In this document: positions 1 through 64,000 of the stretch, piece after piece | Layout: each line of letters begins with the position of its first letter | Position numbering within the stretch: position 1 is the first letter of the stretch | NCBI RefSeq assembly: GCF_988242995.1 | Contig: NZ_OZ547043.1 | DNA length: 64,000 nucleotides | Reading direction: 5' to 3' (one strand) | The notes under the pieces: generated by a model | Seen by the model: the letters and a program-made list of their open reading frames with translations, nothing else | What the model was told of the DNA's origin: nothing | Databases searched by the model: none | Translations under genes and position numbers: made by a program

Positions 1-390
1 CGGTATAACCGTATCGCGCTTGATACCAATACGATGGGGAATTCCATCGATGTTGAAAAAAATATTAGCAGTGTTGTGCCGACGCAAGGCGCGTTGGTTC
101 GTGCCAATTTTGATACCCGCATAGGCGTGCGGGCGCTCATTACCGTTACCCAGGGCGGAAAACCGGTGCCGTTTGGATCACTGGTACGGGAAAACAGTAC
201 CGGAATAACCAGTATGGTGGGTGATGACGGGCAAGTTTATTTAAGCGGTGCGCCATTGTCTGGTGAATTACTGGTTCAGTGGGGAGACGGTGCAAACTCA
301 CGCTGCATTGCGCACTATGTATTGCCGAAGCAAAGCTTACAGCAAGCCGTCACTGTTATTTCGGCAGTTTGCACACATCCTGGCTCATAA
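1..390 (+). CDS. sfmD: Fimbrial usher protein, C-terminal end (partial; gene starts upstream of window)
   Basis: Open frame runs from position 1 to the stop at 388-390; genomic context is sfmH-sfmF-fimZ-argU as in the E. coli sfm operon. Confidence 0.7.
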
Positions 391-402
391 AGGAAATTAT
401 CA

Positions 403-1410
403 ATGAAGATAATCTGCAGATTATTATTGGCAATGGCATGTTTGTGTCTGGCAAACATATCCTGGGCTACTGTTTGTGCAAATAGTACTGGCGTAGCAGA
501 AGATGAACACTATGATCTCTCAAATGTCTTTAATAGCACCAATAACCAGCCAGGCCAGATTGTTGTTTTACCGGAAAAATCCGGCTGGGTAGGTGTGTCA
601 GCAATTTGTCCACCCGGCACGCTGGTGAATTATACATACCGTAGTTATGTCACTAACTTTATTGTTCAGGAAACTATCGATAATTATAAATATATGCAAT
701 TAAATGATTATCTATTAGGTGCGATGAGTCTGGTTGATAGCGTGATGGATATTCAATTCCCTCCGCAAAATTATATTCGTATGGGAACAGATCCTAACGT
801 TTCGCAAAACCTTCCGTTCGGGGTGATGGATTCTCGTTTGATATTTCGTTTAAAGGTTATTCGTCCCTTTATTAACATGGTGGAGATCCCCAGACAGGTG
901 ATGTTTACCGTGTATGTGACATCAACGCCTAACGATCCGTTGGTTACACCTGTTTATACCATTAGTTTTGGTGGCCGGGTTGAAGTACCGCAAAACTGCG
1001 AATTAAATGCCGGGCAAATTGTTGAATTTGATTTTGGTGATATCGGCGCATCGTTATTTAGTGCGGCAGGGCCGGGGAATCGACCAGCTGGTGTCATGCC
1101 GCAAACCAAGAGCATTGCGATCAAATGTACGAATGTTGCTGCGCAGGCTTATTTAACAATGCGTCTGGAAGCCAGTGCCGTTTCTGGTCAGGCGATGGTG
1201 TCGGACAATCAGGATTTAGGTTTTATTGTGGCCGATCAGAACGATACGCCGATCACGCCTAACGATCTCAATAGCGTTATTCCTTTCCGTCTGGATGCAG
1301 CTGCGGCAGCCAATGTCACACTTCGCGCCTGGCCTATCAGTATTACCGGTCAAAAACCGACCGAAGGGCCGTTTAGCGCGCTGGGGTATTTACGCGTCGA
1401 TTATCAATGA
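403..1410 (+). CDS. sfmH: Fimbrial adhesin-like protein SfmH
   Basis: 335-aa ORF with signal peptide, ATG at 403 preceded by AAGGAAA; sits between usher and sfmF. Confidence 0.8.
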   Translation: MKIICRLLLAMACLCLANISWATVCANSTGVAEDEHYDLSNVFNSTNNQPGQIVVLPEKSGWVGVSAICPPGTLVNYTYRSYVTNFIVQETIDNYKYMQLNDYLLGAMSLVDSVMDIQFPPQNYIRMGTDPNVSQNLPFGVMDSRLIFRLKVIRPFINMVEIPRQVMFTVYVTSTPNDPLVTPVYTISFGGRVEVPQNCELNAGQIVEFDFGDIGASLFSAAGPGNRPAGVMPQTKSIAIKCTNVAAQAYLTMRLEASAVSGQAMVSDNQDLGFIVADQNDTPITPNDLNSVIPFRLDAAAAANVTLRAWPISITGQKPTEGPFSALGYLRVDYQ

Positions 1411-1420
1411 GGTACGGAGA

Positions 1421-1936
1421 ATGAGAAGAGTACTCTTTAGCTGTTTCTGCGGGCTACTGTGGAGTTCCAGTGGATGGGCAGTTGACCCTTTAGGAACGAT
1501 TAATATCAATTTGCACGGTAACGTTGTTGATTTCTCCTGTACCGTAAACACAGCGGATAAGGATAAGACGGTAGATTTAGGCAGATGGCCTACGACACAA
1601 TTACTGAGCGCTGGCGATACCACGGCACTCGTCCCTTTTAGCCTGCGGCTGGAGGGATGTCCTCCGGGTTCAGTTGCGATTTTATTTACGGGAACGCCGG
1701 CATCTGATGCCAACCTGCTGGCTCTGGATGATCCCGCAATGGCACAAACCGTCGCCATCGAATTACGTAATAGCGATCGCTCCCGGCTCGCACTGGGGGA
1801 GGCGAGCCCGACTGAGGAAGTAGATGCAAATGGCAATGTCACACTAAACTTTTTTGCCAATTATCGAGCGTTAGCCAGCGGTGTTCAGCCAGGTGTGGCG
1901 AAAGCGGATGCGATATTTATGATCAATTATAATTAA
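1421..1936 (+). CDS. sfmF: Fimbrial subunit SfmF
   Basis: ATG at 1421 with GGAG upstream gives a 171-aa secreted fimbrial-type protein; the ORF-track start at 1226 overlaps sfmH and is likely not used. Confidence 0.8.
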   Translation: MRRVLFSCFCGLLWSSSGWAVDPLGTININLHGNVVDFSCTVNTADKDKTVDLGRWPTTQLLSAGDTTALVPFSLRLEGCPPGSVAILFTGTPASDANLLALDDPAMAQTVAIELRNSDRSRLALGEASPTEEVDANGNVTLNFFANYRALASGVQPGVAKADAIFMINYN

Positions 1937-1938
1937 TA

Positions 1939-2571
1939 TTATATTAATTCATATAATTTGGCGTAGTCGATAAGCTCTACAATTGAATGCAAACCTAGCT
2001 TCCCATAAATATTAGATTTATGCGCACTAACTGTTTTATTGCTAAGTAATAACTTATCGGCAATTTCTTTATTGGATAATCCGCTAACCAGATAACGTAA
2101 TATGGTCACTTCACGATTAGATAGCACCGTGACCGTTGAACTATTCGTACTGCATTTATTGCTTTTTATATAGTTGAGCGTTTCGCTGGGGAAAAAAGTG
2201 TATCCGGAGAGGATCATCTGAACGGCGTGAAAAATATCATTCTGATCATTGCATTTACTGACAAAACCGTTAGCACCAGCTTGTATCGCTCTGCCAGCAT
2301 AAAAGCATTCTGATTTCGATGATAAAAATAATACTTTCACTGTGCTCTGGATTTGTTTGATCCTTTTCAGGAAGGTAAAACCGTCTGTTCCGGGCAAGTC
2401 TATATCCATAATAATTAAATCAACAGGACGGGTTCGGAGATAATCGATGGTTATGCGATAATCATCCGTTTTCAGGACAATTTGCAATTCATTGTTTTTT
2501 TGCAACAGAACTTCAATAGACATTCTGATGATAGGATGAGTATCCATAATGATCACCGACGTTGGTTTCAT
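1939..2571 (-). CDS. fimZ: LuxR-family two-component response regulator FimZ
   Basis: 210 aa from MKPTSVIIMDTHPIIR... with receiver domain and C-terminal LuxR HTH; internal Met of the 231-aa ORF matches the known FimZ start; adjacent to argU. Confidence 0.85.
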   Translation of the reverse strand: MKPTSVIIMDTHPIIRMSIEVLLQKNNELQIVLKTDDYRITIDYLRTRPVDLIIMDIDLPGTDGFTFLKRIKQIQSTVKVLFLSSKSECFYAGRAIQAGANGFVSKCNDQNDIFHAVQMILSGYTFFPSETLNYIKSNKCSTNSSTVTVLSNREVTILRYLVSGLSNKEIADKLLLSNKTVSAHKSNIYGKLGLHSIVELIDYAKLYELI

Positions 2572-2754
2572 AGTTACCAGTCTCATAGGATCGGACAATT
2601 TTCCGTTAGGGCGGGAAATTGTACTTTGATACATGAAAATACGGGTTTTCTTGATTCAGACGCGCAGCGGTGTACGTTTGTTTGCCGCTATAGCGAAATA
2701 AATCAGAAAATCAGACGCGGTCGTTCACTTGTTCAGCAACCAGATCAAAAGCCA

Positions 2755-2782
2755 TTGACTCAGCAAGGGTTGACCGTATAAT
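2755..2782 (+). promoter_or_regulatory. Putative argU promoter (TTGACT-16 nt-TATAAT)
   Basis: TTGACT at 2755-2760 and TATAAT at 2777-2782, about 30 nt upstream of the mature tRNA 5' end. Confidence 0.4.
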
Positions 2783-2813
2783 TCACGCGATTACACCGCA
2801 TTGCGGTATCAAC

Positions 2814-2890
2814 GCGCCCTTAGCTCAGTTGGATAGAGCAACGACCTTCTAAGTCGTGGGCCGCAGGTTCGAATCCTGCAGGGCGCGCCA
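2814..2890 (+). tRNA. argU: tRNA-Arg (anticodon UCU)
   Basis: 77-nt cloverleaf parsed by hand: acceptor GCGCCCT/AGGGCGC, anticodon stem ACGAC/GTCGT, loop CTTCTAA (anticodon TCT), T-loop TTCGAAT, 3' CCA. Confidence 0.95.
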
Positions 2891-2892
2891 TT
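2846..2892. repeat. attL core (3' 45 nt of argU plus TT)
   Basis: Identical 47-bp sequence recurs at 61065-61111. Confidence 0.85.
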
Positions 2893-2905
2893 ACAATTCA
2901 ATCAG

Positions 2906-4069
2906 TTACGCCTTCTTTATATCCTCCATAATTCCAGAGTGGGACATATTTGGGACATTATCACCAAAAATGTCGTCTATTTTCCTCGCATGCTCTGTCA
3001 AATGATTAGGCGCAAGGTGAGCATACCTACGAACCATTTCTATGGACTCCCATCCGCCCATTTCCTGAAGCACTGATAATGGGACGCCTGACTGAATCAG
3101 CCAGCTTGCCCAGGTGTGTCTGAGGTCATGGAAACGGAAATCTTCAATTCCTGCACGACGACAAGCTGATAGCCATGATGTCTTGCTGTCGATGCGCATC
3201 TTCCTGACCGCAGGCGTTGATGTTCCATCTGCTCGCTTAGCCGCCTTGGTATGTACAAACACCCATTTGTGATGCTTGCCTATTTGATCACGCAACACTT
3301 TACAGGCGGTATCGTTCAGCGCCACACCAATGGCGCGGTTTGATTTGCTCTCTTCTGGATTCACCCAGGCAACTCGTCGCTGCATGTCGATTTGTTGCCA
3401 TTCCAGATTTATGATGTTCGACTTTCTCAGACCAGTTGCCAGCGCAAACTTGACGACAGATTTCAGTGGTTCGGGGCACTCATCAATAAGGCGTTTTGCT
3501 TCCTCCTTTTCCAGCCATCTGACTCGCTTGTTTCTGACCGCTGGTATCTTGATGACAGGCGCTTTTTCCAGCCACTTCCAGTCGCGTTCTGCAGCACGGA
3601 GAATGGCCTTTATCATGGCAAGATGCTTTGCCTTTGTCTGAGTTGATACTGGCTTTGGTTCATAAACAGGCAGTTCTTTACCTTTCCTGATGGCGGCCTG
3701 AACTTTCTGTTTCCATATTTCTTTCGTCTTTCTGTTATGCATTCTGCTTACAGCAGAGTAAATCTTTGCCTCCGAGATATCTTTAAGCCTTATACCCTCA
3801 AAATGTTCAAGCCAGAACTCAATCCGGCTTTTATCTGAATCGAGAGATTTTTTATCAGCTTTTTCCTCAAGCCATCTTAGGCAGGCCTCTTCAAAAGTGA
3901 CATCAGGTAAATCCCCTAGCTTTTCTACTCGCCAGAGTTCTGCTTTTCGCTTGTCGTGCAACTCCTGAGCTTGCCGCTTGTCCTTTGTGCCAAGAGATTC
4001 CTTAATTCGTTTCCCGCCCGGGAGCGAATACGAGGCGTACCATATTTCATTTCTGCGGAAGAGTGACAT
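2906..4069 (-). CDS. intD: Tyrosine integrase
   Basis: 387-aa ORF with H-x-x-R and C-terminal Tyr region ([10 protein letters not shown]...VRRYAHL); directly beside tRNA attL as for DLP12 IntD. Confidence 0.9.
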
Positions 4070-4296
4070 TTTCTTTCCTCTGTTATGCCATCACCCGCGC
4101 TCACTTGGACAGTATGCAGCGGAGACTGAAGCGCCGCAATGCAGGCTTGCCGTGTTGTGAGGTAAGGAGATTTTGGCTTGGTTGGATCTTTACGTGTTGC
4201 CTGTAGGCGGCCTGTTCGTATCCAGTTGGTGGCGGTTGGTCTGGATATCTTAAGAAACTGACAGGCCTCATCGAGTGTGAGGCTGTATGATTCCAT
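3925..4296 (-). CDS. Putative excisionase (AlpA/Xis-like HTH), 3' end overlaps int in another frame
   Basis: [34 protein letters not shown] immediately upstream of int; the long C-terminal extension may reflect decay. Confidence 0.45.
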
Positions 4297-4546
4297 GGTT
4301 ACCTCTGCTTTTTGAACGCATGTCACGTAACTTCTTAATGTGTTCTGCCGTTTCGATCTCTTCTGCTATCCGATCTGCATCAGCTTTATTCACAGGTTCA
4401 AAGTCATGATTAAAGCGGAACATGCTGGCGATACATGTTCTGCCTTTTCGGATGTAGTGAACTTTGTTGTGGGTAGAACGCAGGATTTTGCAGGGAGTGC
4501 CGTGGTGGTCGACGTACCAGGTGTTAGGAAAAATGATTCTGAACAT
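4268..4546 (-). CDS. Hypothetical early-left-operon protein
   Basis: 92-aa ORF co-oriented with int/exo; no recognisable motif. Confidence 0.3.
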   Translation of the reverse strand: MFRIIFPNTWYVDHHGTPCKILRSTHNKVHYIRKGRTCIASMFRFNHDFEPVNKADADRIAEEIETAEHIKKLRDMRSKSRGNHGIIQPHTR

Positions 4547-4593
4547 TTTTACACCTCAGTTGGACGATGTTGAAATTTGCTGCTTTGAGGCCA

Positions 4594-4812
4594 TCACAGT
4601 CCCCATTGTTTGTTCTTAAGTTCGATCTCCTCCTGGCAACTTGCACAAGTCCGACAACCCTGAACAGCCAGGCGTCTTCGCTCATCTATCGGATCGCCAC
4701 ACTCACAACAATGAGTTGCGGATACAGTCTGGTAGTTCAGACGACGCATTTTTATTGCTGTATTGCGCTGTAATTCTTCGATTTCTGATGCTGAATCAAT
4801 GATGTCTGCCAT
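4594..4812 (-). CDS. TraR/DksA-family C4 zinc-finger protein
   Basis: 72-aa ORF with CxxC...CxxC (CCECGDPI...CRTCASC), common in lambdoid early regions. Confidence 0.55.
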   Translation of the reverse strand: MADIIDSASEIEELQRNTAIKMRRLNYQTVSATHCCECGDPIDERRRLAVQGCRTCASCQEEIELKNKQWGL

Positions 4813-4910
4813 CTTTCATTAATCCCTGAATTGTTGGTTAATACGCTTGAGGGTAAATGCGAATAATAAAAAAGGAGCCTGTAGCTCCCTGATGATTTTG
4901 CTTTTCATGT

Positions 4911-5192
4911 TCACCGTTCCTTAAAGACGCCGTTCAACATGCCGATCGCCAGGCTTAAATGAGTCGGTGTGAATCCCATCAGCGTTACCGTTTCGCGGTG
5001 CTTCTTTAGTACGCTACGGCAAATGTCATCGACGTTTTTATCCGGAAAATGCTGTCTGGCTTTTTTGATTTCAGAATTAGCCAGACGGGCAATGCTGCGA
5101 AGGGCGTTTTCTTGCTGAGGTGTCATTGAACAAGCCCCATGTCGGCAAGCATAAGCACACAGAATATGAAGCCCGCTGCCAGAAAAATGCAT
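4911..5192 (-). CDS. Hypothetical protein
   Basis: 93-aa ORF in the early-left operon; start uncertain. Confidence 0.3.
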   Translation of the reverse strand: MHFSGSGLHILCAYACRHGACSMTPQQENALRSIARLANSEIKKARQHFPDKNVDDICRSVLKKHRETVTLMGFTPTHLSLAIGMLNGVFKER

Positions 5193-5545
5193 TCAGTGGT
5201 TGTCATACCTGGTCTCTCTCATCTGCTTCTGCTTTCGCCACCATCATTTCCAGCTTTTGTGAAAGGGATGTGGCTAACGTATGAAATTCTTCGTCTGTTT
5301 CTACTGGTATTGGCACAAACCTGACTCCAATTTGAGCAAGGCTATGTGCCATCTCAATACTCGTTCTTAACTCAACAGGAGATGCTTTGTGCATACCGCC
5401 TCCCGTTTATTATTTATCTTCTCAGCCAGCCGCTGTGCTTTCAGTGGATTTCTGATAACAGAAAGGCCGGGAAATACCCAGCCTCGCTTTGTAACGGAGT
5501 AGACGAAAGTGATCGCGCCTACCCGGATATTATCGTGAGGATGCG

Positions 5546-6226
5546 TCATCGCCATTGCTCCCCAAATACAAAACCAATTTCAGCCAGTGCCTCGTCCATT
5601 TTTTCGATGAACTCCGGCACCATCTCGTCAAAACTCGCCATGTACTTTTCATTCCGCTCAATCACGACATAATGCAGGCCTTCACGCTTCATGCGCGGGT
5701 CATAGTTGGCAAAGTACCAGGCATCTTTTCGCGTCACCCACATGCTGTACTGCACCTGGGCCATGTAAGCCGATTTTATTGCCTCGAAACCACCGAGCCG
5801 GAATTTCATGAAATCCCGGGAGGTAAACGGGCATTTCAGTTCAAGGCCGTTGCCGTCACTGCATAAACCATCGGGAGAGCAGGCGGTGCGCATACTTTCG
5901 TCGCGATAGATGATCGGGGATTCAGTAATATTCACGCCGGAAGTGAATTCAAACAGGGTTCTGGCGTCGTTCTCGTACTGTTTTCCCCAGGCCAGCGCCT
6001 TAGCATTAACTTCCGGAGCCACACCGGTGCAAACCTCAGCCAGCAGGGTGTGGAAGTAGGACATTTTCATGTCAGGCCACTTCTTTCCTGAGCGGGGCTT
6101 TGCTATCACGTTGTGAACTTCTGAAGCGGTGATGACGCCGAGCCGTAATTTGTGCCATGCATCATCCCCCTGTTCGACAGCTCTCACGTCGATCCCGGTA
6201 CGCTGCAGGATAATGTCCGGTATCAT
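5546..6226 (-). CDS. exo: Lambda-type exonuclease (Red alpha)
   Basis: 226-aa ORF near-identical to lambda Exo ([40 protein letters not shown]...). Confidence 0.95.
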
Positions 6227-7008
6227 GCTGCCACCTTCTGCTCAGTGGCTTTCTGTTTCAGGAATCCAAGAGCTTTCACTGCTTCGGCCTGTGTCAGTTC
6301 TGACGATGCGCGAATGTCGCGGCGAAATATCTGGGAACAGAGCGGCAATAAGTCGTCATCCCATGTTTTATCCAGGGCGATCAGCAGAGTGTTAATCTCC
6401 TGCATGGTTTCATCGTTAACCGGAGTGATGTCGCGTTCTGGCTGACGTTCTGCAGTGTATGCAGTATTTTCGACAATGCGCTCGGCTTCATCCTTGTCAT
6501 AGATACCAGCAAATCCGAAGGCCAGACGGGCACACTGAATCATGGCTTTATGCCGTAACATCCGTTTGGGATGCGACTGCCACGGCCCCGTGATTTCTCT
6601 GCCTTCGCGGGTTTTGAATGGTTCGCGGCGGCATTCATCCATCCATTCGGTAACGCAGATCGGATGATTACGGTCCTTGCGGTAAATCCGGCATGTACAG
6701 GATTCATTGTCCTGCTCAAAGTCCATGCCATCAAACTGCTGGTTTTCATTGATGATGCGGGACCAGCCATCAACGCCCACCACCGGAACAATGCCGTTCT
6801 GCTTATCAGGGAAGGCGTAAATTTCTTTCGTCCACGGATTAAGGCCGTACTGGTTGGCGACGATCAGCAATGCGATGAACTGCGCATCGCTGGCATCACC
6901 TTTAAATGCCGTCTGGCGAAGAGTGGTGATCAGTTCCTGTGGGTCGACAGAATCCATGCCGACACGTTCAGCCAGCTTCCCTGCCAGCGTTGCGAGTGCT
7001 GTACTCAT
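6223..7008 (-). CDS. bet: Recombination protein Bet (Red beta)
   Basis: 261-aa ORF matching lambda Bet; stop overlaps the exo start. Confidence 0.95.
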
Positions 7009-7013
7009 CCGTT

Positions 7014-7310
7014 TTATACCTCTGAATCAATATCAACCTGGTGGTGAGCAATGGTTTCAACCATGTACCGGATGTGTTCTGCCATGCGCTCCTGAAACTC
7101 AACATCGTCATCAAACGCACGGGTAATGGCTTTTTTGCTGGCCCCGTGGCGTTGCAAATGATCGATGCATAGCGATTCAAACAGGTGCTGGGGCAGGCCT
7201 TTTTCCATGTCGTCTGCCAGTTCTGCCTCTTTCTCTTCACGGGCGATCTGCTGGTAGTAACGCGCCCAGCTCTGAGCCTCAAGACGATCCTGAATGTAAT
7301 AAGCGTTCAT
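7014..7310 (-). CDS. gam: Host RecBCD inhibitor Gam (short form)
   Basis: 98-aa [42 protein letters not shown]... matching lambda Gam. Confidence 0.9.
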
Positions 7311-7385
7311 GGCTGAACTCCTGAAAATGGCTGTGAAAATATCGCCCGCGAAATGCCAGGCTGATTAGGAAAACAGGAAAGGGGA

Positions 7386-7796
7386 TTAGCGATTCAGGCC
7401 GTTAGCGCGTCCGTCGAGAAAAACTTCCACGAGCAAATCACGGGTATAAGTGCGCTCGATGCCGCGATGCAGATAAAGCCGTCCGCGTAAATTACCTGAT
7501 GCAGTCCAGGTACCATCTTTGTGTTTGACCAGCATTCCTGGCATGATCGCACCTCGATTAACGGTCTGCGTTCCGTAATGTTGATGAACCATAAAAACTC
7601 CTGCCCGTAAGCTGGGCTGCTGAACATATAGAGACTTCTGCGCGTATTCAGGCGGTGGATGGCCGCCGGTTGTCATAACTAAGTCGCCTCGTTGAAGCGA
7701 CTGAGGTATGAAGTGTTGAGTTGATTTCAGCTGGTCACACCGACGTTCACGCGTCCGTTTCACCCCTCGCACTCCCCGAAGCCTGCTGAAATTCAA
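7386..7796 (-). CDS. Hypothetical protein at the kil/N position; Arg-rich N-terminus
   Basis: 136-aa ORF downstream of gam; N-terminus [15 protein letters not shown]; true start uncertain. Confidence 0.3.
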
Positions 7797-8035
7797 ACTG
7801 CGGATCTAAGCGGTCATCGCAACGGTGAATCAGGTAGTTGCCGTATCGTTGTGTTGTTGCGATGAACTTATTTAAAACTATAGTTGTTTTATCGTCAACA
7901 ACAAAAGTTGTTTTATTGGTTGTTTTAGATATAACTGGTTGTATTTAGGATGGATTTATTTTGTGACTTGAATCGCATAGCGATAACTGAAGCGAGGTTA
8001 TGGTGGTTTTTTTAACGGTGTGTGTGATGAGGGGA

Positions 8036-8068
8036 GGGCAAAAGAAAACCCGGCACGGTGACCGGGAT
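8036..8068 (-). terminator. Candidate rho-independent terminator on the minus strand, downstream of cI
   Basis: Reverse strand gives hairpin CCCGGTCACCGTGCCGGG followed by TTTTCTTTT. Confidence 0.4.
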
Positions 8069-8187
8069 TCTTACGCCGTTAGGTAAAGATATTATTGCGG
8101 TGGCTTAATATTACTACCTAGAGCAAAGATAGGAATTAGTTCTTTACTGAATGAGCACAATGCCCAGTTGATAATTTTTAATTGGTA

Positions 8188-8877
8188 CTACCCATGCTTC
8201 CTATATGTCTGCGGCATGCTCCCAATAACCTTACCGAAGATGAACACCCGGTTCATCTCGTCTTTCTCGATCGGGTCCCACGGTGAGTAGCTTTTGTTAT
8301 CAGAGATGACCAGCAGCTTATCCTTCATCATTTGCAGGCGCTTTACATGGGCTGTGTCGTCGTACAGAAACGCATAGATACCATCACCGTCGAAAGATTT
8401 AACTGTGATATCAACGAACAGCAGATCACCTGGTTCGATCGTTCCTGACATGCTGTCACCACGCACGTTAATGATGCGGATATTTTCCGCCTTCCTACCA
8501 TCGAACATGTGACGAGCATCGTCAAACGAGTACTCAACCGAGCGTAGAACTTCTACAAACTCACGGTTGATGACTCCCGGCCCAGCACTGACTTCTATAT
8601 CAAGAACGTCAATCTTGAAGTATTTGGAATGGCTGACAGTTGATTGTATTGGTTGCACTGTACTGTCTGACATATTTCCAACGCCAGAAGATAACCATTC
8701 TGCGCGCACACCCAAAGCGTTCGCGATCTCCACGATTTTAGTTGTTTGATTAGCTTTCCCTGTTTCGATTTTCTGAATAGCAGCCTGGCTAACCCCGACC
8801 AAATCCCCAAGCGCCTTTTGTGTAAGGCCTCGCGCTAATCTGGCTTCTTTAAGTCTTTCTGAGAGTGTTGTTTTCAT
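8188..8877 (-). CDS. cI: CI-type repressor (XRE HTH plus LexA-like S24 peptidase domain)
   Basis: 229 aa from MKTTLSERLKEARLARGLTQKALGDLVGVSQAAIQKIE with C-terminal autocleavage-type domain; divergent from cro. Confidence 0.85.
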   Translation of the reverse strand: MKTTLSERLKEARLARGLTQKALGDLVGVSQAAIQKIETGKANQTTKIVEIANALGVRAEWLSSGVGNMSDSTVQPIQSTVSHSKYFKIDVLDIEVSAGPGVINREFVEVLRSVEYSFDDARHMFDGRKAENIRIINVRGDSMSGTIEPGDLLFVDITVKSFDGDGIYAFLYDDTAHVKRLQMMKDKLLVISDNKSYSPWDPIEKDEMNRVFIFGKVIGSMPQTYRKHG

Positions 8878-8981
8878 AGTCCAAATGTACAACCAAGGTT
8901 TTATTCCATCAAACGAAAATGGTTGTTGACTAAAAACAACCATAGTTTTAATCTTGATTCAAATTAACCACGGAGGTTGTT
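8878..8981. promoter_or_regulatory. cI-cro intergenic operator/promoter region (OR-like)
   Basis: Inverted repeat GGTTGTT-N7-AACAACC (8911-8931); similar TTGTT/AACAA motifs recur left of cI at about 7860-7915. Confidence 0.5.
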
Positions 8982-9212
8982 ATGAACCCAGCTATCAAAA
9001 CAGCGATCAATATCGTTGGTTCACAAAAGAAACTGGGCGCTGCTTGCGAAGTTTCACAGCAGGCCGTCTATAAGTGGCTTCACAACAAAGCAAAGGTATC
9101 CCCTGAACATGTCGGCAGCATTGTTACGGCTACTGGTGGAGTAGTGAAGGCATACCAGATTCGCCCGGATCTTCCGAAGTTGTTTCCACACACCGAAAAG
9201 AACGCAGCTTAA
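8982..9212 (+). CDS. cro: Cro/YdaS-like HTH regulator
   Basis: 76-aa HTH ORF with GGAGG RBS, divergent from cI. Confidence 0.7.
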   Translation: MNPAIKTAINIVGSQKKLGAACEVSQQAVYKWLHNKAKVSPEHVGSIVTATGGVVKAYQIRPDLPKLFPHTEKNAA

Positions 9213-9281
9213 ATTTCCATTTCACGCTCTTTAACAATAAGCAATCAACTTAACAGTCAATTCAAACTAAAGGAGTCAATT

Positions 9282-9821
9282 ATGCAACCACTTACATACC
9301 AACAGACTAGCGGATTTAGCCCGACTGCGGTGATAAATCGTTCTCAAACAAAACAGGTGCCAGGCCACGAAAAAATCCGTGATGCCGTCCGCGCCTGGTC
9401 GGCTGTAGATAATCAGGATGTCGTTGCCACACTCATTGTGAATGAGTATCGGGAGCAGGGCGGCGGCACCATCGATTTCCCTGATGATGTCAGCCGTGCA
9501 CGCCAGAAGCTGTTCCGCTTCCTCGATAACAAATTCGATTCTGAAAAATACCGAAATAACGTGCGTGAACTGACCCCGGCAATTCTGGCGGTACTACCGC
9601 TGGAATATCGCGGTTACCTGGTTGAGCAGGATAGCTTCATGGCTAGGTTGGCTGAAATGGAAAAGGAACTCAGTGAGGCAAAACAGGCTGTCATTCTCAA
9701 CGCACCACGCCACCAGAAACTGAAGGAAATTAGTGAAGGTATTGTGTCGATGTTTCGTGTGGACCCAGATCTGGCTGGTCCATTGATGGCGATGGTTACT
9801 ACCATGCTGGGGGCGATATGA
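9282..9821 (+). CDS. YdaT-like protein at the cII position
   Basis: 179-aa ORF following the Cro-like gene; motif TPAILAVLPLEYRGYL recalls the YdaT family as I remember it. Confidence 0.5.
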   Translation: MQPLTYQQTSGFSPTAVINRSQTKQVPGHEKIRDAVRAWSAVDNQDVVATLIVNEYREQGGGTIDFPDDVSRARQKLFRFLDNKFDSEKYRNNVRELTPAILAVLPLEYRGYLVEQDSFMARLAEMEKELSEAKQAVILNAPRHQKLKEISEGIVSMFRVDPDLAGPLMAMVTTMLGAI

Positions 9822-10837
9822 CAGGTTCAGAAATGGCGAAAGCCGGTCTGCTGGAACAGAACCGACTTTCAGGTGCAAATCGTAACACACTCATTGCGGG
9901 AGGAATTATGGCAAACACTGCTGAGATATTCAATTTTCCAGTGCCGGATGCGGCACAAAAGGAGCCGCGCGTGGCAGATCTCGATGATGGTTATACGCGC
10001 ATTGCAAATGAGTTGCTGGAAGCTGTGATGCTGGCCGGATTAACACAGCACCAGCTTCTGGTCTTTCTGGCTGTCATGCGCAAAACATATGGCTTTAATA
10101 AAAAACTGGATTGGGTTAGCAACGAGCAACTTTCCGAATTAACCGGGATATTGCCGCACAAGTGTTCTGCTGCAAAAAGTGTTCTGGTAAAGCGTGGGAT
10201 TTTTATTCAGAGCGGGCGGAATACCGGCATTAATAATGTGGTCAGTGAATGGTCAACATTACCCGAATCAGGTAAGAGAAATAAAGTTTACCTGAAAGAG
10301 GTAAATTTACCTGAATCAGGTAAAAAAAGTTTACCCAAATCAGGTAAAGGCGTTTACCCGAATCAGGTAAACACAAAAGACAAACTAACAAAAGACAATA
10401 TAAAACCTTTTTCGTCCGAGAATTCTGGCGAATCCTCTGACCAACCAGAAAACGATCTTCCTGTGGTGAAACCGGATGCTGCAATTCAGAGCGGCAGCAA
10501 GTGGGGGACAGCAGAAGACCTGACCGCCGCAGAGTGGATGTTTGACATGGTGAAGACCATCGCGCCATCAGCCAGAAAACCGAATTTTGCAGGGTGGGCT
10601 AACGATATCCGCCTGATGCGTGAACGTGACGGACGTAACCACCGCGACATGTGCGTGCTGTTCCGCTGGGCATGCCAGGACAACTTCTGGTCCGGTAACG
10701 TGCTAAGTCCGGCCAAACTCCGCGACAAGTGGACCCAGCTCGAAATCAACCGAAACAAGCAACAGGCTGGCGTGACAGCCGGCAAACCAAAACTCGACCT
10801 GACGAACACTGACTGGATTTACGGGGTGGAGCTATGA
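9818..10837 (+). CDS. O: Replication initiator O (alternative start ATG 9908)
   Basis: Lambda O-like protein whose coding sequence contains the ori iterons; stop overlaps the P start. Confidence 0.8.
   Translation: MTGSEMAKAGLLEQNRLSGANRNTLIAGGIMANTAEIFNFPVPDAAQKEPRVADLDDGYTRIANELLEAVMLAGLTQHQLLVFLAVMRKTYGFNKKLDWVSNEQLSELTGILPHKCSAAKSVLVKRGIFIQSGRNTGINNVVSEWSTLPESGKRNKVYLKEVNLPESGKKSLPKSGKGVYPNQVNTKDKLTKDNIKPFSSENSGESSDQPENDLPVVKPDAAIQSGSKWGTAEDLTAAEWMFDMVKTIAPSARKPNFAGWANDIRLMRERDGRNHRDMCVLFRWACQDNFWSGNVLSPAKLRDKWTQLEINRNKQQAGVTAGKPKLDLTNTDWIYGVEL
10256..10370. repeat. Phage origin iterons inside O (5 copies of TTTACC(C/T)GAATCAGGTAA-like repeat)
   Basis: Directly repeated about 18-bp units at about 20-bp spacing within the O reading frame, as in lambda ori. 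Confidence 0.7.
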
Positions 10838-11535
10838 AAAACATCGCCGCACAGATGGTTAACTTTGACTGTGAGCAGATGCGCCGGATCGCCAACAACA
10901 TGCCGGAACAGTACGACGAAAAGCCACAGGTACAGCAGGTAGCGCAGATCATCAACGGTGTGTTCAGCCAGTTACTGGCAACTTTCCCGGCGAGCCTGGC
11001 TAACCGTGACCAGAATGAACTGAACGAAATCCGCCGCCAGTGGGTTCTGGCTTTCCGGGAAAACGGGATCACCACAATGGAACAGGTTAACGCTGGAATG
11101 CGCGTAGCCCGTCGGCAGAATCGACCATTCCTGCCATCACCCGGGCAGTTTGTCGCCTGGTGCCGGGAAGAAGCATCTGTTAACGCCGGGCTGCCAAACG
11201 TCAGCGAGCTGGTTGATATGGTTTACGAGTATTGCCGGAAGCGTGGCCTGTATCCGGATGCAGAGTCTTATCCGTGGAAATCGAACGCGCATTACTGGTT
11301 GGTTACCAACTTGTACCAGAACATGCGGGCCAATGCGCTGACTGACGCGGAATTACGGCGCAAGGCTGCCGATGAACTGACCTGTATGACAGCGCGAATT
11401 AACCGTGGTGAGACGATACCTGAACCAGTAAAACAACTTCCTGTTATGGGCGGTAGACCTCTAAATCGTGCACAGGCTCTGGCGAAGATCGCAGAAATTA
11501 AAGCTAAGTTTGGACTGAAAGGATCGATGAAATAG
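10834..11535 (+). CDS. P: Replication protein P (DnaB loader)
   Basis: 233-aa ORF near-identical to lambda P (MKNIAAQMVNFD...). Confidence 0.95.
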   Translation: MKNIAAQMVNFDCEQMRRIANNMPEQYDEKPQVQQVAQIINGVFSQLLATFPASLANRDQNELNEIRRQWVLAFRENGITTMEQVNAGMRVARRQNRPFLPSPGQFVAWCREEASVNAGLPNVSELVDMVYEYCRKRGLYPDAESYPWKSNAHYWLVTNLYQNMRANALTDAELRRKAADELTCMTARINRGETIPEPVKQLPVMGGRPLNRAQALAKIAEIKAKFGLKGSMK

Positions 11536-11774
11536 AGCTAAAATATTAGCTTTAAAATAAAGTATATCTAGCGAATATAATCCAGGACTGGTTGTAATGC
11601 CCGCAATAATTGATTGCGTGAGTAATAAAATTTTTCTTCCATTGTAATCATTTAACCATAAAGTTTATGAGGATATTTTATTTGTGTGTTGATTTTTTTG
11701 TAACGTTCTGTATATTTCGCACCTCTTGTCATACCAGTTATTTTTTTCATTATATTCATAACGTTGATTGAACT

Positions 11775-14700
11775 ATGACCACTGTGAATAAAAAGTTAAA
11801 AAAAACTGCATCTGGCGCGATTACATGGTCAGTAATTGTTACCCAGATATTATCTCCAGTTTCTCTTTCTTTGATTCCGGCAAACAGTTTTGCATCGTCT
11901 GATAATAAAGATGTTACGCAAATTTATGCTAGCGATGAGCGTGCAAATAAAGTGGCCTCATTTGCAGTAAGTGCAGGTCAGAGTCTGGCGAATAATAATG
12001 CAAGTAGTTTTGCTGTAAATACTTTATCAACTCAGGCGACAAAAGAGGTCGTCGATTGGTTGCAACAATATGGCAATGCGCGCATCAAGCTTAATGTCGA
12101 TGATTCTTTTTCCTTGAAGGATTCATCATTCGACTTTTTATATCCATGGCTGGATACTCAGGATTATGTGCTATTCAGTCAGACATCACTACATCGTACT
12201 GATGACCGTAATCAGACCAATATTGGTTTGGGGATTCGTCATTTCACTCCTGATAATGCAATGTTGGGTGCGAATGTTTTCTACGATTATGATTTAAGTC
12301 GCAGCCACTCTCGCGCAGGTTTTGGGGTTGAGTACTGGAGAGATTATTTCAGGTTTGGTGTAAATACCTATTTTGGTTTATCTGACTGGAAGGACAGTCG
12401 GGATATTGATGATTATCTGGAAAGACCCGCAAATGGCTGGGATTTTTCTGCTGAAGGATGGCTACCTGCTTATCCGCAATTAGGGGCATCTATTCAGTTT
12501 GAAAAATATTATGGTAAAAATGTCGGATTATTTGGAAGCGATAATCTGCAGGAAAACCCTTACGCAGTTACTGGGGGAATTTCTTATACACCAGTTCCTC
12601 TGATTAAGTTTTCTGCACAGCATAAGCAAGGACAGAGCAACGTTCACGATACAACCTTTGGTGTTGAGTTTAATTACCGCCCAGGCGTTTCCCTTGCTGA
12701 ACAGCTTAGCAGTGACAATGTTGCAGTTATGCGAGAAGTCCAGAACCGGCGTTATGATTTTGTTGAACGAAATAACAACATTGTTCTGGAGTACAAGAAG
12801 AAGCATGCACTGAAAATCAGCTTACCAGAGTCTGTTCAGGGGGATGGCGAATCAATCATCCCTGTAACACTGACAATCAACAATGCCAGTGGTGGTATCA
12901 AGTCTGTACAGTGGAATGATAGTGTATTCACTGCGGCTGGCGGTAAGATCAGTGGAAATGGCACATCATGGCAGGTCACTTTACCGGCTTATAAAAGCGA
13001 AGGTGTAAATTCGTGGAATGTTGGAGCCACGGTCCAGGATAATAGAGGCAACGTTTCCAACTATGCGGTGATGAATATTAGCGTTATTAATAGTGGTGTC
13101 TCGACAGCGGATTCTTCTTTTATGTTGGATGGAGATTCATCTCCGACGATCTCTGCTGATGGTCAATCCACTCATCCAATAGTATTAAGCCTGAAAGACA
13201 GTAACGGTAAGGCATTAACCGGACTGGCTGATGACATTGAAATGTCAGTGGAATTTACTGCGGATAGCAATAGTGCTCGACAGCGTGAAACGGTAACTGC
13301 CCCGTCATTAGGCGCGGTAGAGGAAATCTCTGCTGGTGTATATCGCTCTGTTCTGACTGCTGGTTCGCAGGCTGGCACAGTACGTGTAACAGCAAAAGTT
13401 CAGGGAAAAACCTTTACTTTGAATATTAAGCAGGCAGCCGTTATTGATAGTGATGTCTCGACAGCGGATTCTTCTTTTACGTTGGATGGTGATTCGTCTC
13501 CGACGATCTCTGCTGATGGTCAATCCACTCATCCAATAGTATTAAGCCTGAAAGACAGTAACGGTAAGGCATTAACCGGACTGGCTGATGACATTGAAAT
13601 GTCAGTGGAATTTACTGCGGATAGCAATAATGCTCGACAGCGTGAAACGGTAACTGCCCCGTCATTAGGCGCGGTAGAGGAAATCTCTGCTGGTGTATAT
13701 CGCTCTGTTCTGACTGCTGGTTCGCAGGCTGGTACGGTACGTGTAACTGCAAAAGTAATGGATAAAACATTTACTCTCAGTATTAAGCAAACAGCAGCAA
13801 CAGAACCTGATTCTGAGGTCAGTGCTGTTTTAACCGCTGCACCAGCAGAACAGGTAGTTGGTTACAATATCAATCTACAACTGGCAGTGAAGGATTCACA
13901 AGGAAATGCAATCACTGGTGATAACACTCTGAGCTTTTATGCTCTTAACCAGGCAGAAGGAGTCGAGTTTGGGGCAGTAACGGAAAAAGACGGTGTCTAT
14001 AGCGCGACAGTAACTTCAAAACGAGCTGGTAAGATTCGGATCGGTGTTAAATCGGGTAGTCACAATTTCTCAGGTATTGAGAAAGAAATCTCCTTTATTG
14101 AAGATCGAACACAGTTCGCATTCTCTCGTATTGAAGCCAGTAAAAATAATGCATTGGCTGACGGCAAACAAAAGAATACGGTGACTGTAAGCCTTGCAGA
14201 TCGTTTCGGCAATGTTGTGCCCGGTTATGCTGTTACGCTGTCCTTACCTGCGGGGGTAACTCAAGTTGGTGGTGAACATGCTGTGTCAACTGACGAAAAC
14301 GGTAATGCTGTTTTTGCGTTAATAAGCTCCACTCCGGGTTCTTACGTGATTAAAGCTCATGCTGGTTCTCAGATGTCTACTGAGTTAACAGTAACCTTTG
14401 CATCAAATATGATCGGAGCTTCACTGTCACTGACGCCTGGAAACAGTAGCTTAATTTCCAATATTCCTGCTAATGGTAAGGATGCTGCGGTATTGAATGT
14501 GCAACTGACAAATACGAATGCGTCGGTCAATGGACAGAAGATTCAGCTCATCACCTCATCTGAAGGATTGTCTGTACCGACAAATATCGTGACTGATTCA
14601 ACAGGGCATGTTTCCGTACCACTTACAACGGTGAGAGCTGGTGAGTATACGGTGGCTGCACGAGTGACTGACGGTTCCCATAGTGTGGAGTCTGGCAGCG

Positions 14701-15683
14701 TTAAGTTAACTTTTGTACCAGATGCTGCTTCCGCAGAACTTACTATGAGTACATCAAAACAGCAGATTGTGGCCGATGGTAGTGAAAGTGCAACAGTGGA
14801 CATTCAGTTGGTTGATGCCAATAACAATGCGTTTACAGGCGATGTGGATTTAACGGTTACACCATCGACGGGAGCATCATTGACCAGTAGTAAACTGCAG
14901 TTGGATGCTCATGGACAGGCAACAACGCAGTTCACAGCATCGAAATCAGGCCAGTACACAATTCAGGCTGAGTATGTTCTAGATGGGAAACGTATAACCG
15001 CAAGCAAAAATATTGATGCCGTGACGGATGTGAAGGAGGCTGTGTTGGAGATCACATCATCTGCATCTTCGGCTGTAGTGAGCGATACCAACAATCTGAT
15101 ATTTACGTTACTGTTGAAAAGTACGTCAGGCGAAGTATTAAGTGGTCGAGTATTGAATATCAAGGCATCTGGGCCGTCCAAATATGGTGCGTTGGTGGTT
15201 GATAAAACCACTGTAACGACTGATGAGTATGGTCTGGCTACGGTAAGCGTACATGGTCGAACGGCTGGTTCGTATAAATTAACGGCGACCTTAGATGAAC
15301 TTGGCAGTGATGTTAGTGAGGTGAAGTCATTCTCTCTGTATGCTGATGAGGCAAATGGAGTATTGACACTGCATAAAGATGGAGGCTATGACACAGATGA
15401 TGGTACTCCAGTGGGGGTTTATGCCCGATTTGTTGACCATTTCGGCAATCCGTTATCTGGTACGGTTGAGTTTTCTGCTGGTAGTGAAGATAGTCCAAAC
15501 TCTCAACTGGTTAAAATGGAGCCTGCTACAGTAACGTTACACTGGACAGGTAATGCAGCCTCGGAGTTCAGCACCTATGAAAGCGGTTATCACTGGATTA
15601 AGGCCAAAATAACGAACAGCAAAAATACATATGAGAAAACAATAAGGACTTATGTTGTAAAGCTCCCTGAAAAGGATAGTTAA
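11775..15683 (+). CDS. Inverse-autotransporter (intimin/invasin-family) adhesin with repeated Ig-like domains
   Basis: 1302-aa ORF: long signal peptide, beta-barrel-like N-terminal region, then many Big-type repeats; AT-rich upstream region. Confidence 0.75.
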   Translation: MTTVNKKLKKTASGAITWSVIVTQILSPVSLSLIPANSFASSDNKDVTQIYASDERANKVASFAVSAGQSLANNNASSFAVNTLSTQATKEVVDWLQQYGNARIKLNVDDSFSLKDSSFDFLYPWLDTQDYVLFSQTSLHRTDDRNQTNIGLGIRHFTPDNAMLGANVFYDYDLSRSHSRAGFGVEYWRDYFRFGVNTYFGLSDWKDSRDIDDYLERPANGWDFSAEGWLPAYPQLGASIQFEKYYGKNVGLFGSDNLQENPYAVTGGISYTPVPLIKFSAQHKQGQSNVHDTTFGVEFNYRPGVSLAEQLSSDNVAVMREVQNRRYDFVERNNNIVLEYKKKHALKISLPESVQGDGESIIPVTLTINNASGGIKSVQWNDSVFTAAGGKISGNGTSWQVTLPAYKSEGVNSWNVGATVQDNRGNVSNYAVMNISVINSGVSTADSSFMLDGDSSPTISADGQSTHPIVLSLKDSNGKALTGLADDIEMSVEFTADSNSARQRETVTAPSLGAVEEISAGVYRSVLTAGSQAGTVRVTAKVQGKTFTLNIKQAAVIDSDVSTADSSFTLDGDSSPTISADGQSTHPIVLSLKDSNGKALTGLADDIEMSVEFTADSNNARQRETVTAPSLGAVEEISAGVYRSVLTAGSQAGTVRVTAKVMDKTFTLSIKQTAATEPDSEVSAVLTAAPAEQVVGYNINLQLAVKDSQGNAITGDNTLSFYALNQAEGVEFGAVTEKDGVYSATVTSKRAGKIRIGVKSGSHNFSGIEKEISFIEDRTQFAFSRIEASKNNALADGKQKNTVTVSLADRFGNVVPGYAVTLSLPAGVTQVGGEHAVSTDENGNAVFALISSTPGSYVIKAHAGSQMSTELTVTFASNMIGASLSLTPGNSSLISNIPANGKDAAVLNVQLTNTNASVNGQKIQLITSSEGLSVPTNIVTDSTGHVSVPLTTVRAGEYTVAARVTDGSHSVESGSVKLTFVPDAASAELTMSTSKQQIVADGSESATVDIQLVDANNNAFTGDVDLTVTPSTGASLTSSKLQLDAHGQATTQFTASKSGQYTIQAEYVLDGKRITASKNIDAVTDVKEAVLEITSSASSAVVSDTNNLIFTLLLKSTSGEVLSGRVLNIKASGPSKYGALVVDKTTVTTDEYGLATVSVHGRTAGSYKLTATLDELGSDVSEVKSFSLYADEANGVLTLHKDGGYDTDDGTPVGVYARFVDHFGNPLSGTVEFSAGSEDSPNSQLVKMEPATVTLHWTGNAASEFSTYESGYHWIKAKITNSKNTYEKTIRTYVVKLPEKDS
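13083..13796. repeat. Near-perfect tandem duplication (2 x 357 bp) inside the adhesin gene
   Basis: 13083-13439 and 13440-13796 differ at only a few positions; each encodes one 119-aa Ig-like repeat. Confidence 0.9.
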
Positions 15684-15694
15684 CAAAACAGAAT

Positions 15695-15722
15695 AGGGAG
15701 GGCTAAGCCCTCCCACTTTTTA
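15695..15722 (+). terminator. Rho-independent terminator after the adhesin gene
   Basis: GGGAGGGCT-AA-GCCCTCCC hairpin followed by a T-run. Confidence 0.6.
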
Positions 15723-15981
15723 ATTGAGACGGACTGTTTCTTAAATTCACTTACGTTAGATATGAACTGGTTATTTTTTATAACAATAAAAGACTTTTGA
15801 TTTTTGAATATCAGTAAGTAATAATGATTTACGTCGACAGACTGAACATCTGTTGGTGACTTCTGCGCTAAACGGGGACGTTTATGCGCACATACAATCT
15901 AAACTCTCTTCTCTCTTCACAGATGCAGAAATGCACCTGCGATTCTTTGCATCCAACGTTTGACCTCTGCGGAGGTGAAGC

Positions 15982-16437
15982 GTGAACCTCCCACAAGATG
16001 GCATCAAATTACATCGCGGTAACTTCACCGCTATCGGTCGGCAGATCCAGCCTTATCTGGAGGACGGCAAATGCTTTCGCATGGTGCTTAAACCGTGGCG
16101 CGAGAGACGCAGTCTTTCCCAGAATGCACTCAGCCACATGTGGTACAGCGAAATCAGTGAATACCTCATCAGCAGGGGTAAAACGTTCGCCACTCCAGCT
16201 TGGGTAAAAGATGCTCTCAAACACACATATCTCGGTTATGAAACCAAAGACCTGGTTGATGTCGTAACCGGTGATATCACCACTATCCAGTCGTTACGCC
16301 ATACCTCCGACCTTGATACCGGAGAGATGTATGTCTTCCTGTGTAAGGTTGAAGCCTGGGCGATGAATATTGGCTGCCACCTGACTATTCCGCAGAGCTG
16401 CGAGTTCCAGCTGCTGCGTGATAAGCAGGAGGCGTAA
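15982..16437 (+). CDS. ybcN: DLP12-type YbcN protein (GTG start)
   Basis: 151-aa [30 protein letters not shown]... in the nin-region position; GGAGG upstream of GTG. Confidence 0.8.
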
Positions 16438-16607
16438 TGGCTACACCGCTTATTCGTGTCATGAACGGACACATCTACAAAGTACCAAATCGTCGTAAGC
16501 GTAAGCCTGAGCTGAAACCATCCGAAATACCAACACTGCTCGGATATACCGCCAGCCTGGTTGATAAAAAATGGTTGCGACTGGCAGCAAGGAGGAATCA
16601 TGGCTGA
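16437..16607 (+). CDS. ninE: NinE
   Basis: 56-aa [30 protein letters not shown]...; start overlaps the ybcN stop (TAATG). Confidence 0.75.
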   Translation: MATPLIRVMNGHIYKVPNRRKRKPELKPSEIPTLLGYTASLVDKKWLRLAARRNHG

Positions 16608-16890
16608 TTTGAGAAAAGCAGCGCGTGGTCGGGAATGCCAGGTAAGAATCCCTGGCGTATGTAATGGCAATCCTGAAACGTCTGTACTGGCACATATCCG
16701 GCTGGCTGGATTGTGCGGTACCGGTATCAAACCGCCAGACCTGATTGCCACCATTGCATGTTCTGCCTGTCACGACGAGATCGACCGTCGCACGCATTTT
16801 GTTGACGCTGGATATGCAAAAGAATGCGCGCTGGAAGGTATGGCGAGAACGCAGGTTATCTGGCTGAAAGAGGGGGTAATTAAGGCGTGA
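16600..16890 (+). CDS. ybcO: YbcO-type nin-region protein (Cys-rich)
   Basis: 96 aa from [28 protein letters not shown]...; overlaps the ninE end. Confidence 0.75.
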
Positions 16891-17249
16891 ATACCTACAA
16901 TATCACATTACCCTGGCCGCCGAGCAATAATCGCTATTACCGCCATAATCGCGGGCGCACGCACATCAGCGCAGAGGGGCAGGCATACCGCGAAAACGTC
17001 GCCCGAATCATTAAAAACGCAATGCTGGATATCGGCCTGGCTATGCCTGTGAAAATCCGCATTGAGTGTCACATGCCGGATCGCCGTCGCCGTGACCTGG
17101 ATAATCTACAAAAGGCCGCTTTTGACCCACTCACCAAAGCAGGTTTCTGGTTGGATGATGCTCAGGTCGTTGATTACCGCGTTGTGAAGATGCCGGTTGT
17201 CAAAGGTGGAAAGCTGGAACTGACCATCACTGAACAGGGAGATGAATGA
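16887..17249 (+). CDS. rusA: Holliday-junction resolvase RusA
   Basis: 120-aa ORF matching RusA ([23 protein letters not shown]...). Confidence 0.9.
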
Positions 17250-17386
17250 TGTTTGAGTTTTATATGGCAGAACTTCTTCGCCACCGCTGGATGCGCCTGC
17301 GCTTATATCGTTTCCCCGGTTCTGTTTTGACCGATTACCGAATACTGAAGAATTACGCCAAAACACTGACAGGAGCAGGAGTATGA
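17246..17386 (+). CDS. ylcG: YlcG small protein
   Basis: 46-aa [18 protein letters not shown]... between rusA and quuD. Confidence 0.55.
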
Positions 17387-17471
17387 AGTCAGAGATAACA
17401 ATCAACTAATGCTGTTTTGTTGATTTTTGCTTGTAATTGGCGTTCTGGTCTGAGTTTTGTGGAGTAAGTTG

Positions 17472-17849
17472 ATGCGTGATATTCAGATGGTTCTTGAGCG
17501 TTGGGGAGCGTGGGCGGCTAATAATCATGAAGATGTGACCTGGTCGTCCATTGCCGCCGGTTTTAAGGGATTAATTCCTTCAAAAGTAAAATCTCGCCCA
17601 CAATGTTGTGACGATGACGCGATGATCATTTGCGGGTGCATGGCCCGTCTGAAAAAGAACAACAGCGATTTGCATGATTTATTGGTGGACTATTATGTCG
17701 GCGGCATGACTTTTATGGCGCTTGCACGTAAGCATGGGCGATCTGATTGTTGGGTTGGCAGGATGCTCCAGAAAGCTGAGGGCGTAGTGGAGGGTATGCT
17801 GATGGTATTGGATCTCCGATTGGAGATGGATGCTGATTGTTCGAAATAA
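17472..17849 (+). CDS. quuD: Late-gene antiterminator Q
   Basis: ATG at 17472 with [33 protein letters not shown]... matches DLP12 QuuD. Confidence 0.85.
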
Positions 17850-17947
17850 TTAAAGGAAAAGTTGCTGTCTGATTCTCATTAGTCTAACATTTTAAATGTT
17901 GGAATCGCAACGTAGTTATTATCATATAACAGCTTGTTTCCTGATTT

Positions 17948-17977
17948 AGCCAGCCTCCCCAAAGGCTGGTTTTTTTC
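17948..17977 (+). terminator. Candidate tR'-like terminator downstream of Q
   Basis: GCCAGCCT-CCCCAA-AGGCTGG hairpin followed by TTTTTTT. Confidence 0.5.
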
Positions 17978-18004
17978 TAATAAGTATTATATCGGGTAGG
18001 GATT

Positions 18005-18529
18005 TTATTGTTTAACCCATAATAATTCATTGACATTGAATCCCAACTTTTGAGCGGTTCGCACATAGTCTGCTTTTACTTTATCTGGAATAGTTGGGGT
18101 CCTTGCCAGAATCCATAGGTATTCTCTGTTCGGACCACTGACAAGAGCATACTTATACTCATCATCCAGTTTGATTACATTATAGCCACCATAGAAGGGG
18201 CCAAAAAACGAAACCTTCAACGCTGCAGTTTTAGTATCTCCAGTAAAGTATGCTTTACCTTCGCTCTCGCTCCATTTATTTTTCGTTGGATCGTATCCAC
18301 GGTTAAGTACACGAATCCCTCCGTCGTTCCGTTTTCCATAAGTAGCGCTGACCTGTTCCAGACCACGTTCGAACCGGTTCTCGAGGCGAGCTATTTCATA
18401 CCACTTTCCGAGGTAGCGGTTGGCGTCAAAATTTGTAATCGGCTGCACACCTTTAGGTGGTGTCGGGGCCTTACATGCTATAAGAGTGAAAGAGAGTGCA
18501 ATGCCAGTCAACACAGGCCATAACTTCAT
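18005..18529 (-). CDS. Blc-like outer-membrane lipocalin lipoprotein
   Basis: 174-aa ORF with lipobox (LIAC) and lipocalin motifs (NFDANRYLGKWYEIARL, KVSFFGPFYGGYNVI) closely resembling E. coli Blc. Confidence 0.8.
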   Translation of the reverse strand: MKLWPVLTGIALSFTLIACKAPTPPKGVQPITNFDANRYLGKWYEIARLENRFERGLEQVSATYGKRNDGGIRVLNRGYDPTKNKWSESEGKAYFTGDTKTAALKVSFFGPFYGGYNVIKLDDEYKYALVSGPNREYLWILARTPTIPDKVKADYVRTAQKLGFNVNELLWVKQ

Positions 18530-18721
18530 AATAAATCCTGTACTTTTGATAGTTGAGAGTAAGTATGAAAGATAGATGATTACGACCGATCACTTAAAGA
18601 ACTTTCATACTATATTAGGAATAGTCCATAACAGAAAAATTGTCAGTGATGACGCCAGAAAGGCAATTTATTCCGTGCACTACACAGTTTATGTGTTAAT
18701 GAATTAGTCAAGGGGGAGGAT

Positions 18722-19681
18722 ATGATAAAAAAACCTGTGATTGGAATCAGCGGTTGTCTGGCCGGTTCTGCTGTTCGTTTTGATGGTGGTCACAAAAGAG
18801 CTGACTTTTTAATGGACAAATTAGTGGAATGGGTAACATTCAGACCAGTATGTCCGGAAATGGCTATAGGGCTGCCAGTTCCGCGTCCTGCTCTACGTCT
18901 TGTGCGCTCGACGCAAGGAAATATACGGATGTGTTTCAGCCACGACCAGAATGAGGATGTGACAGAGAGAATGACAGAGTTTAGTCGTTCTTATATGGAC
19001 AAATTAAAGGATGTATCGGGGTTTGTGGTTTGTGCTAAATCTCCCAGCTGTGGCATGGAGCGCGTGCGTGTCTATGATGAAAATGGTAATCGAGGTCGTA
19101 AAGATGGAGTGGGACTATTTACGAGCACTTTGATGGAAAAGTTTTCCTGGCTACCGGTTGAAGAGGATGGGCGATTACATGATCCAGTGCTTCGTGAGAA
19201 TTTTGTTGAAAGAGTTTTTGCTTTGCATGAGCTCAATCACCTTTACAAGGAGAAATTATCAAGAAGAGAGTTATTAGCTTTTCATAGTCGTTATAAGCTT
19301 CAGTTGTTGGCGCATAGTCAGGCAGGCTATAAAGATATGGGACCATTTGTGGCTGCAATACACGAGTGGGCGGACCTTGAATCATACTTTGAGGTGTATC
19401 GTGATAAGCTGATGGCGATTCTCAGAAAACCTGCATCACGTAAAAATCACACGAATGTGCTGATGCATATACAGGGGTATTTTAGTAACTACTTAAGTAC
19501 ACGCCAGCGTAAAGAGTTGAGCGAGGTTATACTTAACTATCGTTCTGGCACATTACCTCTTCTTGCGCCGTTGACTCTGCTGAAGCATTATCTGGGTGAG
19601 TATCCTAATGATTACTTGCTTACACAGAATTACTTCGATCCCTATCCGGACGAACTGGCTCTAAGACTGATGGTAAATTAA
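18722..19681 (+). CDS. DUF523 (Cys-rich) / DUF1722 (YbgA-like) fusion protein
   Basis: 319-aa ORF with strong RBS AGGGGGAGGA; Cys-rich N-terminal half and YbgA-like C-terminal half (domain assignment from memory). Confidence 0.65.
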   Translation: MIKKPVIGISGCLAGSAVRFDGGHKRADFLMDKLVEWVTFRPVCPEMAIGLPVPRPALRLVRSTQGNIRMCFSHDQNEDVTERMTEFSRSYMDKLKDVSGFVVCAKSPSCGMERVRVYDENGNRGRKDGVGLFTSTLMEKFSWLPVEEDGRLHDPVLRENFVERVFALHELNHLYKEKLSRRELLAFHSRYKLQLLAHSQAGYKDMGPFVAAIHEWADLESYFEVYRDKLMAILRKPASRKNHTNVLMHIQGYFSNYLSTRQRKELSEVILNYRSGTLPLLAPLTLLKHYLGEYPNDYLLTQNYFDPYPDELALRLMVN

Positions 19682-20032
19682 TTGTATGCGATATCATCCA
19701 AAAGGATGAGTTCCTGCATGCAGGATATTTACAATCGTAAAAACTACACTATGATACCCAGAGTGTCAGTTTGTATAAAAACTCTGTTTACGCTGAAGAA
19801 ACCATTGAGATGCAACTTAAAGTTGGTAAACATGCCAGTCAAAATATATAATATTATGATTCCACGCAGCTATATATAATATAACAGATTGGTTTAATAA
19901 TTTGTCTTTGTGAGTTAAATACATAATTTTATACTTGTGATGCAATGAGATTTTCCTTATTGTTGAACTGGCGAATATTGATTTTCCACCTATACTTACC
20001 TGGTGTAACCCCAATGATATCAGGTGGATAAT

Positions 20033-20764
20033 ATGCCATACATATGTTCTATCATTTTGGTGTTGAACTCGTTTGATGTCCGAATTGGTAAAGAAGATAT
20101 TTTATTTAAAAAAGGAAGTGCTGTTCTCATTGATTACAATTTAAAAGATTTTTTTTCATCAAATATAGATCATGCAATGATCGTAGATGTTGAAGAGAAA
20201 ACAGTTAATGATTTCTTTAAAAGCAACACACTCTCACCTTTTTCTGTAAGAAGGTTTTATCCGGCATACTTGATGGTGGAATGTGAAGATTTTTCATTGT
20301 TAAAGAACTTGATTGCATGCTTGAATTGTGATGGCAGAACTGTGGATTTTGTTAGAAATCAAATATCACTTGCATGTCTTGCTATCTTATCTTCAGAGAA
20401 AATAGTGCAAAGTTTTTTATTTGGATGTCTTAATAGTTTAGGAAGTAAAGTTAAGGCTATTATTCACACGGATATATCTGCAGCATGGAGACTTTGTGAT
20501 ATATCTTCAAGACTGTATCTGAGTGAAAGTCTGTTAAAAAGAAAATTAAAGCACGAAGGCTTATCATTTAGTAAGTTAATTCTTGAAGAGCGAATGGTGA
20601 TGGCGGAAAGGTTATTAAGCTACAATTTATATTCTGTTGGAAAAGTTGCTGAGATATGCGGTTATGAAAACACGTCATATTTTGTAAGTGTTTTCAGAAG
20701 ATATTTTGGTGTTCCTCCCCATCAATATTCATCAAGACTTTTTTTAGAAAAAGACATGATGTAA
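20033..20764 (+). CDS. AraC/XylS-family transcriptional regulator (AppY-like)
   Basis: C-terminal AraC HTH (VAEICGYENTSYFVSVFRRYFGVPP); N-terminus parallels AppY; ORF-track start at 20024 is GTG, ATG at 20033 preferred. Confidence 0.75.
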   Translation: MPYICSIILVLNSFDVRIGKEDILFKKGSAVLIDYNLKDFFSSNIDHAMIVDVEEKTVNDFFKSNTLSPFSVRRFYPAYLMVECEDFSLLKNLIACLNCDGRTVDFVRNQISLACLAILSSEKIVQSFLFGCLNSLGSKVKAIIHTDISAAWRLCDISSRLYLSESLLKRKLKHEGLSFSKLILEERMVMAERLLSYNLYSVGKVAEICGYENTSYFVSVFRRYFGVPPHQYSSRLFLEKDMM

Positions 20765-20825
20765 CGTGATGCGTTTTAATGATTTTGTAATTTTCGTATT
20801 TGATAATTGTATGATGCTTTCAGCT

Positions 20826-20857
20826 ACGCCAGAATAATCGCTGGCGTTTTTCTTTTT
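20826..20857 (+). terminator. Rho-independent terminator after the AraC-like gene
   Basis: ACGCCAG-AATAATCG-CTGGCGT hairpin followed by TTTTTCTTTTT. Confidence 0.5.
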
Positions 20858-20952
20858 GAATAGATGTTCAAGCCTTACGCTAATGTAACTTCTATACCTT
20901 TCCTCTTCGTTCCGAACCGTGTACACCATCCGTTATTTGCGGAGGTGAGGCT

Positions 20953-21168
20953 ATGAAATCCATGGATAAGTTAACAACGGGCATTGCCTACGGCACCTCC
21001 GCAGGCAGTGCTGGCTACTGGTTTTTACAGCTGCTCGATAAAGTCACGCCCTCACAGTGGGCAGCAATAGGTGTGCTGGGTAGCTTGGTATTTGGCTTGC
21101 TGACGTACCTGACAAACCTTTATTTCAAGATTAAAGAAGATAAGCGCAAGGCTGCGAGAGGTGAATAA
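20953..21168 (+). CDS. essD: Holin
   Basis: 71-aa membrane protein at the head of the lysis cassette. Confidence 0.8.
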
Positions 21169-21665
21169 TGCCTCCATCATTACGAAAAGCCGTTGCTGCT
21201 GCTATTGGTGGCGGAGCAATTGCTATAGCATCAGTGTTAATCACTGGCCCAAGTGGTAACGATGGTCTGGAAGGTGTCAGCTACATACCATACAAAGATA
21301 TTGTTGGTGTATGGACTGTATGTCACGGGCATACAGGAAAAGACATCATGCTCGGTAAAACGTATACCAAAGCAGAATGCAAAGCCCTCCTGAATAAAGA
21401 CCTTGCCACGGTCGCCAGACAAATTAACCCGTACATAAAAGTTGATATACCGGAAACAACGCGCGGCGCTCTTTACTCGTTCGTTTACAACGTGGGCGCT
21501 GGCAATTTCAGAACATCGACGCTTCTTCGCAAAATAAACCAGGGCGATATCAAAGGCGCATGTGATCAGTTACGTCGCTGGACATATGCTGGCGGTAAGC
21601 AATGGAAAGGTCTCATGACTCGTCGTGAGATTGAGCGTGAAATCTGTTTGTGGGGTCAGCAATGA
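21168..21665 (+). CDS. rrrD: Phage lysozyme (endolysin)
   Basis: 165-aa ORF with lysozyme-like features following the holin; matches DLP12 RrrD. Confidence 0.9.
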
Positions 21666-22123
21666 ACAGAGTAACCGCGATTATCTCCGCTCTGGTTATC
21701 TGCATCATCGTCTGCCTGTCATGGGCTGTTAATCATTACCGTGATAACGCCATTACCTACAAAGCCCAGCGCGACAAAAATGCCAGAGAACTGAAGCTGG
21801 CGAACGCGGCAATTACTGACATGCAGATGCGTCAGCGTGATGTTGCTGCGCTCGATGCAAAATACACGAAGGAGTTAGCTGATGCGAAAGCTGAAAATGA
21901 TGCTCTGCGTGATGATGTTGCCGCTGGTCGTCGTCGGTTGCACATCAAAGCAGTCTGTCAGTCAGTGCGTGAAGCCACCACCGCCTCCGGCGTGGATAAT
22001 GCAGCCTCCCCCCGACTGGCAGACACCGCTGAACGGGATTATTTCACCCTCAGAGAGAGGCTGATCACGATGCAAAAACAACTGGAAGGAACCCAGAAGT
22101 ATATTAATGAGCAGTGCAGATAG
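21662..22123 (+). CDS. rzpD: Spanin inner-membrane subunit Rz
   Basis: ATG at 21662 overlapping the lysozyme stop (ATGA); N-terminal TM helix then coiled coil. Confidence 0.85.
21882..22064 (+). CDS. rzoD: Spanin outer-membrane lipoprotein Rz1 (embedded in Rz, +1 frame)
   Basis: 60-aa ORF with lipobox (VVGCTS) and Pro-rich region, nested in Rz. Confidence 0.75.
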
Positions 22124-22154
22124 AGCTGCCCATATCGATGGGCAACTCATGCAA

Positions 22155-22448
22155 TTATTGTGAGCAATAGACACGCGCTTCCAGCGGAGTATAAATGCCT
22201 AAAGTAATAAAACCGAGCAATCCATTTACGAATGTTTGCTGGGTTTCTGTTTTAACAACATTTTCTGCGCCGCCACAAATTTTGGCTGCATCAACAGTTT
22301 TCTCCTGTCCAATTCCCGAAACGAAGAAATGATGGGTGATGGTTTCCTTTGGTGTTACTGCTGTCGGTTTGTTTCCAACAGTAAACGTCTGTTGAGCACA
22401 TCCTGTAATAAGCATTGCCAGAGCGGCAGAAAACAACATTTTTTTCAT
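22155..22448 (-). CDS. borD: Bor lipoprotein (serum-resistance type)
   Basis: 97 aa from MKKMLFSAALAMLITGCA...; internal start of the 113-aa ORF. Confidence 0.85.
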   Translation of the reverse strand: MKKMLFSAALAMLITGCAQQTFTVGNKPTAVTPKETITHHFFVSGIGQEKTVDAAKICGGAENVVKTETQQTFVNGLLGFITLGIYTPLEARVYCSQ

Positions 22449-22895
22449 CTTATTATCCTGCATTGTTAAAAACGGCAGAATCCTATGTGACAACAATTAA
22501 ACGATAGTTAAATGGATTGATGAAAATTAAAACTATATAGGTGTGCGCTCAGACTATTGGAGGAAGTTGGGGACACTCAGAATCCTGTGGAATGAAATAA
22601 ACCGGTCTATCCGTCTATTACCCTTTTAGCTGCGCTGTATCGTCGCCGTATTCCCGCATTAACCATGACCGTAGCCCGACGGGGAATTCCTTCTGCGTGA
22701 GTGTGCGGGAATAATCAAAAACGATGCACACCGGGTTTTTACCGCGTTTATGGTTAGCGGGGGTGTCCCTCATGCTCGCCAGTCCTGTGCGGGGGTGGAA
22801 GAAACAGGACGTGTATTCAGGTCTGTGTGACTGTGGTCGCAAGACTTTTGTCGTTCAGCTATTAAATCCCATTACGAAGTAGACCAGAACGGCCA

Positions 22896-23110
22896 ACGGG
22901 TCCTTTCCGGCGATCCGACAGGTTACGGGGCGGCGACCTCGCGGGTTTTCGCTATTTATGAAAATTTTCCGGTTTAAGGCGTTTCCGTTCTTCTTCGTCA
23001 TAACTTAATGTTTTTATTTAAAATACCCCCTGAAAAGAAAGGAAACGACAGGTGCTGAAAACGAGCTTTTGGGCCTTTGTCGTTTCCTTTCTCTGTTTTT
23101 GGCCGTGGAA
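22896..23110. promoter_or_regulatory. Phage cos site (cosQ-cosN-cosB); cosN GGGCGGCGACCT at 22928-22939
   Basis: Matches the lambda cohesive-end 12-mer and downstream Nu1-binding repeat region, immediately upstream of nu1. Confidence 0.85.
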
Positions 23111-23116
23111 TGAACA

Positions 23117-23636
23117 ATGGAAGTCAACAAAAAGCAGCTGGCTGACATTTTCGGTGCGAGTATCCGTACCATTCAGAACTGGCAGGAACAGGGAATGCCC
23201 GTTCTGCGAGGCGGTGGCAAGGGTAATGAGGTGCTTTATGACTCTGCCGCCGTCATAAAATGGTATGCCGAAAGGGATGCTGAAATTGAGAACGAAAAGC
23301 TGCGCCGGGAGGTTGAAGAACTGCGGCAGGCCAGCGAGGCAGATCTCCAGCCAGGGACTATTGAGTACGAACGCCATCGACTTACGCGTGCGCAGGCCGA
23401 CGCACAGGAACTGAAGAATGCCAGAGACTCCGCTGAAGTGGTGGAAACCGCATTCTGTACTTTCGTGTTGTCGCGGATCGCAGGTGAAATTGCCAGTATT
23501 CTCGACGGGATCCCCCTGTCGGTGCAGCGGCGTTTTCCGGAACTGGAAAACCGACATGTTGATTTCCTGAAACGGGATATCATCAAAGCCATGAACAAAG
23601 CAGCCGCGCTGGATGAACTGATACCGGGGTTGCTGA

Positions 23637-23662
<26 letters not shown>
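23117..23662 (+). CDS. nu1: Terminase small subunit
   Basis: 181-aa ORF near-identical to lambda Nu1. Confidence 0.95.
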
Positions 23663-27343
<3,681 letters not shown>

Positions 27344-27363
<20 letters not shown>

Positions 27364-28663
27364 TCTCCCGCATATTTCCAGCATGGCCTTTAATGAGCCG
27401 CTGATGCTTGAACCCGCCTATGCGCGGGTTTTCTTTTGTGCGCTTGCAGGCCAGCTTGGGATCAGCCGCCTGACGGATGCGGTGTCCGGCGACAGCCTGA
27501 CTGCCCAGGAGGCACCCGCGACGCTGGCATTATCCGGTGATGATGACGGACCACGACAGGCCCGCAGTTATCAGGTCATGAACGGCATCGCCGTGCTGCC
27601 GGTGTCCGGCACGCTGGTCAGCCGGACGCGGGCGCTGCAGCCGTACTCGGGGATGACCGGTTACAACGGCATTATCGCCCGTCTGCAACAGGCTGCCAGC
27701 GACCCGATGGTGGACGGCATTCTGCTCGATATGGACACGCCAGGCGGAATGGTGGCGGGGGCATTTGACTGCGCTGACATCATCGCCCGTGTGCGTGACA
27801 TAAAACCGGTATGGGCGCTGGCCAACGACATGAACTGCAGTGCAGGTCAGCTGCTTGCCAGTGCCGCCTCCCGGCGTCTGGTCACGCAGACCGCCCGGAC
27901 AGGCTCCATCGGCGTCATGATGGCTCACAGTAATTACGGTGCTGCCCTGGAGAAACAGGGCGTGGAAATCACGCTGATTTACAGCGGCAGCCATAAGGTG
28001 GATGGCAATCCTTACAGCCATCTTCCGGATGACGTCCGGGAGACACTGCAGTCCCGGATGGACGCAACCCGCCGGATGTTTGCGCAGAAGGTGTCGGCAT
28101 ATACCGGCCTGTCTGTGCAGGCTGTGCTGGATACCGAGGCTGCAGTGTACAGCGGTCAGGAGGCCATTGATGCCGGACTGGCTGATGAACTTGTTAACAG
28201 CACCGATGCGATCACCGTCATGCGTGATGCACTGGATGCACATAAATCCCGTCTCTCAGGAGGGCGAATGACCAAAGAGACTCAATCAACAACTGTTTCA
28301 GCCACCGCTTCGCAGGCTGACGTTACTGAGGTGGTGCCAGCGACGGAGGGCGAAAACGCCAGCGCGGCGCAGCCGGACGTGAACGCGCAGATCACCGCAG
28401 CGGTTGCGGCAGAAAACAGCCGCATTATGGGGATCCTCAACTGTGAGGAGGCTCACGGACGCGAAGAACAGGCGCGCGTTCTGGCAGAAACCCCCGGTAT
28501 GACCGTGGAAACGGCCCGCCGCATTCTGGCCGCAGCACCACAGAGTGCACAGGCGCGCAGTGACACTGCGCTGGATCGTCTGATGCAGGGGGCACCGGCA
28601 CCGCTGGCTGCAGGTAACCCGGCATCTGATGCCGTTAACGATTTGCTGAACACACCAGTGTAA
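27344..28663 (+). CDS. C: Head protease/scaffold C (GTG start; Nu3 nested in frame)
   Basis: 439 aa from (V)TAELRNLPHISSMAF..., GGAGGAGG RBS; matches lambda gpC. Confidence 0.9.
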
Positions 28664-28672
28664 GGGATGTTT

Positions 28673-29005
28673 ATGACGAGCAAAGAAACCTTTACCCATT
28701 ACCAGCCGCTGGGCAACAGTGACCCGGCTCATACCGCAACCGCGCCCGGCGGATTGAGTGCGAAAGCGCCTGCAATGACCCCGCTGATGCTGGACACCTC
28801 CACCCGTAAGCTGGTTGCGTGGGATGGCACCACCGACGGTGCTGCCGTTGGCATTCTGGCGGTTGCTGCTGACCAGACCAGCACCACGCTGACGTTCTAC
28901 AAGTCCGGCACGTTCCGTTATGAGGATGTGCTCTGGCCGGAGGCTGCCAGCGACGAGACGAAAAAACGGACCGCGTTTGCCGGAACGGCAATCAGCATCG
29001 TTTAA
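28673..29005 (+). CDS. D: Head decoration protein D
   Basis: 110 aa [27 protein letters not shown]... matches lambda gpD. Confidence 0.95.
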
Positions 29006-29025
29006 CCTTACCCTTCATCACTAAA

Positions 29026-29048
29026 GGCCGCCTGTGCGGCTTTTTTTA
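29026..29048 (+). terminator. Hairpin plus T-run between D and E
   Basis: GGCCGC-CTGT-GCGGCC followed by TTTTTTT. Confidence 0.4.
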
Positions 29049-29060
29049 CGGGATTTTTTT

Positions 29061-29315
29061 ATGTCGATGTACACAACCGCCCAGCTGCTGGCGGCAAATG
29101 AGCAGAAATTTAAGTTTGATCCGCTGTTTCTGCGTCTCTTTTTCCGTGAGAGCTATCCCTTCACCACGGAGAAAGTCTATCTCTCACAAATTCCGGGGCT
29201 GGTAAACATGGCGCTGTACGTTTCGCCGATTGTTTCCGGTGAGGTTATCCGCTCCCGTGGCGGCTCCACCTCTGAATTTACGCCGGGATATGTCAAGCCG
29301 AAGCACTTAGCATGA
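29061..29315 (+). pseudogene. E: Major capsid gene E, 5' fragment (codons 1-84) truncated by the satellite insertion
   Basis: MSMYTTAQLLAANEQKFKFDPLF...GYVKPKH then two foreign codons and stop; the rest of E resumes at 40394. Confidence 0.9.
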
Positions 29316-29468
29316 CTTTCTGAGGCTTTCGTGTAGTTGCTGGTTTTTACACTTAATCTTTTGATAATAAAGAATAAGTTTATCTGGTGCTTTCACTGAA
29401 TTTTCCTCGTTATCTGTGTGTTGCAATCATCTCTGTATTGCAGCTTGTATTGCTTTTTGGGGCTAAAA

Positions 29469-30704
29469 ATGGCTGGCGAGAACAAACTGAGCGACAAAGC
29501 GCTTAAAGGATATCTGGGGAAACCCAGAGAAAAGCAGATCACCATTGCTGATGGAAAGGGGCTTTCTATTCGTGTGAGTACTAAAGGGGCTGTGAGCTTT
29601 GTTTTCTTCTACAGGTTAGCAGGTGGCCGGGCTGCTCCGGTCTGGCTAACGTTGGGTAAATATCCTGATATGTCACTCAAACAGGCAAGGGAAAAGCGCG
29701 ACGAGTGCCGTGGTTGGTTGGCTGACAAACGTGATCCGCGTATCCAGATTAAGATTCAGGCTGAAGAACGCTTAAAGCCGGTTACAGTGGAGGATGCACT
29801 AAATTACTGGTATGAAAATTACTGTAAGGTGCGTCGTAAAACTCATGCTGTAACGCTTGGCAGATTTCGAAAGCATATCTTTCCCTATATCGGTCATTTG
29901 CCCGTAAATGACACTCACCTATATGAATGGCTGGACTGTTTTGACCGAATTAAACGTAATGCACCAGTTATGGCGGCGTATGTTTTTTCTGACACTAAAT
30001 TAGCTCTTCGTTTTTGTCGGGTACGCCAGTACGCGACGTGTGATGCTTTAAAGGATTTGCGCATGAGTGATGTGGGGCAGATTGCAGGTAAGCGGGATCG
30101 GGTTCTGGATGAAGCCGAACTCGGCCAGCTCTGGAAGGCAATTTTTGTCGAGCCTGATTTAAAACTAATGTCTGAATACACGCGAAAAATGTTTGTGCTT
30201 TGTACAGTATTTGGATGTCGAATGAGTGAAGCCCGATTATCAGAATGGAGCGAATGGGATCTCGAAAGTTGGGTTTGGACTGTACCAAAAGATCACTCAA
30301 AAACTGGTGTTGAAATCGTCAGACCAGTACCTGAAATTCTACGACAGTGGGTAACGGATGTTCACGAAGAGACAAAACATACTGGTTATGTGCTGGGAAG
30401 TCTGCGAATTAGAGAAAGCGTAAGCAAGATTGGGGGGAAAATCGGTAAACGTTTGGGCCATGAAAAACAATGGTCACTACACGACCTTAGAAGAACGCTA
30501 TCTACTCATCTAAGTGATCTCGGTGTTGAATTTTATGTAGTAGAACAACTGTTAGGCCATGCGCTACCTGGCGTGGCAGGTGTTTACAACCGGAGTAAGT
30601 TTATGGCTAAAAAACTGGATGCTCTGGAACTCTGGACTACATATCTCAATAGCATCGCAGCTGCTGATTCAAAAGTGACAATCCTCAAACAAAAGGTTGG
30701 TTAA
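29469..30704 (+). CDS. Satellite tyrosine integrase (P4-type)
   Basis: From MAGENKLSDKALKGYLG...; catalytic region HDLRRT...LLGH...VYNRS; located at the element's left end. Confidence 0.85.
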   Translation: MAGENKLSDKALKGYLGKPREKQITIADGKGLSIRVSTKGAVSFVFFYRLAGGRAAPVWLTLGKYPDMSLKQAREKRDECRGWLADKRDPRIQIKIQAEERLKPVTVEDALNYWYENYCKVRRKTHAVTLGRFRKHIFPYIGHLPVNDTHLYEWLDCFDRIKRNAPVMAAYVFSDTKLALRFCRVRQYATCDALKDLRMSDVGQIAGKRDRVLDEAELGQLWKAIFVEPDLKLMSEYTRKMFVLCTVFGCRMSEARLSEWSEWDLESWVWTVPKDHSKTGVEIVRPVPEILRQWVTDVHEETKHTGYVLGSLRIRESVSKIGGKIGKRLGHEKQWSLHDLRRTLSTHLSDLGVEFYVVEQLLGHALPGVAGVYNRSKFMAKKLDALELWTTYLNSIAAADSKVTILKQKVG

Positions 30705-30705
30705 C

Positions 30706-30933
30706 ATGAAAAAAATGGCAATTGTTGATAAAAAGGGTCTGGAGTACATTCCTAACATTGACCGAATGATCCGTGAGAAAGAATGTCGGGAGCTAACCAC
30801 TCTTGCGAACAGCACACGCTGGAAGCTGGAGAAGGAAGGAAAATTTCCTAAGCGGATCAAGATTGGTTCCACTGCTGTTGCATATCGTCTTTCAGAAGTG
30901 CAGGCATGGATTCGAGGTGAGTGGGTAGTTTAA
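30706..30933 (+). CDS. alpA: AlpA-family HTH regulator/excisionase
   Basis: 75-aa ORF directly after int; the ORF-track start at 30697 is TTG, ATG at 30706 preferred. Confidence 0.7.
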   Translation: MKKMAIVDKKGLEYIPNIDRMIREKECRELTTLANSTRWKLEKEGKFPKRIKIGSTAVAYRLSEVQAWIRGEWVV

Positions 30934-31002
30934 ATTATCTCAGAATAAAATATTATGAATTACTGATTTGAGAATTTGTACTCAAATCAGTAATAACATT
31001 CT

Positions 31003-31539
31003 TTATAAGAGATTAAATCCAAATAAAGAGTAATCATATACCGGGGTGCATTGCATCCCACTGAATATGCTGATGTTTTTTTCTGTTTCTATCCTTTTTT
31101 CAATAAGTTGTTGTATATTTTTACAGTACAATTTGTGTGTGATGTTATTATCGTAAGCCTGATATAGCAACGTCAATGTTGATGCTATGAAACATGCAGA
31201 AAGAAAATGAACTAGTACATGTGAGCGTTTTTTGGTTGTCCATGATGCATTCGCTTGTGAAATATAAATCATTCTGAGAATGATAATGATGATAGACAGT
31301 AACAGACCACTCAATAAAATAAGTATTGGGTTTGCGTATTTAATTAATGGTTGAGAGCAAAAAACTATTATAGCTCCTGTGACTGCGTATGAGAAAAAGG
31401 AGTAATTAAACTTCTTACTCCTTCTCTCAAGTATTTTAATTTCATCTTGTGTGGGGGTTTTAGATGCCTCTAATATAAGTTTATTAAATGTTTCTGTTAT
31501 CTTGTTTTTTGTGTTTGTGGCTATTTTTTTTAGATTCAT
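31003..31539 (-). CDS. Hypothetical AT-rich membrane protein (2-3 predicted TM helices)
   Basis: 178-aa ORF with hydrophobic segments AVTGAIIVFCSQPLI and ILILLSGLLLSIIIIIL; convergent with alpA. Confidence 0.5.
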   Translation of the reverse strand: MNLKKIATNTKNKITETFNKLILEASKTPTQDEIKILERRSKKFNYSFFSYAVTGAIIVFCSQPLIKYANPILILLSGLLLSIIIIILRMIYISQANASWTTKKRSHVLVHFLSACFIASTLTLLYQAYDNNITHKLYCKNIQQLIEKRIETEKNISIFSGMQCTPVYDYSLFGFNLL

Positions 31540-31889
31540 AGCATTCTAACTCCCTTAACTTATTTATTACTTTCTCTTTATGATAAGAGAGGGGAATGAC
31601 TTGGTAAAGTGATTTGTCATTAATAATGATAATCCTTGCGATAAATATTTCTGCAAGTTATTTACCTGTTTGTTGCTATCTTGTTAAGCGTTGGGTGTGG
31701 TTTATGTTTGGAGCGACTTTATTTAATCGTGATTTTATGGATTTATATTTATATCCTGTAAGATAAGCGCATGTTAGTTCAGGAGTAGTGTCAGATAAAA
31801 TTATTCGGAGTAGAACTACCTTTTCTGTTTATTGCCAGTATTTACATAGCAATGCGCCGTAGTTACTCACATCACGGCGCTGATACTAA

Positions 31890-32195
31890 TTATTCAGATT
31901 CTTTGGCTTTACGCCGCTGGAGTTCTTCACGAGCGACGGCTACGAGTTGCCCGATTTCCTCCGCTGCCTTGATACCGATTTGTTCGACCTTAGCTAAGGC
32001 ATCCAGTGAAGACACGAGGGGATTTTCTCCGCTTCCTTCTGCCTGGCGGCGGGCGATTTCACCGCGCATGGCGGTTACGATAAATCCGGCATTGCTTTCA
32101 CCGTCCAGCTTAACGGATTCCATCCCTTGCATAACATCTAGTGGGACTCTGACAGTTGTCAGTTGTGATTTTGCGTTTTTGTTAGCCGTTGCCAT
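31890..32195 (-). CDS. Putative ribbon-helix-helix regulator (candidate satellite repressor)
   Basis: 101-aa ORF; TVRVPLDVMQGMESVKLDGESNAGFIVTAMRGEIARR fits a beta-strand/helix/G-x-S/helix RHH pattern; divergent from the primase operon. Confidence 0.4.
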   Translation of the reverse strand: MATANKNAKSQLTTVRVPLDVMQGMESVKLDGESNAGFIVTAMRGEIARRQAEGSGENPLVSSLDALAKVEQIGIKAAEEIGQLVAVAREELQRRKAKESE

Positions 32196-32256
32196 TTCTG
32201 AAACTCCTAATCATCGGTGTGTTTCAGTATACACAAAAAAAGAAATACAAAAAGCC

Positions 32257-32292
32257 TTGACGTGTGTTTCATGCGCTCATAACATGAAACAC
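32257..32292 (+). promoter_or_regulatory. Promoter (TTGACG-17 nt-TAACAT) overlapped by a palindromic operator
   Basis: Inverted repeat GTGTTTCATG (32264-32273) / CATGAAACAC (32283-32292) straddles the -10 element. Confidence 0.5.
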
Positions 32293-32385
32293 ACCGAAAG
32301 GATTGTTGAAATACAAAGAGCAACGCCCCGCAGTGCTGGGAACACATACGGGGCGTCTAACCAACAACGTAAACTAGGAGCCGTT

Positions 32386-32583
32386 ATGGTTGCTGTAAAT
32401 CATATACCACACCTTGTACACACACAAACGGCCTTTGTGTGGCGTTTTCTGGCACTGAGTGCCGGAGAATCTCAAATCATCCACGTAACCGCCTGGACGG
32501 AACGCGAAGCGCGTAGCCGTTGCCCGTCCGGTTGTGTTGCTGTATTCGCTGCAAAAATCCGCCAGGGAGTGAGTCATGCTTAA
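32386..32583 (+). CDS. Small hypothetical protein, first gene of the satellite rightward operon
   Basis: 65-aa ORF with AGGAG RBS 5 nt upstream of ATG 32386; the longer ORF-track frame from 31852 is rejected. Confidence 0.45.
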   Translation: MVAVNHIPHLVHTQTAFVWRFLALSAGESQIIHVTAWTEREARSRCPSGCVAVFAAKIRQGVSHA

Positions 32584-32761
32584 AACCTTCCGTGTATTTG
32601 CCCGAGCTGTTAACCCAATAGGCCACACAATTGGTATCGCTCAGAATGTGAAGGCTGTTAATGTTCAGACGGCTATTGCTGCGGTGAGAAGCGAATCATC
32701 AGAATATGGCTTATCACAAGTCATTATTTCAGCAGTGTATGAATTAAAAGAGGTGCATTAA
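32576..32761 (+). CDS. Small hypothetical protein
   Basis: 61-aa ORF; start overlaps the preceding stop (ATGCTTAA). Confidence 0.35.
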   Translation: MLKTFRVFARAVNPIGHTIGIAQNVKAVNVQTAIAAVRSESSEYGLSQVIISAVYELKEVH

Positions 32762-32952
32762 TGCAGGAAATCACATTACACGAAGCCGCTGAACGTGCGC
32801 ACCAGACAGAAATTATTTGCCGCCTTCTTGAGGTATATCCGAACAAAATTACAGATGCTGATATATCCGCGCTGGCGAGCCTACTGGCGCGCCTTTCGGG
32901 AAGTGTCGCTAGTTTCCTCATTGAGGAAGAAAGTAAGCTGGTGGGGGATTAA
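32761..32952 (+). CDS. Small hypothetical protein
   Basis: 63-aa ORF translationally coupled to neighbours. Confidence 0.35.
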   Translation: MQEITLHEAAERAHQTEIICRLLEVYPNKITDADISALASLLARLSGSVASFLIEEESKLVGD

Positions 32953-33174
32953 ATGAATACAGAACGGGAAGTCTTTTTTAAATTGTTAGCATGTGCAGAA
33001 AGTTCATTAACTTTAAATAATTCAGCAAAAGCAATATTAAATATGTGGCTTGATTGCATAAATGACAATGAAGATGCAAATATTGCTTATGGCCTGTTGT
33101 CACTTATTGATGAATCAGCAGAAAAACTCAATGACGCAATAAATAGTGCCCTGCTATCAAATAAGTCGAGTTAA
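32953..33174 (+). CDS. Small hypothetical protein
   Basis: 73-aa ORF, AT-rich. Confidence 0.35.
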   Translation: MNTEREVFFKLLACAESSLTLNNSAKAILNMWLDCINDNEDANIAYGLLSLIDESAEKLNDAINSALLSNKSS

Positions 33175-33191
33175 GTCGAGGAATAAATAAT

Positions 33192-33491
33192 ATGGAAATG
33201 AAAAATTCTGGCTTTATTGCCAGCGGCCCCGCTCGGCCTGAATTTATGAACGGCGATATTTACCGCGATAAATACGGCGGCACGGTAACGATTAAAGGCG
33301 TGGCAGAACGGCGCATCACTTACCGCCGTGAGGGGTATAGCTATGACTGCGTGATGCCTGTTTATCAGTTCCGGCGTGATTTTTCCCTGGTATATGCCGC
33401 ACCCCGCAGTAAGCCCATCAGCAGGGAAAAAGCGCGGGGAAACATCCAGAAAATGAAAAGCATGATTAACGCATTCAGGGGCAAAAAATGA
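33192..33491 (+). CDS. Hypothetical protein
   Basis: 99-aa ORF ending at the primase start. Confidence 0.4.
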   Translation: MEMKNSGFIASGPARPEFMNGDIYRDKYGGTVTIKGVAERRITYRREGYSYDCVMPVYQFRRDFSLVYAAPRSKPISREKARGNIQKMKSMINAFRGKK

Positions 33492-35239
33492 AACTGGCAC
33501 CGAACTTAAAAAAACAGCCACGCGACAGACTGACAGAGGTAATCATCTTTGCAGGTAGTGATGCGTGGAGCCATGCGAAAGAGTGGCGGGAATGGGCGGG
33601 TAAACATATTGCCGCCGACGATGTGCCGCCTGTCGTGCTGGCTGATGAGCAACTGAAAAATATCACCGATTACCGGATCATTGATGAAGATCGTCAGTGT
33701 GTGCGTGTTTACCGCGCAGGACATATCACAGAGCACAGCATGACGCAGATTGTTACGTTACTGGCTGTGGCTGGAGTGAAGACCGTACACGAATACGCGG
33801 GGATTACTGACACCAGCCCAGTGGATTTATCCGAGCAGTTGCCGCGACTCAAAGAGGAATGCGAGCGTGGGGAAAGTCTGGTGCTTAATCTTCCGACGAA
33901 GCAAAAGGCGCAACTTTCACAGATGGCAGACAGTGAACGTGCACAACTACTTGCCGATCGCTTTGATGGTGTGTGTGTTCATGCAGAAAGTGAAATCGTC
34001 CACGTATGGCGCGGCGGGGTATGGTGTCCGGTCAGCACAATGGAGCTGAGCCGCGAAATGGTGGCGATCTATTCAGAGCACAGGGCCACGTTCAGCAAAC
34101 GTGTAATCAATAACGCCGTGGAAGCGTTAAAAGTTATTGCCGACCCCATGGGGGAGCCGTCCGGTGATTTGCTACCGTTCACTAATGGTGTGCTTAACCT
34201 GAAAACGGGGGAATTTTCTCCGCACTCGCCGGAGCACTGGAGCACCACGCACAATGGCATTGAGTACACGCCACCAGTAGCAGGGGAAAACATCCGCGAT
34301 AATGCGCCAAATTTCCATAAATGGCTTGAACATGCTGCAAGAAAAGACCCGCGCAAGATGATGCGTATATGTGCCGCGTTATACATGATTATGGCGAACC
34401 GCTACGACTGGCAGATGTTCATTGAGGCCACCGGAGACGGGGGAAGCGGTAAGAGTACATTTACCCATATTGCCACCCTGCTTGCTGGCAAACAGAACAC
34501 CGTAAGCGCGGAGATGACATCACTCGATGATGCAGGAGGGCGCGCGCAGGTTGTCGGGAGTCGTCTTATCGTCCTTGCCGATCAGCCGAAATATACGGGG
34601 GAAGGCACGGGCATCAAGAAAATCACGGGAGGCGATCCCGTTGAAATTAACCCGAAATATGAGAAGCGATTCACGACGATAATAAGGGCGGTGGTACTGG
34701 CAACCAATAACGACCCGATGATCTTTACCGAACGGGCCGGAGGTGTGTCACGCCGTCGGGTGATTTTCCGGTTCGACAACATTGTAAGGGAGGACGAAAA
34801 AGACAAGGAATTACCGGAAAAGATAGCGGCAGAAATCCCCGTAATTATCCGCCGCTTGCTGGCTAATTTTGCTGACCCTGAAAAGGCACGGGCTTTATTA
34901 CTGGAACAGCGTGACGGTGATGAAGCTCTGGCAATAAAGCAGCAAACGGATCCGGTTGTTGAGCTTTGCGCGGCGCTGGAGTTTCTGGAGGAAGCTCGTG
35001 GGCTAATGATGGGCGGTGGTGGTGACACCGTGAAGTACACGACCAGAAACAGCCTTTACCGTGTCTATATGGCCTTCATGGCATACACAGGAAAGGGGAA
35101 ATGTTTGAGCGTGAATGAGTTCGGAAAGGCTATGAGGTCAGCGGCGAAAGTTTACGGATATGAATATATTACGCGAAAAGTTAAGGGAGTCACGCAGACC
35201 AACGCAACGACTACTGATGATTGCGATGCGTTTTTATAA
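33488..35239 (+). CDS. Primase/SF3-helicase replication protein
   Basis: 583-aa ORF with Walker A (TGDGGSGKST) in the C-terminal half and primase-like N-terminal half; followed by iterons. Confidence 0.8.
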   Translation: MKLAPNLKKQPRDRLTEVIIFAGSDAWSHAKEWREWAGKHIAADDVPPVVLADEQLKNITDYRIIDEDRQCVRVYRAGHITEHSMTQIVTLLAVAGVKTVHEYAGITDTSPVDLSEQLPRLKEECERGESLVLNLPTKQKAQLSQMADSERAQLLADRFDGVCVHAESEIVHVWRGGVWCPVSTMELSREMVAIYSEHRATFSKRVINNAVEALKVIADPMGEPSGDLLPFTNGVLNLKTGEFSPHSPEHWSTTHNGIEYTPPVAGENIRDNAPNFHKWLEHAARKDPRKMMRICAALYMIMANRYDWQMFIEATGDGGSGKSTFTHIATLLAGKQNTVSAEMTSLDDAGGRAQVVGSRLIVLADQPKYTGEGTGIKKITGGDPVEINPKYEKRFTTIIRAVVLATNNDPMIFTERAGGVSRRRVIFRFDNIVREDEKDKELPEKIAAEIPVIIRRLLANFADPEKARALLLEQRDGDEALAIKQQTDPVVELCAALEFLEEARGLMMGGGGDTVKYTTRNSLYRVYMAFMAYTGKGKCLSVNEFGKAMRSAAKVYGYEYITRKVKGVTQTNATTTDDCDAFL

Positions 35240-35252
35240 AAAATGGCAATGG

Positions 35253-35482
35253 TTATCTACCTTGTCTACCTGACTGAAAGAAAATACTTTTATTTCAATG
35301 TATTAATGCAGGTAGATAACTATTTTTCACTGTCTACCTGTTATCTACCTTATCTACCCATTTTTGTAGACAGGTAAGGAGACGGGTAGAGATGAGGTAG
35401 ACAGCTATTTGGGGCTGTCTACCTCCCTGAAACCCGCGCCATTACTGGCCTGATAACTAATCAGGTAGACAAGGTAGACAAG
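35253..35482. repeat. Satellite replication origin iterons (at least 10 copies of GGTAGACA/TGTCTACC in both orientations)
   Basis: Dense cluster of the 8-bp core in a 230-bp non-coding stretch just 3' of the primase gene. Confidence 0.75.
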
Positions 35483-35528
35483 GTGGTGGTGCACAAAAAA
35501 CTTTTTAAACGAGGGGGTAAAAATAAAA

Positions 35529-35786
35529 ATGCACACATCAGGAAAACTGAACAAACATATAAAGCCACATTACCGCGCCCTTGATATGGCTGAACACTGG
35601 CTAAGGGTGGCGATTAAGGCAATAGACCGCAACGCCGGGGAAGGATACGCGAAAGCACATCCCGAACTGATAAGCGCATTCATGACAACGGCGGCTGCAA
35701 ACTTTGCCACGCTGACCGAACGGGAGATTGCTGAAGCGGAGGAAGTGACAACAATCAATATTAAGTCCGGAGAGCAGGCAGCATGA
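35529..35786 (+). CDS. Hypothetical protein
   Basis: 85-aa ORF upstream of and coupled to ssb. Confidence 0.4.
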   Translation: MHTSGKLNKHIKPHYRALDMAEHWLRVAIKAIDRNAGEGYAKAHPELISAFMTTAAANFATLTEREIAEAEEVTTINIKSGEQAA

Positions 35787-36232
35787 CGGCGCAAATATCA
35801 GTTTACGGGCGGTTGGTGGACGACCCGCAGACAAAACAGACCAGCAAGGGCACCCCCATGACGCTGGCGCGTATGGCGGTATCACTGCCCTGCAGTCAGT
35901 CGGATGACGGTCTGGCGACGTTGTGGTTATCTGTCCTGGCGTTTGGCAGACAAGCCGACGCGCTGGCAAAGCATCACAAAGGCGAACTCCTGAGCGTGGC
36001 GGGTAACATGCAGATGAGCCAGTGGACTGGACAGAACGGCGAAACGCGGCAGGGCTGGCAGGTTATCGCAGACAGCGTAATCAGTGCGCGATCGGTGCGA
36101 CCGGGCGGCAAAAAAGGCCAACAGGGGCAGGCTACTGACGCACTGAACAGAGCAAAACAACAGGCAGATCAGCAAGGAAGCCAGCCACCAGAGGGAGATA
36201 ATGAGCAATGGGGAGATGATATCCCGTTTTAA
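35783..36232 (+). CDS. ssb: Single-stranded DNA-binding protein
   Basis: 149-aa ORF with Gly/Gln-rich linker and acidic C-terminal tail ending DDIPF. Confidence 0.8.
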   Translation: MTAQISVYGRLVDDPQTKQTSKGTPMTLARMAVSLPCSQSDDGLATLWLSVLAFGRQADALAKHHKGELLSVAGNMQMSQWTGQNGETRQGWQVIADSVISARSVRPGGKKGQQGQATDALNRAKQQADQQGSQPPEGDNEQWGDDIPF

Positions 36233-36448
36233 ATATTGCCAATAAAAAAAGCCGGAAAAAATAAATTTTCCGGCATGCTACATAAATCCCGACCAAAGGG
36301 AGTGAAGATATTAACACTAATTGTCCGCACTGAAGTTGTCACCCCAAAACTTTATACAACATTGCACTCGGTTGCATGTGTTCGCATGACAAATATCGGT
36401 GATAGCATATATCCACAATTATTTTTAATGAATGCAAAGAGGATGCGT

Positions 36449-37489
36449 ATGGTTGATTTATATTCGCCTACTCAGCTTGTACAGGTAGTTAATGCTGTAG
36501 ATGTACAAAAACAACTAAATGCGTTATTTACCAGTTTGTTTTTTACTCGCTCGGTAATGTTTGAATCGCGCGATATTATTCTTGATACAATCGACGATCC
36601 AAATATCCCAATTGCAGCGTTTTGTTCTCCTATGGTGGGTAGTAAAGTTTCACGTGACGAAGGGTACGAATCAAAAACAATTCGTCCAGGCTATATGAAG
36701 CCGAAAAGCAGCATTGATCCAAATAAGTTAGCTGTGCGCCCTGCTGGTGTGTCACCTGAGCAATACAATGCTTTTGGGGCGCGTAATATTAAAGTTAAAC
36801 AGGCGATTGTAAATCAGGCTAAAGCTATTCGTGCACGTATTGAATGGCTTGCTGTTCAGGCAATCACAACGGGGAAAAATATCATTGAGGGCGATGGTAT
36901 TGAACGTTATGAGCTGGACTGGAATATAAAACCACAAAATATCATCACTCAGTCTGGCGGTACTGAGTGGTCAGGTAAGGATAAAGAAACTTTTGATCCA
37001 AATGATGATATTGAGAGCTACGCAGAATTTAGTGAGGGCGTCACTAATATCATCATTATGGGTGGTAATGTATGGAAGAAATACCGTTCATTCAGAGCGA
37101 TAAAAGAGGCTTTGGATACCCGTCGTGGTTCTAATTCCGAACTGGAAACGGCCCTTAAAGACCTTGGTGATTCGGTGAGTTTTAAAGGGTATATGGGCGA
37201 TGTTGCGATTGTTGTTTACAGCGGGCGTTATACCGACGAGGACGGAACAGAAAAACATTTCCTTGATCCTGATTTGATGGTGCTTGGCAATACGGCTCTT
37301 CAGGGGATTGTCGCCTATGGCGGTATTCAGGATCCGGAGCTAATCCGAATGGGGCTGACTAAAGCCGAACTTGCACCGAAAAACTATATTGTGCCTGGTG
37401 ATCCGGCTATTGAATATGTGCAGACACATTCAGCACCACAGCCAATACCGGCCCGCATCAATCGTTTTGTTACCGTTCGCATTGGCTAA
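36449..37489 (+). CDS. Satellite-encoded major capsid protein homologue (lambda E-like)
   Basis: 346 aa; aligns with lambda E along its length (e.g. IITQSGGTEWSGKDKETFDPNDDIESYA vs NITQSGGTEWSKRDKSTYDPTDDIEAYA; DTRRGSNSELETALKDLG; GDVAIVVYSG). Confidence 0.8.
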   Translation: MVDLYSPTQLVQVVNAVDVQKQLNALFTSLFFTRSVMFESRDIILDTIDDPNIPIAAFCSPMVGSKVSRDEGYESKTIRPGYMKPKSSIDPNKLAVRPAGVSPEQYNAFGARNIKVKQAIVNQAKAIRARIEWLAVQAITTGKNIIEGDGIERYELDWNIKPQNIITQSGGTEWSGKDKETFDPNDDIESYAEFSEGVTNIIIMGGNVWKKYRSFRAIKEALDTRRGSNSELETALKDLGDSVSFKGYMGDVAIVVYSGRYTDEDGTEKHFLDPDLMVLGNTALQGIVAYGGIQDPELIRMGLTKAELAPKNYIVPGDPAIEYVQTHSAPQPIPARINRFVTVRIG

Positions 37490-37498
37490 GGGGGAGCA

Positions 37499-37840
37499 AT
37501 GGCTACTCATTACACTGAACTCATGGCTGGCACTGAAGCACTGGTGACTACGCTGGGGATATTTTCAGCTAATAAAGGGGTAATTCCTGCATTTACGCCA
37601 CTGATGCAGGAAGATGCAACAGGTGCACTGGTGGTATGGGATGGTTCGAGCGTAGGTAAAGCGGTTTATGTTTCCGCTGTACAAATCGACACCGCGAAAA
37701 AAACACAGGCTCAGGTCTATAAGACAGGTGTCTTAAATGTTGATGCTCTGAACTGGCCTGAGTCTGTTAAAGAACTGTCAGTAAAGGTTGCAGCGTTTGT
37801 TGGCTCAGGTATTTCTGTTCAGCCGCTGGCTCGTGTGTAA
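37499..37840 (+). CDS. Satellite-encoded head decoration protein homologue (lambda D-like)
   Basis: 113-aa ORF; TPLMQEDATGALVVWDGSSVGKAV...VYKTG parallels lambda [22 protein letters not shown]...FYKSG. Confidence 0.7.
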   Translation: MATHYTELMAGTEALVTTLGIFSANKGVIPAFTPLMQEDATGALVVWDGSSVGKAVYVSAVQIDTAKKTQAQVYKTGVLNVDALNWPESVKELSVKVAAFVGSGISVQPLARV

Positions 37841-37851
37841 AGGGGGATACA

Positions 37852-38235
37852 ATGCAGAATGATTACAATGACCTTAAGCCAATTGCCGAAATGATGTACC
37901 CGAATCCAGCTGTAGAGGAATTAAAAGCTATCGCTGACAAAATGTGTTTAAGCGAGCGCCTTGTTGATATGAATCAGGTGATGGAAATTACAACCCTGAG
38001 TCGTCGTACACTGCTAAACCTTGAGGCTAGTGGAGAGTTCCCGGAGCGTGTGCAGGTTACGGAAGGGCGTAAGGCCTGGTATTTAAGTGAAGTGATCGAC
38101 TGGATAAATAATATTCCTCGCGCTTCTGAATATTGCCGCGTACCTGTCCCAAAAAAGCCAGATGCGGCGCTATGCCTCAAGATTGAGCGTGTACGCCGCA
38201 ATGCACGGGATGGTCGCTATAAGCTGATTGGTTGA
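37852..38235 (+). CDS. Winged-HTH (AlpA/MerR-excisionase-like) protein adjacent to satellite cos
   Basis: 127-aa ORF; C-terminal MEITTLSRRTLLNLEASGEFPERVQVTEGRKAWYLSEVIDWINN HTH; strong RBS; ends 20 bp before the cos-homologous region. Confidence 0.6.
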   Translation: MQNDYNDLKPIAEMMYPNPAVEELKAIADKMCLSERLVDMNQVMEITTLSRRTLLNLEASGEFPERVQVTEGRKAWYLSEVIDWINNIPRASEYCRVPVPKKPDAALCLKIERVRRNARDGRYKLIG

Positions 38236-38257
38236 TGAAATTAGGGCCCGCTCTGGC

Positions 38258-38465
38258 TGGCGGGTCCTTTCCGGTGATCCAGAACGTTACGGGGCGTCAG
38301 GCGCGCAGATTCTTGCTATTTATGACAATTTTCTGCGATTTGCCGTTTCCGTTCTTCTTCCTCGTAACTTAGTGTTTTTACTAGAAATACCCTCTAAAAA
38401 GAAAGGAAATGACAGGTGCTGAAAACAGGCTTTTGGGTCTCCGTCATTTCCTTTCTCATTTTTAT
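38258..38465. promoter_or_regulatory. Satellite cos site homologous to the prophage cos (variant cosN GGGCGTCAGGCG at 38292-38303)
   Basis: About 210 bp alignable with 22896-23110; flanking and downstream repeat segments conserved, 12-mer differs at 5 positions. Confidence 0.75.
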
Positions 38466-38718
38466 CTAAAAGTAAGCATCGAGGCCACCCCAAATGCTTA
38501 TAGAGGTTATTGTGTCACTATGCGTACTGTTCAGGATTTAAAGTAGCAAGACATCTAGTTGCTTGCAGTTTTGGCGAATGATGTGAGGTTCTCTATAACA
38601 GATAATGTAACAAGTTACTGATATATTCTGTTATGGTTGACTTTAAATTTTGTTGCTCCTTCAATGAATTATTGAGGGGTAAAAATTAGGCGTGATAAGA
38701 ATCGATCACGCCTATTGT

Positions 38719-40035
38719 TTATCTTGAAGAAATTTTAGGCAGGCTTTTTAAAAATAAATCTTTATTTCTACTTGCATCAGTTAAAAGTGTTAGGAATATT
38801 TTATCTGTAGGAGTGCATGTGCTCTTGTTTAACAGTAATTCACCAAGTTTCTGTAATCGAGAGAATTGCCCATCCTCTTGGATTCTGTGACGAAGTGTAC
38901 TATCATTTTTAATAACATCAACAAATGCAGAAACCATGTTAATATCAAAGTGTTCAAACATTTCCAATATTAAAGGTGCAGCCCCATTTGAATAAAAATT
39001 CTTCCTTCCATACTGATAGCTGAAACCACGATGGCCAACATAAGTTTTTGTAATGGCTGAAACAAATTCAACAATATTATCTTCAGGGACGAAACTCGAG
39101 AATGGTAATAATTGGGTTACGATTTTTTCCTCTTCTGACCAATTATCTAAAGACTCGGTGAGTTTATTAATGAGAGGCTCAATAATAACTTTTCGGGATG
39201 CAGGGCTAATATACATCAGTCCATCTACCAATAGTATGAATTGTTGTGCCTTCTCTATCTTATTGTTGTTTCCTGAAACTAAATACTTGTCAAATTGTTG
39301 GCCGACTTTACGTCGGTCGTCTTTTGAAAGTAATGTCCATAAAATAGGTGCGCAAAATTCAATGTTGTTTCTGAGTTCACTTGATATATTGGATGAGCAG
39401 TATGTGCCAAAAAAACGAGAGGATAATTCACTGATATAAATTGCAGGTAGATCTGAAAAGGCTTGCTTAACTGCCAGACTATTTTTATTAAATGTTGCCG
39501 AATCCATTTCTGAAAGATATGTAGTTATATCTATGATGGCTGGTGGAAACTCTTTAGAAAGAACGTATTTATTACAATCATTAATCAGGTTCACTACTTT
39601 GATTAAATCAGGGTCGCTACTTTGTGGATGTCCACCAAATAGATTCCTGGTTTCTCTAGCTTGTTGTAATAGTTTCTGACCTTCTCGATCGATAACTCCT
39701 ATTTTAAATGCTCCATCTATTAAATCAAAGTCGCTCACATAATCCTGAAAATCTTCATACGTTTTAATTTCTTTTTTTTGTTTACACTCTTTGTTGAATA
39801 GATCTAGGCTACGATGAATTATCTTTTGACGTAAATCATCAACTACAGCATTCCAGTAAGCAGTGATGGCACTTCTATAACCTTTTACAGGAAGAACTCT
39901 TATTGCTTCTGAAATATATGGGCAGTCAACTACATCATGCCTCACAGTTGAGAGCGCAGTTTGTAACAATGTAACTTCTGTAGAGTCTAGTGGAGTTGGC
40001 TGCACTAAATGAGAACTTATCTCTGTACCCTTCAT
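38719..40035 (-). CDS. AT-rich 438-aa protein with HEPN-like R-x5-H motif (candidate anti-phage/abortive-infection protein)
   Basis: Single long ORF in the satellite's variable end; RNLFGGH at residues 130-136; no ATPase motifs; own AT-rich promoter region 40036-40150. Confidence 0.6.
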   Translation of the reverse strand: MKGTEISSHLVQPTPLDSTEVTLLQTALSTVRHDVVDCPYISEAIRVLPVKGYRSAITAYWNAVVDDLRQKIIHRSLDLFNKECKQKKEIKTYEDFQDYVSDFDLIDGAFKIGVIDREGQKLLQQARETRNLFGGHPQSSDPDLIKVVNLINDCNKYVLSKEFPPAIIDITTYLSEMDSATFNKNSLAVKQAFSDLPAIYISELSSRFFGTYCSSNISSELRNNIEFCAPILWTLLSKDDRRKVGQQFDKYLVSGNNNKIEKAQQFILLVDGLMYISPASRKVIIEPLINKLTESLDNWSEEEKIVTQLLPFSSFVPEDNIVEFVSAITKTYVGHRGFSYQYGRKNFYSNGAAPLILEMFEHFDINMVSAFVDVIKNDSTLRHRIQEDGQFSRLQKLGELLLNKSTCTPTDKIFLTLLTDASRNKDLFLKSLPKISSR

Positions 40036-40393
40036 TTCAGGATTTTCCTATTCTTTTCCATTTTTCTACTCTATTGAATTTGAAAAAGATATCAAGTTCG
40101 TTCTTGCCAGTTTTAAGTGGAAAATTTGATGTTACCTTATTGAGATAAGGCAGTTCTCTATAACCTATTGTTATTAATTATTTTTATTTTTTTCCAATTC
40201 AGATGTTTAGGGCTAAGAAGTTAAGTGAGAGTTCACAGCAAAACTGCTTCTAGTTCCTCACCGAGGAGCAAAAGGTTAAGACAGCGTACTTTGTATTGCA
40301 CAATGTATTGCAGAACCTTCTTTCGAAAGCTACAACAATCAATTTTATATTGAAAATTCAATCATATCCTTTCGATATTGACTCATATAACCC

Positions 40394-41179
40394 AAGCATG
40401 AGGTGAATCCGCAGATGACCCTGCGTCGCCTGCCGGATGAAGATCCGCAGAATCTGGCGGACCCGGCTTACCGCCGCCGTCGCATCATTATGCAGAACAT
40501 GCGTGACGAAGAGCTGGCCATTGCCCAGGTCGAAGAGATGCAGGCAGTTTCTGCCGTGCTTAAGGGCAAATACACCATGACCGGTGAAGCTTTCGATCCG
40601 GTTGAGGTGGATATGGGCCGCAGTGCGGCCAACAACATCACGCAGTCCGGCGGCACGGAGTGGAGCAAGCGTGACAAGTCCACGTATGACCCGACCGACG
40701 ATATCGAAGCCTACGCGCTGAACGCCAGCGGAGTGGTGAATATCATCGTGTTTGATCCGAAAGGCTGGGTGCTGTTCCGTTCCTTCAAAGCCGTCAAGGA
40801 GAAGCTGGATACTCGTCGCGGCTCTCATTCCGAGCTGGAGACAGCGGTGAAAGACCTGGGCAAAGCGGTGTCCTACAAGGGGATGTATGGCGATGTGGCC
40901 ATCGTCGTGTATTCCGGACAGTACGTGGAAAACGGCGTCAAAAAGAACTTCCTGCCGGACAACACGATGGTGCTGGGGAACACTCAGGCACGCGGTCTGC
41001 GCACCTATGGCTGCATTCAGGATGCGGACGCACAGCGCGAAGGCATTAACGCCTCTGCCCGTTACCCGAAAAACTGGGTGACCACCGGCGATCCGGCGCG
41101 TGAGTTCACCATGATTCAGTCAGCACCGCTGATGCTGCTGGCTGATCCTGATGAGTTCGTGTCTGTACAACTGGCGTAA
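40394..41179 (+). pseudogene. E: Major capsid gene E, 3' fragment (codons 83-341)
   Basis: From KHEVNPQMTLRRLPDEDPQ... to ...DEFVSVQLA, matching lambda E downstream of the break. Confidence 0.9.
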
Positions 41180-41181
41180 TC

Positions 41182-41208
41182 ATGGCCCTTCGGGGCCATT
41201 TTCTCTCT
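41182..41208 (+). terminator. Hairpin plus T-rich tract after E
   Basis: ATGGCCC-TTCG-GGGCCAT followed by TTTCTCTCT. Confidence 0.4.
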
Positions 41209-41220
41209 GTGGAGGAGTTC

Positions 41221-41619
41221 ATGACGAAAGATGAGCTGATTGCCCGTCTTCAGGAGCTGGGTGAGCAACTGAACCGCGATGTCAGTTTGACGGGAACGAA
41301 AGAAGAACTGGCGCTTCGTGTGGCAGAGCTGGAAGAAGAGCTTGATGACACGGATGAAACTGCCGGTCAGGACACCCCTCTCAGCCGGGAAAATGTGCTG
41401 ACCGGGCATGAAAATGAGGTGGTATCAGCGCAGCCGGATACCGTGATTCAGGATACGGCTGAACTGGTCACGGTCGTGGCACTGGTGACGCTGCATACTG
41501 ATGCGCTTCACGCCACGCGGGATAAACCTGTGGCATTTGTGCTGCCGGGAACGGCGTTTCGTGTCTCTGCCGGTGTGGCAGCCGAAATGACAGAACGTGG
41601 CCTGGCCAGAATGCAATAA
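41221..41619 (+). CDS. FI: DNA-packaging protein FI
   Basis: 132 aa from MTKDELIARLQELGEQL..., matches lambda FI; GGAGG RBS. Confidence 0.9.
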   Translation: MTKDELIARLQELGEQLNRDVSLTGTKEELALRVAELEEELDDTDETAGQDTPLSRENVLTGHENEVVSAQPDTVIQDTAELVTVVALVTLHTDALHATRDKPVAFVLPGTAFRVSAGVAAEMTERGLARMQ

Positions 41620-41630
41620 CGGGAGGCGCT

Positions 41631-41984
41631 GTGGCTGATTTCGATAACCTGTTCGATGCTGCCATTGCCCGCGCTGATGAAACGATACGCGGGTACATGG
41701 GAACGTCAGCCACCCTGACATCCGGTGAGCAGTCCGGTGCTGTGATACGTGGTGTTTTTGATGACCCTGAAAATATCAGCTATGCCGGACAGGGCGTGCG
41801 CGTTGAAGGCTCCAGCCCGTCCCTGTTTGTCCGGACTGATGAGGTGCGGCAGCTGCGGCGTGGAGACACGCTGACCATCGGTGAGGAAAACTTCTGGATA
41901 GACCGGGTTTCGCCGGATGATGGCGGAAGCTGTCATCTCTGGCTTGGGCGTGGCGTGCCGCCTGCCGTTAACCGTCGCCGCTGA
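41631..41984 (+). CDS. FII: Head-tail connector FII
   Basis: 117-aa ORF matching lambda FII. Confidence 0.9.
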   Translation: MADFDNLFDAAIARADETIRGYMGTSATLTSGEQSGAVIRGVFDDPENISYAGQGVRVEGSSPSLFVRTDEVRQLRRGDTLTIGEENFWIDRVSPDDGGSCHLWLGRGVPPAVNRRR

Positions 41985-41995
41985 AGGGGGGATGT

Positions 41996-42574
41996 ATGGC
42001 CATAAAAGGTCTTGAGCAGGCCATTGAAAACCTCAGCCGTATCAGCAGAACGGCGGTGCCTGGTGCCGCCGCAATGGCCATTAACCGCGTTGCTTCATCC
42101 GCGATATCGCAGTCGGCGTCACAGGTTGCCCGTGAGACAAAGGTACGCCGGAAACTGGTAAAGGAAAGGGCCAGGCTGAAAAGGGCCACGGTCAAAAATC
42201 CGCAGGCCAGAATCAGGGTTAACCGGGGGGATTTGCCCGTAATCAGGCTGGGTAACGCGCGGGTTGTCCTTTCGCGCCGCAGGCGTCGTAAAAAGGGGCA
42301 GCGTTCATCCCTGAAAGGTGGCGGCAGCGTGCTTGTGGTGGGTAACCGTCGTATTCCCGGCGCGTTTATTCAGCAACTGAAAAATGGCCGGTGGCATGTC
42401 ATGCAGCGTGTGGCCGGGAAAAACCGTTACCCCATTGATGTGGTGAAAATCCCGATGGCGGTGCCGCTGACCACGGCGTTTAAACAAAATATTGAGCGGA
42501 TACGGCGTGAACGTCTTCCGAAAGAGCTGGGCTATGCGCTGCAGCATCAACTGAGGATGGTAATAAAGCGATGA
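41996..42574 (+). CDS. Z: Tail completion protein Z
   Basis: 192-aa ORF matching lambda Z. Confidence 0.9.
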   Translation: MAIKGLEQAIENLSRISRTAVPGAAAMAINRVASSAISQSASQVARETKVRRKLVKERARLKRATVKNPQARIRVNRGDLPVIRLGNARVVLSRRRRRKKGQRSSLKGGGSVLVVGNRRIPGAFIQQLKNGRWHVMQRVAGKNRYPIDVVKIPMAVPLTTAFKQNIERIRRERLPKELGYALQHQLRMVIKR

Positions 42575-42660
42575 AACATACTGAACTCCGTGCAGCCGTA
42601 CTGGATGCACTGGAGAAGCATGACACCGGGGCGACGTTTTTTGATGGTCGCCCCGCTGTT

Positions 42661-43371
42661 TGTGCACAGAAAACCCCCAGCTAGGCTGGGGGTTCCGGAA
42701 AGCTTTCAGCTTTGAGCCAGTTATTAAAACCCCTTTTGATTTGTTAAAACACCTTGCGGTCTGGCAACTGCAAGTGTCAAACAAGAAATCAAAAGGGGGT
42801 CCCAATGGGGAACGAAAAGAGCTTAGCGCACACCCGATGGAACTGTAAATATCACATAGTTTTTGCGCCAAAATACCGAAGACAGGTGTTCTACAGAGAG
42901 AAGCGTAGAGCAATAGGCAGTATTTTGAGAAAGCTGTGTGAGTGGAAAAGCGTACGGATTCTGGAAGCTGAATGCTGTGCAGATCATATCCATATGCTTG
43001 TGGAGATCCCGCCCAAAATGAGCGTATCCGGGTTTATGGGATATCTGAAAGGGAAAAGCAGTCTGATGCTTTACGAGCAGTTTGGTGATTTGAAATTCAA
43101 ATACAGGAACAGGGAGTTCTGGTGCAGAGGGTACTACGTCGATACAGTGGGTAAGAACACGGCGAAGATACAGGATTACATAAAGCACCAGCTTGAAGAG
43201 GATAAAATGGGAGAGCAGTTATCGATTCCCTATCCGGGCAGCCCGTTTACGGGCCGTAAGTAACGAAGTTGGATGCAAATGTCAGATCGTGTGCGCCTGT
43301 TAGGGCGCGGCTGGTAAGAGAGCCTTATAGGCGCATTTGAAAAACCTCCGGCTATGCCGGAGGATATTTAT
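42661..43371 (+). mobile_element. IS200-family insertion sequence (about 711 bp)
   Basis: Left-end hairpin AAACCCCCAGCTAGGCTGGGGGTT, Y1-type transposase gene, right-end hairpin CCTCCGGC-TAT-GCCGGAGG; interrupts U. Confidence 0.85.
42805..43263 (+). CDS. tnpA: IS200 transposase TnpA (Y1 HUH)
   Basis: 152 aa from MGNEKSLAHTRWNCKYHIVFAPKYRRQ... with HxH (HIHML) motif. Confidence 0.9.
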   Translation: MGNEKSLAHTRWNCKYHIVFAPKYRRQVFYREKRRAIGSILRKLCEWKSVRILEAECCADHIHMLVEIPPKMSVSGFMGYLKGKSSLMLYEQFGDLKFKYRNREFWCRGYYVDTVGKNTAKIQDYIKHQLEEDKMGEQLSIPYPGSPFTGRK

Positions 43372-43684
43372 TTTGATGAGGCGGATTTTCCGGCAGTTGC
43401 CGTTTATCTCACCGGCGCTGAATACACGGGCGAAGAGCTGGACAGCGATACCTGGCAGGCGGAGCTGCATATCGAAGTTTTCCTGCCTGCTCAGGTGCCG
43501 GATTCAGAGCTGGATGCGTGGATGGAGTCCCGGATTTATCCGGTGATGAGCGATATCCCGGCACTGTCAGATTTGATCACCAGTATGGTGGCCAGCGGCT
43601 ATGACTACCGGCGCGACGATGATGCGGGCCTGTGGAGTTCAGCCGATCTGACTTATGTCATTACCTATGAAATGTGAGGACGCT

Positions 43685-44425
43685 ATGCCTGTACCAAATC
43701 CTACAATGCCGGTGAAAGGTGCCGGGACCACACTGTGGGTTTATAAGGGGAACGGTGACCCTTATGCGAACCCGCTTTCAGACGTGGACTGGTCGCGTCT
43801 GGCAAAAGTTAAAGACCTGACGCCCGGCGAACTGACCGCTGAGTCCTATGACGACAGCTATCTCGATGATGAAGATGCGGACTGGACTGCGACCGGGCAG
43901 GGGCAGAAATCAGCCGGAGATACCAGCTTCACGCTGGCGTGGATGCCCGGAGAGCAGGGGCAGCAGGCGCTGCTGGCGTGGTTTAATGAAGGTGATACCC
44001 GTGCCTATAAAATCCGCTTCCCGAACGGCACGGTCGATGTGTTCCGTGGCTGGGTCAGCAGTATCGGTAAAGCGGTGACGGCGAAGGAAGTGATCACCCG
44101 CACGGTGAAGGTCACCAATGTGGGACGCCCGTCGATGGCAGAAGATCGCAGCACGGTCACAGCGGCAACCGGCATGACCGTGACGCCTGCCAGCACCTCG
44201 GTGGTGAAAGGGCAGAGCACGACGCTGACCGTGGCATTCCAGCCGGAAGGCGCAACCGACAAGAGCTTCCGTGCGGTGTCTGCGGATAAAACAAAAGCCA
44301 CCGTGTCGGTCAGTGGTATGACCATCACCGTGAAAGGTGTTGCTGCAGGCAAGGTCAACATTCCGGTCGTATCCGGTAATGGTGAACTTGCTGCGGTTGC
44401 AGAAATCAACGTTACCGCCAGTTAA
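43685..44425 (+). CDS. V: Major tail protein V
   Basis: 246 aa from [22 protein letters not shown]..., matches lambda V. Confidence 0.9.
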
Positions 44426-44440
44426 TCCGGAGAGTCAGCG

Positions 44441-44863
44441 ATGTTCCTGAAAACCGAATCATTTGAACATAACGGTGTGACCGTCACGCTTTCTGAACTG
44501 TCAGCCCTGCAGCGTATTGAGCATCTCGCCCTGATGAAACGACAGGCAGAACAGGCGGAGTCAGACAGCAACCGGAAGTTTACTGTGGAAGACGCCATCA
44601 GAACCGGCGCTTTTGTGGTGGCGATGTCCCTGTGGCATAACCATCCGCAGAAGACAAAGCTGCCTTCCATGAATGAAGCCGTTAAACAGATTGAGCAGGA
44701 AGTGCTTACCACCTGGCCCACGGAGGCAATTTCTCATGCTGAAAACGTGGTGTACCGGCTGTCTGGTATGTATGAGTTTGTGGTGAATAATGCCCCTGAA
44801 CAGACAGAGGACGCCGGGCCCGCAGAGCCTGTTTCTGCGGGAAAGTGTTCGACGGTGAGCTGA
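44441..44863 (+). CDS. G: Tail assembly chaperone G
   Basis: 140-aa ORF matching lambda G. Confidence 0.9.
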   Translation: MFLKTESFEHNGVTVTLSELSALQRIEHLALMKRQAEQAESDSNRKFTVEDAIRTGAFVVAMSLWHNHPQKTKLPSMNEAVKQIEQEVLTTWPTEAISHAENVVYRLSGMYEFVVNNAPEQTEDAGPAEPVSAGKCSTVS

Positions 44864-45279
44864 GTTTTGCCCTGAAACTGGCGCGTGAGATGGGGCGACC
44901 CGACTGGCGTGCCATGCTTGCCGGGATGTCATCCACGGAGTATGCCGACTGGCACCGCTTTTACAGTACCCATTATTTTCATGATGTTCTGCTGGATATG
45001 CACTTTTCCGGGCTGACGTACACCGTGCTCAGCCTGTTTTTCAGCGATCCGGATATGCATCCGCTGGATTTCAGTCTGCTGAACCGGCGCGAGGCTGACG
45101 AAGAGCCTGAAGATGATGTGCTGATGCAGAAAGCGGCAGGGCTTGCCGGAGGTGTCCGCTTTGGCCCGGACGGGAATGAAGTTATCCCCGCTTCCCCGGA
45201 TGTGGCGGACATGACGGAGGATGACGTAATGCTGATGACAGTATCAGAAGGGATCGCAGGAGGAGTCCGGTATGGCTGA
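44441..45279 (+). CDS. T: Tail assembly chaperone G-T fusion via -1 frameshift at slippery heptamer GGGAAAG (44839-44845)
   Basis: T-frame ORF 44845-45279 overlaps the G 3' end in the -1 frame; the slippery sequence is the classic lambda G-T site. Confidence 0.8.
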
Positions 45280-47833
45280 ACCGGTAGGCGATCTGGTCGT
45301 TGATTTGAGTCTGGATGCGGCCAGATTTGACGAGCAGATGGCCAGAGTCAGGCGTCATTTTTCCGGTACGGAAAGTGATGCGAAAAAAACAGCGGCAGTC
45401 GTTGAACAGTCGCTGAGCCGACAGGCGCTGGCTGCACAGAAAGCGGGGATTTCCGTCGGGCAGTATAAAGCCGCCATGCGTATGCTGCCTGCACAGTTCA
45501 CCGACGTGGCCACGCAGCTTGCAGGCGGGCAAAGTCCGTGGCTGATCCTGCTGCAACAGGGGGGGCAGGTGAAGGACTCCTTCGGCGGGATGATCCCCAT
45601 GTTCAGGGGGCTTGCCGGTGCGATCACCCTGCCGATGGTGGGGGCCACCTCGCTGGCGGTGGCGACCGGTGCGCTGGCGTATGCCTGGTATCAGGGCAAC
45701 TCAACCCTGTCCGATTTCAACAAAACGCTGGTCCTTTCCGGCAATCAGGCGGGACTGACGGCAGATCGTATGCTGGTCCTGTCCAGAGCCGGGCAGGCGG
45801 CAGGGCTGACGTTTAACCAGACCAGCGAGTCACTCAGCGCACTGGTTAAGGCGGGGGTAAGCGGTGAGGCTCAGATTGCGTCCATCAGCCAGAGTGTGGC
45901 GCGTTTCTCCTCTGCATCCGGCGTGGAGGTGGACAAGGTCGCTGAAGCCTTCGGGAAGCTGACCACAGACCCGACGTCTGGGCTGACGGCGATGGCACGC
46001 CAGTTCCATAACGTGACGGCGGAGCAGATTGCGTATGTTGCTCAGTTGCAGCGTTCCGGCGATGAAGCCGGGGCATTGCAGGCGGCGAACGAGGCCGCAA
46101 CGAAAGGGTTTGATGACCAGACCCGCCGCCTGAAAGAGAACATGGGCACGCTGGAGACCTGGGCAGACAGGACTGCGCGGGCATTCAAATCCATGTGGGA
46201 TGCGGTGCTGGATATTGGTCGTCCTGATACCGCGCAGGAGATGCTGATTAAGGCAGAGGCTGCGTTTAAGAAAGCAGACGACATCTGGAATCTGCGCAAG
46301 GATGATTATTTTGTTAACGATGAAGCGCGGGCGCGTTACTGGGATGATCGTGAAAAGGCCCGTCTTGCGCTTGAAGCCGCCCGAAAGAAGGCTGAGCAGC
46401 AGACTCAACAGGACAAAAATGCGCAGCAGCAGAGCGATACCGAAGCGTCACGGCTGAAATATACCGAAGAGGCGCAGAAGGCTTACGAACGGCTGCAGAC
46501 GCCGCTGGAGAAATATACCGCCCGTCAGGAAGAACTGAACAAGGCACTGAAAGACGGGAAAATCCTGCAGGCGGATTACAACACGCTGATGGCGGCGGCG
46601 AAAAAGGATTATGAAGCGACGCTGAAAAAGCCGAAACAGTCCGGCGTGAAGGTGTCTGCGGGCGATCGTCAGGAAGACAGTGCTCATGCTGCCCTGCTGA
46701 CGCTTCAGGCAGAACTCCGGACGCTGGAGAAGCATGCCGGAGCAAATGAGAAAATCAGCCAGCAGCGCCGGGATTTGTGGAAGGCGGAGAGTCAGTTCGC
46801 GGTACTGGAGGAGGCGGCGCAACGTCGCCAGCTGTCTGCACAGGAGAAATCCCTGCTGGCGCATAAAGATGAGACGCTGGAGTACAAACGCCAGCTGGCT
46901 GCACTTGGCGACAAGGTTACGTATCAGGAGCGCCTGAACGCGCTGGCGCAGCAGGCGGATAAATTCGCACAGCAGCAACGGGCAAAACGGGCCGCCATTG
47001 ATGCGAAAAGCCGGGGGCTGACTGACCGGCAGGCAGAACGGGAAGCCACGGAACAGCGCCTGAAGGAACAGTATGGCGATAATCCGCTGGCGCTGAATAA
47101 CGTCATGTCAGAGCAGAAAAAGACCTGGGCGGCTGAAGACCAGCTTCGCGGGAACTGGATGGCAGGCCTGAAGTCCGGCTGGAGTGAGTGGGAAGAGAGC
47201 GCCACGGACAGTATGTCGCAGGTAAAAAGTGCAGCCACGCAGACCTTTGATGGTATTGCACAGAATATGGCGGCGATGCTGACCGGCAGTGAGCAGAACT
47301 GGCGCAGCTTCACCCGTTCCGTGCTGTCCATGATGACAGAAATTCTGCTTAAGCAGGCAATGGTGGGGATTGTCGGGAGTATCGGCAGCGCCATTGGCGG
47401 GGCTGTTGGTGGCGGCGCATCCGCGTCAGGCGGTACAGCCATTCAGGCCGCTGCGGCGAAATTCCATTTTGCAACCGGAGGATTCACAGGAACCGGCGGC
47501 AAATATGAGCCAGCGGGGATTGTTCACCGTGGTGAATTTGTCTTCACGAAGGAGGCAACCAGCCGGATTGGCGTGGGGAATCTCTACCGGCTGATGCGCG
47601 GCTATGCCACCGGTGGTTATGTCGGTACACCGGGCAGTCTGGCTGACAGCCGGTCGCAGGCGTCCGGGACGTTTGAGCAGAATAACCATGTGGTGATTAA
47701 CAACGACGGCACGAACGGGCAGATAGGTCCGGCTGCTCTGAAGGCGGTGTATGACATGGCCCGCAAGGGTGCCCGTGATGAAATTCAGACACAGATGCGT
47801 GATGGTGGCCTGTTCTCCGGAGGTGGACGATGA
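45272..47833 (+). CDS. H: Tape measure protein H
   Basis: 853-aa ORF matching lambda H. Confidence 0.95.
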   Translation: MAEPVGDLVVDLSLDAARFDEQMARVRRHFSGTESDAKKTAAVVEQSLSRQALAAQKAGISVGQYKAAMRMLPAQFTDVATQLAGGQSPWLILLQQGGQVKDSFGGMIPMFRGLAGAITLPMVGATSLAVATGALAYAWYQGNSTLSDFNKTLVLSGNQAGLTADRMLVLSRAGQAAGLTFNQTSESLSALVKAGVSGEAQIASISQSVARFSSASGVEVDKVAEAFGKLTTDPTSGLTAMARQFHNVTAEQIAYVAQLQRSGDEAGALQAANEAATKGFDDQTRRLKENMGTLETWADRTARAFKSMWDAVLDIGRPDTAQEMLIKAEAAFKKADDIWNLRKDDYFVNDEARARYWDDREKARLALEAARKKAEQQTQQDKNAQQQSDTEASRLKYTEEAQKAYERLQTPLEKYTARQEELNKALKDGKILQADYNTLMAAAKKDYEATLKKPKQSGVKVSAGDRQEDSAHAALLTLQAELRTLEKHAGANEKISQQRRDLWKAESQFAVLEEAAQRRQLSAQEKSLLAHKDETLEYKRQLAALGDKVTYQERLNALAQQADKFAQQQRAKRAAIDAKSRGLTDRQAEREATEQRLKEQYGDNPLALNNVMSEQKKTWAAEDQLRGNWMAGLKSGWSEWEESATDSMSQVKSAATQTFDGIAQNMAAMLTGSEQNWRSFTRSVLSMMTEILLKQAMVGIVGSIGSAIGGAVGGGASASGGTAIQAAAAKFHFATGGFTGTGGKYEPAGIVHRGEFVFTKEATSRIGVGNLYRLMRGYATGGYVGTPGSLADSRSQASGTFEQNNHVVINNDGTNGQIGPAALKAVYDMARKGARDEIQTQMRDGGLFSGGGR

Positions 47834-48159
47834 AAACCTTCCGCTGGAAAGTGAAACCCGGTATGGATGTGGCTTCGGCCCCTTCTGTAAGAAAGGTGCG
47901 CTTTGGTGATGGCTATTCCCAGCGAGCGCCTGCCGGGCTGAATGCCAACCTGAAAACGTACAGCGTGACGCTTTCTGTCCCCCGTGAGGAGGCCACGGTA
48001 CTGGAGTCGTTTCTGGCTGAGCACGGGGGCTGGAAGGCCTTTCTGTGGACGCCGCCTTATGGCTACCGGCAGATAAAGGTGACCTGCGCAAAATGGTCGT
48101 CGCGGGTCAGTATGTTGCGTGTTGAGTTCAGCGCAGAGTTTGAACAGGTGGTGAACTGA
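47830..48159 (+). CDS. M: Minor tail protein M
   Basis: 109-aa ORF matching lambda M. Confidence 0.9.
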   Translation: MKTFRWKVKPGMDVASAPSVRKVRFGDGYSQRAPAGLNANLKTYSVTLSVPREEATVLESFLAEHGGWKAFLWTPPYGYRQIKVTCAKWSSRVSMLRVEFSAEFEQVVN

Positions 48160-48857
48160 TGCAGGATATCCGACAGGAAACACTGAATGAATGCACCCGT
48201 GCGGAGCAGTCGGCCAGCGTGGTGCTCTGGGAAATCGACCTGACAGAGGTCGGTGGAGAACGTTATTTTTTCTGTAATGAGCAGAACGAAAAAGGTGAGC
48301 CGGTCACCTGGCAGGGGCGACAGTATCAGCCGTATCCCATTCAGGGGAGCGGTTTTGAACTGAATGGCAAAGGCACCAGTACGCGCCCCACGCTGACGGT
48401 TTCTAACCTGTACGGTATGGTCACCGGGATGGCGGAAGATCTGCAGAGTCTGGTCGGCGGAACGGTGGTCAGGCGTAAGGTTTATGCCCGTTTTCTGGAT
48501 GCGGTGAACTTCGTCAACGGAAACAGAGACGCCGATCCGGAGCAGGAGGTGATCAGCCGCTGGCGCATTGAGCAGTGCAGCGAACTGAGCGCGGTGAGTG
48601 CCTCTTTTGTACTGTCCACGCCGACGGAAACGGACGGCGCTGTTTTTCCGGGACGTATCATGCTGGCCAACACCTGCACCTGGACCTATCGCGGCGATGA
48701 GTGCGGTTATCACGGTCCGGCGGTCGCGGATGAATATGACCAGCCAACGTCCGATATCACGAAGGATAAATGCAGCAAATGCCTGAGCGGTTGTAAGTTC
48801 CGCAATAACGTCGGCAACTTTGGCGGCTTCCTTTCCATTAACAAACTTTCGCAGTAA
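48159..48857 (+). CDS. L: Minor tail protein L
   Basis: 232-aa ORF matching lambda L. Confidence 0.9.
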   Translation: MQDIRQETLNECTRAEQSASVVLWEIDLTEVGGERYFFCNEQNEKGEPVTWQGRQYQPYPIQGSGFELNGKGTSTRPTLTVSNLYGMVTGMAEDLQSLVGGTVVRRKVYARFLDAVNFVNGNRDADPEQEVISRWRIEQCSELSAVSASFVLSTPTETDGAVFPGRIMLANTCTWTYRGDECGYHGPAVADEYDQPTSDITKDKCSKCLSGCKFRNNVGNFGGFLSINKLSQ

Positions 48858-48861
48858 TCCC

Positions 48862-49605
48862 ATGACAGAGACAGAATCAGCGATTCTGGCGCACGCCCGG
48901 CGATGTGCGCCAGCGGAGTCGTGCGGCTTCGTGGTAAGCACGCCGGAGGGGGAAAGATATTTCCCCTGCGTGAATATCTCCGGTGAGCCGGAGGCGTATT
49001 TCCGTATGTCGCCGGAAGACTGGCTGCAGGCAGAAATGCAGGGTGAGATTGTGGCGCTGGTCCACAGCCACCCCGGTGGTCTGCCCTGGCTGAGTGAGGC
49101 CGACCGGCGGCTGCAGGTGCAGAGTGATTTGCCGTGGTGGCTGGTCTGCCGGGGGGCGATTCATAAGTTCCGCTGTGTGCCGCATCTCACCGGGCGGCGC
49201 TTTGAGCACGGGGTGACGGACTGTTACACGCTGTTCCGGGATGCTTATCATCTGGCGGGGATTGAGATGCCGGATTTTCATCGCGAGGATGACTGGTGGC
49301 GTCACGGTCAGAATCTCTATCTGGATAATCTGGAGGCCACAGGGCTGTATCAGGTGCCGTTGTCATCAGCACAACCGGGCGATGTGCTGCTGTGCTGTTT
49401 TGGTTCATCGGTGCCGAATCATGCCGCCATTTACTGTGGTGATGGCGAGCTGCTGCACCATATTCCTGAACAACTGAGCAAACGAGAGAGGTATACCGAC
49501 AAATGGCAGCGACGCACACACTCCCTCTGGCGTCACCGGGCATGGCGCGCATCTGCCTTTACGGGGATTTACAACGATTTGGTCGCCGCATCGACCTTCG
49601 TGTGA
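48862..49605 (+). CDS. K: Tail tip assembly protein K
   Basis: From MTETESAILAHARRCAPAESCGF...; HSHPGG motif; matches lambda K. Confidence 0.85.
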   Translation: MTETESAILAHARRCAPAESCGFVVSTPEGERYFPCVNISGEPEAYFRMSPEDWLQAEMQGEIVALVHSHPGGLPWLSEADRRLQVQSDLPWWLVCRGAIHKFRCVPHLTGRRFEHGVTDCYTLFRDAYHLAGIEMPDFHREDDWWRHGQNLYLDNLEATGLYQVPLSSAQPGDVLLCCFGSSVPNHAAIYCGDGELLHHIPEQLSKRERYTDKWQRRTHSLWRHRAWRASAFTGIYNDLVAASTFV

Positions 49606-50144
49606 AAACGGGGGCTGAAGCCATCCGGGCGCTGGCCACACAGCTCCCGGCGTTTCGTCAGAAACTGAGCGACGGCTGGTATCAGGTACGGATTGCCGGG
49701 CGTGATACAGGTGAAACGGAATTATCAGCCCGTCTTAATGAACCGCTGGCAAATGGTGCTGTGATCCATATCGTGCCGCGTCTGGCAGGAGCCAAAAGTG
49801 GCGGTGTGTTTCAGGCTGTGCTGGGGGCGGCTGTTATGGCGGTTGCTATATGGATGCCGGGGGTAGGAATTATGGCGAGTAATCTGCTGTTTTCTCTCGG
49901 TGCCAGTATGACGCTTGGCGGTGTTGCACAGATGCTGGCCCCTAAACCCAAAACCCCCCGCACACAGACAACGGATAACGGCAAACAGAACACCTATTTT
50001 TCTTCACTGGATAATATGGTTGCCCAGGGCAATGTTCTGCCCGTTCTGTACGGTGAAATGCGCGTGGGATCACGTGTGGTATCTCAGGAGATCAGCACAG
50101 CAGATGAAGGTGATGGTGGTCAGGTTGTGGTGATTGGTCGCTGA
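49503..50144 (+). CDS. I: Tail assembly protein I
   Basis: 213-aa ORF matching lambda I; overlaps the K 3' end. Confidence 0.85.
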   Translation: MAATHTLPLASPGMARICLYGDLQRFGRRIDLRVKTGAEAIRALATQLPAFRQKLSDGWYQVRIAGRDTGETELSARLNEPLANGAVIHIVPRLAGAKSGGVFQAVLGAAVMAVAIWMPGVGIMASNLLFSLGASMTLGGVAQMLAPKPKTPRTQTTDNGKQNTYFSSLDNMVAQGNVLPVLYGEMRVGSRVVSQEISTADEGDGGQVVVIGR

Positions 50145-50204
50145 TGAAAAACGTTTTATGTGAAACCGCCTCCGGGCGGTTTTATCGTTTATGGAGCATG
50201 ACGA

Positions 50205-53200
50205 ATGGGTAAAGGCAGCAGTAAGGGGCATACCCCGCGCGAAGCGAAGGACAACCTGAAGTCCACGCAGCTGCTGAGTGTGATCGATGCCATCAGCGAA
50301 GGGCCGGTTGAAGGTCCGGTGGATGGATTAAAAAGCGTGCTGCTGAACAGTACGCCGGTGCTGGACAGTGAGGGGAATACCAATATATCCGGCGTCACGG
50401 TGGTGTTCCGGGCCGGTGAGCAGGAGCAGACTCCGCCGGAGGGATTTGAATCCTCCGGTTCCGAGACGGTGCTGGGTACGGAAGTGAAATATGACACGCC
50501 GATCACCCGCACCATCACGTCGGCAAACATCGACCGTCTGCGCTTTACCTTCGGTGTGCAGGCACTGGTGGAAACCACCTCAAAGGGGGACAGGAATCCA
50601 TCGGAAGTCCGCCTGCTGGTTCAGATACAACGTAACGGTGGCTGGGTGACGGAAAAAGACATCACCATTAAGGGTAAAACCACCTCGCAGTATCTGGCCT
50701 CAGTGGTGGTGGATAACCTGCCGCCGCGCCCGTTTAATATCCGGATGCGCAGGATGACGCCGGACAGCACCACAGACCAGCTGCAGAACAAAACGCTCTG
50801 GTCGTCATACACCGAAATCATCGATGTGAAACAGTGCTACCCGAACACGGCACTGGTCGGCGTGCAGGTGGACTCGGAGCAGTTCGGCAGCCAGCAGGTG
50901 AGCCGTAATTATCATCTGCGCGGGCGTATTCTGCAGGTGCCGTCGAACTATAACCCGCAGACGCGGCAATACAGCGGTATCTGGGACGGGACGTTTAAAC
51001 CGGCATACAGCAACAACATGGCCTGGTGTCTGTGGGATATGCTGACCCATCCGCGCTACGGCATGGGGAAGCGTCTCGGTGCGGCGGATGTGGACAAATG
51101 GGCGCTGTATGTCATCGGCCAGAATTGCGACCAGTCGGTGCCGGATGGCTTTGGTGGCACGGAGCCGCGCATCACCTGTAATGCCTGGCTGACCACGCAG
51201 CGCAAGGCGTGGGATGTGCTCAGTGATTTCTGCTCGGCGATGCGCTGTATGCCGGTATGGAACGGGCAGACGCTGACGTTCGTGCAGGACCGGCCATCGG
51301 ATAAGGTGTGGACCTATAACCGCAGTAATGTGGTGATGCCGGATGATGGCGCGCCGTTCCGCTACAGCTTCAGCGCCCTGAAGGACCGTCATAATGCCGT
51401 TGAGGTGAACTGGATTGACCCGGATAACGGCTGGGAGACGGCGACAGAGCTTGTGGAGGACACGCAGGCCATTGCCCGTTACGGTCGTAACGTCACGAAG
51501 ATGGATGCCTTTGGCTGTACCAGCCGGGGGCAGGCACACCGCGCCGGGCTGTGGCTGATTAAAACAGAACTGCTGGAAACGCAGACCGTGGATTTCAGCG
51601 TCGGCGCAGAAGGGCTTCGCCATGTACCGGGTGATGTTATTGAAATCTGCGATGATGACTATGCGGGGATCAGCATTGGCGGGCGCGTGCTGGCGGTGAA
51701 CAGCCAGACCCGGACGCTGACGCTCGACCGTGAAATCACGCTGCCATCCTCCGGTACCACGCTGATAAGCCTGGTTGACGGGCAGGGGAGTCCGGTCAGC
51801 GTGGAGGTTCAGTCCGTCACCGACGGCGTGAAGGTGAAAGTGAGTCGGGTTCCTGACGGCGTTGCCGAATACAGCGTGTGGGGGCTGAAGCTGCCGACGC
51901 TGCGCCAGCGCCTGTTCCGCTGTGTGAGTATCCGTGAGAACGATGACGGCACGTATGCCATCACCGCCGTGCAGCATGTACCGGAAAAAGAAGCCATCGT
52001 GGATAACGGGGCGCACTTTGACGGCGACCAGAGCGGCACGGTGAATGGTGTCACGCCGCCAGCGGTGCAGCACCTGACCGCCGAAGTCACCGCAGACAGC
52101 GGGGAATATCAGGTGCTGGCGCGATGGGACACGCCGAAGGTGGTGAAGGGCGTGAGCTTCCTGCTTCGCCTTACCGTGGCAGCGGACGACGGCAGTGAGC
52201 GGCTGGTCAGCATGGCCCGGACGACGGAAACCACATACCGCTTCAGGCAACTGGCGCTGGGGAACTACAGGCTGACAGTCCGGGCGGTAAATGCGTGGGG
52301 GCAGCAGGGCGATCCGGCGTCGGTATCGTTCCGGATTGCCGCACCGGCAGCACCGTCGAGGATTGAGCTGACGCCGGGCTATTTTCAGATAACCGCCACG
52401 CCGCATCTTGCCGTTTATGACCCGACGGTACAGTTTGAGTTCTGGTTCTCGGAAAATCGGATTGCGGATATCAGGCAGGTTGAAACCAGCGCGCGTTATC
52501 TTGGCACGGCGCTGTACTGGATAGCCGCCAGTATCAATATCAAACCGGGCCATGATTATTATTTTTACGTTCGCAGTGTGAACACCGTCGGCAAATCGAC
52601 ATTCGTGGAGGCTGTCGGTCGGGTGAGCGATGATGCGGAAGGTTACCTGGATTTTTTCAAAGGCAAGATAACCGAATCCCATCTCGGCAAGGAGCTGCTG
52701 GAAAAAGTCGAGCTGACGGAGGATAACGCCAGCAGACTGGAGGAGTTTTCGAAAGAGTGGAAGGACGCCAACGATAAGTGGAATGCCATGTGGGCTGTCA
52801 AAATTGAGCAGACCAAAGACGGCAAACATTATGTCGCGGGTATTGGCCTCAGCATGGAGGACACGGAGGAAGGCAAACTGAGCCAGTTCCTGGTTGCCGC
52901 TAACCGTATCGCATTTATTGACCCGGCAAACGGGAATGAAACGCCGATGTTTGTGGCGCAGGGCAATCAGATATTCATGAACGAAGTGTTCCTGAAATAT
53001 CTGACGGCTCCCACCATTACCAGCGGCGGTAATCCTCCGGCATTTTCCCTGACACCGGACGGGCGGCTGACGGCGAAAAATGCCGATATCAGCGGTAACG
53101 TGAATGCGAACTCCGGGACGCTCAACAACGTCACGATTAACGAGAACTGCCGGGTTCTGGGAAAACTGTCCGCGAACCAGATTGAAGGCGATCTCGTTAA

Positions 53201-53600
53201 AACAGTGGGCAAAGCTTTCCCCCGTGACTCCCGGGCACCGGAGCGGTGGCCATCAGGGACCATTACCGTCAGGGTTTATGACGATCAGCCGTTTGACCGG
53301 CAAATTGTTATTCCGGCGGTGGCATTCAGTGGCGCTAAGCATGAGAGAGAGCATACTGATATTTACTCCTCATGCCGTCTGATAGTGCGGAAAAACGGTG
53401 CTGAAATTTATAACCGTACCGCGCTGGATAATACGCTGATTTACAGTGGCGTTATTGATATGCCTGCCGGTCACGGTCACATGACACTGGAGTTTTCGGT
53501 GTCAGCATGGCTGGTAAATGGCTGGTATCCCACAGCAAGTATCAGCGATTTGCTGGTTGTTGTGATGAAGAAAGCCACTGCAGGCATCACGATTAGCTGA
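50205..53600 (+). CDS. J: Tail tip / host-specificity protein J
   Basis: 1131-aa ORF matching lambda J. Confidence 0.95.
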
Positions 53601-53618
53601 ATTTTATAACCCAGATAC

Positions 53619-53645
53619 GGGCACCAGAAATGGTGCCTTTTTTAT
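53619..53645 (+). terminator. Rho-independent terminator after J
   Basis: GGGCACC-AGAAAT-GGTGCC hairpin followed by TTTTTTT. Confidence 0.55.
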
Positions 53646-53667
53646 TGCAGAAAAGCGAGAGGTAATT

Positions 53668-54267
53668 ATGCGTAAATTATGTGCTGTTATTCTGTCCGCA
53701 GTAGTCTGGCTGGTTGCCGCTGGTACGCCAGCGAGCGCAGCAGAGCATCAGTCCACACTAAGCGCCGGGTATCTTCAGACCCATACTGATATGCCAGGCA
53801 GTGATGACCTGAAGGGCATTAACGTGAAATACCGTTATGAATTTACGGACATGCTGGGGCTGGTGACGTCATTCAGTTATGCCAATGCCAAAGATGAGCA
53901 AAGAACGCATTACAGCGATACCCGCTGGCATGAAGATTCAGTGCGTAACCGCTGGTTCAGCATGATGGCGGGGCCATCTGTACGCGTGAATGAATGGTTC
54001 AGTGCTTATGCGATGGCAGGTGTGGCTTACAGCCGTGTTTCGACGTTCTCCGGGGATTATCTCCGCGTAACTGACAACAAGGGGAAAACGCACGATGTGC
54101 TGACCGGAAGTGATGACGATCGCCACAGCAACACGTCTCTGGCGTGGGGAGCTGGCGTGCAGTTTAACCCGACCGAATCCGTGGCCATTGATATTGCTTA
54201 TGAAGGCTCCGGCAGTGGCGACTGGCGCACTGACGGTTTCATCGTGGGTGTCGGTTATAAGTTCTGA
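53668..54267 (+). CDS. lom: Outer-membrane protein Lom
   Basis: 199-aa ORF matching lambda Lom (Ail/Lom family). Confidence 0.9.
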   Translation: MRKLCAVILSAVVWLVAAGTPASAAEHQSTLSAGYLQTHTDMPGSDDLKGINVKYRYEFTDMLGLVTSFSYANAKDEQRTHYSDTRWHEDSVRNRWFSMMAGPSVRVNEWFSAYAMAGVAYSRVSTFSGDYLRVTDNKGKTHDVLTGSDDDRHSNTSLAWGAGVQFNPTESVAIDIAYEGSGSGDWRTDGFIVGVGYKF

Positions 54268-54292
54268 TTAGCCAGGTAACACAGTGTTATGA

Positions 54293-54321
54293 CAGCCCGC
54301 CGGTTCAGGCGGGCTTTTTTG
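54293..54321 (+). terminator. Rho-independent terminator after lom
   Basis: AGCCCGCC-GGTTCA-GGCGGGCT hairpin followed by TTTTTT. Confidence 0.6.
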
Positions 54322-54331
54322 TGGAGTGGAT

Positions 54332-56722
54332 ATGGCAGCAGTAAAAATCTCAGGTGTGCTGAAAGATGGTGCGGGAAAACCAATACAGAACTGCACTATT
54401 CAACTGAAGGCAAAGCGTAACAGCACCACGGTACTGGTGAACACGGTGGCTTCTGAAAATCCGGATGAAGCCGGACGTTACAGCATGGATGTTGAGTATG
54501 GCCAGTACAGCGTCACCCTGCTGGTTGAAGGTTTTCCGCCTTCACATGCCGGGACCATTACCGTCTATGAAGGCTCCAGACCAGGTACGCTGAATGATTT
54601 TCTCGGTGCCATGACGGAAGATGATGTCATGCCGGAGGCATTGCGTCGTTTTGAGGCAATGGTGGAAGAAGCGGCACACAACGCTGAAGCCACCTTTCAG
54701 AGCGCAGCGGCGGCAAAGAAATCCGAAGCTGCTGCGGCATCATCGAAGAACGCGGCGAAAAGCTCAGAAACGAATGCAGCTAACAGCGCACAGGCGGCAG
54801 CGGCCTCACAGACTGCATCGGCAAACTCCGCGACAGCAGCCCAAAAATCAGAAGCCAACGCGAAAAATAGCGAAACAGCCGCAAAGACGAGCGAAACCAA
54901 CGCGAAGTCCAGCCAGACGGCAGCGAAAACCAGCGAAACGAATGCCAAAACCAGTGAAACTGCGGCGAAAAGCAGTCAGGCTGCAGCAGCCGAAAGCGAG
55001 AGTGCTGCAGCCGGTTCTGCGACTTCAGCAGCTGGATCAGCAACTGCTGCGGCTAACAGCCAGAAAGCAGCGAAGACGAGCGAAACTAACGCAAAGTCCA
55101 GCCAGACGGCAGCGAAGACCAGCGAAACGAATGCCAAAGCCAGCGAAACTGCGGCGAAAAACAGTCAGGATGCAGCGGCCCAAAGCGAGAGTGCCGCAGC
55201 TGGTTCTGCAAGTGCGGCGGCTTCTTCTGCCACTGCATCAGCCAACAGTCAAAAAGCTGCAAAAACCAGTGAAACCAACGCAAAGGCGAGCGAGACTGCG
55301 GCGGCGAACTCGGCGCAAGCATCGGCAGCAAGCCAGACAGCAGCTAAAGCAAGTGAAGACGCAGCCAGAGAGTATGCAAGCCAGGCAGCGGAGCCGTATA
55401 AACAAGTTTTGCAGCCGTTGCCCGATGTGTGGATACCGTTTAATGATTCACTGGATATGATTACGGGCTTTTCGCCATCATATAAAAAAATTGTTATTGG
55501 TGACGATGAAATAACGATGCCTGGCGACAAGATTGTTAAGTTTAAACGTGCATCAACGGCTACATATGTCAATAAATCCGGGGAACTGAAAATTGTAGCA
55601 ATCGACGAACCACGATTTGAAAAAGATGGTTTACTGATTGAAGGCCAACGAAGCAATTCATTTGCAGATTCTAATAATCCGTCGTTATGGAATAAAGCCG
55701 CACAATTGAATATAACCAATGGCAAAGATGAATTTGGTTTTACCTATGGTCTTATTAATGTTGTAGCCGAAACAAGCACTACCGGACGCGCTACATTTAT
55801 TTCAACTGGATATCCAAGATCAATGCCAGCAAAGGCAGGGGAATCTCTTACAATATCCTTCCGAGTTAAAAAAGTTGCTGGTGATGGGGTTCTGACAGTA
55901 TATCCGAGGATTGCTTATGTAAATGATGATGGCTCTAGTAATACTCTTTCTTCGAATGCCTATATAAATGCGGAAACGGGCGAAGTTTTAGGAACTCCTG
56001 CAGGCGGAAGCTCGACGAAAGTATATACTAAAATTGAATCCAATGGATGGTTGTTTGTATCTTTGACTTATAAAACCGCAGAAGACAAAACATTTTATGG
56101 TCGAATTGAAGTTGGTGCACATAAACGAGATATACAGATTGGTGATCAGTGGATGATAACGACACCGCAATTTGAAGTTGGTAGCAGTGCTTCTTCTTTT
56201 ATTATTTCTGGATCTGCGACAACGACAAGAGCGAGTGATTTAGTTACAATCCCGATCAAAAACAATATCTACAATTTACCGCTTACTGTAATGTGCGAAA
56301 CTAATCTTAATTGGGAATGGGATTCTCCGCCAAATGCCGCACCTAGAATAATGGATTTTACGGGTCAAAAAGCGGGGCAGGCCATAATTTATGGTCTACG
56401 TGGTGGGACTGCGGTTGATACTGGATCGCCCTATGTTGATATGGGTGATGGCGCTACAAGAATTAATAAGTATGTAAAAACAACAAATCGAAAGTTTATC
56501 TCTGGCTTTAGGTGTAAAGAAAATGGAGATACTCAAGCGTTTTGTAATTCTGTTTTTTCATCGTCTGCAAGGACAGATTATATTCATGTAGCACCAACTG
56601 CAACGATAAGATTTGGTGGGCAAACCAGTACGGGTGAGCGTCATATATTCGGACACATCCGAAATTTCAGGATTTGGCATAAAGCGTTAACTGATGCACA
56701 AATGGGGGAGAGTATTAAATGA
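54332..56722 (+). CDS. stf: Side tail fibre protein with Ala/Ser/Thr-rich repeat shaft
   Basis: N-terminus MAAVKISGVLKDGAGKPIQNCTIQLKA... matches lambda Stf; shaft of SETNAK-type repeats; distinct C-terminal domain. Confidence 0.85.
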   Translation: MAAVKISGVLKDGAGKPIQNCTIQLKAKRNSTTVLVNTVASENPDEAGRYSMDVEYGQYSVTLLVEGFPPSHAGTITVYEGSRPGTLNDFLGAMTEDDVMPEALRRFEAMVEEAAHNAEATFQSAAAAKKSEAAAASSKNAAKSSETNAANSAQAAAASQTASANSATAAQKSEANAKNSETAAKTSETNAKSSQTAAKTSETNAKTSETAAKSSQAAAAESESAAAGSATSAAGSATAAANSQKAAKTSETNAKSSQTAAKTSETNAKASETAAKNSQDAAAQSESAAAGSASAAASSATASANSQKAAKTSETNAKASETAAANSAQASAASQTAAKASEDAAREYASQAAEPYKQVLQPLPDVWIPFNDSLDMITGFSPSYKKIVIGDDEITMPGDKIVKFKRASTATYVNKSGELKIVAIDEPRFEKDGLLIEGQRSNSFADSNNPSLWNKAAQLNITNGKDEFGFTYGLINVVAETSTTGRATFISTGYPRSMPAKAGESLTISFRVKKVAGDGVLTVYPRIAYVNDDGSSNTLSSNAYINAETGEVLGTPAGGSSTKVYTKIESNGWLFVSLTYKTAEDKTFYGRIEVGAHKRDIQIGDQWMITTPQFEVGSSASSFIISGSATTTRASDLVTIPIKNNIYNLPLTVMCETNLNWEWDSPPNAAPRIMDFTGQKAGQAIIYGLRGGTAVDTGSPYVDMGDGATRINKYVKTTNRKFISGFRCKENGDTQAFCNSVFSSSARTDYIHVAPTATIRFGGQTSTGERHIFGHIRNFRIWHKALTDAQMGESIK

Positions 56723-57000
56723 AAGATTTAACACTAAAATTTTCTGACAGGGCCGACTTTTCGGCCTTTATGGATAGCATTGGCTATTATGATGACGAGT
56801 CGATGCAGGATGATATTCTCATTGACGTGATAGGTAACGTGTACAAAGAAACCGGAGAACTGAATGAAGATGGCGAACCGGTATGTGTTAAGGAAGACGG
56901 ATATTTTGTAAACGTGCGCATCATTAATGATGTGAAAACACCGTCAATATTCGATGAATACGTGGTTGCTGTTGAGCATCAACTTCGTGGCTGGATGTGA
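56719..57000 (+). CDS. Hypothetical protein downstream of stf (possible fibre-associated chaperone)
   Basis: 93-aa ORF translationally coupled to the stf stop. Confidence 0.4.
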   Translation: MKDLTLKFSDRADFSAFMDSIGYYDDESMQDDILIDVIGNVYKETGELNEDGEPVCVKEDGYFVNVRIINDVKTPSIFDEYVVAVEHQLRGWM

Positions 57001-57009
57001 GGAAGAAAA

Positions 57010-57699
57010 ATGGCTACATCGACAGTAATTCCGGGAGACATTACCACGCTAAAGGGAGATGTCAGTAAAGCTAAGGAAGATATTTCCTCAATTAACGGAA
57101 AAGTATCAACGCTTCAGACTGATATGACCAGTGCAAAGCAGGATATCAGCACCAGATACACAAAAACTGAAGTTGATAATAAGCTGAAAAACAAAGTGGA
57201 AGTGAACGATCTGGAAAGTGGTCGTTATGGCGGAGATTTTTACCCGCTGACTGGCCGTGAAGCGTTTTATTTATGGGGATTGGGCACAACTACAGCGGCG
57301 GCAAATCTTTATCTTAATCCTGACCCTGCAATTTCGTCTGTGCTGCGGTCAACATCGTCTATCCGCTATAAACATTCAGTAGAGACGATAGATTCAGAGC
57401 ACGCCGATCTCATTTTCAAGATGCGCCCTGTATGGTACAGGTCGCAATGCGAAAATGACAGGCGCGGTTGGGGATTCTATGGATTGATTGCCGAGGAAGT
57501 AGGAGAAATTGCCCCTCAGTTTGTACACTGGCGACCAGCTAACGAGAATGATGCTCCTGAAGCTATTTCCAGCAATGGCCTTGTTGCCGAAGGTGTAATG
57601 TACGAACGTCTGGTTGTTCCACTGATTCACCATATCCAGAAACTGACTGAAAGAGTTGAAGAACTTGAGTCAGAATTAAAGTTGTTATCAACTTCCTGA
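57010..57699 (+). CDS. Short tail-fibre/spike-like protein with C-terminal intramolecular chaperone-like domain
   Basis: 229-aa ORF; C-terminal region (WGFYGLIAEEVGEIAPQFV...LESELKLL) recalls the S74-type auto-processing chaperone domain. Confidence 0.5.
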   Translation: MATSTVIPGDITTLKGDVSKAKEDISSINGKVSTLQTDMTSAKQDISTRYTKTEVDNKLKNKVEVNDLESGRYGGDFYPLTGREAFYLWGLGTTTAAANLYLNPDPAISSVLRSTSSIRYKHSVETIDSEHADLIFKMRPVWYRSQCENDRRGWGFYGLIAEEVGEIAPQFVHWRPANENDAPEAISSNGLVAEGVMYERLVVPLIHHIQKLTERVEELESELKLLSTS

Positions 57700-57706
57700 A
57701 GCGATA

Positions 57707-58018
57707 TTGGATAAAGGAGGAGTAATGGATATAACACCTTTCCTTCACGCGCTTTGTGCTGTGGCTGCGCAGGTACTGGTTGGTCTTTTTACCGGGAACT
57801 GGGCTTACGGGGCGATAGCCGGTTGTACGTTCTTCATTGCGCGTGAACACACCCAGGCAGAATATCGCTGGATTGAAATGTTCGGGCATGGCAAGCGAAT
57901 GAATATGCCGTGGTGGGGCGGTTTTGATCCGCGAGCGTGGGATGTGGCAAGCCTGATGGATTTTGCTGTGCCGGTGGTGGCGTGTCTGCTGGTCTGGCTG
58001 TTGGTTAATCGTGGGTGA
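57707..58018 (+). CDS. Hypothetical membrane protein
   Basis: 103-aa ORF with two hydrophobic segments; RBS AAGGAGG. Confidence 0.4.
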   Translation: MDKGGVMDITPFLHALCAVAAQVLVGLFTGNWAYGAIAGCTFFIAREHTQAEYRWIEMFGHGKRMNMPWWGGFDPRAWDVASLMDFAVPVVACLLVWLLVNRG

Positions 58019-58027
58019 AAAAAGGTG

Positions 58028-58147
58028 AGCTGTATATGCAACGGAGGAAGAAACCCCGTTGCTGGAAGCCTGGAAAAAGTATCGGGTGCTGCTAAACCGT
58101 GTGGACACTTCCGTAGCACCAGATATCGAGTGGCTTATTCAACCATA
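58028..58147 (+). pseudogene. tfaX: Tail fibre assembly gene remnant (3' end only)
   Basis: Frame encodes ...[34 protein letters not shown], the conserved Tfa C-terminus, with no N-terminal part. Confidence 0.65.
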
Positions 58148-58689
58148 ATAAACAGTATGTATATCATAGGTTATTAATTGTGAGTTTTTTCGGTGTGTTA
58201 TTTGTTTGATGTTATGATTTTGCGCCCCAAAAGGTTGTTTAGATGTATTTTATCAATTGATTTTCAATATCGTTTAATAAAGAAAAATTAAGCAAGTTGG
58301 ATGTTGGTTTTTTGTTAATTGAATGGTTCTAATAATGTTTTTTTACTGTTGTTGAATGTGACTTGATAAGAAATGCAAGTAAAAATGATACTCTTTTTAT
58401 TTTAAATTCAAACGGTTGACATATATATAGCAAGAGGTTTCAGGTGCGTTGTAGTGAGTTTATGTTAATAAAAAGCATAGTAAGCGTTGAAAAATGTAAC
58501 TTTGAAATACGTTAGAATAAAAAACAATATACATATAATAATTTAATCTTAAATGAAATTTATTAAAAATTGCAAACTATAATTTTGTGTATAAAAATAT
58601 AAATGCACATCATCCTGATTATGATTGTGTATTTAATTGGTTGTTATTTGACTACTATCAACTTGTTTTAATTTTATGATAGGTGCAAG

Positions 58690-59439
58690 ATGGATTATGT
58701 TTGCTCCGTAGTTTTCATCTGTCAATCATTTGATTTAATTATAAACAGGAGAGTTATCTCGTTCAAAAAAAATTCATTGTTTATTGTAAGCGACAAAATT
58801 AGAAGAGAGTTACCAGTATGCCCCTCTAAACTAAGAATTGTTGATATAGATAAGAAAACATGTTTATCCTTTTTTATCGACGTGAATAATGAGTTGCCTG
58901 GCAAATTTACTCTTGATAAGAATGGCTATATTGCTGAAGAGGAACCTCCATTATCGCTTGTTTTTTCTCTGTTTGAAGGGATTAAAATAGCAGACTCACA
59001 CTCCCTTTGGTTAAAAGAAAGACTATGTATATCCTTACTTGCCATGTTCAAAAAACGCGAAAGTGTAAATTCATTTATACTAACAAATATAAATACATTT
59101 ACCTGTAAAATTACTGGAATAATCAGTTTTAATATTGAGCGGCAATGGCATTTAAAAGATATTGCGGAATTGATTTATACGAGTGAAAGTTTAATAAAAA
59201 AAAGATTAAGGGATGAAGGAACGTCATTTACTGAAATATTGAGAGATACTAGGATGAGGTATGCAAAAAAACTCATAACTTCAAACTCTTATTCTATCAA
59301 TGTCGTAGCCCAGAAATGTGGCTATAACAGTGCTTCATATTTCATATGTGCATTTAAAGATTATTATGGTGTCACGCCATCTCATTATTTTGAGAAAATA
59401 ATCGGCGTCACAGATGGAATAAACAAAACAATTGACTGA
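58690..59439 (+). CDS. appY: AraC-family regulator AppY
   Basis: 249-aa [34 protein letters not shown]... preceded by a 540-bp AT-rich region. Confidence 0.9.
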
Positions 59440-59688
59440 TAATGTTTATTACAAGTTGTCTACATGTTAATTATAATATTATACAGCGTGTTTTTTGATG
59501 TGATATTCTGGAACCATTAATTTGTAATTGGGTTGCTGTCGCCTATTTTATACACACTATAATTGATGGTTTTCTATGTGATTTAGTTAATAACCTTCTG
59601 GGTTTATTTTAAGGGGTAATTGTTACATTGAAATGGCTAGTTATTCCCCGGGGCGATTTTCACCTCGGGGAAATTTTAGTTGGCGTTC

Positions 59689-60642
59689 TTAAAATGTGTA
59701 CTTAAGACCAGCAGTAGTGATGAAGTTATAGTTTTCTATGCCTGCACCATTTTTGCTGTAGTCTGAAGTGTTATCATTGTGATCATAAAGTGAAGTATTA
59801 CCTTTTTTATTCGTAACCCGATTCCATGCGCCTTCAACATAAACTTTTGCGTTAGGTGTTACGTAATAACCTGCATTGACTGCAACAGAATAGTAATTTT
59901 GGTCTTTGACTTTACTGCGATAAGTGATTCTTTTTCCTGGGTCATAGTGCTCATCGTTATCAGATGCTTCCACCCAGCCGCTGTATTTAAATGTGCCACC
60001 TAGCTCAAAATCTTCATAACGATAACTTCCAGTCAAGCCAATGTAGGGCATTTTAAAACGTTGTTTGTAGCCGATTGCTCTTTCTCCATTCGGGAAGGAG
60101 CCGATATCATCTCTGAATCCCTCCTCAGAACTGTAGATATAGGAACCACCTCTGGCTGTAAAGCTATAACGGCTTTCCTGATATCCGGCCATGAGTCCCA
60201 GGCGGTAATTGGGTTCGTTGAGGAGCCAGCCTTTGATATTCAGATCAAATTCGTTGGCATAATTGAGTTGTGTATCAGGGTGCCTACTTTCATCTGTCCA
60301 GGTTCCGGGGTTACTGGAATCCATCCAGTCCTGATCGACCATATTGCCACCTCGGCTGCCGAGAGTAGTCCAGCCCGCAGCCCCAATAGATATCTGGGGC
60401 ATCAAATCCCAATTAATTGCACCTTTAATAATTGCAGCGTTATTGAATTTCCAGTCGAGTTGACTGACTTTTCGGCCTCCTTCTTCAGCTAGATAAACGC
60501 GCTCTTTTGTTTTTCCGCTCAGAGTTCCAAGACTAATGTCCGCATTTATGTTGTCAGGAGTAAACGATATAGTCTCGGTAGAAGCAAAAGAGCTGATCGC
60601 AATAGGGGTTGTCAGGACTATTCCCAGAAGTTTCGCCCGCAT
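59689..60642 (-). CDS. ompT: Outer-membrane protease OmpT (omptin)
   Basis: 317-aa ORF MRAKLLGIVLTTPIAISSFASTETISF... matching OmpT. Confidence 0.95.
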   Translation of the reverse strand: MRAKLLGIVLTTPIAISSFASTETISFTPDNINADISLGTLSGKTKERVYLAEEGGRKVSQLDWKFNNAAIIKGAINWDLMPQISIGAAGWTTLGSRGGNMVDQDWMDSSNPGTWTDESRHPDTQLNYANEFDLNIKGWLLNEPNYRLGLMAGYQESRYSFTARGGSYIYSSEEGFRDDIGSFPNGERAIGYKQRFKMPYIGLTGSYRYEDFELGGTFKYSGWVEASDNDEHYDPGKRITYRSKVKDQNYYSVAVNAGYYVTPNAKVYVEGAWNRVTNKKGNTSLYDHNDNTSDYSKNGAGIENYNFITTAGLKYTF

Positions 60643-61064
60643 AAAAGTTCTCCATTCAATCGTTTTAATGATTGAATATGTATTTTTTATATCTAACTTA
60701 ATGAGTCAATTACATATTGCTCCACTGTTTATATTTTGTTTAGTATTGAATGATTATCACAATGCGCTATCTGTTTTTGGTTTAATTATCTGTTATTGTT
60801 TTATATTGCGGTTTTACTGTGTGGTTTTTTATGCTTTTGTGGTGTTTTTATCTATTTAAGCGCCATGCCTTTAGAGGCATATAAGCGAAAATAGCATGAG
60901 GTTTATCCTCAATTGCTATGTTTTTTAGTACAAAAAAGAGGGACAAAACTGAGACACATAAGGCCTCACAATGGCTTGCAAGGCTTTACATGTTTTGAGG
61001 TAGTGGGACGTGTGAGCGCAGAGATGGCGTGGTAAGTTGTTGACTTAAAATGTCGTTCTAGGAA

Positions 61065-61111
61065 CTTCTAAGTCGTGGGCCGCAGGTTCGAATCCTGCAG
61101 GGCGCGCCATT
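61065..61111. repeat. attR (47-bp copy of the argU 3' end)
   Basis: Identical to 2846-2892; lacks the 5' two-thirds of a tRNA. Confidence 0.85.
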
Positions 61112-61154
61112 TCTTCTTCATTTATCCCCGTCTTATCCGTTTCCGCTTTGCCCT

Positions 61155-61916
61155 TCACCACATCACTTTTTGTCGCTGTTTGGCGAGATAATTCAACGGT
61201 GTCAGGCCGTAAAACGCCTTAAAAACAGAGATAAAGTACGACGTGCTGCTATAGCCACATAATTGCGCTACCTGAGTGATATTTTTGTTATCCATCAATA
61301 ACATCTGTACGGCGTAACGCATACGACACTCTGTGACAATCTGGCTATAGCTGGTATTTTCGTTTTTTAATTTCTTTTTGAGCAGGCTGGGGCTTAAACA
61401 TAGCGAACTGGCGACAATTCGCAGATTCCAGTAATGCTGAATATCGCTTTGAATAATGCGGCAGACGCTGTCGCGGACGCTGCTGCGTAAGATATACATC
61501 AGTAGGGCAATAAACCGCGATTGCTCAAGAAAGTTAGACAATACGGTAAAAAGCAATGCGCGCGTCAACTCCGCTTCGCAGGGTTTGCTGGGTTGCTGCT
61601 TGCTGTGGTTGGCGGCTAGCCGGAACACTTCCGGTGTACGGCTATGACAAGCGATAACCGGGGTAGCCAGCCGCGACCAGGGCTTTACGCAGGTTAAGTT
61701 CTTATTTAAAAACAACAGATAATCGTTGATGATGTTGCGGTTGATGTGGGTGATTAATACGTGATTTAACGTTGAGAGTTCAATGACGTTATTGTTGCAC
61801 GCGAAGGCGGCCAGGTAATTTTTCGGAAGGGTAAACGTGGCATGGTTATTGACGCTTACCTCTACCTCTTTTTCGGTCAGGATCACTACGCAAGGTTCAC
61901 TGCTGCTCAATTGCAT
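61155..61916 (-). CDS. envY: AraC-family regulator EnvY
   Basis: 253-aa ORF with C-terminal AraC HTH; chromosomal flank just outside attR. Confidence 0.85.
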   Translation of the reverse strand: MQLSSSEPCVVILTEKEVEVSVNNHATFTLPKNYLAAFACNNNVIELSTLNHVLITHINRNIINDYLLFLNKNLTCVKPWSRLATPVIACHSRTPEVFRLAANHSKQQPSKPCEAELTRALLFTVLSNFLEQSRFIALLMYILRSSVRDSVCRIIQSDIQHYWNLRIVASSLCLSPSLLKKKLKNENTSYSQIVTECRMRYAVQMLLMDNKNITQVAQLCGYSSTSYFISVFKAFYGLTPLNYLAKQRQKVMW

Positions 61917-62098
61917 TTCGCACTCCTCAGATATCAGAAACTCCGCTCAAAGGATCTATGCTTCCTGCATGAGTGATCGGCCCGTTCGCCGATAACGATC
62001 TTCTTTCTTTAGCACGCTTTTTAGCAATTAATCTTGATGGAATTCTGACGAGAGCGAAAGAGGTAAGCCAGGTCGTACCCGACTTACCTGGAGGGGAT

Positions 62099-62989
62099 TT
62101 AATACTCGAGAATGCCGTGCGCAACGGGCAAATAGCGCAGAGAGAAATAGAGCGTGTCTTTACCGCAAGAGGAACGTTTCGCTAACAGCGAGGCGATCTC
62201 TGCATCCGGTTTCGGTTTCGCTGTAAAGGTTTTACCTTTGCCGGCGACAAACAGTTCATAAACAATGCCGCTGGCAGGGGCGGAACTTTGGCAATCGGCG
62301 CTGGCCTGTAGATAACGTTCACGCTGTTCAACGGTAAGTTTATTCACGCCGCTGCCATCCTGTACCCAGACATTAACGCCGGTTGTTTTAACTTGTTCCA
62401 GCAGTTGGCGATAGCCATCGGGCGACATGTTTCCGGCGAAAAAACTACTGATATAAACCGGTTTTGCTGAAACATCGCTAATCAACCGCTGCGCGTTGTT
62501 TAACCATGTCAGCAACGGTTGACGGGCGGCTTCGCTGCGCCAGTTCAGGTCGTCAATTTCCGCGCTGATGTACCAGCCATCCGGCGTTACGCCAGGCGCG
62601 GCGCTCCATAATCTGGCTTGCTGGAGATCGGCAGCCAGCAGGCGATTAAGATAGCTTTCCAGCGCCGCGGATGACTGTTTCTGGTGCATAAAAAATTCCG
62701 GATCGGCATTCAGCCCGACAATCAGCTTCAGGCCAGCCTGTTGCGCAGCTGCTGCACGCTTAAACAATAACGCGCGCTGTTCTGGCTGGGTGAATGCATC
62801 GCCGTAACGGGTCCATTGCAAAACCAGGGTATCGAAGCCTTGCAAACGTAACTGACTCATCAGCCCCTGCCACTGGGTATCGGTAACCTGACTATCACGG
62901 TTTTGTGGTTGCCAGATAATACCTTTCATCGCAAAGGAAAAAGGGCTGACCAAAAGCAGTGTCAGCAATACGAAAATGAACTTACGCAT
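62099..62989 (-). CDS. ybcH: YbcH (exported protein)
   Basis: 296-aa ORF with signal peptide, immediately downstream of nfrA on the same strand. Confidence 0.75.
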   Translation of the reverse strand: MRKFIFVLLTLLLVSPFSFAMKGIIWQPQNRDSQVTDTQWQGLMSQLRLQGFDTLVLQWTRYGDAFTQPEQRALLFKRAAAAQQAGLKLIVGLNADPEFFMHQKQSSAALESYLNRLLAADLQQARLWSAAPGVTPDGWYISAEIDDLNWRSEAARQPLLTWLNNAQRLISDVSAKPVYISSFFAGNMSPDGYRQLLEQVKTTGVNVWVQDGSGVNKLTVEQRERYLQASADCQSSAPASGIVYELFVAGKGKTFTAKPKPDAEIASLLAKRSSCGKDTLYFSLRYLPVAHGILEY

Positions 62990-64000
62990 TTACCAGTGCA
63001 CTCCAATGGTGAGAAACGCGTTGTTGCGCTCTCCGTTACGTTGATTAATCGCCTTAAAGGTATGTTGATATTCGATGCCGAGACTGACTTTGTGCGGCCA
63101 GGCGTCGTAGTGCGTCTCGCCGGTCCAGATATTCCAGCGGACCCCGACACCGCCAAGCTGCGCGCCCTGAGTGCCTTTATCACGATAACCGTTGTCCTGA
63201 ACGTGAGCGTAAGGCTCAATAGTCTGTCCGTTCGCCACCTTCTGATGCCAGCTTACGCGATAATCTGCCGTCCACGCCTGAATATCCTGGCGGACATATT
63301 GCGCCGCATCGAGGTACAGGTTTTGGGCAAACCAGCCTGAACCGTTCGGGTGCCATTCGTCGCTGTATTTGCCGCCATTAAAGAATGAGGCGCTGGCGCG
63401 CAGCATGGTATCGGATGCGCCATTTTGCCCGTTCAGCGGCAACTGCTGTTCGACTGCGAGGAAAAAGATCTGATCGCGCAGCGGCTTCCAGCGCAGACCG
63501 GTGCCGGACATCGGATTTTTCACCGGCATCATCACCCCGTTTTCTCCGGTATCGGCAAAGACGCGGCTATAAACTGAGAGCAGGTCGCCTTCCAGCAGCA
63601 TATTGCGTCCGATGCGGTACTCGGCTTCCAGTTGCCCGTAGCTACGATAGCTTTTCCCTGGCGCTGCGCCGCCGACATTATTGTTAGCGGTACTCATTGC
63701 GCCGGAACGCAAGCCGATGGAAGAATCGAAACTGAACGTCCAGCGGCGACCGACCTCCTCATGCAGACGGCGGAAATTGAAGCGTTGCTGATTTTGCTCT
63801 GGGGTCAGTGGGGTTATCAGCGCCTGATTATCAATGTCATCAATCACCAGCCGGGCGTAGTGCTGCGTCGCAGGCATGTCATCCAGACGCTGGTTCACGT
63901 AGGCCAGTTGTCGGATAAGTGCCGGATCGTCCGGTAGCCCTTTATGCGCCTGTTCGAGCATTTCCCGCGACTGTGCGATATCACCGCTATCCCACAAGGC
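62990..64000 (-). CDS. nfrA: Phage N4 receptor outer-membrane protein NfrA, C-terminal part (partial; gene continues beyond window end)
   Basis: Open minus-strand frame to the window edge with beta-barrel-like C-terminus; order ybcH-nfrA as in E. coli. Confidence 0.7.
   Translation of the reverse strand, partial: ALWDSGDIAQSREMLEQAHKGLPDDPALIRQLAYVNQRLDDMPATQHYARLVIDDIDNQALITPLTPEQNQQRFNFRRLHEEVGRRWTFSFDSSIGLRSGAMSTANNNVGGAAPGKSYRSYGQLEAEYRIGRNMLLEGDLLSVYSRVFADTGENGVMMPVKNPMSGTGLRWKPLRDQIFFLAVEQQLPLNGQNGASDTMLRASASFFNGGKYSDEWHPNGSGWFAQNLYLDAAQYVRQDIQAWTADYRVSWHQKVANGQTIEPYAHVQDNGYRDKGTQGAQLGGVGVRWNIWTGETHYDAWPHKVSLGIEYQHTFKAINQRNGERNNAFLTIGVHW

Follow-up and report, generated by a model that had tools for sequence, protein, structure and literature searches.

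Organization of the locus

The region examined belongs to an argU-integrated, DLP12-like lambdoid prophage of E. coli, contained in the window (the whole stretch of DNA analysed, 64,000 nucleotides). Between the antiterminator gene Q and the holin gene, the nmpC porin gene of DLP12 is swapped for a cargo block of 3.1 kb (17832-20937), whose features are listed in Table 1. Homology to DLP12 (K-12) and to phage ev243 ends at 17831, within the last codons of Q, and restarts at 20938-20942, which marks the block as one self-contained replacement of 3.1 kb. A previous sequence-only reading had placed a divergent trio of genes in this slot; all three open reading frames are indeed intact there, the lipocalin gene lies opposite to the two plus-strand genes, and the borders are nearly those it had drawn. 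Porins do occupy the slot in relatives, as it had also stated: nmpC in DLP12, OmpC/OmpD-type porins in ev243, mEp332 and the PhiR phages.

Table 1. Features of the interval from Q to the holin gene
Feature	Position	Strand	Basis
Antiterminator Q (125 aa), left backbone gene	17472-17849	+	RefSeq; PHROG 79 "anti-termination protein Q-like", E 1e-51
Leader next to Q, with a tR'-like intrinsic terminator at its end	17850-17977	+	Terminator scan, fold
Blc-subfamily lipocalin, predicted outer-membrane lipoprotein, 174 aa	18005-18529	-	NCBIfam NF007786, PDB matches
Divergent intergenic region	18530-18721	.	Alignment, tblastn
RudS: TudS-type [4Fe-4S] desulfidase plus DUF1722 tRNA-binding domain (predicted), 319 aa	18722-19681	+	Pfam, 6Z92, RudS_vir
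AT-rich spacer with promoter-like site TTTACA-16-TATGAT (19728-19755)	19682-20032	+	Scan 10/12
AraC/XylS regulator, GadW/YdeO/AppY/PatE-like subgroup, 243 aa	20033-20764	+	NCBIfam, Pfam, identities
Intrinsic-terminator-like hairpin and T-run	20826-20852	+	Scan; fold dG -12.1
Holin (EssD-type), first lysis-cassette gene, right backbone gene	20953-21168	+	PHROG holin families; RefSeq "essD"

The block has the character of a lambdoid moron: it is inserted between backbone genes, absent from close relatives and atypical in composition (G+C 30-46%, against 47-55% in the flanks), while promoter-like and terminator sites of its own are recognised at the consensus level only. The slot and the backbone break-points are identical to those of known morons located between Q and the holin gene S (nmpC in DLP12, porins in ev243 and mEp332, stx in Stx phages) and the cargo begins with a minus-strand gene, as it does in the case of nmpC. 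Those morons, however, consist of one porin or toxin operon, while here three genes, probably of two origins, are found.

The Q protein shows a distant match to the Q21 structures 6P18/6JNX. The leader following its gene shares the motif TATATAACAG with ev243 and ends in a stem (17948-17971) followed by a T-run (hairpin region 17948-17977; dG -14.9 kcal/mol, z -3.4). By analogy with lambdoid architecture, we infer that the leader is the pR'/tR' region, the presumed site of the late promoter; consensus scans for a late promoter performed no better than on shuffled sequences. Both plus-strand genes follow the Q gene and the tR'-like terminator, in keeping with the sequence-only reading, and read-through by Q-modified polymerase is, because of this position, plausible. 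The hairpin preceding the holin gene, perfectly conserved in phages 1H12 and IdasGreatGrand, closes the block, as had been proposed.

Prevalence

Of 5426 complete E. coli genomes, 978 contain the whole stretch from Q to the holin gene at 80% coverage or more. Single genes are found in somewhat more: rudS, the middle gene, in 1135 and the regulator gene in 1033 of the 5426 (1063 and 992, respectively, at 80% coverage or more). Overall, about 18-21% of complete E. coli genomes carry the block, as do several isolated lambdoid phages; among sequenced phages, the stretch scores 98% in IdasGreatGrand and 90% in 1H12 and ten Lambda_ev/2E9-type records. Misassembly, against which the sequence-only reading had cautioned, is ruled out by this recurrence in genomes and phages. 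None of the three proteins matches the PADLOC anti-phage defence models at E<=0.01.

The middle gene

In the product of the middle gene, Pfam identifies PF04463 at residues 7-149 (E 1.6e-39) and PF08349 at residues 192-309 (E 2.2e-40): the arrangement of an N-terminal TudS/DUF523 and a C-terminal DUF1722 domain that characterizes RudS. The protein is 93.4% identical (21 amino-acid differences) to RudS_vir (gp66, H3V29_gp66) of Escherichia phage 1H12, which agrees with it in length and architecture and is encoded among equivalent neighbours (Q, lipocalin, AraC regulator, holin). Cys12, Cys44 and Cys110, the expected [4Fe-4S] ligands, are present as in RudS_vir and invariant in the homologue alignment; against the TudS structure 6Z92, C12 and C44 align to C10 and C43 of TudS. 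All 14 homologues aligned share E46, R55, S107, S109 and C110, and the first four match Glu51, Arg60, Ser111 and Ser113 of RudS_KT, the equivalence being established by offsets from the Cys ligands. Comparison with 1H12 gives a dN/dS of 0.10. By all these sequence features, the middle gene is rudS, coding for a predicted [4Fe-4S] tRNA 4-thiouridine (s4U) desulfidase. The DUF523/DUF1722 fusion of the sequence-only reading is thus correct as to domains, but its function need not be regarded as unknown, the protein corresponding to the tRNA 4-thiouridine eraser RudS; the description as Cys-rich, with 5 cysteines only, was overstated.

RudS was the first bacterial enzyme shown to erase s4U from tRNA, and rudS genes are located in light-responsive operons (Jamontas et al., NAR 2024, PMC11417400). 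According to the same study, RudS overexpression in E. coli, a species devoid of RudS according to its authors, lowers tRNA s4U and diminishes the UVA growth delay. Every variant tested lowered tRNA s4U, RudS_vir less strongly than the others in spite of good protein levels; RudS_vir showed the shortest lag on 4-thiouracil, no RudS supported growth in the way that TudS did, and overexpression of RudS_KT halved some tRNA-Ser and tRNA-Tyr species (PMC11417400). The weaker action of RudS_vir on tRNA, together with its short lag, indicates that its preferred substrate in vivo may differ. That work dealt with the enzyme itself, leaving aside its setting in the phage, its gene neighbours and what it does biologically (PMC11417400). 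The window carries the commoner E. coli type of the gene: 596 genomes have an allele at least 99% identical to it, against 110 in the 90-95% class.

E. coli YbgA, from the ybgA-phr operon, is homologous to the C-terminal half of RudS (49% over 152 aa), but is without the catalytic TudS domain and leaves s4U unchanged (PMC11417400). Another RudS clade, encoded directly upstream of photolyase in 50 or more Enterobacterales, shares only 54-63% identity with the phage RudS; this rudS-phr arrangement, the other main genomic context of RudS, supports a link to light or UV.

The lipocalin gene and the chromosomal cassette

The minus-strand product scores 316 bits against NF007786 (cut-off 267; 1-174 of 176 covered), which places it in the Blc subfamily, and matches the PDB Blc entries 3MBT/1QWD with E of about 1e-68. 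Its N-terminal sequence, MKLWPVLTGIALSFTLIAC-K, contains the lipobox L-I-A-C with Cys19, and the residue at position +2 is not Asp: a lipoprotein signal and sorting to the outer membrane are predicted. It shares the subfamily with E. coli Blc (1QWD, 2ACO, 3MBT) but is a separate paralogue: identity to K-12 Blc is 60%, and the protein stands nearer to rudS-linked lipocalins than to the ampC-linked chromosomal blc. Identity to the rudS-linked proteins of Serratia, Enterobacter and Buttiauxella is 77-80% (72-80% across chromosomal cassettes). The dN/dS of 0.06 against 1H12 denotes purifying selection. Mathieu et al. (2020, PMC6969025) had already described the gene, under the name "blc", as a moron carried by more than 50% of their lambda phages from the infant gut. 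Judged by guilt by association only, its product probably handles damaged or lyso-lipids within a photo-oxidative stress response.

The rudS-linked lipocalins belong to a chromosomal cassette, lipocalin(-)/MerR(+)/RudS(+), found in Serratia rubidaea, seven Enterobacter species, Phytobacter and Buttiauxella, whose RudS is 69-75% identical to the phage protein. The two structural genes and their divergent orientation are the same as in the phage pair, which however occupies a late-operon slot instead of a chromosomal locus. The cassette also contains a gene for a 241-aa MerR/MlrA-like regulator and a conserved dyad, AAACTTGGACAAAT..TTTGTGTAAGTTTT, upstream of rudS, both missing from the phage: tblastn finds no merR gene in the phage lipocalin-rudS region, and the dyad is absent from the window. 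The divergent spacer has kept, at about 18604-18623, the motif TTCATACTATATTAGGAATA that chromosomal lipocalin-merR spacers have in common, and a strong SD (GGAGG) precedes rudS. From gene order and sequence similarity, the lipocalin-rudS pair is concluded to come from the chromosomal cassette, with the merR gene and its operator missing.

Phage-borne rudS genes fall into three settings, from which at least three separate entries into lambdoid prophages (Escherichia, Salmonella, Providencia/Proteus) are deduced. In the Escherichia type, rudS occupies the Q-S slot together with the lipocalin and regulator genes. In Providencia/Proteus prophages, rudS starts 265 bp past Q (in the Providencia type it is the first ORF there, with no gene between), and in one Proteus-type prophage (L153) a tandem lipocalin gene follows it immediately; in Salmonella prophages, it adjoins dinI in the nin region. 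The latter two types are without the AraC regulator; a lipocalin accompanies rudS in two of the three lineages. Both the lipocalin and RudS had already been reported for near-identical phages; the collinearity of the phage pair with the chromosomal cassette and the repeated entry of rudS are new.

The AraC/XylS regulator

The start of the regulator gene is the RefSeq ATG at 20033, not the GTG at 20024. PF12833 and PF00165 are detected on a 98%-identical cluster representative (P0032), and residues 136-235 match the DNA-binding domain of GadX (3MKL, E 3e-20): the C-terminal double helix-turn-helix of AraC/XylS proteins is present. Identity is 53% over 235 aa to Sakai ECs_0287, 34% to GadW, 32% to YdeO and 31% to AppY. 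The best NCBIfam hit is the YdeO model NF007407, yet with 126 bits against a cut-off of 348, and identification as YdeO is rejected. Orthology to AppY is rejected as well: a genuine appY, 248/249 identical to the K-12 one, is found elsewhere in the window, at 58690-59439. The label "AppY-like", given by the sequence-only reading, is accordingly too specific. Among the proteins compared, the closest relative is the AraC-type protein of the O157 prophage Sp1, probably PatE; ECs_0287 is equated with PatE (z0321, OI-8) by map position only, not by an accession match.

PatE, PsrA/PsrB, AppY, YdeO, GadW and GadX are of the same family and size as the regulator of the block, the full-length similarity being that given above for ECs_0287, GadW, YdeO and AppY; the regulator is probably an orthologue of none of them. 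The acid-resistance system AR2 is a target of AppY, PatE and PsrB alike, and members of the group activate gadE/hdeAB. Like other AraC regulators of lambdoid prophages, the gene is AT-rich, but it resides in the Q-S slot and not at the prophage end; the prophage carries it in addition to the genuine appY.

Several features set this gene apart from its neighbours. Its G+C content is about 31%, against about 43% for the lipocalin-rudS pair; identity to the 1H12 protein is 82%, against 93-97%, and dN/dS is 0.28. Solitary homologues are found elsewhere, in phages ev099 and PhiR70_1 (52% identity) and at the end of Sp1. The spacer preceding the gene is 66% identical overall to that of 1H12, with the promoter-like island conserved between the two phage lineages; a stable hairpin right behind rudS (dG -20.8) has no equivalent in 1H12. 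The trio had been regarded as one envelope or stress conversion module: the stress part holds in outline, while composition, divergence and solitary homologues suggest that the three genes probably do not form a single co-evolved module. For the pair, the stress with the best support is near-UV/photo-oxidative; for the regulator, it is acid.

Interpretation

The reading that we favour, with a probability of roughly 0.6, is that of a composite moron, formed by two independently acquired parts: a near-UV/stress conversion cassette and a separate acid-resistance regulator. The lipocalin-rudS pair would have been captured, in its divergent arrangement, from an enterobacterial chromosome, and the MerR/MlrA-type regulator and dyad operator lost thereafter.

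In the cell, near-UV light is absorbed by the modified base s4U8, which becomes crosslinked to C13; the crosslinked tRNA is no longer aminoacylated, and growth delay and ppGpp accumulation follow. With its DUF1722 domain docking tRNA, RudS would convert s4U8 of host tRNA to uridine by means of the [4Fe-4S] cluster held by Cys12/44/110; since it is the crosslink that blocks aminoacylation, erasing s4U8 should blunt the UVA-induced arrest of translation. E. coli having no RudS of its own, and only the DUF1722-only YbgA, the prophage would thereby add an activity new to the species. The lipocalin, exported as an outer-membrane lipoprotein, would serve the same photo-oxidative stress response; being antisense to late transcription, it would need its own promoter, from which it could be expressed in the lysogen. 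Local promoters and, after induction, Q-antiterminated polymerase could both read rudS and the regulator gene. The product of the AT-rich regulator gene, which has a promoter-like site and a terminator to itself, most likely acts within the acid-resistance (gadE/hdeAB) regulon of the host, as AppY, PatE and PsrB do. A gut commensal meets little UVA, and the selective agent may therefore be something else.

Four other explanations were weighed. The first, considered unlikely, takes rudS as a late, Q-dependent gene, expressed after UV induction for the benefit of the phage and not of the lysogen: erasing s4U would unhook the near-UV/stringent brake, and late proteins would be completed in irradiated cells. 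The position of rudS, downstream of Q and of the tR'-like terminator, fits with it, as do the Providencia-type gene, first ORF past Q, the proximity of the Salmonella gene to dinI, which is SOS-linked, and the loss of the cognate MerR control. Yet in E. coli the lipocalin gene, which is antisense, stands between Q and rudS, the block is closed by its own terminator, as is typical of morons expressed in the lysogen, and the Salmonella gene lies in the early nin region, not in the late operon.

That the AraC regulator replaced MerR and now controls the divergent lipocalin and rudS promoters, making the trio a single module, has a rather small probability. The missing cognate regulator and the near-constant co-occurrence of the genes (whole blocks number 978, genomes with rudS 1063 and genomes with the regulator 992, all at 80% coverage or more) speak for it; the regulator's lower G+C content, its much faster divergence, its own promoter-like site and terminator, the solitary homologues in ev099, PhiR70_1 and Sp1, and the Salmonella and Providencia/Proteus phages, which have rudS without the regulator, speak against it.

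Nucleotide salvage or detoxification, in which RudS would act like TudS on free 4-thio-UMP or 4-thiouracil from tRNA turnover, yielding UMP or uracil, is doubtful to a slightly greater degree. The behaviour of RudS_vir, with the shortest 4-thiouracil lag among RudS enzymes and less tRNA desulfidation at high protein levels, suggests it, and TudS itself prefers 4-thio-UMP; the DUF1722 tRNA-binding domain, however, is complete and under purifying selection, all tested variants, RudS_vir too, act on tRNA s4U, and none supported growth in the way that TudS did.

Finally, a role in host takeover or counter-defence, where removal of s4U would alter tRNA stability or recognition and so evade a tRNA-targeting nuclease or remodel the tRNA pool, is very improbable in spite of the independent captures in three lambdoid lineages and of the tRNA species halved by RudS_KT: PADLOC matches none of the proteins, chromosomal RudS homologues lie in light-response contexts, and we know of no s4U-dependent defence system.

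Implications

The block leaves the general picture of morons unchanged. Lambdoid phages of three genera have repeatedly taken up rudS, in one of the two non-Escherichia lineages again beside a lipocalin; this suggests that the gene has a function on which selection can act, in the phage or in the lysogen. A bolder reading, put forward tentatively and held to be unlikely, is that RudS and the Blc-type lipocalin constitute a portable two-gene unit of near-UV protection, repeatedly captured by phages, stripped of MerR and placed under phage timing. If true, a UV-induced prophage would erase the tRNA photosensor s4U8, lifting the stringent arrest that throttles late protein synthesis, and roughly one E. 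coli strain in five would possess a phage-encoded eraser of a tRNA modification that serves host takeover or conversion.

As rudS is carried by prophages of about 21% of complete E. coli genomes, strains may differ in the s4U content of their tRNA, in UVA growth delay and in the stringent response according to the prophages they carry. The block would also add a second AR2-type AraC regulator to a prophage already carrying appY, which bears on the wiring of acid resistance in commensals and pathogens.

Position, boundaries and prevalence of the block

The divergent trio of genes that the sequence-only reading had placed between Q and the holin gene is borne out: the ORF list, reported in the table, matches the description exactly. 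The prophage is related to DLP12, the cryptic prophage of K-12, but is intact. It is integrated at argU (tRNA-Arg UCU), the sole tRNA gene within the window; downstream of the holin gene it carries endolysin, Rz/Rz1, a Bor/Iss-like lipoprotein gene and terminase. The stretches ybcN-ninE-ybcO-rusA-ylcG-Q and essD-rrrD-rzpD-bor are common to the two prophages. Homology to DLP12, however, ends at 17831 and restarts at 20938, and the equivalent DLP12 interval is occupied by a porin gene, nmpC (minus strand). The same break-points (17831/20942) separate the window from phage ev243, around an OmpC-type porin. The block thus takes the place of other cargo, as a discrete 3.1-kb unit, in the Q-S slot, a classical cargo site. 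G+C content is about 47–53% in the backbone, 41–46% in the first two cargo genes and 30–33% in the third, the regulator.

Features of the block and of other cargo in the prophage (positions in the window)
Feature	Position	Strand	Remarks
argU	2814-2890		integration site
Inverse-autotransporter adhesin	11775-15683		1302 aa
Tandem duplication in adhesin gene	13082-13432, 13439-13789		~352 bp
Q	17472-17849	+	left flank of block
Intrinsic-terminator-like hairpin + T-run	17948-17977	+	99 bp after Q; dG -14.9 kcal/mol
Lipocalin ORF	18005-18529	-	174 aa
rudS ORF	18722-19681	+	319 aa
Promoter-like site TTTACA-16-TATGAT	19728-19755	+	conserved; assigned to regulator
AraC/XylS regulator ORF	20033(20024)-20764	+	243/246 aa
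Intrinsic-terminator-like hairpin + T-run	20826-20852	+	between regulator and holin; conserved; dG -12.1 kcal/mol
Holin	20953-21168	+	71 aa; right flank of block
Bor/Iss-type lipoprotein gene	22155-22496	-	after Rz
Head-gene fragments	~29061-29306, 40403-41179		either side of satellite-like element
Satellite-like element	~29307-40390		11 kb
appY	58690-59439		prophage right end
ORFs after appY	59689-60642, 61155-61916		at positions of DLP12 ompT, envY

Among 5426 complete E. coli genomes, 978 carry the full stretch from Q to the holin gene, 1135 carry rudS and 1033 the regulator; in roughly 85 genomes, rudS lacks the usual Q/S flanks. The block is found at several different chromosomal positions. 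Among sequenced phages, it is found in IdasGreatGrand (98%) and in 1H12 along with ten related infant-gut lambdas (90%). This wide occurrence, in complete genomes as well as in sequenced phages, rules out a misassembly. By its architecture, the block is an ordinary moron. Within the Q-S slot, Rfam returned only sub-threshold chance matches, with no structured RNA, and the tRNA search gave none; PADLOC detected no defence-system signature among the block genes. Two small ORFs annotated in IdasGreatGrand (18576-18707 and 19682-19879) are probably spurious, as they lack family support and lie inside regulatory spacers.

RudS and the lipocalin

The middle gene had been described as a DUF523/DUF1722 fusion. 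Both domains are confirmed by Pfam, as 2-thiouracil desulfurase (TudS/DUF523, residues 7-149) and DUF1722 (192-309), while the identity of the protein had been overlooked. TudS-DUF1722 fusions were named RudS in 2024: they are [4Fe-4S] enzymes, which take sulfur off 4-thiouridine (s4U) in tRNA, and E. coli cells that overexpress them have less s4U in their tRNA and a reduced UVA-induced growth delay (PMC11417400). Six such enzymes were assayed, including RudS_vir, gp66 of phage 1H12 (Cys12/44/110); although well expressed, RudS_vir brought tRNA s4U down to a smaller extent than the others did, and it gave the shortest lag on 4-thiouracil (PMC11417400). The window protein is 93.4% identical to RudS_vir and has the same cysteines (12/44/110); the TudS crystal-structure sequence aligns with it across the first two cluster cysteines. 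Residues E46, R55, S107 and S109 match by their offsets the catalytic residues of RudS_KT, and are invariant in 14 homologues. Judged by its sequence, the middle gene is RudS.

E. coli was stated to be without RudS, having only the DUF1722-only protein YbgA (PMC11417400), which is 49% identical to the C-terminal half of the window RudS. By the prevalence given above, this prophage block has brought RudS into about one fifth of E. coli strains. Two partial forms were also met. In BL21 (NZ_CP053601.1, 1558651-1558797) the first 147 bp of rudS are left, annotated '2-thiouracil desulfurase family protein'; a 403-aa protein (P0046), found in a single contig, has 92% of RudS fused to a GGDEF domain, and could be either an artefact or the product of a rearrangement.

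The lipocalin passes the NCBIfam Blc-subfamily model (316 bits, cut-off 267), is matched by Blc crystal structures at E ~1e-68 and features a lipoprotein signal, with lipobox LIAC; its identity to K-12 Blc is only 60%. As a moron, 'blc' had previously been reported from over 50% of infant-gut lambda phages (PMC6969025): with RudS_vir already assayed, the block is known through its two main genes.

Origin of the lipocalin-rudS pair

RudS was surveyed in Enterobacterales, one genome per species, and 80 loci were returned, with two main contexts. In the first, found in more than 50 species, RudS is 54–63% identical to the phage enzyme and is encoded directly upstream of the photolyase gene phr; this rudS-phr pair corresponds, in full-length form, to ybgA-phr of E. 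coli. The second context comprises enzymes 66–76% identical to the phage RudS, in a clade which includes it. Here, a 174-aa lipocalin (minus strand) is followed by a 241-aa MerR/MlrA-like regulator and by rudS (both plus strand), in seven Enterobacter species, Phytobacter, Buttiauxella agrestis and Serratia rubidaea. The lipocalins of this cassette are 72–80% identical to the phage one, E. coli Blc being far more distant. Both structural genes are kept in the phage block and diverge as they do in the cassette, whereas merR is missing.

A tblastn search of the window with the Serratia MerR gave no match. Next to the lipocalin, the phage spacer has kept a motif conserved in the chromosomal lipocalin-merR spacers, reading TTCgTAgTATATTgaGAATA there and TTCaTAcTATATTagGAATA in the window. 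The strongly conserved dyad found upstream of chromosomal rudS, AAACTTGGACAAAT-N-TTTGTGTAAGTTTT, is absent from the window by a mismatch-tolerant search, and in a MAFFT alignment of rudS upstream regions the phage rows are unconvincing for an operator. The resemblance of 18676-18700 to collapsed half-sites, with an AAATTG inverted repeat, is too weak to be taken as a remnant of the merR operator. The simplest reading of these comparisons is that a chromosomal cassette was captured and its dedicated regulation lost. It is unlikely that the AraC regulator of the block replaced MerR.

Linkage of the two genes recurs in two further arrangements: rudS-phr-lipocalin in Enterobacillus tribolii and, in a Proteus-type prophage, a co-directional rudS-lipocalin tandem, 25 bp apart. 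A functional link between lipocalin and RudS is therefore likely.

In Citrobacter braakii (extracted loci L003-L005, 110-6960) rudS closes a cluster of nine genes, after SnoaL-like, SDR, amine oxidase, DUF1365, cyclopropane-fatty-acid synthase-like, DUF2878, an unknown gene and DUF3833. The setting is one of lipid modification, and again ties RudS to membrane-lipid chemistry.

Repeated capture of rudS by phages

A scan of IMG/VR for rudS led to 60 viral loci, which fall into three groups. The first is the E. coli block (93–100% identity). The second consists of Providencia/Proteus prophages (57–59%): one locus, L140, is 94.6% identical across 5 kb to a Providencia rettgeri locus, another, L153, is 97% identical to Proteus penneri. 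Gene order in L140 is NinG-Q-rudS-small ORF-cold-shock protein-...-holin-endolysin-Rz, with rudS starting 265 bp past Q. In the third group (73%; 98% to a Salmonella enterica copy) rudS lies in the nin region, between replication genes and dinI-rusA-HNH-Q. The three lineages are 56–73% identical to one another, no closer mutually than to chromosomal enzymes, which indicates at least three separate entries of rudS into lambdoid phages. When the window is compared with 1H12, the dN/dS values are 0.06 for the lipocalin, 0.10 for rudS and 0.28 for the regulator: in their phage setting, each of the three evolves under purifying selection.

In two Salmonella enterica loci (L008/L009, 4285-6960) a phage-type rudS adjoins ttcA, which encodes another tRNA-thiolation enzyme, with phage remnants (DUF1367) and a porin alongside; this rudS is 98% identical to the copy in the Salmonella prophage from IMG/VR. 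The adjacency is probably a coincidence of integration site, yet two tRNA-sulfur genes are found side by side.

The AraC/XylS regulator

The third gene encodes an AraC/XylS protein (PF12833/PF00165, recorded on a 98%-identical representative), matched by the GadX DNA-binding domain at E 3e-20. Its top NCBIfam model is YdeO, at 126 bits, far under the cut-off of 348. The label "AppY-like" does not hold: identity to AppY is only 31%, compared with 53% to Sakai ECs_0287, 34% to GadW and 32% to YdeO. ECs_0287 is an AraC-type regulator encoded at the right-hand end of Sp1, the thrW prophage. Judging by its map position it is probably PatE (z0321, OI-8); cluster names are generic and do not confirm this. 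AppY, PatE and PsrB activate the gadE/hdeAB acid-resistance system; by family relationship, this system is the most probable target set of the block regulator.

The genuine appY, 248/249 identical to K-12, is found at the prophage's right end, with two ORFs behind it. Together with the block regulator, this gives the prophage two AraC-type members of the acid-resistance group of regulators.

Protein identity of the regulator to 1H12 is 82%, against 93–97% for its neighbours, and homologues at 52% identity stand alone elsewhere in phages ev099 and PhiR70_1. Because of its low G+C, faster divergence, own promoter-like site and terminator, and these lone homologues, the gene seems to have been acquired separately.

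Transcription signals

For the late promoter pR', a consensus scan found no more sites than in shuffled sequences; the Q protein is only distantly Q21-like, and conservation of the Q-proximal region with ev243 is patchy (for example, TATATAACAG). The spacers are about 90% identical, like the genes, and are uninformative on regulatory constraint. Directly after the rudS stop, a hairpin (19682-19727; dG -20.8 kcal/mol, z -4.8) was rejected as a rudS terminator, because it lacks a T-run and 1H12 has no equivalent. The lipocalin gene, being antisense to late transcription, needs its own promoter. Transcription of rudS and the regulator could start at local promoters, and could also come from Q-modified polymerase that runs past the tR'-like terminator.

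Other cargo in the prophage

An 11-kb satellite-like element lies within the major head gene of the prophage. Besides integrase, repressor, primase and SSB it encodes a head-decoration protein, an excisionase-like regulator and a major head protein of its own, and it resembles a capsid-encoding phage satellite; the insertion should inactivate the host prophage capsid gene. Strain AST215 has a related, non-identical element at the same site. An intimin/invasin-like adhesin gene, with an internal tandem duplication, is inserted as cargo between replication gene P and ninB. The Bor/Iss-type serum-resistance gene, 'iss' in the near-identical strain AST215, is a further lysogenic-conversion gene of the same prophage.

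Possible function and significance

s4U acts as a near-UV sensor: once it is crosslinked, aminoacylation stalls and ppGpp is triggered. The RudS family, including the 93%-identical phage copy, erases this modification from tRNA (PMC11417400). The lipocalin-rudS pair may therefore confer near-UV or photo-oxidative stress resistance on lysogens, induced cells or both; the lipocalin would handle envelope lipids, and the regulator may tune acid resistance. The sequence-only reading had suggested an envelope or stress-related conversion module: its observation stands, and this interpretation is supported in part.

What remains of interest is the chromosomal origin of the pair, with the apparent loss of MerR control; the repeated capture of rudS by phages, with a lipocalin again alongside in a second lineage; and the presence of RudS in one fifth of the strains of a supposedly RudS-less species.

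Follow-up and report, generated by a model that had tools for sequence, protein, structure and literature searches.

An 11.1-kb phage satellite within capsid gene E of a lambda-like prophage at argU

Interruption of the helper capsid gene

[quoted passage not shown] The window analyzed here comprises 64,000 nucleotides of contig NZ_OZ547043.1 (assembly GCF_988242995.1), and an 11.1-kb phage satellite sits in the capsid gene of its prophage, as a sequence-only reading of the same DNA had proposed. The lambda-E-type open reading frame of the helper starts with the ATG at 29061, is cut after His82 (CAC, 29304-29306) and resumes with GAG at 40400. Its 5' fragment (29061-29306, plus strand; codons 1-82, 246 nt) has a translation ending in ...KPKH, and the matching fragment in relatives is annotated by PGAP as a partial major capsid protein; the 3' fragment (40400-41179, plus strand) holds codons 83-341. 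The split had been placed at His84/Glu85, two codons away from the actual His82/Glu83, and the 3' part of E had been taken to resume at 40394, which is the start of a repeated AAGCA; unique helper sequence follows from 40399/40400.

The in-silico deletion suggested by that reading was run as a scan of joins in any register across AAGCA, with lambda E as the reference. Removal of exactly 11,093 bp yields an intact, full-length E frame of 341 aa that is identical to lambda E at 337 of 341 residues. This result was seen solely with the 11,093-bp deletion, the remaining in-frame joins giving about 97/341. Residues 5-339 of the rejoined protein align with positions 1-328 of the 329 in the Pfam model Phage_cap_E (E 4.9e-71), and the split falls at approximately model position 78-80. 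The satellite has the orientation of the helper late genes, with int, alpA and primase all on the plus strand, as are helper Nu1 to J. Altogether, placement by site-specific recombination is supported, and the element is precisely excisable in silico.

Helper and satellite form a composite island of 58.2 kb in argU (2846-61111), bounded by a 47-bp direct repeat (2846-2892 and 61065-61111; spacing 58,219 bp). The argU gene, tRNA-Arg (tct), occupies 2814-2890, and the island flanks, sfm/fimZ-argU-intD on one side and appY/ompT/envY/nfrA on the other, are those of the DLP12 site. Other than E and U, the late-gene ORFs of the helper are of lambda-like length; an IS200 interrupts U, the tail terminator gene. 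Restoration of E alone in this copy would probably give no infectious helper particles, and since U carries IS200, transfer probably requires that a different lambdoid prophage provide U or that the insertion sequence be lost.

Gene content and affiliation of the satellite

The inserted DNA makes up a complete satellite of the Gram-negative PICI type. Its gene order (int-alpA / variable zone / primase-ori-SSB / capsid-decoration-HTH-cos-cargo) follows the four zones described for such elements, namely Integration, Bro/variable, Replication and Late, the last with captured phage late genes and cos, by Tommasini, Mageeney and Williams (2023, NAR Genom Bioinform 5:lqad036; PMC10111431). All components listed by the earlier reading (integrase, AlpA, primase, iteron origin, SSB, capsid, decoration protein and cos) were located.

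The Integration zone encodes a tyrosine integrase of 411 aa (29469-30704, plus strand; phrog_1 integrase, E 4e-64) and the 75-aa excisionase/regulator AlpA (30706-30933, plus; phrog_2790). In the variable ('Bro') zone, a 178-aa hypothetical protein with hydrophobic segments (31003-31539, minus), also present in the founder element 11capE, has no match in PHROG, PADLOC or NCBIfam, and a Bro-N domain protein as such was not identified in this zone. It is followed by a YlcI/YnfO-family protein (31890-32195, minus; phrog_6522), so named by PGAP in relatives, and at 32380-33174 (plus) by an Icd-like or repressor-like small ORF and three small conserved ORFs (phrog_1743, 3672, 1478, 2196); PGAP annotates an 'Icd-like' protein in the counterpart region of relatives. 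The replication module (33192-35239, plus) consists of a DUF4222 protein (33192-33491) and a primase/DUF5906 protein (33488-35239; phrog_864 DNA primase, E 3e-161). An iteron-type replication origin (35254-35480) lies 3' of the primase gene: it contains, in both orientations, all 10 copies of TRTCTACC found in the window, compared with about 2 expected across the whole 64 kb. Next come an 85-aa conserved ORF and SSB (35783-36232), which together span 35529-36232 (plus; phrog_1231 and phrog_44).

The Late zone starts with an E-family major capsid protein of 346 aa (36449-37489, plus; phrog_29, E 1.5e-89) and a D-like head decoration protein (37499-37840, plus; phrog_49), which are 42% and 35% identical to helper E and D, respectively. 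A second AlpA-family HTH protein of 127 aa (37852-38235, plus; phrog_2790, E 1e-49) matches the AlpA-family protein of PDB 8c3t with E 2e-9. Beyond cos, the variable cargo slot holds a 438-aa accessory gene (38719-40035, minus) for an all-alpha repeat protein of family PF27235.

[quoted passage not shown] The satellite-in-helper-capsid arrangement is already known, having been published as the "helper-embedded PICI" in 2023, so the novelty implied by the earlier reading does not hold: for the E:Phage_cap_E:80 group, 201 instances at the exact site are on record, with Eco567.11capE of E. coli NRG857c (our locus L005) as founder (PMC10111431). As in HE-PICIs, the target is a prophage late gene, interrupted near codon 80 of the Phage_cap_E profile, and int, alpA and primase run in the direction of the interrupted gene. 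The integrase is identical to that of the founder (WP_000896726.1) at 408 of 411 residues, and on this 99% identity it no doubt belongs to the HE-PICI site-specific subclade. Identities of 75/75 for AlpA, 345/346 for capsid, 112/113 for decoration protein and 127/127 for the second HTH protein extend the 99-100% agreement, and the two elements also share the target codon in lambda-type E, orientation, gene order, doubled-motif spacing, cos position and a variant cosN.

In contrast, the primase is only 47% identical to that of the founder, which indicates a replication-module swap. The helper resides in argU (DLP12 site, 58.2-kb island) instead of icd, although helpers in tRNA-Arg are tabulated for the 11capE type as well (PMC10111431). 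The cargo slot, with its PF27235 protein, differs both from the founder (HEPN+DUF262) and from L003 (TerS+DUF2971), and the IS200-broken helper U is a further difference from the founder composite. When it was published in 2022-2023, helper-embedding was a novelty in the biology of satellites and their helpers; it ties the integrity of a helper late gene to satellite excision, and the embedded satellite shares helper induction, replication and possibly late transcription. The present copy is one more well-preserved example, adding the argU location, the exchange of replication and cargo modules and an IS200-crippled helper.

Attachment sites and cos

Both junctions carry the 5-bp AAGCA repeat noted by the earlier reading, at 29301-29305 in attL and 40394-40398 in attR (both plus). 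It is the sole block identical between the two sites, preceded by AAGCCG on the helper side of attL (AAGCCG-AAGCA) and by AACCC on the satellite side of attR (AACCC-AAGCA), within a wider imperfect repeat, CC[G/C]AAGCA[C/T]. The attL core corresponds to the right-hand 5 bp of AACCCAAGCA, the 10-bp identity block published for this site. The helper attB of this copy, AAGCCGAAGCA, leaves 5 bp of attL/attR identity, compared with 10 bp in founder 11capE, and confines the crossover to AAGCA; tyrosine integrases typically exchange strands over a longer segment, of 7 bp (PMC10111431). The attB variant AGCCGAAGCA is recurrent, and the supplementary table of the same paper includes same-site instances in 58-kb tRNA-Arg prophages with the helper sequence AGCCGAAGCA (PMC10111431). 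The attB site covers codons 79-82 of E, and the satellite attP reads …AACCCAAGCAC…; the junctions expected from sequence are …AACCCAAGCACTTAGC… for the attP circle and …CCGAAGCATGAGGTG… for repaired E.

HE-PICIs are characterized by two co-oriented copies of tgTGTATTGCantgTGTATTGCa on either side of the attP centre, one 81±2 bp upstream and the other 132±2 bp downstream of it (PMC10111431). Exact matches to the doubled motif TGTATTGCnnnnTGTATTGC occur downstream at 29434-29453 and upstream at 40292-40311 (both plus), i.e. two matches in the window against 0.05 expected. In its 23-nt form, the upstream copy ends at 40312 and the downstream copy starts at 29432, giving 213 bp (81+132) across the joined attP, as published; the satellite thus carries the doubled motifs of an HE-PICI. 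Their binding partner is left open in the describing paper (PMC10111431). The two doubled TGTATTGC motifs that flank attP may be integrase arm sites.

The 203-bp satellite cos (38261-38463, plus) is 81% identical to the helper cos (22897-23099, plus), which lies upstream of Nu1 (23117-23662), has the cosN GGGCGGCGACCT and aligns with lambda cos. The satellite cosQ and the R3/R2/R1 repeats of cosB are helper-like, the R repeats being conserved with both helper and lambda, whereas the satellite cosN, GGGCGTCAGGCG (38293-38304), differs from that of the helper at 7 of 12 overhang positions. Among the elements examined, this variant is common to founder 11capE and L001-L003, and the closest deposited phage cos is at most 83% identical to the satellite cos; the accessible part of the 11capE paper does not mention the variant (PMC10111431). 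The two cos sites are co-oriented and 15.4 kb apart within the composite. It is conceivable, though improbable, that the private cosN combined with helper-type cosQ and cosB forms an undescribed means of cis timing or packaging discrimination, with the composite left uncut and/or packaging confined to the time after excision. If true, the 12-nt private cohesive end might let embedded satellites avoid cutting inside the replicating composite, and packaging after excision could take place in heads made of the satellite's own E and D homologues while helper E is still split.

Proposed life cycle and alternative explanations

In founder 11capE, the composite excises and replicates and the satellite then excises precisely, according to qPCR and deep sequencing; neither helper nor satellite virions were detected, and the authors' model has helper E made only after satellite excision (PMC10111431). 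The silencing of helper E until excision, anticipated by the sequence-only reading, agrees with that model. In the present composite, Int recombined the satellite attP with attB at codons 79-82 of E in the argU prophage. [quoted passage not shown] Late, Q-antiterminated transcription of the helper could run from D/E into satellite int-alpA; with respect to this read-through model, promoter-like sites showed no excess over shuffled sequence. The free satellite would replicate through its primase and iteron origin, and helper terminase might package it from the satellite cos, in which cosQ and the Nu1-binding cosB repeats are helper-like; given the divergent cosN overhang, cleavage by that terminase is an assumption. 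Heads could come from helper proteins, from the satellite's E and D homologues or from both.

The same HE-PICI family could instead be represented here by an immobile fossil, the satellite marking an old integration in a decaying prophage, which we consider rather unlikely. IS200 within helper U is consistent with decay, as are the founder's failure to yield virions (PMC10111431) and the state of a close relative, L004, whose primase gene contains IS66 and whose portal and tape measure genes carry a stop and a frameshift, respectively; some copies may indeed be such fossils. However, the int, alpA, primase, SSB, capsid and decoration ORFs are intact, with 95-100% identity to the founder outside the swapped primase module, both attP arm motifs and cos are preserved, the helper late ORFs besides E and U keep lambda-like lengths, and Int and AlpA suffice for excision, for which tails are not needed.

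An HE-PICI is also favored over an ordinary PICI with a chromosomal attB that integrated in E by accident, for which the chance is minimal: 28 off-target cases of HE-PICI integrases are documented (PMC10111431) and the core identity is only 5 bp here, but integrases of this subclade regularly target E, both in the 201 published instances (PMC10111431) and in the genomes described below, and the AGCCGAAGCA attB variant itself recurs. A search of other genomes, as the earlier reading had advised, found the attL junction (400-bp query, at least 80% covered) in 172 of 5,426 complete E. coli genomes (~3%), with at least 99% identity in many independent ones, and in loci L001-L005 the satellite is invariably located between D and FI, within a lambda-type capsid gene that is split, with both junctions annotated as partial capsid genes. 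An assembly chimera, with a chromosomal PICI from elsewhere misjoined to a prophage contig, is refuted by this recurrence in independently assembled genomes, and next to impossible also in view of the exact frame restoration and the experimentally verified junction reads of the founder (PMC10111431).

Gram-negative cos PICIs of the EcCICFT073 type (Fillol-Salom et al. 2018 ISME J; 2019 Mol Cell) resemble the satellite in size (~11 kb), in the int-alpA-pri-ori order, in a late-zone capsid-family gene and lambda-related cos, and in their lambdoid helpers, but they use a chromosomal attB and act on the helper in trans, whereas the satellite is inside its helper. They combine helper-like cosQ and cosN with a different cosB, and Rpp retargets helper TerS; helper-like cosB with divergent cosN is the mirror image of this strategy. 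Three small ORFs (37852-38235, 35529-35786 and 33192-33491) matched no Rpp chain in PDB, and with cosB repeats like those of the helper the satellite was not assigned to the Rpp-dependent cos PICIs; it may have a distant Rpp analogue. The module of cf-PICIs comprises capsid, protease, portal, head-tail connectors and terminase subunits. Like cf-PICIs (Alqurainy et al. 2023 Cell Host Microbe), the satellite has a major capsid gene of its own; however, those elements encode everything for heads and packaging and steal nothing but tails, while PHROG searches on all satellite ORFs of at least 60 aa gave just capsid and decoration as head or packaging genes, and this class was rejected.

A P4-like identity was also set aside: none of the PHROG families matched by satellite ORFs is annotated as Sid, Psu or Delta, and Rfam C4 and isrK, searched for a CI immunity RNA, gave no match either at the gathering threshold or with E relaxed to 1. 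P4 has a P2-like helper, in contrast to the lambdoid helper within which the present element lies. The two satellites are alike in primase-based replication, an AlpA-like regulator and cos packaging by a helper, and the P4 integrase falls in the same broad clade as those of HE-PICIs (PMC10111431).

Interruption of the capsid gene and its repair in silico

The helper, a lambda-like prophage, carries a lambda-type major capsid ORF (gene E) that begins at ATG 29061 (MSMYTT…GYVKPKH) and gives way to foreign sequence past CAC at 29304-29306, while the remainder of the gene (EVNPQMTLRR…) is read from GAG 40400 onward. A scan of all joins near the junctions restored a 341-aa E solely with 11,093-bp deletions, in any register across the AAGCA repeat (29301-29305 and 40394-40398). 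The rejoined protein is identical to lambda E at 337 of 341 positions, and spans positions 1-328 of 329 in the Pfam Phage_cap_E model (E 4.9e-71). The sequence-only reading had claimed that removal of the insert regenerates an intact E and that the His codon differs between the two junctions (CAC on the left, CAT on the right), and both points hold. Its split point requires correction from His84/Glu85 to His82/Glu83, and unique helper sequence resumes at 40399/40400 rather than at 40394. The interpretation of the insert as a satellite within helper E is supported, and precise excision of this element in silico restores the helper gene.

The same arrangement is found in other genomes. At least 80% of the satellite is present in 43 complete E. 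coli genomes, and a 400-bp attL (left) junction joining the capsid 5' end to the integrase end occurs in 172 of 5,426 complete genomes. In all five related composites of helper and satellite that were opened (L001-L005), the element lies between 5' and 3' partial major capsid proteins, with head decoration and FI genes as flanks. An assembly chimera is therefore ruled out by the recurrence of the junction in 172 complete genomes. Accidental integration into E is likewise excluded, since the junction recurs and the five relatives all reside within a split capsid gene. No complete E. coli genome contains a 100% match to the whole satellite (best, 96% coverage at 99.2% identity), which by sequence comparison is a mosaic of known modules. 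One relative, L004 (NZ_CP070066.1 3565034-3605433), is decaying: its satellite primase gene contains an IS66, a stop codon lies within the portal gene of its helper, and its tape measure gene is frameshifted; some composites are therefore fossils.

The helper attB reads AAGCCGAAGCAT and its satellite counterpart AACCCAAGCAC. AAGCA is the sole block common to attL and attR (the right junction) in the window; attL and attR of L001 and L003 have the 10-bp AACCCAAGCA in common. Flanking mismatches segregate cleanly, being helper-type left of attL and satellite-type left of attR, which locates the exchange in the right half of the identity block published for this site. Two attB alleles of helper E were distinguished in the window (29296-29306 and 40389-40399) and L001-L003: AAACCCAAGCA, with 10-bp identity to attP, and the lambda-like AAGCCGAAGCA, with 5-bp identity. 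The latter allele is present in the window and in L002. Two mismatches left of AAGCA are evidently no bar to integration, which again puts strand exchange in that right half. The junctions show that the insertion was site-specific and that the core common to both sides is short.

Relation to 11capE and other helper-embedded PICIs

Tommasini, Mageeney and Williams (2023, PMC10111431) described 11capE, an 11-kb PICI that sits within the capsid gene E of 50icd, a prophage of E. coli NRG857c, and gave the configuration the name helper-embedded PICI, or HE-PICI. According to the same paper, HE-PICI integrases form one clade and a doubled attP motif is unique to these elements. The diagnostic motif TGTATTGCnnnnTGTATTGC has exactly two copies in the 64-kb window (40292-40311 and 29434-29453), against 0.05 expected. 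When attP is reconstructed, a distance of 213 bp separates the two 23-nt motifs, equal to the published 81+132 bp. Compared with this founder, the satellite is identical at 408 of 411 residues in the integrase, 75 of 75 in AlpA, 345 of 346 in the capsid protein, 112 of 113 in the decoration protein and 127 of 127 in the second HTH protein; the SSB is 95% identical and the primase 47%. At the DNA level, 29307-32182 and 35576-38463 are ~97% identical, the interval separating them has low identity, and the cargo at the right end differs. The replication module, comprising primase and origin (33480-35576 in the window, 7222-9373 in L005, the founder composite from NC_017634.1), has ~47% protein identity between flanking modules that are 97% identical in DNA, and therefore points to modular exchange among HE-PICIs.

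The supplementary table of PMC10111431 lists instances in 58-kb tRNA-Arg prophages with the helper sequence AGCCGAAGCA, so that the arrangement in the window matches one already described. Since the founder identities, the diagnostic motif pair and these tRNA-Arg instances agree, we assign the satellite on sequence grounds to an already described family at an already described site. Overall, the observation of the split gene is confirmed and its interpretation supported; the configuration is already known, and the window adds one further instance to the published catalogue.

Gene content and packaging signals of the satellite

Satellite genes were annotated by PHROG searches and from PGAP annotation of near-identical relatives. 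The core genes are all on the + strand, as are helper late genes Nu1 to J, and this core is co-oriented with the helper late operon. The gene set begins with a tyrosine integrase (29469-30704) and AlpA (30706-30933). A variable zone follows with a 178-aa hydrophobic protein (31003-31539, − strand), a YlcI/YnfO protein (31890-32195, − strand) and an Icd-like ORF with small ORFs (about 32380-33174, + strand). The + strand then encodes a DUF4222 protein (33192-33491), a primase (33488-35239), an SSB (35783-36232), an E-family capsid protein (36449-37489; 42% identity with helper E), a D-like decoration protein (37499-37840; 35% identity with helper D) and a second AlpA-family HTH protein (37852-38235; PDB 8c3t). 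Counting both strands, every one of the window's ten TRTCTACC copies falls in the iteron origin at 35254-35480, against ~2 expected for all 64 kb. On this annotation the satellite gene set is intact. A P4-like immunity RNA was considered and dropped, since C4/isrK gave no Rfam match in the satellite even at E up to 1.

Next to attR, the cargo slot is variable: it holds a 438-aa PF27235 protein in the window (38719-40035, − strand), HEPN and DUF262 in the founder, and TerS and DUF2971 in L003. PF27235 is a widespread uncharacterised family with 857 homologues in Enterobacteria, Xanthomonas, Stenotrophomonas and Campylobacterota. Searches of the satellite cargo genes for a defence annotation gave no PADLOC or NCBIfam match, and the Pfam release searched gave noise alone. 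For the 438-aa protein AlphaFold confidently predicts an all-alpha solenoid (pLDDT 85), and the model weakly resembles ARM/HEAT/PUF-like folds (TM about 0.26). Because its slot holds HEPN and DUF262 in the founder, the gene is a candidate anti-phage gene.

The satellite cos (38261-38463, + strand) is 81% identical to the helper cos (22897-23099). It keeps helper-like cosQ (GGGTCCT) and cosB R3/R2/R1 repeats, whereas its cosN overhang is GGGCGTCAGGCG (38293-38304) against GGGCGGCGACCT (22929-22940) in the helper. This variant cosN is common to the founder and L001-L003, and 71 E. coli genomes each have a single copy of its region; the L004 element combines a canonical cosN with a divergent cosB and a TerS of its own. 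Among deposited phages none has a cos with the variant, the best matches being lambda-type and 83% identical. PMC10111431 notes cos homology in HE-PICIs, with a 258-bp cos region that is 90% identical; in the available part of that paper we found no mention of the cosN difference between satellite and helper. EcCICFT073 shows the reverse pattern: it has a conserved cosN and a different cosB, and it needs Rpp. Three small candidate satellite ORFs matched no PDB Rpp chain, and with the helper-like cosB this leads us to reject Rpp-type redirection; in this respect the satellite does not belong with cos PICIs of the EcCICFT073 type.

In the founder, mitomycin C treatment was shown experimentally to cause composite excision, then replication and then precise satellite excision at ~2 h, and virions could not be recovered (PMC10111431). 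By analogy, the window's composite would follow the same order. Helper late transcription may read through into satellite int-alpA; a promoter scan gave 23 sites against 21.8 expected, no more than chance. The satellite would replicate from its iteron origin and be packaged by helper terminase from its own cos, and its capsid and decoration proteins may have a role. The points that stay of interest are the conserved cosN specific to the satellites and how, or whether, embedded satellites get packaged.

The helper prophage in argU

The helper occupies argU (tRNA-Arg tct, 2814-2890), the DLP12 site between sfm/fimZ and ompT/envY/nfrA, and its island ends in a 47-bp direct repeat (2846-2892 and 61065-61111; spacing 58,219 bp). 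Its tail terminator gene U (42573-43680) starts at 42573, is broken after ~29 codons by an IS200 (about 42661-43373) and continues as …FDEADFPAV… from about 43374. The IS200 includes TnpA (42808-43263; NCBIfam transpos_IS200, 147.7 bits) and an STnc490 (IS200 5') RNA at 42672-42795. With U broken, this strain's helper is probably tail-defective, and repair of E alone would probably not yield infectious helper particles.

The helper also carries cargo. Between the replication genes and the Q antiterminator (17457-17849), a 1,302-aa intimin/invasin-like inverse autotransporter adhesin is encoded at 11775-15683. Further cargo at 18005-20764, between Q and the lysis genes, consists of a Blc-like outer-membrane lipoprotein (18005-18529, − strand), a protein of 319 aa (18722-19681) and a regulator resembling AraC/YdeO (20024-20764). 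The adhesin gene contains a 300-nt repeat whose two copies (13082-13381 and 13439-13738) are 97% identical.

Follow-up and report, generated by a model that had tools for sequence, protein, structure and literature searches.

We find that the repeats at the two ends of a phage satellite inserted in a lambda-like capsid gene form two tandem pairs of the half-site TGTATTGC, one pair per attP arm, and we consider it probable from comparative evidence that these four half-sites are the arm-type sites of the satellite's own P4-type tyrosine integrase. This reading, which agrees with the original prediction, draws support from the arm domain of the integrase, the fixed positions of the pairs in both arms, their conservation in related elements and the covariation of the half-site with the integrase N-terminal domain. 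The motif, its positions, the satellite type and the idea of integrase arm binding were published in 2023 by Tommasini, Mageeney and Williams (NAR Genom Bioinform 5:lqad036; PMC10111431), and the finding is to that extent already known. Additions made here are variant pairs in fis PICIs, covariation that favours the integrase N-domain over AlpA, the equivalence with the attP of P4, and an IHF-like site.

The window, meaning the whole stretch of DNA that was analysed (64,000 nucleotides of contig NZ_OZ547043.1, assembly GCF_988242995.1), contains a lambda-like prophage in which an insertion of 11,088 bp (29306-40393) interrupts the major capsid gene E (Table 1). Following a literature search that led to PMC10111431, we identify the insertion as a helper-embedded PICI of the 11capE type: it splits E and carries int, alpA and pri on the strand of E, it joins an int-alpA module to a primase within a small size of about 11 kb, and doubled TGTATTGC flanks the attP centre at a fixed distance on either side. 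The element also encodes its own E-like capsid gene and a D-like decoration gene, and its genes lie on the E strand save those marked (-) in Table 1. The product of alpA is the likely excision directionality factor, and also the rival candidate for binding the pairs. The second AlpA-like gene is found in both the capE and the portal groups.

Two low-GC cargo regions, 38719-40035 (-) and 31003-31539 (-), vary among otherwise near-identical elements and look like accessory-gene hot spots adjoining each att arm. The 438-aa cargo ORF is common to only 11 of the 173 genomes that carry this int; other variants have an Abi-like protein, DUF2971 together with a SWIM protein, or a different 311-aa protein in its place. 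PADLOC gave no match for the cargo ORFs.

Table 1. Positions of the satellite, its junctions and its repeats in the window, and half-sites carried by related elements.
Feature	Position	Strand	Basis, assignment or carrier
Helper E 5' fragment, attB-derived side of attL	29061-29305	+	ORF list; in-silico joining
attL att identity block AGCCGAAGCA	29296-29305	+	
IHF-like site TATCAAAAGATTA, fits WATCAANNNNTTR, between core and left pair	29354-29366	-	
Degenerate extra copy TGTGTTGCA, 17 bp upstream of left pair	29417-29425	+	
Left (int-proximal) pair TGTATTGC-AGCT-TGTATTGC	29434-29453	+	
int, tyrosine integrase with N-terminal arm-type DNA-binding domain (residues 7-93)	29469-30704	+	
alpA, AlpA-family winged-helix protein	30706-30933	+	phrog_2790, excisionase and transcriptional regulator
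Primase (pri)	33488-35239	+	
SSB	35783-36232	+	
Satellite's own E-like capsid gene	36449-37489	+	
D-like decoration gene	37499-37840	+	
Second AlpA-like protein, longer (127 aa), after decoration gene	37852-38235	+	phrog_2790 at 1e-49
Low-GC cargo gene, 438-aa ORF	38719-40035	-	PHROG 27609, function not assigned
Right pair TGTATTGC-ACAA-TGTATTGC	40292-40311	+	
attR att identity block AACCCAAGCA	40389-40398	+	
Helper E 3' fragment	40394-41179	+	ORF list; in-silico joining
Half-site TGTATCAC			Klebsiella, Serratia, Morganella
Half-site TGTATAAA			Serratia L149, Rahnella L152
Half-site TGTAGTCT			Yersinia L154
Half-site GGTACTCA			Xenorhabdus L147
Half-site GGGGTACA/T			Pectobacterium L148, Rouxiella L151
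Half-site GAATAACAG			Sodalis L150
Variant pairs	7113-7132 and 17828-17847 (L145); 9947 (L143); 9967 (L149); 9946 (L147); 9961 (L148); 9967 (L150)		also in L151-L154

Integrase-mediated insertion into E, as proposed originally, is supported by the junctions. The 5' part of E stops at 29305 and its frame picks up again at the AAG at 40394; deleting the insertion in silico, with 29305 joined to 40399, yields a full-length lambda-E-like protein, and the joined DNA aligns without interruption to intact E genes in 80 phage records (best 99.7% identical). The same left junction, together with int, is present in 173 complete E. coli genomes, of which only 11 share this right end, and precise excision of an 11capE type element after helper induction has been demonstrated experimentally (PMC10111431). 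The att identity blocks, listed as agccgaagca and aacccaagca in the supplement of PMC10111431, show two synonymous differences between attL (AGCCGAAGCA) and attR (AACCCAAGCA) and share only AAGCA (29301-29305 at attL); either strands were exchanged at AAGCA or farther right, or recombination with another lambdoid prophage has since replaced the E 5' fragment.

Inside the left end, AGCATGA at 29309-29315 is a 7-bp repeat of E sequence at 40395-40401; it places an in-frame TGA (29313-29315) three codons past the junction, so that the truncated E fragment terminates immediately. In the ClpP-protease group (supplementary attR of PMC10111431; L009, L016 and L045), the sequence next to the core within the element is ..caatGTATTGCATGATGATCC or ..CATTGCATGATGATCC; this puts a TGTATTGC-like word right against the crossover, either by chance or as part of the core site.

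Three left and two right copies of TGT(A/G)TTGCA, all on the same strand, had been predicted at the satellite ends. All are present, but the first left copy is degenerate, which leaves four of the five solid, and it begins at 29417, one base later than the predicted start of 29416. The left pair comprises TGTATTGCA at 29434-29442 and a second TGTATTGC at 29446-29453 whose next base is T, not A, and the right pair comprises TGTATTGCA at both 40292-40300 and 40304-40312; both pairs are tandem on the (+) strand with a 12-bp period. Counted as a single word, TGTRTTGCA shows a weak excess in the window (5 matches versus 1.64 expected, with 2 of 100 shuffles reaching 5), another copy lying on the minus strand at 19354-19362, and the 8-mer TGTRTTGC has seven further occurrences elsewhere. 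Density comparable to that elsewhere in the window would have counted against the prediction, and single 8-mers and 9-mers do occur there at about the background rate, but pairs are confined to the two ends. With up to two mismatches allowed, TGTATTGC-N4-TGTATTGC occurs only at 29434-29453 and 40292-40311 (2 versus 0.05 expected), and none of 100 shuffles gives two. The non-random unit is the tandem pair with its 12-bp period rather than the single word.

Position 4 distinguishes the degenerate copy at 29417 from the other four. Its 5' part is variable even among capE elements (TGTG, TGCG or TACG), and when 15 diverse left arms are compared in the same register, partial conservation is limited to the 3' half (GTTnC), in which two T columns are invariant and one G and one C weaker. 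At most, this copy may be a weak fifth site, and extra single sites appear from the comparison to be a variable feature among groups. In the portal group (L123 at about 2637-2680; L025, L043 and L115) a third perfect copy lies 30 bp downstream of the left pair, as it does in Erwinia L130 with TGTATTGT, and with this additional copy the int start is displaced to +70 to +85. A third copy, GGGGTACTC, is found in L151 as well. A single TGTATTGC at 36760-36767 (-) falls within the satellite's own capsid gene and is kept in L001 and L002, where it is probably conserved merely as coding sequence.

The two pairs hold fixed positions relative to the core. Measured from the core-block centre, the left pair starts 133.5 bp to the right and the right pair starts 101.5 bp to the left, both distances being identical in two E. 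coli variants (L001 and L002); 15 nt separate the end of the left pair from the int ATG. Across attP, the starts of the two pairs lie 231-235 bp apart in capE, portal, ClpP and fis elements. The sequence of the pairs is unlike that of the core, and they stand in both attP arms, distant from the crossover. An IHF-like site separates the core from the left pair (Table 1). It represents an IHF-like element, WWTCAWNNNNTTR, that recurs on the minus strand at -80 from the left pair in nearly all helper-embedded groups, and the strict IHF consensus occurs in the left arms of 5 of 15 representatives versus 0.31 expected; the strict consensus was looked for in the right arm and not found. Promoter scans did not locate the int promoter: their only candidate, TTTACA-18-AAGAAT (29346-29375) ahead of the left pair, was weak, and no conserved one emerged. 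By analogy with KplE1 IntS, it is a conjecture that bound integrase may repress its own gene through the left pair.

Comparison with relatives shows that the pairs outlast the DNA around them. In two E. coli variants whose right-end cargo is different, TGTATTGC again appears twice, with the 12-bp period and at an unchanged distance from the junction; the right pair forms an island of identity in right-end DNA that otherwise cannot be aligned. An unbiased pair scan of viral contigs yielded 120 stretches, in which 51 pair occurrences lie 32-85 bp upstream of int homologues (47-100% identity) and are always co-oriented with int. Many of the other matches are right arms, at fixed distances from junctions in at least five late-gene targets (capsid E, ClpP protease, portal and at least two more) and with unrelated flanking DNA; the leftover matches resemble chance or simple repeats.

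The left pair is retained upstream of integrases that are just 47-58% identical to that of the window. Loci selected by integrase homology rather than by motif all have the pair (Kosakonia, Rahnella, Kluyvera, Erwinia, Arsenophonus and Xenorhabdus, and the E. coli portal, terminase and ClpP groups), and in loci of sufficient length a second pair follows about 10.6-10.9 kb downstream. Within the 160 bp upstream of int, all 23 integrase-selected elements show an exact repeat of 7 bp or more with a 12-bp period. The motif search across homologous elements that had been suggested as a check came out in favour of the prediction: the pair persists in every homologous element, even where the flanks have fully diverged. 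As to sampling, a genome-contig scan with integrase alignment recovered 16 loci only and no fis PICIs, its peptide patterns being too specific, and low-stringency BLAST of int and alpA in E. coli genomes returned only other helper-embedded groups (portal, terminase and ClpP protease) and no outgroups. The fis PICIs and other relatives were obtained through protein search and contig look-ups.

The integrase has the domain expected of a protein that reads such sites. Its N-terminus matches Arm-DNA-bind_3 (PF13356 at E 7.7e-19), alongside PF00589, and two P4-like integrases, HAI7 and HPI, have solved arm-type binding domains (3JU0 and 3JTZ) that match its residues 17-98. An AlphaFold model of residues 1-107 (pLDDT 81) places strands at 24-29, 32-36, 42-48 and 58-65, followed by two helices, and Foldseek with the N-domain model returned 3JU0, 3JTZ and 3RMP and nothing else (E 7e-6 to 6e-5; target-normalised TM 0.77-0.88). 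A separate N-terminal arm domain, with repeats in both attP arms, is the arrangement of heterobivalent integrases.

The motif was described as unique to helper-embedded PICIs and absent from fis PICIs (PMC10111431). We find that fis PICIs and other relatives have 12-bp-period pairs at matching positions, built from half-sites other than TGTATTGC (including TGTATCAC, TGTATAAA, TGTAGTCT and GGGGTAC; Table 1). Their integrases are about 51% identical to that of the window, a distance equal to that of other helper-embedded groups. The Klebsiella variant pair recurs in the right arm, 90 bp before the fis core. The motif goes with the element lineage and not with the host, as Serratia harbours both TGTATCAC and TGTATAAA elements at fis. 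Next to the GGTACTCA-type fis PICI of L147, a TGTATAAA pair at 9712-9731 lies 88 bp left of the attL core; this orphan right arm suggests a lost or decayed tandem neighbour of another arm type.

Helper-embedded elements keep a constant motif with differing cores, and their integrase N-domains are about 64-71% identical versus 47-48% for the rest of the protein. Conversely, fis PICIs have one common core, AGTTCATGCCGTA, and different pairs, and here the integrase C-parts are 65-85% identical versus 53-88% for the N-domains, which are the more variable part. This double dissociation supports, at the level of sequence, tracking of the integrase N-domain by the half-site independently of core specificity. 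Among 10 non-helper-embedded elements, a small and phylogenetically non-independent sample with 7 same-motif pairs, sequence identity of the N-domain separates same-motif from different-motif pairs with an AUC of 0.985, compared with 0.853 for AlpA and 0.836 for the integrase C-part. The class-specific integrase residues (33, 35, 37, 44-47 and 50-59) map to strands 2-4 of the model. Predicting the motif type from the N-domain signature was correct in three of four blind cases, and in the fourth the beta-strand residues were altered, the half-site was new and the AlpA recognition helix was unchanged. One counter-example is the pair L143 and L154, with N-domains 73% identical and different half-sites. 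Taken together, the sites are conserved in relatives and covary with the arm domain independently of the core in this small and related sample, and the comparison supports well the view that the half-site tracks the N-terminal arm domain rather than AlpA, the rest of the integrase or the host.

AlpA is the alternative binder that deserves most attention, since AlpA-family winged-helix proteins bind tandem direct repeats in the att arms of other systems; the pairs would then control the directionality of excision or the transcription of int and alpA. When all element pairs are taken together, AlpA identity and N-domain identity separate the motif classes equally well (AUC 0.91 each; 0.914 for AlpA), and AlpA is listed as an option in PMC10111431. 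However, AlpA recognition helices are diverse among helper-embedded groups that share TGTATTGC (NSTRWKLEKEG, RRHRSLLEKEG, WKQRALLEKKG and SQYIRKLEKKG), and an identical CRTTRY helix is paired with both TGTATCAC and TGTAGTCT. Closely similar AlpAs also occur with unrelated motifs: L148 and L149 are 77.7% identical in AlpA with GGGGTACA and TGTATAAA, L147 and L152 are 76.3% identical with differing motifs, and L149 and L151, whose motifs differ, share 75.5% of AlpA and 85% of the integrase C-part compared with 63% of the N-domain. Sites for directionality factors are normally found in one arm only, whereas these pairs are in both, and an activator would be badly placed at the left pair, which lies against the ribosome-binding site. 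We regard AlpA as an unlikely binder on this evidence. The second AlpA-like protein was rejected as a binder: no homologue was detected in the complete ClpP-group element L009, which keeps both pairs.

That the left pair is only an operator of int, with the right pair unrelated or serving as a packaging, replication or host-factor site, appears very unlikely. The pair does end immediately before int, and in KplE1 arm-type sites overlap the intS promoter and mediate negative autoregulation (PMC2951348), but the same pair recurs at a fixed distance beyond the core, where there is no int gene, and the spacing across attP is constant in elements of four target types. A host-factor site was rejected, as the motif differs within a genus, is shared across genera and follows the element. 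An operator role is compatible with arm-site function and is no substitute for it. Chance matches in AT-rich junction DNA, for which the near-background rate of single words might speak, have next to no probability: this reading is refuted by the pair statistics and by the repeats upstream of int in all 23 integrase-selected relatives, and the pairs are conserved as islands within diverged DNA.

The anatomy, conservation and covariation of the sites and the identity of the arm domain are direct observations of this analysis; integrase binding, a role for IHF and autoregulation we infer. On the integrase arm-site reading, the right end, core and left end would form attP in the excised circle, with about 235 bp between the pair starts. 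An integrase tetramer would hold the crossover ..CC[G/C]AAGCA.. in attP and E through its core-binding and catalytic domains, while its four N-terminal arm domains (residues ~7-93) would dock onto the two pairs. The left arm would be brought back to the core by a bend, probably made by IHF at 29354-29366, and AlpA is probably the directionality factor in excision. Integrase on the left pair probably also damps int expression, because that pair ends so close to the int start.

We think it likely that TGTATTGC is one allele of a family-wide modular arm code. In every subclade of this PICI/P4-type integrase family, such a code would keep one attP scaffold of two co-oriented 12-bp-period pairs, spaced by about 232 bp and with the left one next to int; the half-site of 8 bp would change along with the few beta-sheet residues of the N-domain listed above, and arm domain and sites would be exchanged as a unit, independently of core specificity and AlpA. 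If true, this corrects the published claim that the motif is unique to helper-embedded PICIs and would make protein-DNA recognition by arm domains readable as a code; the scaffold is common to fis PICIs and P4, whose half-sites differ. Our re-examination also narrows the question left in 2023 (integrase, AlpA or an unknown protein) towards the integrase N-domain. If confirmed by experiment, matched sets of arm domains and sites could help to predict satellite attP boundaries from sequence, and could supply orthogonal arm modules for integrase engineering, with core specificity already diversified across 14 prophage late-gene targets.

The closest known system is the published 11capE element itself. 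Tommasini and co-workers reported a doubled motif, tgTGTATTGCantgTGTATTGCa, in helper-embedded PICIs, with two occurrences per attP that share one orientation and lie 81 +/- 2 bp upstream and 132 +/- 2 bp downstream of its centre; they suggested integrase arm domains as binders of the motif while keeping AlpA or an unknown protein as alternatives (PMC10111431). Element type, motif, two co-oriented pairs and positions are the same as in the window and nothing essential differs, although the degenerate copy at 29417 goes without mention there. A search of the searchable literature found no other paper that mentions the motif. In KplE1, P' arm-type sites overlap the intS promoter, and both binding and autoregulation are experimental (Panis et al. 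2010, PMC2951348), whereas for the window element both are inferred; the likeness lies in an attL arm directly upstream of int, such that arm-bound integrase can repress its own gene. The HPI and HAI7 integrases (3JTZ, 3JU0 and 3RMP) are likened by protein and not by arm DNA, their arm domains having the same fold as the int N-domain at only 29-34% sequence identity.

The P and P' arms of lambda attP share the principle of a heterobivalent integrase whose N-domain occupies repeated, distant sites in both arms, with IHF bends between. Lambda differs in having five sites and an int gene that is not preceded by its own arm sites. Its integrase N-domain belongs to a different Pfam family, its P arm also contains Xis and Fis sites, and the orientation of its arm sites is mixed. 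A shared orientation throughout is no general hallmark of arm sites.

The attP arm repeats of P4 were reportedly first described by Pierson and Kahn in 1987. The P4 GenBank record (NC_001609) annotates units named 'attP arm sequence repeat': ATTGGGGGCATA and ATTGGGGGCATC stand in tandem 16-39 bp upstream of int, the core follows, and a second co-oriented tandem pair, GTGGGGGCACAA and AAGGGGGCATAT, lies beyond it. Our search of the open literature for experimental work on P4-like integrase arm sites returned nothing usable. P4 differs from the window element in its half-site (GGGGGCA, not TGTATTGC), in the distance between pairs (about 209 bp versus about 235 bp), in having two more single copies, of which one is inverted and overlies the int start, and in its target, a tRNA gene rather than a prophage late gene. 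Yet P4, itself a satellite, likewise encodes a PF13356-type integrase and has a co-oriented tandem pair of 12-bp units on either side of its core, with one pair immediately before int.

Follow-up and report, generated by a model that had tools for sequence, protein, structure and literature searches.

A putative YlcI/YnfO-family repressor module and a membrane-protein cargo cassette in a phage satellite embedded in a prophage capsid gene

The DNA between positions 31003 and 32385 of the window, by which we mean the whole stretch of 64,000 nucleotides that was analysed, belongs to a phage satellite inserted in a prophage capsid gene, and it consists of two unrelated pieces, a core control module (31844-32320) and a cargo (about 30950-31843). 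In the best reading of the sequence, YlcI, encoded in the control module, is an autoregulated repressor of the replication operon and comes in several immunity types, and the cargo is a cassette carrying a small membrane protein. We assign this two-part explanation, taken as a whole, a probability of about 0.6.

The satellite is a helper-embedded PICI, a kind that has already been published, and the capE group of such elements is inserted inside the capsid gene of the helper (PMC10111431). The element found here, int-alpA...primase-ssb-capsid, lies within a lambda-like major capsid gene and is co-oriented with it. The E N-terminal fragment ends at 29315, adjoining int, and in the RefSeq annotation of an identical locus the halves of a major capsid pseudogene stand on both sides of the element. 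Homology to other PICIs starts at 31844, as located by blastn, and the GC content is 31% in the membrane gene, 34% in the gap 31540-31889, 51% in ylcI and 50% from the icd-like gene through ssb. The two leftward open reading frames of the original prediction (31003-31539, 178 aa; 31890-32195, 101 aa) are exact. Its description of the region as an accessory block suits the membrane gene, which 67 of 5426 E. coli genomes carry with all relatives at least 88% identical, and does not suit ylcI and the promoter, which are core in AlpA-type PICIs of Enterobacterales, among them the prototype EcCICFT073, and occur in nine genera. Genomes with the ylcI/promoter segment outnumber these 67: 263 have 80% or more of it, and 1077 have any part of it. 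To the right of the boundary lie the following features.

31854-31880, minus strand: GC-rich hairpin right after the ylcI stop, at the left edge of the conserved module (-20.4 kcal/mol, z = -2.5)
31890-32195, minus strand: ylcI, 101-aa YlcI/YnfO-family protein and putative repressor (profile match and AlphaFold2)
32323-32356, plus strand: conserved leader hairpin, then invariant TCTAACCA, 5' of the first operon gene
32386-32583, plus strand: gene annotated as Icd-like that opens the rightward operon (RefSeq annotation of the identical locus)

The 101-aa protein matches the profile NF041551 (YlcI_YnfO_N) over residues 9-50 with 62.6 bits against a cut-off of 30 (E = 2.7e-17), and RefSeq also annotates an identical protein as YlcI/YnfO. 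In the AlphaFold2 models, which were of monomers only, residues 7-17 are extended (strand at about 12-17) and are followed by helices at 19-28 and 35-55 and by a long helix at 59-100, with pLDDT values of 80 and 84. The strand-helix-helix arrangement of about 45 residues predicted in this way is that of the RHH (Arc/MetJ) fold. In addition, R16-x-P18 of YlcI can be aligned with the RWP/RMP motif and G32-x-S34 with the NGRS motif of Arc and Mnt; if this alignment holds, position 13 is inward-facing. No significant match to the RHH sequence profiles (Pfam RHH_1, Arc, CopG and related) was obtained, a PSK_trans_fac (VapB-like) signal stayed below threshold (best E = 3e-3; E <= 0.1 in eight of 20 members), and a PDB sequence search returned no match. 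The RHH-like N-terminus that had been proposed is backed by the predicted fold and not by a significant RHH profile match. The YlcI of EcCICFT073 is a 59-aa form that lacks the C-terminal helix, and the hairpin after the ylcI stop is kept in ATCC 25922, CFT073 and UMNF18. In the searchable literature, no characterisation of the YlcI/YnfO family was found.

Upstream of ylcI, five half-sites (GTGTGTTTCA and variants), 21-24 bp apart, are arranged around the -10 of ylcI and the -35/-10 of the rightward promoter.

32217-32226, plus strand: half-site 1, GTGTGTTTCA, left arm of O_L
32226-32231, minus strand: TATACT, a candidate -10 for leftward transcription of ylcI, flanked by half-sites 1 and 2 (proposed from the sequence)
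32241-32250, minus strand: half-site 2, TTGTATTTCT (7/10), right arm of O_L
32257-32285, plus strand: rightward promoter P_R, TTGACG-17-TAACAT (consensus match, conserved -35 position)
32262-32271, plus strand: half-site 3, GTGTGTTTCA, left arm of O_R, overlapping the -35 end and the spacer
32285-32294, minus strand: half-site 4, GTGTGTTTCA, right arm of O_R, overlapping the -10 end and the expected transcription start
32307-32316, minus strand: half-site 5, TTGTATTTCA (8/10), in the transcribed leader

The sequence of the rightward promoter had been read correctly, TTGACG (32257-32262) and TAACAT (32280-32285) being separated by 17 nt, and so had its overlap by likely operators, half-sites 3 and 4 lying on its -35/spacer and -10/start. 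The 9/12 consensus match of P_R is by itself at chance level, because the region holds nine promoter-like sites against 5.2 +/- 2.4 in shuffled sequences; in 20 of 22 related loci, however, a TTGAC lies at a constant distance from the start codon of ylcI (60-63 nt from the ATG). A TATAnT-like element stands at the position equivalent to the candidate ylcI -10 in most related loci. The inverted repeat GTGTTTCATG/CATGAAACAC exists and is even longer than claimed, its perfect arms of 12 nt each occupying 32262-32273 and 32283-32294; rather than one palindrome, the array comprises two operators and one extra half-site. The half-sites at 32217-32226, 32241-32250 and 32307-32316 were absent from the earlier description. 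Offsets of about 23, 46, 68, 91 and 113 nt from the ATG recur in several YlcI types. The exact 10-mer GTGTGTTTCA occurs four times in the 64-kb window, three of them within 78 bp here; by simple arithmetic, any given 10-mer should occur about 0.1 times in the window. As candidate operator copies of the helper, the fourth exact copy, isolated at 49804, and a weak pair at 19354/19378 inside a chromosomal gene were judged to be chance occurrences. No YlcI homologue of the helper prophage, as a possible interaction partner for the YlcI of the satellite, was found in the 64-kb window, and the one of a RefSeq relative is absent here.

The link between protein and half-site was followed in 27 loci from nine genera; a scan of genome contigs yielded 14 loci and was complemented by exact-protein look-ups. 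With half-sites on the -35/-10 of P_R, the locus is arranged as for a master repressor, and the divergent ylcI/operon layout is kept in these 27 loci. They contain at least eight YlcI N-terminal types, each with its own half-site and with all copies altered in concert, and the half-site type goes with YlcI residues 1-20 and not with AlpA.

YlcI type LTTVRV: half-site TGTGTTTCA
YlcI type QISIRI (SKQISIRIP): half-site TGTGATTCA
YlcI type QLNARF: half-site TGGTATTCA
YlcI type SLTARI (SQSLTARIP): half-site TGTAAGnCA
YlcI type MTT[LI]RV: half-site TGTATATCA
YlcI type ALKARV: half-site TGGGCCACA
YlcI type QKTARV: half-site TGGGAGTCA
YlcI type KN[VI]R: half-site GTGTGTATTT

Among loci of the LTTVRV type, which come from E. 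coli, Xenorhabdus, Photorhabdus and Serratia, the half-site columns are 92% identical, compared with 82% for the remaining columns (P = 6e-4), and the spacer inside O_R is free to vary. Three capE PICIs share 100% identical AlpA and YlcI C-terminal parts that are 95-98% identical, yet they have three half-sites and three YlcI N-termini. Loci with the same half-site have YlcI N-termini at least 90% identical, while their AlpA proteins are only 20-82% identical. This covariation in sequence points to YlcI as the protein that binds the half-sites; AlpA was rejected as the reader of the repeats, since identical AlpA occurs with three half-sites. The N-terminal codons of YlcI abut the operator DNA, so that linkage could yield part of the correlation, but the concerted change of all three to five copies is not explained by linkage.

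Downstream of P_R, the leader hairpin contains four pairs with compensatory changes, and its covariation score was reached by none of 500 shuffles; RNAalifold on the raw alignment missed it, and the hairpin was specified by hand and its pairs counted. It belongs to no Rfam family. According to the RefSeq annotation of the identical locus, small ORFs, DUF4222, primase and ssb follow the icd-like gene in the operon. The immunity regions of P4 and P1 (P_LE-kil/eta-CI RNA; c4-icd-ant) occupy the same place on the map, between alpA/vis and primase, and have, as here, an Icd-like or Ash/eta-like first operon gene and a structured leader. However, P4 and P1 repress through antisense or processed RNA, whereas the present locus has a putative protein repressor gene. 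The Rfam covariance models (C4/CI/isrK) gave no match at E <= 1 over 12 kb or at E <= 10 over 1.3 kb, and an immunity RNA of the P4/P1 type in the leader was rejected for want of a C4/isrK or other credible Rfam match.

The coordinates, the predicted fold, the repeat array, the conservation and the covariation are observations; binding, oligomerisation and repression by YlcI are inferred, as are the topology and role of the membrane protein. Dimers of YlcI would bind the five 10-bp half-sites, 21-24 bp apart, and would be joined through the C-terminal helix. Occupation of half-sites 3 and 4 would switch off the operon from the leader hairpin and the icd-like gene to primase and ssb, and half-sites 1 and 2, which flank the -10 of YlcI's own promoter, would mediate negative autoregulation. 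Specificity would reside in the first 20 or so residues, and the diversification into at least eight protein/half-site pairs would represent immunity types. The lysogeny switch of the original prediction is a plausible reading of the control region. Against the model, RHH oligomers do not usually have a spacing of 21-24 bp, two of the half-sites (2 and 5) are degenerate, and the short YlcI of EcCICFT073 is without the helix proposed to join the dimers. Published work on Gram-negative PICIs also runs against it, as it reported no repressor; AlpA was needed for induction of EcCICFT073, and its over-expression alone was sufficient (PMC6092414).

Several known repressors resemble YlcI in part. Mnt and Arc, the immI repressors of P22, are, as is predicted for YlcI, small RHH repressors of a mobile element encoded divergently from the repressed promoter. 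A short stretch at the N-terminus determines their specificity, according to Knight and Sauer (1989) as cited in PMC3325190, and Mnt's C-terminal domain makes tetramers (PMC3325190). On the other hand, HMM comparison reveals no sequence homology to YlcI, Mnt and Arc have one operator of about 17-21 bp where YlcI has five half-sites with a period of 21-24 bp, and their target is the antirepressor gene instead of the satellite replication operon proposed for YlcI. The domain order predicted for YlcI (N-terminal arm, RHH, C-terminal part) is the layout of both Mnt and AmrZ of Pseudomonas aeruginosa, the latter being a protein of about 100 aa with an extended N-terminus, an RHH and a C-terminal oligomerisation domain (PMC3325190). 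AmrZ regulates its own expression and, as a dimer of dimers, occupies half-sites, the scheme that we propose for YlcI, but it is a chromosomal global regulator with a different site spacing and no sequence similarity to YlcI. The omega protein of pSM19035 uses contiguous heptads (7-bp period) and needs at least four contiguous repeats, in contrast to the YlcI sites 21-24 bp apart. The genes for Stl of SaPIs and Rpr of Gram-positive PICIs, like ylcI, lie between the int and replication sides, divergent from the replication operon, and exist in many specificity variants; derepression by a helper protein has been shown for Stl. Stl and Rpr are helix-turn-helix proteins, probably unrelated to YlcI with its predicted RHH fold, and the likeness is a functional analogy only.

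Other explanations of the control region have to be considered. YlcI might regulate only itself, in the manner of antitoxin or addiction RHH proteins, together with the small basic ORF found after it in other PICIs, in which case the operon would be under AlpA alone and the half-sites over P_R would be of little importance. This is suggested by the weak PSK_trans_fac signal, by a basic ORF of 57-84 aa that begins 58 nt after ylcI in many PICIs, and by the induction of EcCICFT073 with AlpA over-expression alone (PMC6092414). We consider it unlikely, as the partner ORF is absent in this window, the two best-kept half-sites sit exactly on the P_R -35/spacer and -10/start in every type with the same geometry, and a terminator-like hairpin after alpA makes read-through into the operon improbable here. 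For this window, toxin-antitoxin pairs were rejected both for YlcI with the small ORF, which is missing here (there is no ORF for 350 bp after ylcI), and for YlcI with the membrane protein, whose gene is found in 67 genomes against at least 263 and has one homologue without ylcI.

The chances are slimmer still that YlcI, once bound to the sites, activates, or that it is a late regulator of the Cro kind made after induction, and is not a maintenance repressor. AmrZ and some other RHH proteins do both activate and repress (PMC3325190); however, the usual effect of sites placed over both core elements of a promoter is repression, divergent transcription with autoregulation is the arrangement seen in maintenance repressors (P22 Mnt, SaPI Stl), and the -35 of P_R is near-consensus, so that an activator should not be needed. 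It is very improbable that something other than YlcI, for instance AlpA, the product of the first operon gene or a host protein, binds the repeats and that the match with YlcI reflects hitch-hiking DNA. The YlcI N-terminal codons are contiguous with the sites, and the two would thus be exchanged together. Nevertheless, one and the same AlpA accompanies three half-sites, and a shared half-site can go with AlpA proteins that are only 20-41% identical; the window and one related locus (L021) share the first operon gene (MVAVNH...) and have different sites, and the window and another (L003) share the sites and have different first operon genes. Moreover, a Serratia protein with LFTVRV, altered only at position 13 in the predicted strand, retains the LTTVRV half-site.

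The cargo, to the left of the boundary, comprises four features.

30959-30994, unstranded: hairpin with a perfect 14-bp stem between the convergent alpA and membrane genes, resembling a bidirectional terminator
31003-31539, minus strand: cargo gene for a 178-aa predicted three-pass inner-membrane protein (hydropathy, charge)
31540-31843, unstranded: AT-rich non-coding part of the cassette (blastn boundary at 31844)
31580-31608, minus strand: TTTACC-17-TATCAT, a possible promoter for the membrane gene itself (9/12 consensus match, proposed)

This AT-rich cassette would have been inserted in a hotspot between alpA and ylcI, bringing its own promoter-like site and terminator-like hairpin. The hairpin has z values of -5.6 on the minus strand and -4.1 on the plus strand, and none of 200 shuffles folded as well. 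A Shine-Dalgarno sequence, AAGGGAG, precedes the ATG of the membrane gene, the ORF is intact in all alleles, and the non-coding part shows one difference in 304 bp between two alleles. The product of the AT-rich gene is, as had been claimed, a predicted membrane protein, with hydrophobic segments at about 46-66, 71-93 and 107-127 in the hydropathy profile, a basic N-terminus of 45 aa and a C-terminal domain of 50 aa with two invariant Cys. Probably, the N-terminus is inside and the Cys-containing domain periplasmic. A distant family at 23-36% identity has invariant P64, P71, G78, C139 and C164. Searches of NCBIfam, PADLOC and PHROG assigned the protein to no family, and the best Pfam match, DUF443 (E = 1.1e-3), is not significant. 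Its relatives include a phage moron, a protein of another helper-embedded PICI and one homologue without ylcI. The alleles, otherwise near-identical, differ in a hypervariable patch of 37 residues (83-119), which suggests an arms race.

P22 SieA, lambda SieB, HK97 gp15 and T4 Imm are, as is predicted for the 178-aa protein, small inner-membrane proteins encoded by AT-rich cargo with its own promoter in a mobile element, but they have no sequence or profile similarity to it. The evidence points, weakly, to interference with incoming phage at the level of the envelope as the most likely role; superinfection exclusion, originally suggested alongside abortive infection, is only a guess in a context that is cargo- or moron-like. 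At somewhat less than even odds, the protein is not anti-phage at all and is instead a factor for host fitness or lysogenic conversion, or serves the satellite as a small toxin or in a holin-like way. Consistent with that, one homologue (P0130) has metE and ugp genes around it in an ordinary part of the chromosome, PADLOC gives no match, and a layout of three transmembrane segments is common to many unrelated protein classes. The hypervariable patch speaks against this alternative, and so do the other homologues, which are a phage moron, beside an integrase, or in the hotspot of another satellite. The membrane gene illustrates how cargo is exchanged in the alpA-ylcI hotspot, and its product is no more than a candidate for a new protein that excludes phage at the envelope.

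As a conserved, divergently encoded and putative DNA-binding protein, YlcI is a concrete repressor candidate for Gram-negative PICIs. We propose tentatively, judging the odds to be rather against it, that RHH proteins of the YlcI/YnfO type may be the missing maintenance repressors of AlpA-type PICIs, with heteroimmune groups, a readable code and an induction-sensing helix. If so, there would be at least eight heteroimmune groups among these PICIs, and the code would consist of strand positions 12 and 14 and the N-terminal arm pairing with the four central base pairs of TG-NNNN-(T)CA. Induction would be sensed by the C-terminal helix, which is near-invariant, through a helper protein or AlpA, and the uncharacterised YlcI/YnfO family would gain a function. 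Because the satellite interrupts the helper capsid gene (PMC10111431), whatever silences the satellite gates capsid production by the helper, and the YlcI switch would set when the helper regains its capsid gene in a helper-embedded PICI. The discrete protein/half-site pairs would predict coexistence or cross-repression of satellites, and may constitute a natural set of orthogonal repressor-operator pairs.

The window comes from E. coli, and its 30940-32400 segment matches a RefSeq chromosome at 100% identity. In the identical RefSeq record, the gene order is int, alpA, hypothetical protein, YlcI/YnfO-family protein, Icd-like protein, small ORFs, DUF4222, primase, ssb, major capsid and head decoration. 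A lambda-like major capsid pseudogene, split in two, flanks the satellite there on both sides, and terminase, portal, protease and decoration genes lie immediately upstream of the satellite and the split pseudogene. On ORF reading of the window itself, an N-terminal fragment of capsid E ends at 29315 and adjoins int (29418-30704). The satellite is a helper-embedded PICI of the published capE group, for which integration, 'Bro', replication and late zones were described without discussion of the YlcI-type protein studied here (PMC10111431). The satellite type is thus already in print; the finding is about its control region. The whole satellite (29316-40600) has its insertion site in gene E, the lambda-like major capsid gene of a prophage. 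Among its own genes are divergent ones for capsid and decoration proteins (36.4-37.8 kb), and a second gene of AlpA type is at 37852-38235. At its right end lies a second AT-rich block (38400-40400, 33-36% GC) with a leftward 438-aa ORF (38719-40035). An otherwise near-identical RefSeq relative has HEPN and DUF262 genes at this position instead, which marks it as another cargo hotspot with turnover.

The original prediction treated the region as an accessory block. This holds for the membrane gene, a true cargo gene present in 67 of 5426 complete E. coli genomes, but not for ylcI and the promoter region, which form a core module of related PICIs. The shared layout comprises alpA, optional small gene(s), leftward ylcI, a control region of ~190 bp, and a rightward Icd-like or Ash-like gene followed by DUF4222 and primase. 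It was found in EcCICFT073, the prototype Gram-negative PICI, in E. coli PICIs at tRNA-Pro, rcnR, cspD and other sites, and in Xenorhabdus, Photorhabdus, Enterobacter, Erwinia, Serratia, Pantoea, Cedecea and a record titled Martelella. Some part of the 551-bp segment 31850-32400 occurs in 1077 of the 5426 genomes, with up to four partly matching places per genome; 263 genomes have 80% or more of it.

The 101-aa protein, encoded at 31890-32195 on the minus strand as predicted, scores well over the cut-off of the NCBIfam YlcI/YnfO N-terminal model and also matches a PHROG of unknown function; a literature search on the family found no functional paper. Sequence searches revealed no relative in the PDB and no significant match in Pfam. 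AlphaFold2, run with a 20-sequence alignment, predicted an extended N-terminus, two helices (residues 19-28 and 35-55) and a single long one at 59-100 (pLDDT 80). In an alignment with Arc and Mnt, the invariant R16-x-P18 falls on the RWP/RMP strand end and G32-x-S34 on the NGRS turn. In its arrangement of N-terminal arm, RHH domain and C-terminal helix the protein matches AmrZ and Mnt, both of which form tetramers through the C-terminal domain (PMC3325190). The proposed RHH-like N-terminus is therefore supported by the predicted fold, though not by a sequence profile. In EcCICFT073 (L006 15474-15653), YlcI is a natural short form of 59 aa that keeps the RHH domain and lacks the C-terminal helix of ~45 residues, and the half-sites over P_R, GTGGGCCACACCT, occur twice as direct instead of inverted copies; both features may bear on the fact that no repressor was noticed there. 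Upstream of the prophage-type ylcI of a RefSeq relative (L001 859-891), a gene absent from the window, lies a 13-bp inverted repeat, ATCAATTAATACG-7-CGTCATAATTGAT; regulation by operator binding may also be a function of the short YlcI/YnfO proteins that lambdoid prophages encode.

The predicted promoter P_R is present, with TTGACG at 32257-32262, a 17-nt spacer and TAACAT at 32280-32285, but the bare consensus match is unremarkable (nine promoter-like sites in the region versus 5.2 +/- 2.4 in shuffles). The palindromic operator proposed to overlap it proved to be a real inverted repeat with perfect 12-nt arms (32262-32273 and 32283-32294), longer than originally described; it is, however, not a single palindrome, as five half-sites were counted where two had been seen:

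32217-32226, plus strand, half-site 1, exact
32241-32250, minus strand, half-site 2, 7/10
32262-32271, plus strand, half-site 3, exact
32285-32294, minus strand, half-site 4, exact
32307-32316, minus strand, half-site 5, 8/10

The 10-mer GTGTGTTTCA has four exact copies in the 64-kb window, three of them within a 78-bp span in the control region, and the repeat is far from chance. Centre-to-centre spacing is 21-24 bp, and the offsets from the ylcI start codon (~23, 46, 68, 91 and 113 nt) are repeated in several types. Half-site 3 overlaps the -35 end and spacer of P_R, and half-site 4 the -10 end and expected start. Half-sites 1 and 2 bracket a minus-strand TATACT (32231-32226), the best candidate for the -10 element of a putative ylcI promoter; most related loci have a TATAnT-like element there. 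Upstream of the icd-like start codon, the leader that follows P_R contains a conserved hairpin (32323-32356; ACGCCCCG...CGGGGCGT, inner AGTG/CAC stem), and the invariant TCTAACCA comes after it in the segment 32357-32385. Among 20 PICIs it shows compensatory changes at four pairs, with a covariation score reached by no shuffle. It matched no Rfam family and could serve in RNA processing, stability or regulation.

Among 216 YlcI homologues, the N-terminus falls into discrete types while the remainder of the protein is almost constant, and each type pairs with its own half-site, altered at all copies in the locus.

YlcI N-terminal types, their half-sites and where they occur
SQLTTVRVP: TGTGTTTCA; E. 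coli, Xenorhabdus, Photorhabdus
SQLFTVRVP: TGTGTTTCA, same as the SQLTTVRVP type; Serratia
SKQISIRIP: TGTGATTCA; E. coli
SQQLNARFP: TGGTATTCA; E. coli
SQSLTARIP: TGTAAG(A/C/T)CA; E. coli, Enterobacter
SQMTT[LI]RVP: TGTATATCA; E. coli
SQALKARVP: TGGGCCACA; EcCICFT073
SRQKTARVP: TGGGAGTCA; Cedecea
KN[VI]R types: GTGTGTATTT, arranged differently; Erwinia, Serratia, Pantoea, 'Martelella' record

With the left site of O_R (half-sites 3 and 4) of the same locus as reference, mismatches over the other three sites came to 7.6, compared with 13.6 when references were taken from loci of other types. Within the LTTVRV type, covering four genera, half-site columns are 92% identical versus 82% for other columns (P = 6e-4), and the spacer within O_R varies freely. 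Decisive for YlcI as the putative half-site reader is a comparison of sequences from the capE PICIs of the window, L033 and L023, and from loci with a common half-site. Among these three PICIs, AlpA is 100% identical and YlcI residues 21-101 are 95-98% identical, and yet there are three different half-sites, with YlcI residues 1-20 differing (40-65% identity); loci sharing a half-site have YlcI N-termini at least 90% identical and AlpA only 20-82%. The first operon gene does not track half-site type. Specificity of Arc and Mnt is set by a short N-terminal region (Knight & Sauer 1989, as cited in PMC3325190), and should the Arc/Mnt alignment be right, YlcI would contact bases through strand positions 12, 14 and 16. 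The Serratia variant, changed at position 13 only and with an unchanged half-site, agrees with this model. The N-terminal codons of ylcI adjoin the half-sites, so that both would be exchanged jointly; this linkage weakens the inference of which protein binds, but leaves the concerted change of all copies unexplained.

As the most likely mechanism, we infer that each half-site would be occupied by an RHH dimer, and that the long C-terminal helices would join adjacent dimers about two helical turns apart. The assembled complex would occlude P_R, silencing the leader, icd-like gene, primase and ssb, and would also damp ylcI's own promoter; multiple specificities would allow several such satellites to coexist without cross-repression. 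Against a master-repressor role, Fillol-Salom et al. (PMC6092414) called a global repressor in Gram-negative PICIs 'unclear' and found the activator AlpA to be required for EcCICFT073 induction and sufficient on over-expression; moreover, the 59-aa EcCICFT073 YlcI, lacking the C-terminal helix, may behave differently. In the window, a strong hairpin with a perfect 14-bp stem (30959-30994; z = -5.6 and -4.1) separates the convergent alpA and membrane genes and probably terminates both. Transcription from alpA therefore seems unlikely to continue into the operon here, and P_R should be the operon promoter.

Homology to other PICIs begins at 31844, at a conserved hairpin directly 3' of the ylcI stop; the stretch leftward from there to alpA forms a capE PICI-specific cassette, standing in place of a small basic ORF found after ylcI in other elements. 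This very basic ORF (57-84 aa, MTDKELTKTLSPARKRRRRK...) begins 58 nt past the ylcI stop in many related PICIs (L006 15243-15416; L003 3789-3983; L021 3364-3567) and is absent from 31540-31843 of the window; its position suggests a ylcI-orfX operon. Within the cassette lie a promoter-like site (31608-31580) and a terminator-like hairpin, and its Shine-Dalgarno sequence is good. Its 178-aa leftward ORF (31003-31539) is AT-rich (31% GC versus ~50% for core genes) and has three hydrophobic stretches (residues 46-66, 71-93 and 107-127), in line with the predicted membrane protein; judged by the distribution of charges, the N-terminus would be cytoplasmic and the 50-residue C-terminal domain periplasmic. 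Close relatives occur in E. coli only. An exhaustive HMMER search gave a thin family of 23-36% identity with invariant prolines, one glycine and two cysteines, and no fitting family was found in Pfam, PADLOC, PHROG or NCBIfam. One member occupies the same slot in another capE PICI without ylcI, one adjoins a small integrase, and one has an ordinary chromosomal neighbourhood. Another (28% identity; L037/L038 5001-5486, uncultured phage) is a lone opposite-strand gene between a Mu-F-like head gene and scaffold/capsid genes, by position a classic, textbook moron. Two alleles differ almost solely in residues 83-119 (TM2 end, cytoplasmic loop and TM3 start), with 40 of 44 nucleotide differences inside 124 bp (31183-31306, minus strand), whereas 304 bp of non-coding DNA upstream show a single difference; the 37-residue patch reflects either recombination or diversifying selection. 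The membrane gene is a real gene, and envelope-level phage exclusion is a reasonable guess from its context. On the opposite strand of the AT-rich gap, a hydrophobic 50-codon ORF (31614-31766, plus strand; TTG start, AGGGGA upstream) is accompanied by a promoter-like site (31555-31584, plus strand) and may well be spurious.

The proposed mode of action is like that of the P22 Mnt/Arc immI switch, and the proposed role is that of Stl/Rpr in Gram-positive PICIs, although the module belongs to neither family by sequence. P4 and P1 have RNA-based immunity at the same map place; no C4 or isrK RNA was detectable here, and the module has instead the conserved leader hairpin with compensatory changes. 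We rate the module as a putative RHH repressor/operator immunity module where none was previously described, and it supplies a first functional hypothesis for the YlcI/YnfO family.

Follow-up and report, generated by a model that had tools for sequence, protein, structure and literature searches.

A two-fold symmetric iteron array downstream of pri is the probable replication origin of a helper-embedded PICI

We analyzed a stretch of 64,000 nt from the NCBI RefSeq assembly GCF_988242995.1 (contig NZ_OZ547043.1), read as one strand from 5' to 3' and called the window below. It contains an 11-kb helper-embedded PICI of the 11capE type, which lies inside a lambda-like prophage and splits its lambda-E-like capsid gene. 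The N-terminal fragment of the capsid protein runs up to ...GYVKPKH at about 29306, and the protein resumes at about 40391 with PKHEVNPQ of the C-terminal fragment. We placed the island junctions from this split reading frame; the two parts of the helper capsid gene lie at 29034-29315 and 40391-41179, with the break at the codons for ...KPKH/EVNPQ. Identical islands are annotated in RefSeq with the same split of the capsid gene, inside a lambda-like prophage. A search for the att core by exact matching and blastn-short gave only short identities. The genes follow one another in the order integrase (29418-30704), DUF4222 protein, "primase", a gap, an 85-aa ORF, SSB, lambda-E-like capsid, lambda-D-like decoration and AlpA-like protein. 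This includes the PICI set of int, HTH/alpA, pri, ssb, capsid and decoration genes and, as in the capE group of helper-embedded PICIs, the element interrupts a prophage late gene, here of a lambda-like prophage, and points in the same direction as that gene. The initial annotation had likewise taken it for a satellite.

This island resembles Eco567.11capE, a helper-embedded PICI described by Tommasini, Mageeney & Williams 2023 (PMC10111431). Eco567.11capE is likewise 11 kb long, is co-oriented with the lambda-E-like capsid gene of a lambda-like prophage in which it resides, and carries int, alpA, pri, ssb and its own capsid gene; the likeness is one of organization. With reference to Fillol-Salom et al. 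2018, the same paper places the origin of such islands downstream of pri; iterons are not described in it, and the word itself is absent.

Several features of the island lie away from the origin region. The helper has no capsid protein of its own until the island excises, and the island codes for its own capsid and decoration proteins (36236-37840). Its right end holds a 438-aa ORF on the minus strand (38719-40035) that is annotated as hypothetical. The cargo at this position varies: E. coli strain 10 has another hypothetical gene there, and FDAARGOS_1268 a gene for a DUF262 protein. The island also has a cos region similar to that of the helper (22897-23099), which holds the lambda cosN GGGCGGCGACCT at 22928. 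The 12-nt cosN core reads GGGCGTCAGGCG in the island as opposed to GGGCGGCGACCT in the helper. Because of this difference, the terminase of the resident prophage may not be the one that cuts the island.

The gap between pri and the 85-aa ORF measures 289 bp (35240-35528) and holds a dense array of short repeats. All 10 exact matches to GGTAGAYA in the 64-kb window fall within 227 bp of this gap (35254-35480). The chance expectation is 1.95 ± 1.22 matches per window; the highest number seen in a shuffled sequence was 5, and none of 100 shuffles reached 10. Six of the exact copies read GGTAGACA and four read GGTAGATA. When up to two mismatches to AGGTAGACA were allowed, two degenerate copies were gained, at 35364 (TTGTAGACA) and 35384 (GGGTAGAGA), giving a total of 12 iterons, six on each strand. 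Their consensus is aGGTAGAYAr, with G2 to A6 and A8 invariant (GTAGA-A core). The island as a whole has 13 GGTAGA cores, 11 of them in this gap, and neither the island nor the whole window contains a second, crr-like iteron cluster.

The initial annotation had described at least ten copies in both orientations, and this count holds. It had also placed the array right after the primase gene, in agreement with our finding that iteron 1 begins 15 bp past the stop codon of pri. Its placing of the array before ssb needs a correction, as the 85-aa ORF lies between the two (Table 1). Finally, it had called the stretch non-coding. The only ORF inside the array, of 44 codons (35243-35377), is kept in just 7 of the 31 distinct versions of the gap found among the relatives described below, which argues that the stretch is indeed non-coding.

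Table 1. Coordinates of the satellite, its initiator gene, the iteron array and neighboring features in the window
Feature	Position	Strand	Remarks
Satellite, approximate extent	29307..40399	+	In split lambda-E-like capsid gene of resident prophage
Initiator gene pri (Pri-Rep), 583 aa	33488..35239	+	Toprim-like N-terminal domain without catalytic motifs, D5_N, SF3 helicase, C-terminal origin-binding domain
Winged-helix origin-binding domain (residues 487-578)	34946..35221	+	phmmer and Foldseek to 1KA8; Asn543 and Gly546 linked to specificity
Iteron 1	35254..35262	-	AGGTAGATA
Iteron 2	35263..35271	-	AGGTAGACA; 9-bp tandem with iteron 1
AT-rich spacer, candidate unwinding element	35272..35309	.	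38 bp, 76% AT
Iteron 3	35310..35318	+	AGGTAGATA
Iteron 4	35331..35339	-	AGGTAGACA
Iteron 5	35342..35350	-	AGGTAGATA
Iteron 6	35351..35359	-	GGGTAGATA
Iteron 7, degenerate	35364..35372	+	TTGTAGACA; overlaps dyad center 35367
Iteron 8, degenerate	35384..35392	+	GGGTAGAGA
Iteron 9	35395..35403	+	AGGTAGACA
Iteron 10	35416..35424	-	AGGTAGACA; inverted repeat with iteron 9 (perfect arms of 12 nt)
Right spacer, mirror of AT-rich spacer	35425..35462	.	38 bp; holds near-invariant box CTGAAACCCGCGCCATTACTGG
Iteron 11	35463..35471	+	AGGTAGACA
Iteron 12	35472..35480	+	AGGTAGACA; iterons 11-12 are the inverted repeat of iterons 1-2 (21 nt, 95%)
Leader and ribosome-binding site of 85-aa ORF	35494..35528	+	Right edge of pri-3'/ori cassette; invariant in gap alignment
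85-aa ORF (phrog_1231)	35529..35786	+	Between origin and ssb
Island SSB	35783..36232	+	Pfam SSB, E = 2e-15
Island cos region (packaging site)	38261..38463	+	81% identical to helper cos 22897-23099

The array is built with two-fold symmetry from two outer tandem pairs, two 38-bp spacers, of which the left one is AT-rich, and eight central sites (orientations: --, AT spacer, +---, +++-, spacer, ++). Five of the six iteron mirror pairs share the same dyad center at 35367.0, and five coincident centers were obtained in none of 20,000 random placements. Four such mirror pairs are kept in the array of EcCICFT073, and the array of vB_KppS-Ant is only approximately symmetric. The left spacer is richer in AT (76%) than the island on average (57%), and it is placed like the AT-rich region that is drawn between the sets of iterons in PICI origins of E. 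coli (PMC6092414 Fig. 2a).

The right spacer holds a GC-rich box of 22 bp (35427-35448, CTGAAACCCGCGCCATTACTGG) that is near-invariant over the 31 distinct gaps irrespective of their iteron class. This box occurs only once in the window and is missing from the vB_KppS-Ant clade, and inspection by eye revealed no convincing DnaA, IHF or LexA site in it. Folded as single-stranded DNA, the gap (35240-35528) reaches -51.3 kcal/mol (z = -6.95 compared to shuffles). This strong fold arises because the iterons are inverted, and extrusion of a hairpin or cruciform after melting is possible. An RNA element was also considered and discarded: no Rfam match was found in 29000-41000 at E up to 0.1, and the fold is a by-product of the inverted iterons.

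We then turned to the protein encoded by pri. It has a D5_N plus SF3 helicase core, for which Pfam reported D5_N and DUF5906, and TIGR01613 scored 103.5 bits, just under its cutoff of 108.7. The helicase core matches PDB 7OLA (E = 5e-15), which is deposited as "DNA primase" and is probably a SaPI helicase. Residues 137-578 align with residues 321-762 of P4 alpha at 41% identity, and residues 487-578 match PDB 1KA8, the origin-binding domain of P4 alpha (phmmer E = 2.2e-7). In an AF2 model of the last 113 residues, the structural elements follow the winged-helix order (mean pLDDT 61, with 74-83 in the helix-wing core), and the top Foldseek match of this model is again 1KA8 (probability 1.00, TM 0.53-0.59). 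This model of the binding domain is of only moderate confidence.

The N-terminal part of the protein is different. The Zn-ribbon and Toprim primase domains of P4 alpha were not found in the initiator, and its N-terminal domain had no match in Pfam or NCBIfam. In PHROGs, this domain matched only a family of unknown function and a family labelled DNA primase. The first 130 residues are predicted to adopt a confident fold (pLDDT 82), and a likeness to Toprim is hinted at by the fold search only. The comparison of this domain with the P4 Toprim region by hhalign was negative, and the positions of the Toprim acidic residues, mapped by eye onto the alignment, appear as an invariant Ala-Gly in the initiator. 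Sequence matches of this domain to designed "Pizza" proteins in the PDB were artefacts, with no stretch passing. The initial annotation had called the protein a primase-helicase. No primase catalytic domain is recognizable in it, and "helicase-initiator" describes the protein best.

A close relative with a tested origin is EcCICFT073. We located this island in the CFT073 chromosome and found the same order as in the window, namely DUF4222, pri, a gap (288 bp), the 85-aa ORF and ssb. The two Pri proteins are 80% identical, and the two gaps can be aligned, with GGTAGAYA iterons at matching places in both; over four variants, the mean column identity of the gap alignment is 79%. Fillol-Salom et al. 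2018 (PMC6092414) reported that the pri-ori segment of EcCICFT073 maintains a temperature-sensitive plasmid, that deletion of pri or ori abolished or reduced this maintenance, and that the island is transcribed one way, from upstream. Our search of the later literature found nothing specific on the EcCICFT073 iterons. The window locus is also organized like a Gram-negative PICI origin, being located immediately 3' of pri and consisting of iterons 1-2, an AT-rich spacer and iterons 3-12. Nevertheless, the two islands are not identical. The N-terminal 135 aa of the initiator of EcCICFT073 have diverged from those of the window protein, and the binding domains differ at 18 of the last 100 residues (VNEFGK versus VNDFGK). 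Furthermore, EcCICFT073 occupies a chromosomal site, whereas the window island resides in a prophage capsid gene.

The homology with P4 alpha extends to the DNA. The annotated type 1 repeats of P4 are GGTGAACA octamers present in both orientations (GGTGAACA/TGTTCACC), and the C-terminal domain of alpha reportedly binds them (Ziegelin et al.; Yeo et al. 2002, cited in PMC2777425). Like the window island, P4 combines a helicase and a winged-helix origin-binding domain, homologous to those of the window initiator, with octamers that follow closely 3' of the initiator gene, in either orientation and in part as 9-bp tandems. The two octamers differ at three positions. The exact P4 octamer is used by vB_KppS-Ant, which has a Pri with 40.7% identity to that of the window and an array with the same orientation pattern. 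However, P4 has two clusters, ori and crr, 4.5 kb apart, where the window has a single one, and only alpha carries the Zn-ribbon and Toprim primase domains.

We next compared the initiators and gaps of 83 loci, comprising 80 IMG/VR loci (Pri 78-100% identical), L001, L002 and EcCICFT073. They yielded 31 distinct gaps, with lengths of 285-289 bp. Conservation among these was highest in the GGTAGA cores (0.94), intermediate in the non-iteron columns (0.81) and lowest at iteron positions 7-8 (0.715). The conservation of the cores supports selection acting on the iterons. The iterons of a locus vary together at positions 7-8, all of them being either GGTAGAYA (YA) or GGTAGANG (NG). This alternation is tracked by two residues of the initiator, since YA iterons occur with Asn543/Gly546 in 55 loci and NG iterons with Ala543/Ser546 in 27. 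One locus, L054, is discordant, and the opposite mismatch did not occur (30, 24, 1 and 0, respectively, when counted as distinct haplotypes). Both residues lie in the third (recognition) helix predicted by the AF2 model. Alleles of the helicase core, of the DUF4222 protein and of the 85-aa ORF were each found with both iteron classes. The sole exception, L054 (IMG/VR), combines an Ala543/Ser546 binding domain with GGTAGAYA iterons and may have arisen by recent recombination, the crossover falling within the sequence that codes for the binding domain.

An exchange of the whole unit was seen in L028. On either side, up to about 34100 and from about 35500 onward, this locus matches the window at 98% identity or more. 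It has diverged in between, throughout the array and in the 3' part of pri. This indicates that the 3' part of pri and the array move as one cassette. In L028 and L029 (IMG/VR), this segment has been replaced by a cassette of the GGTAGAGG class, and the right breakpoint coincides exactly with the invariant leader that precedes the 85-aa ORF. Similarly, among 80 relatives of vB_KppS-Ant, L102 has a replaced binding-domain wing together with GTAGACA iterons, and others have TGAACAG or GTATTCA iteron variants. The correlation between protein and iterons could stem in part from tight linkage, the codons being located about 120 bp from iteron 1, but linkage alone does not explain the concerted change of about 10 dispersed sites. 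At the sequence level, the octamer-like sites of the window co-vary with the C-terminal domain of the initiator, and the concerted change of positions 7-8, the two tracking residues and the cassette exchange support a pairing of the two.

We consider it highly probable that the array is the replication origin of the satellite and that each aGGTAGAYAr is a predicted binding site for the C-terminal winged-helix domain of the satellite's own initiator. This reading builds on what was obtained directly: the symmetric array, its orthology with an origin that has been tested, the homologous binding domain and the co-variation of protein and iterons. The initial annotation had already proposed an iteron-type origin, and the orthology with EcCICFT073, the P4-alpha-like domain and the iteron co-variation argue for this proposal. 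The feature represents one allele of an origin type that is already known and has experimental support, and its satellite belongs to a class that has been published.

Other functions of the array were considered. By analogy to crr, it could be a cis-acting enhancer that binds the initiator and is needed in cis, with synthesis starting elsewhere. Indeed, the P4 cluster immediately downstream of alpha is crr (4291-4590), the annotated P4 origin being 4.5 kb away, and the window initiator is an alpha homologue. However, the array contains an AT-rich spacer, and all GGTAGAYA copies and 11 of the 13 GGTAGA cores of the island are found in this one gap. Because there is only one cluster and because the orthologous pri-ori fragment of EcCICFT073 alone supported plasmid replication (PMC6092414), we regard a purely crr-like role as unlikely, and distinctly so.

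The array could also be a transcriptional operator or copy-control element for the 85-aa ORF, ssb and capsid genes, acting through autoregulation or origin pairing by the bound initiator, with no role in initiation. It does lie directly upstream of this operon segment and its invariant leader, and plasmid iteron arrays often double as control elements. However, no sigma-70-like promoter or terminator was found in 35100-35700, the island is transcribed unidirectionally from upstream (PMC6092414), and the array is orthologous to a functional origin. A control role would add to the origin function rather than replace it, and we find it very improbable that the array serves control only.

A satellite needs a packaging signal and integrase arm sites somewhere, but there is next to no likelihood that the array is a cos/pac or att-like site, since 12 sites co-varying with an initiator domain do not fit recognition by a terminase or an integrase, the att junctions lie at about 29306 and 40391, and a cos role is ruled out by the cos homologue of the island at 38261-38463. 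Just as negligible is the likelihood that the repeats arose by chance, are mere low-complexity sequence or serve to encode the 44-codon ORF overlapping the left half of the array, given the shuffling result, the conservation of the cores throughout a family that 570 E. coli genomes carry and the lack of conservation of this ORF, which rules out a small-protein role.

For the array as an origin, we infer a course of initiation that includes direct binding, a melting site, a loading mode for a double ring and a source of primers. Upon induction of the helper, the rightward operon of the island would be expressed and initiator molecules would occupy the iterons. The initiator would form rings of SF3 helicase and melt the AT-rich spacer next to them, after which the DNA would be unwound and the island SSB would coat the strands. 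Priming and synthesis would probably be carried out by the host DnaG and Pol III; we propose host priming because the initiator has no recognizable primase catalytic domain. The exact dyad suggests that two helicase rings may be loaded head to head. A comparable layout is known from SV40 large T antigen and papillomavirus E1, which combine an SF3 helicase with an origin-binding domain and act on dyad short sites beside an AT-rich element, an arrangement that suits head-to-head loading of two rings. The fold of their binding domains and their sites are unrelated to those of the window, where double-hexamer loading is suggested by the symmetry. The Rep-ori units of SaPIs and Gram-positive PICIs are also similar, in the sense that the origin is located immediately 3' of the initiator gene and that sets of iterons flank an AT-rich region. 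Unlike the window, however, they have other iterons, no alignable DNA, initiators with another DNA-binding region and, in SaPIs, divergent instead of unidirectional transcription.

In the case of 11capE, three induction experiments have been published (PMC10111431). Two of them gave an attP:attB ratio of about 1 once the satellite had excised, and the third gave 1.6-1.9. These measurements of autonomous 11capE replication are equivocal, and the autonomous replication after induction that the initial annotation had deduced from the array is therefore conjectural in the natural setting.

We tentatively combine these data in a wider hypothesis, which we consider rather doubtful as a whole. The last third of pri would be exchanged together with the origin as a specificity cassette, and such cassettes would set the replicon classes of E. 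coli PICIs, with Asn543/Gly546 versus Ala543/Ser546 switching recognition between YA and NG. The initiator would be a primase-less relative of P4 alpha with a degenerate Toprim domain, of which two head-to-head rings would form on a symmetric platform of 12 sites and rely on the host primase. The exact dyad, the co-variation of two residues with two bases, the cassette exchange and the missing primase domain are modestly interesting additions to the known origin type.

This origin family could be aligned in 570 of 5,426 complete E. coli genomes (about 10%), with up to four copies in a genome, and 77 of these genomes carry the allele of the window. Our analysis leaves the current picture of PICI biology unchanged, and amounts to the correct annotation of a known type of element, with added detail. 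For a satellite residing within its helper prophage, it locates the cis-acting element of replication. With the origin and its cognate domain known, it becomes testable whether such an embedded satellite replicates on its own or passively with its helper. Two further questions likewise become testable: whether co-resident satellites avoid interference by differing in iteron class, and by what means a P4-alpha-like helicase that lacks a primase domain is primed.
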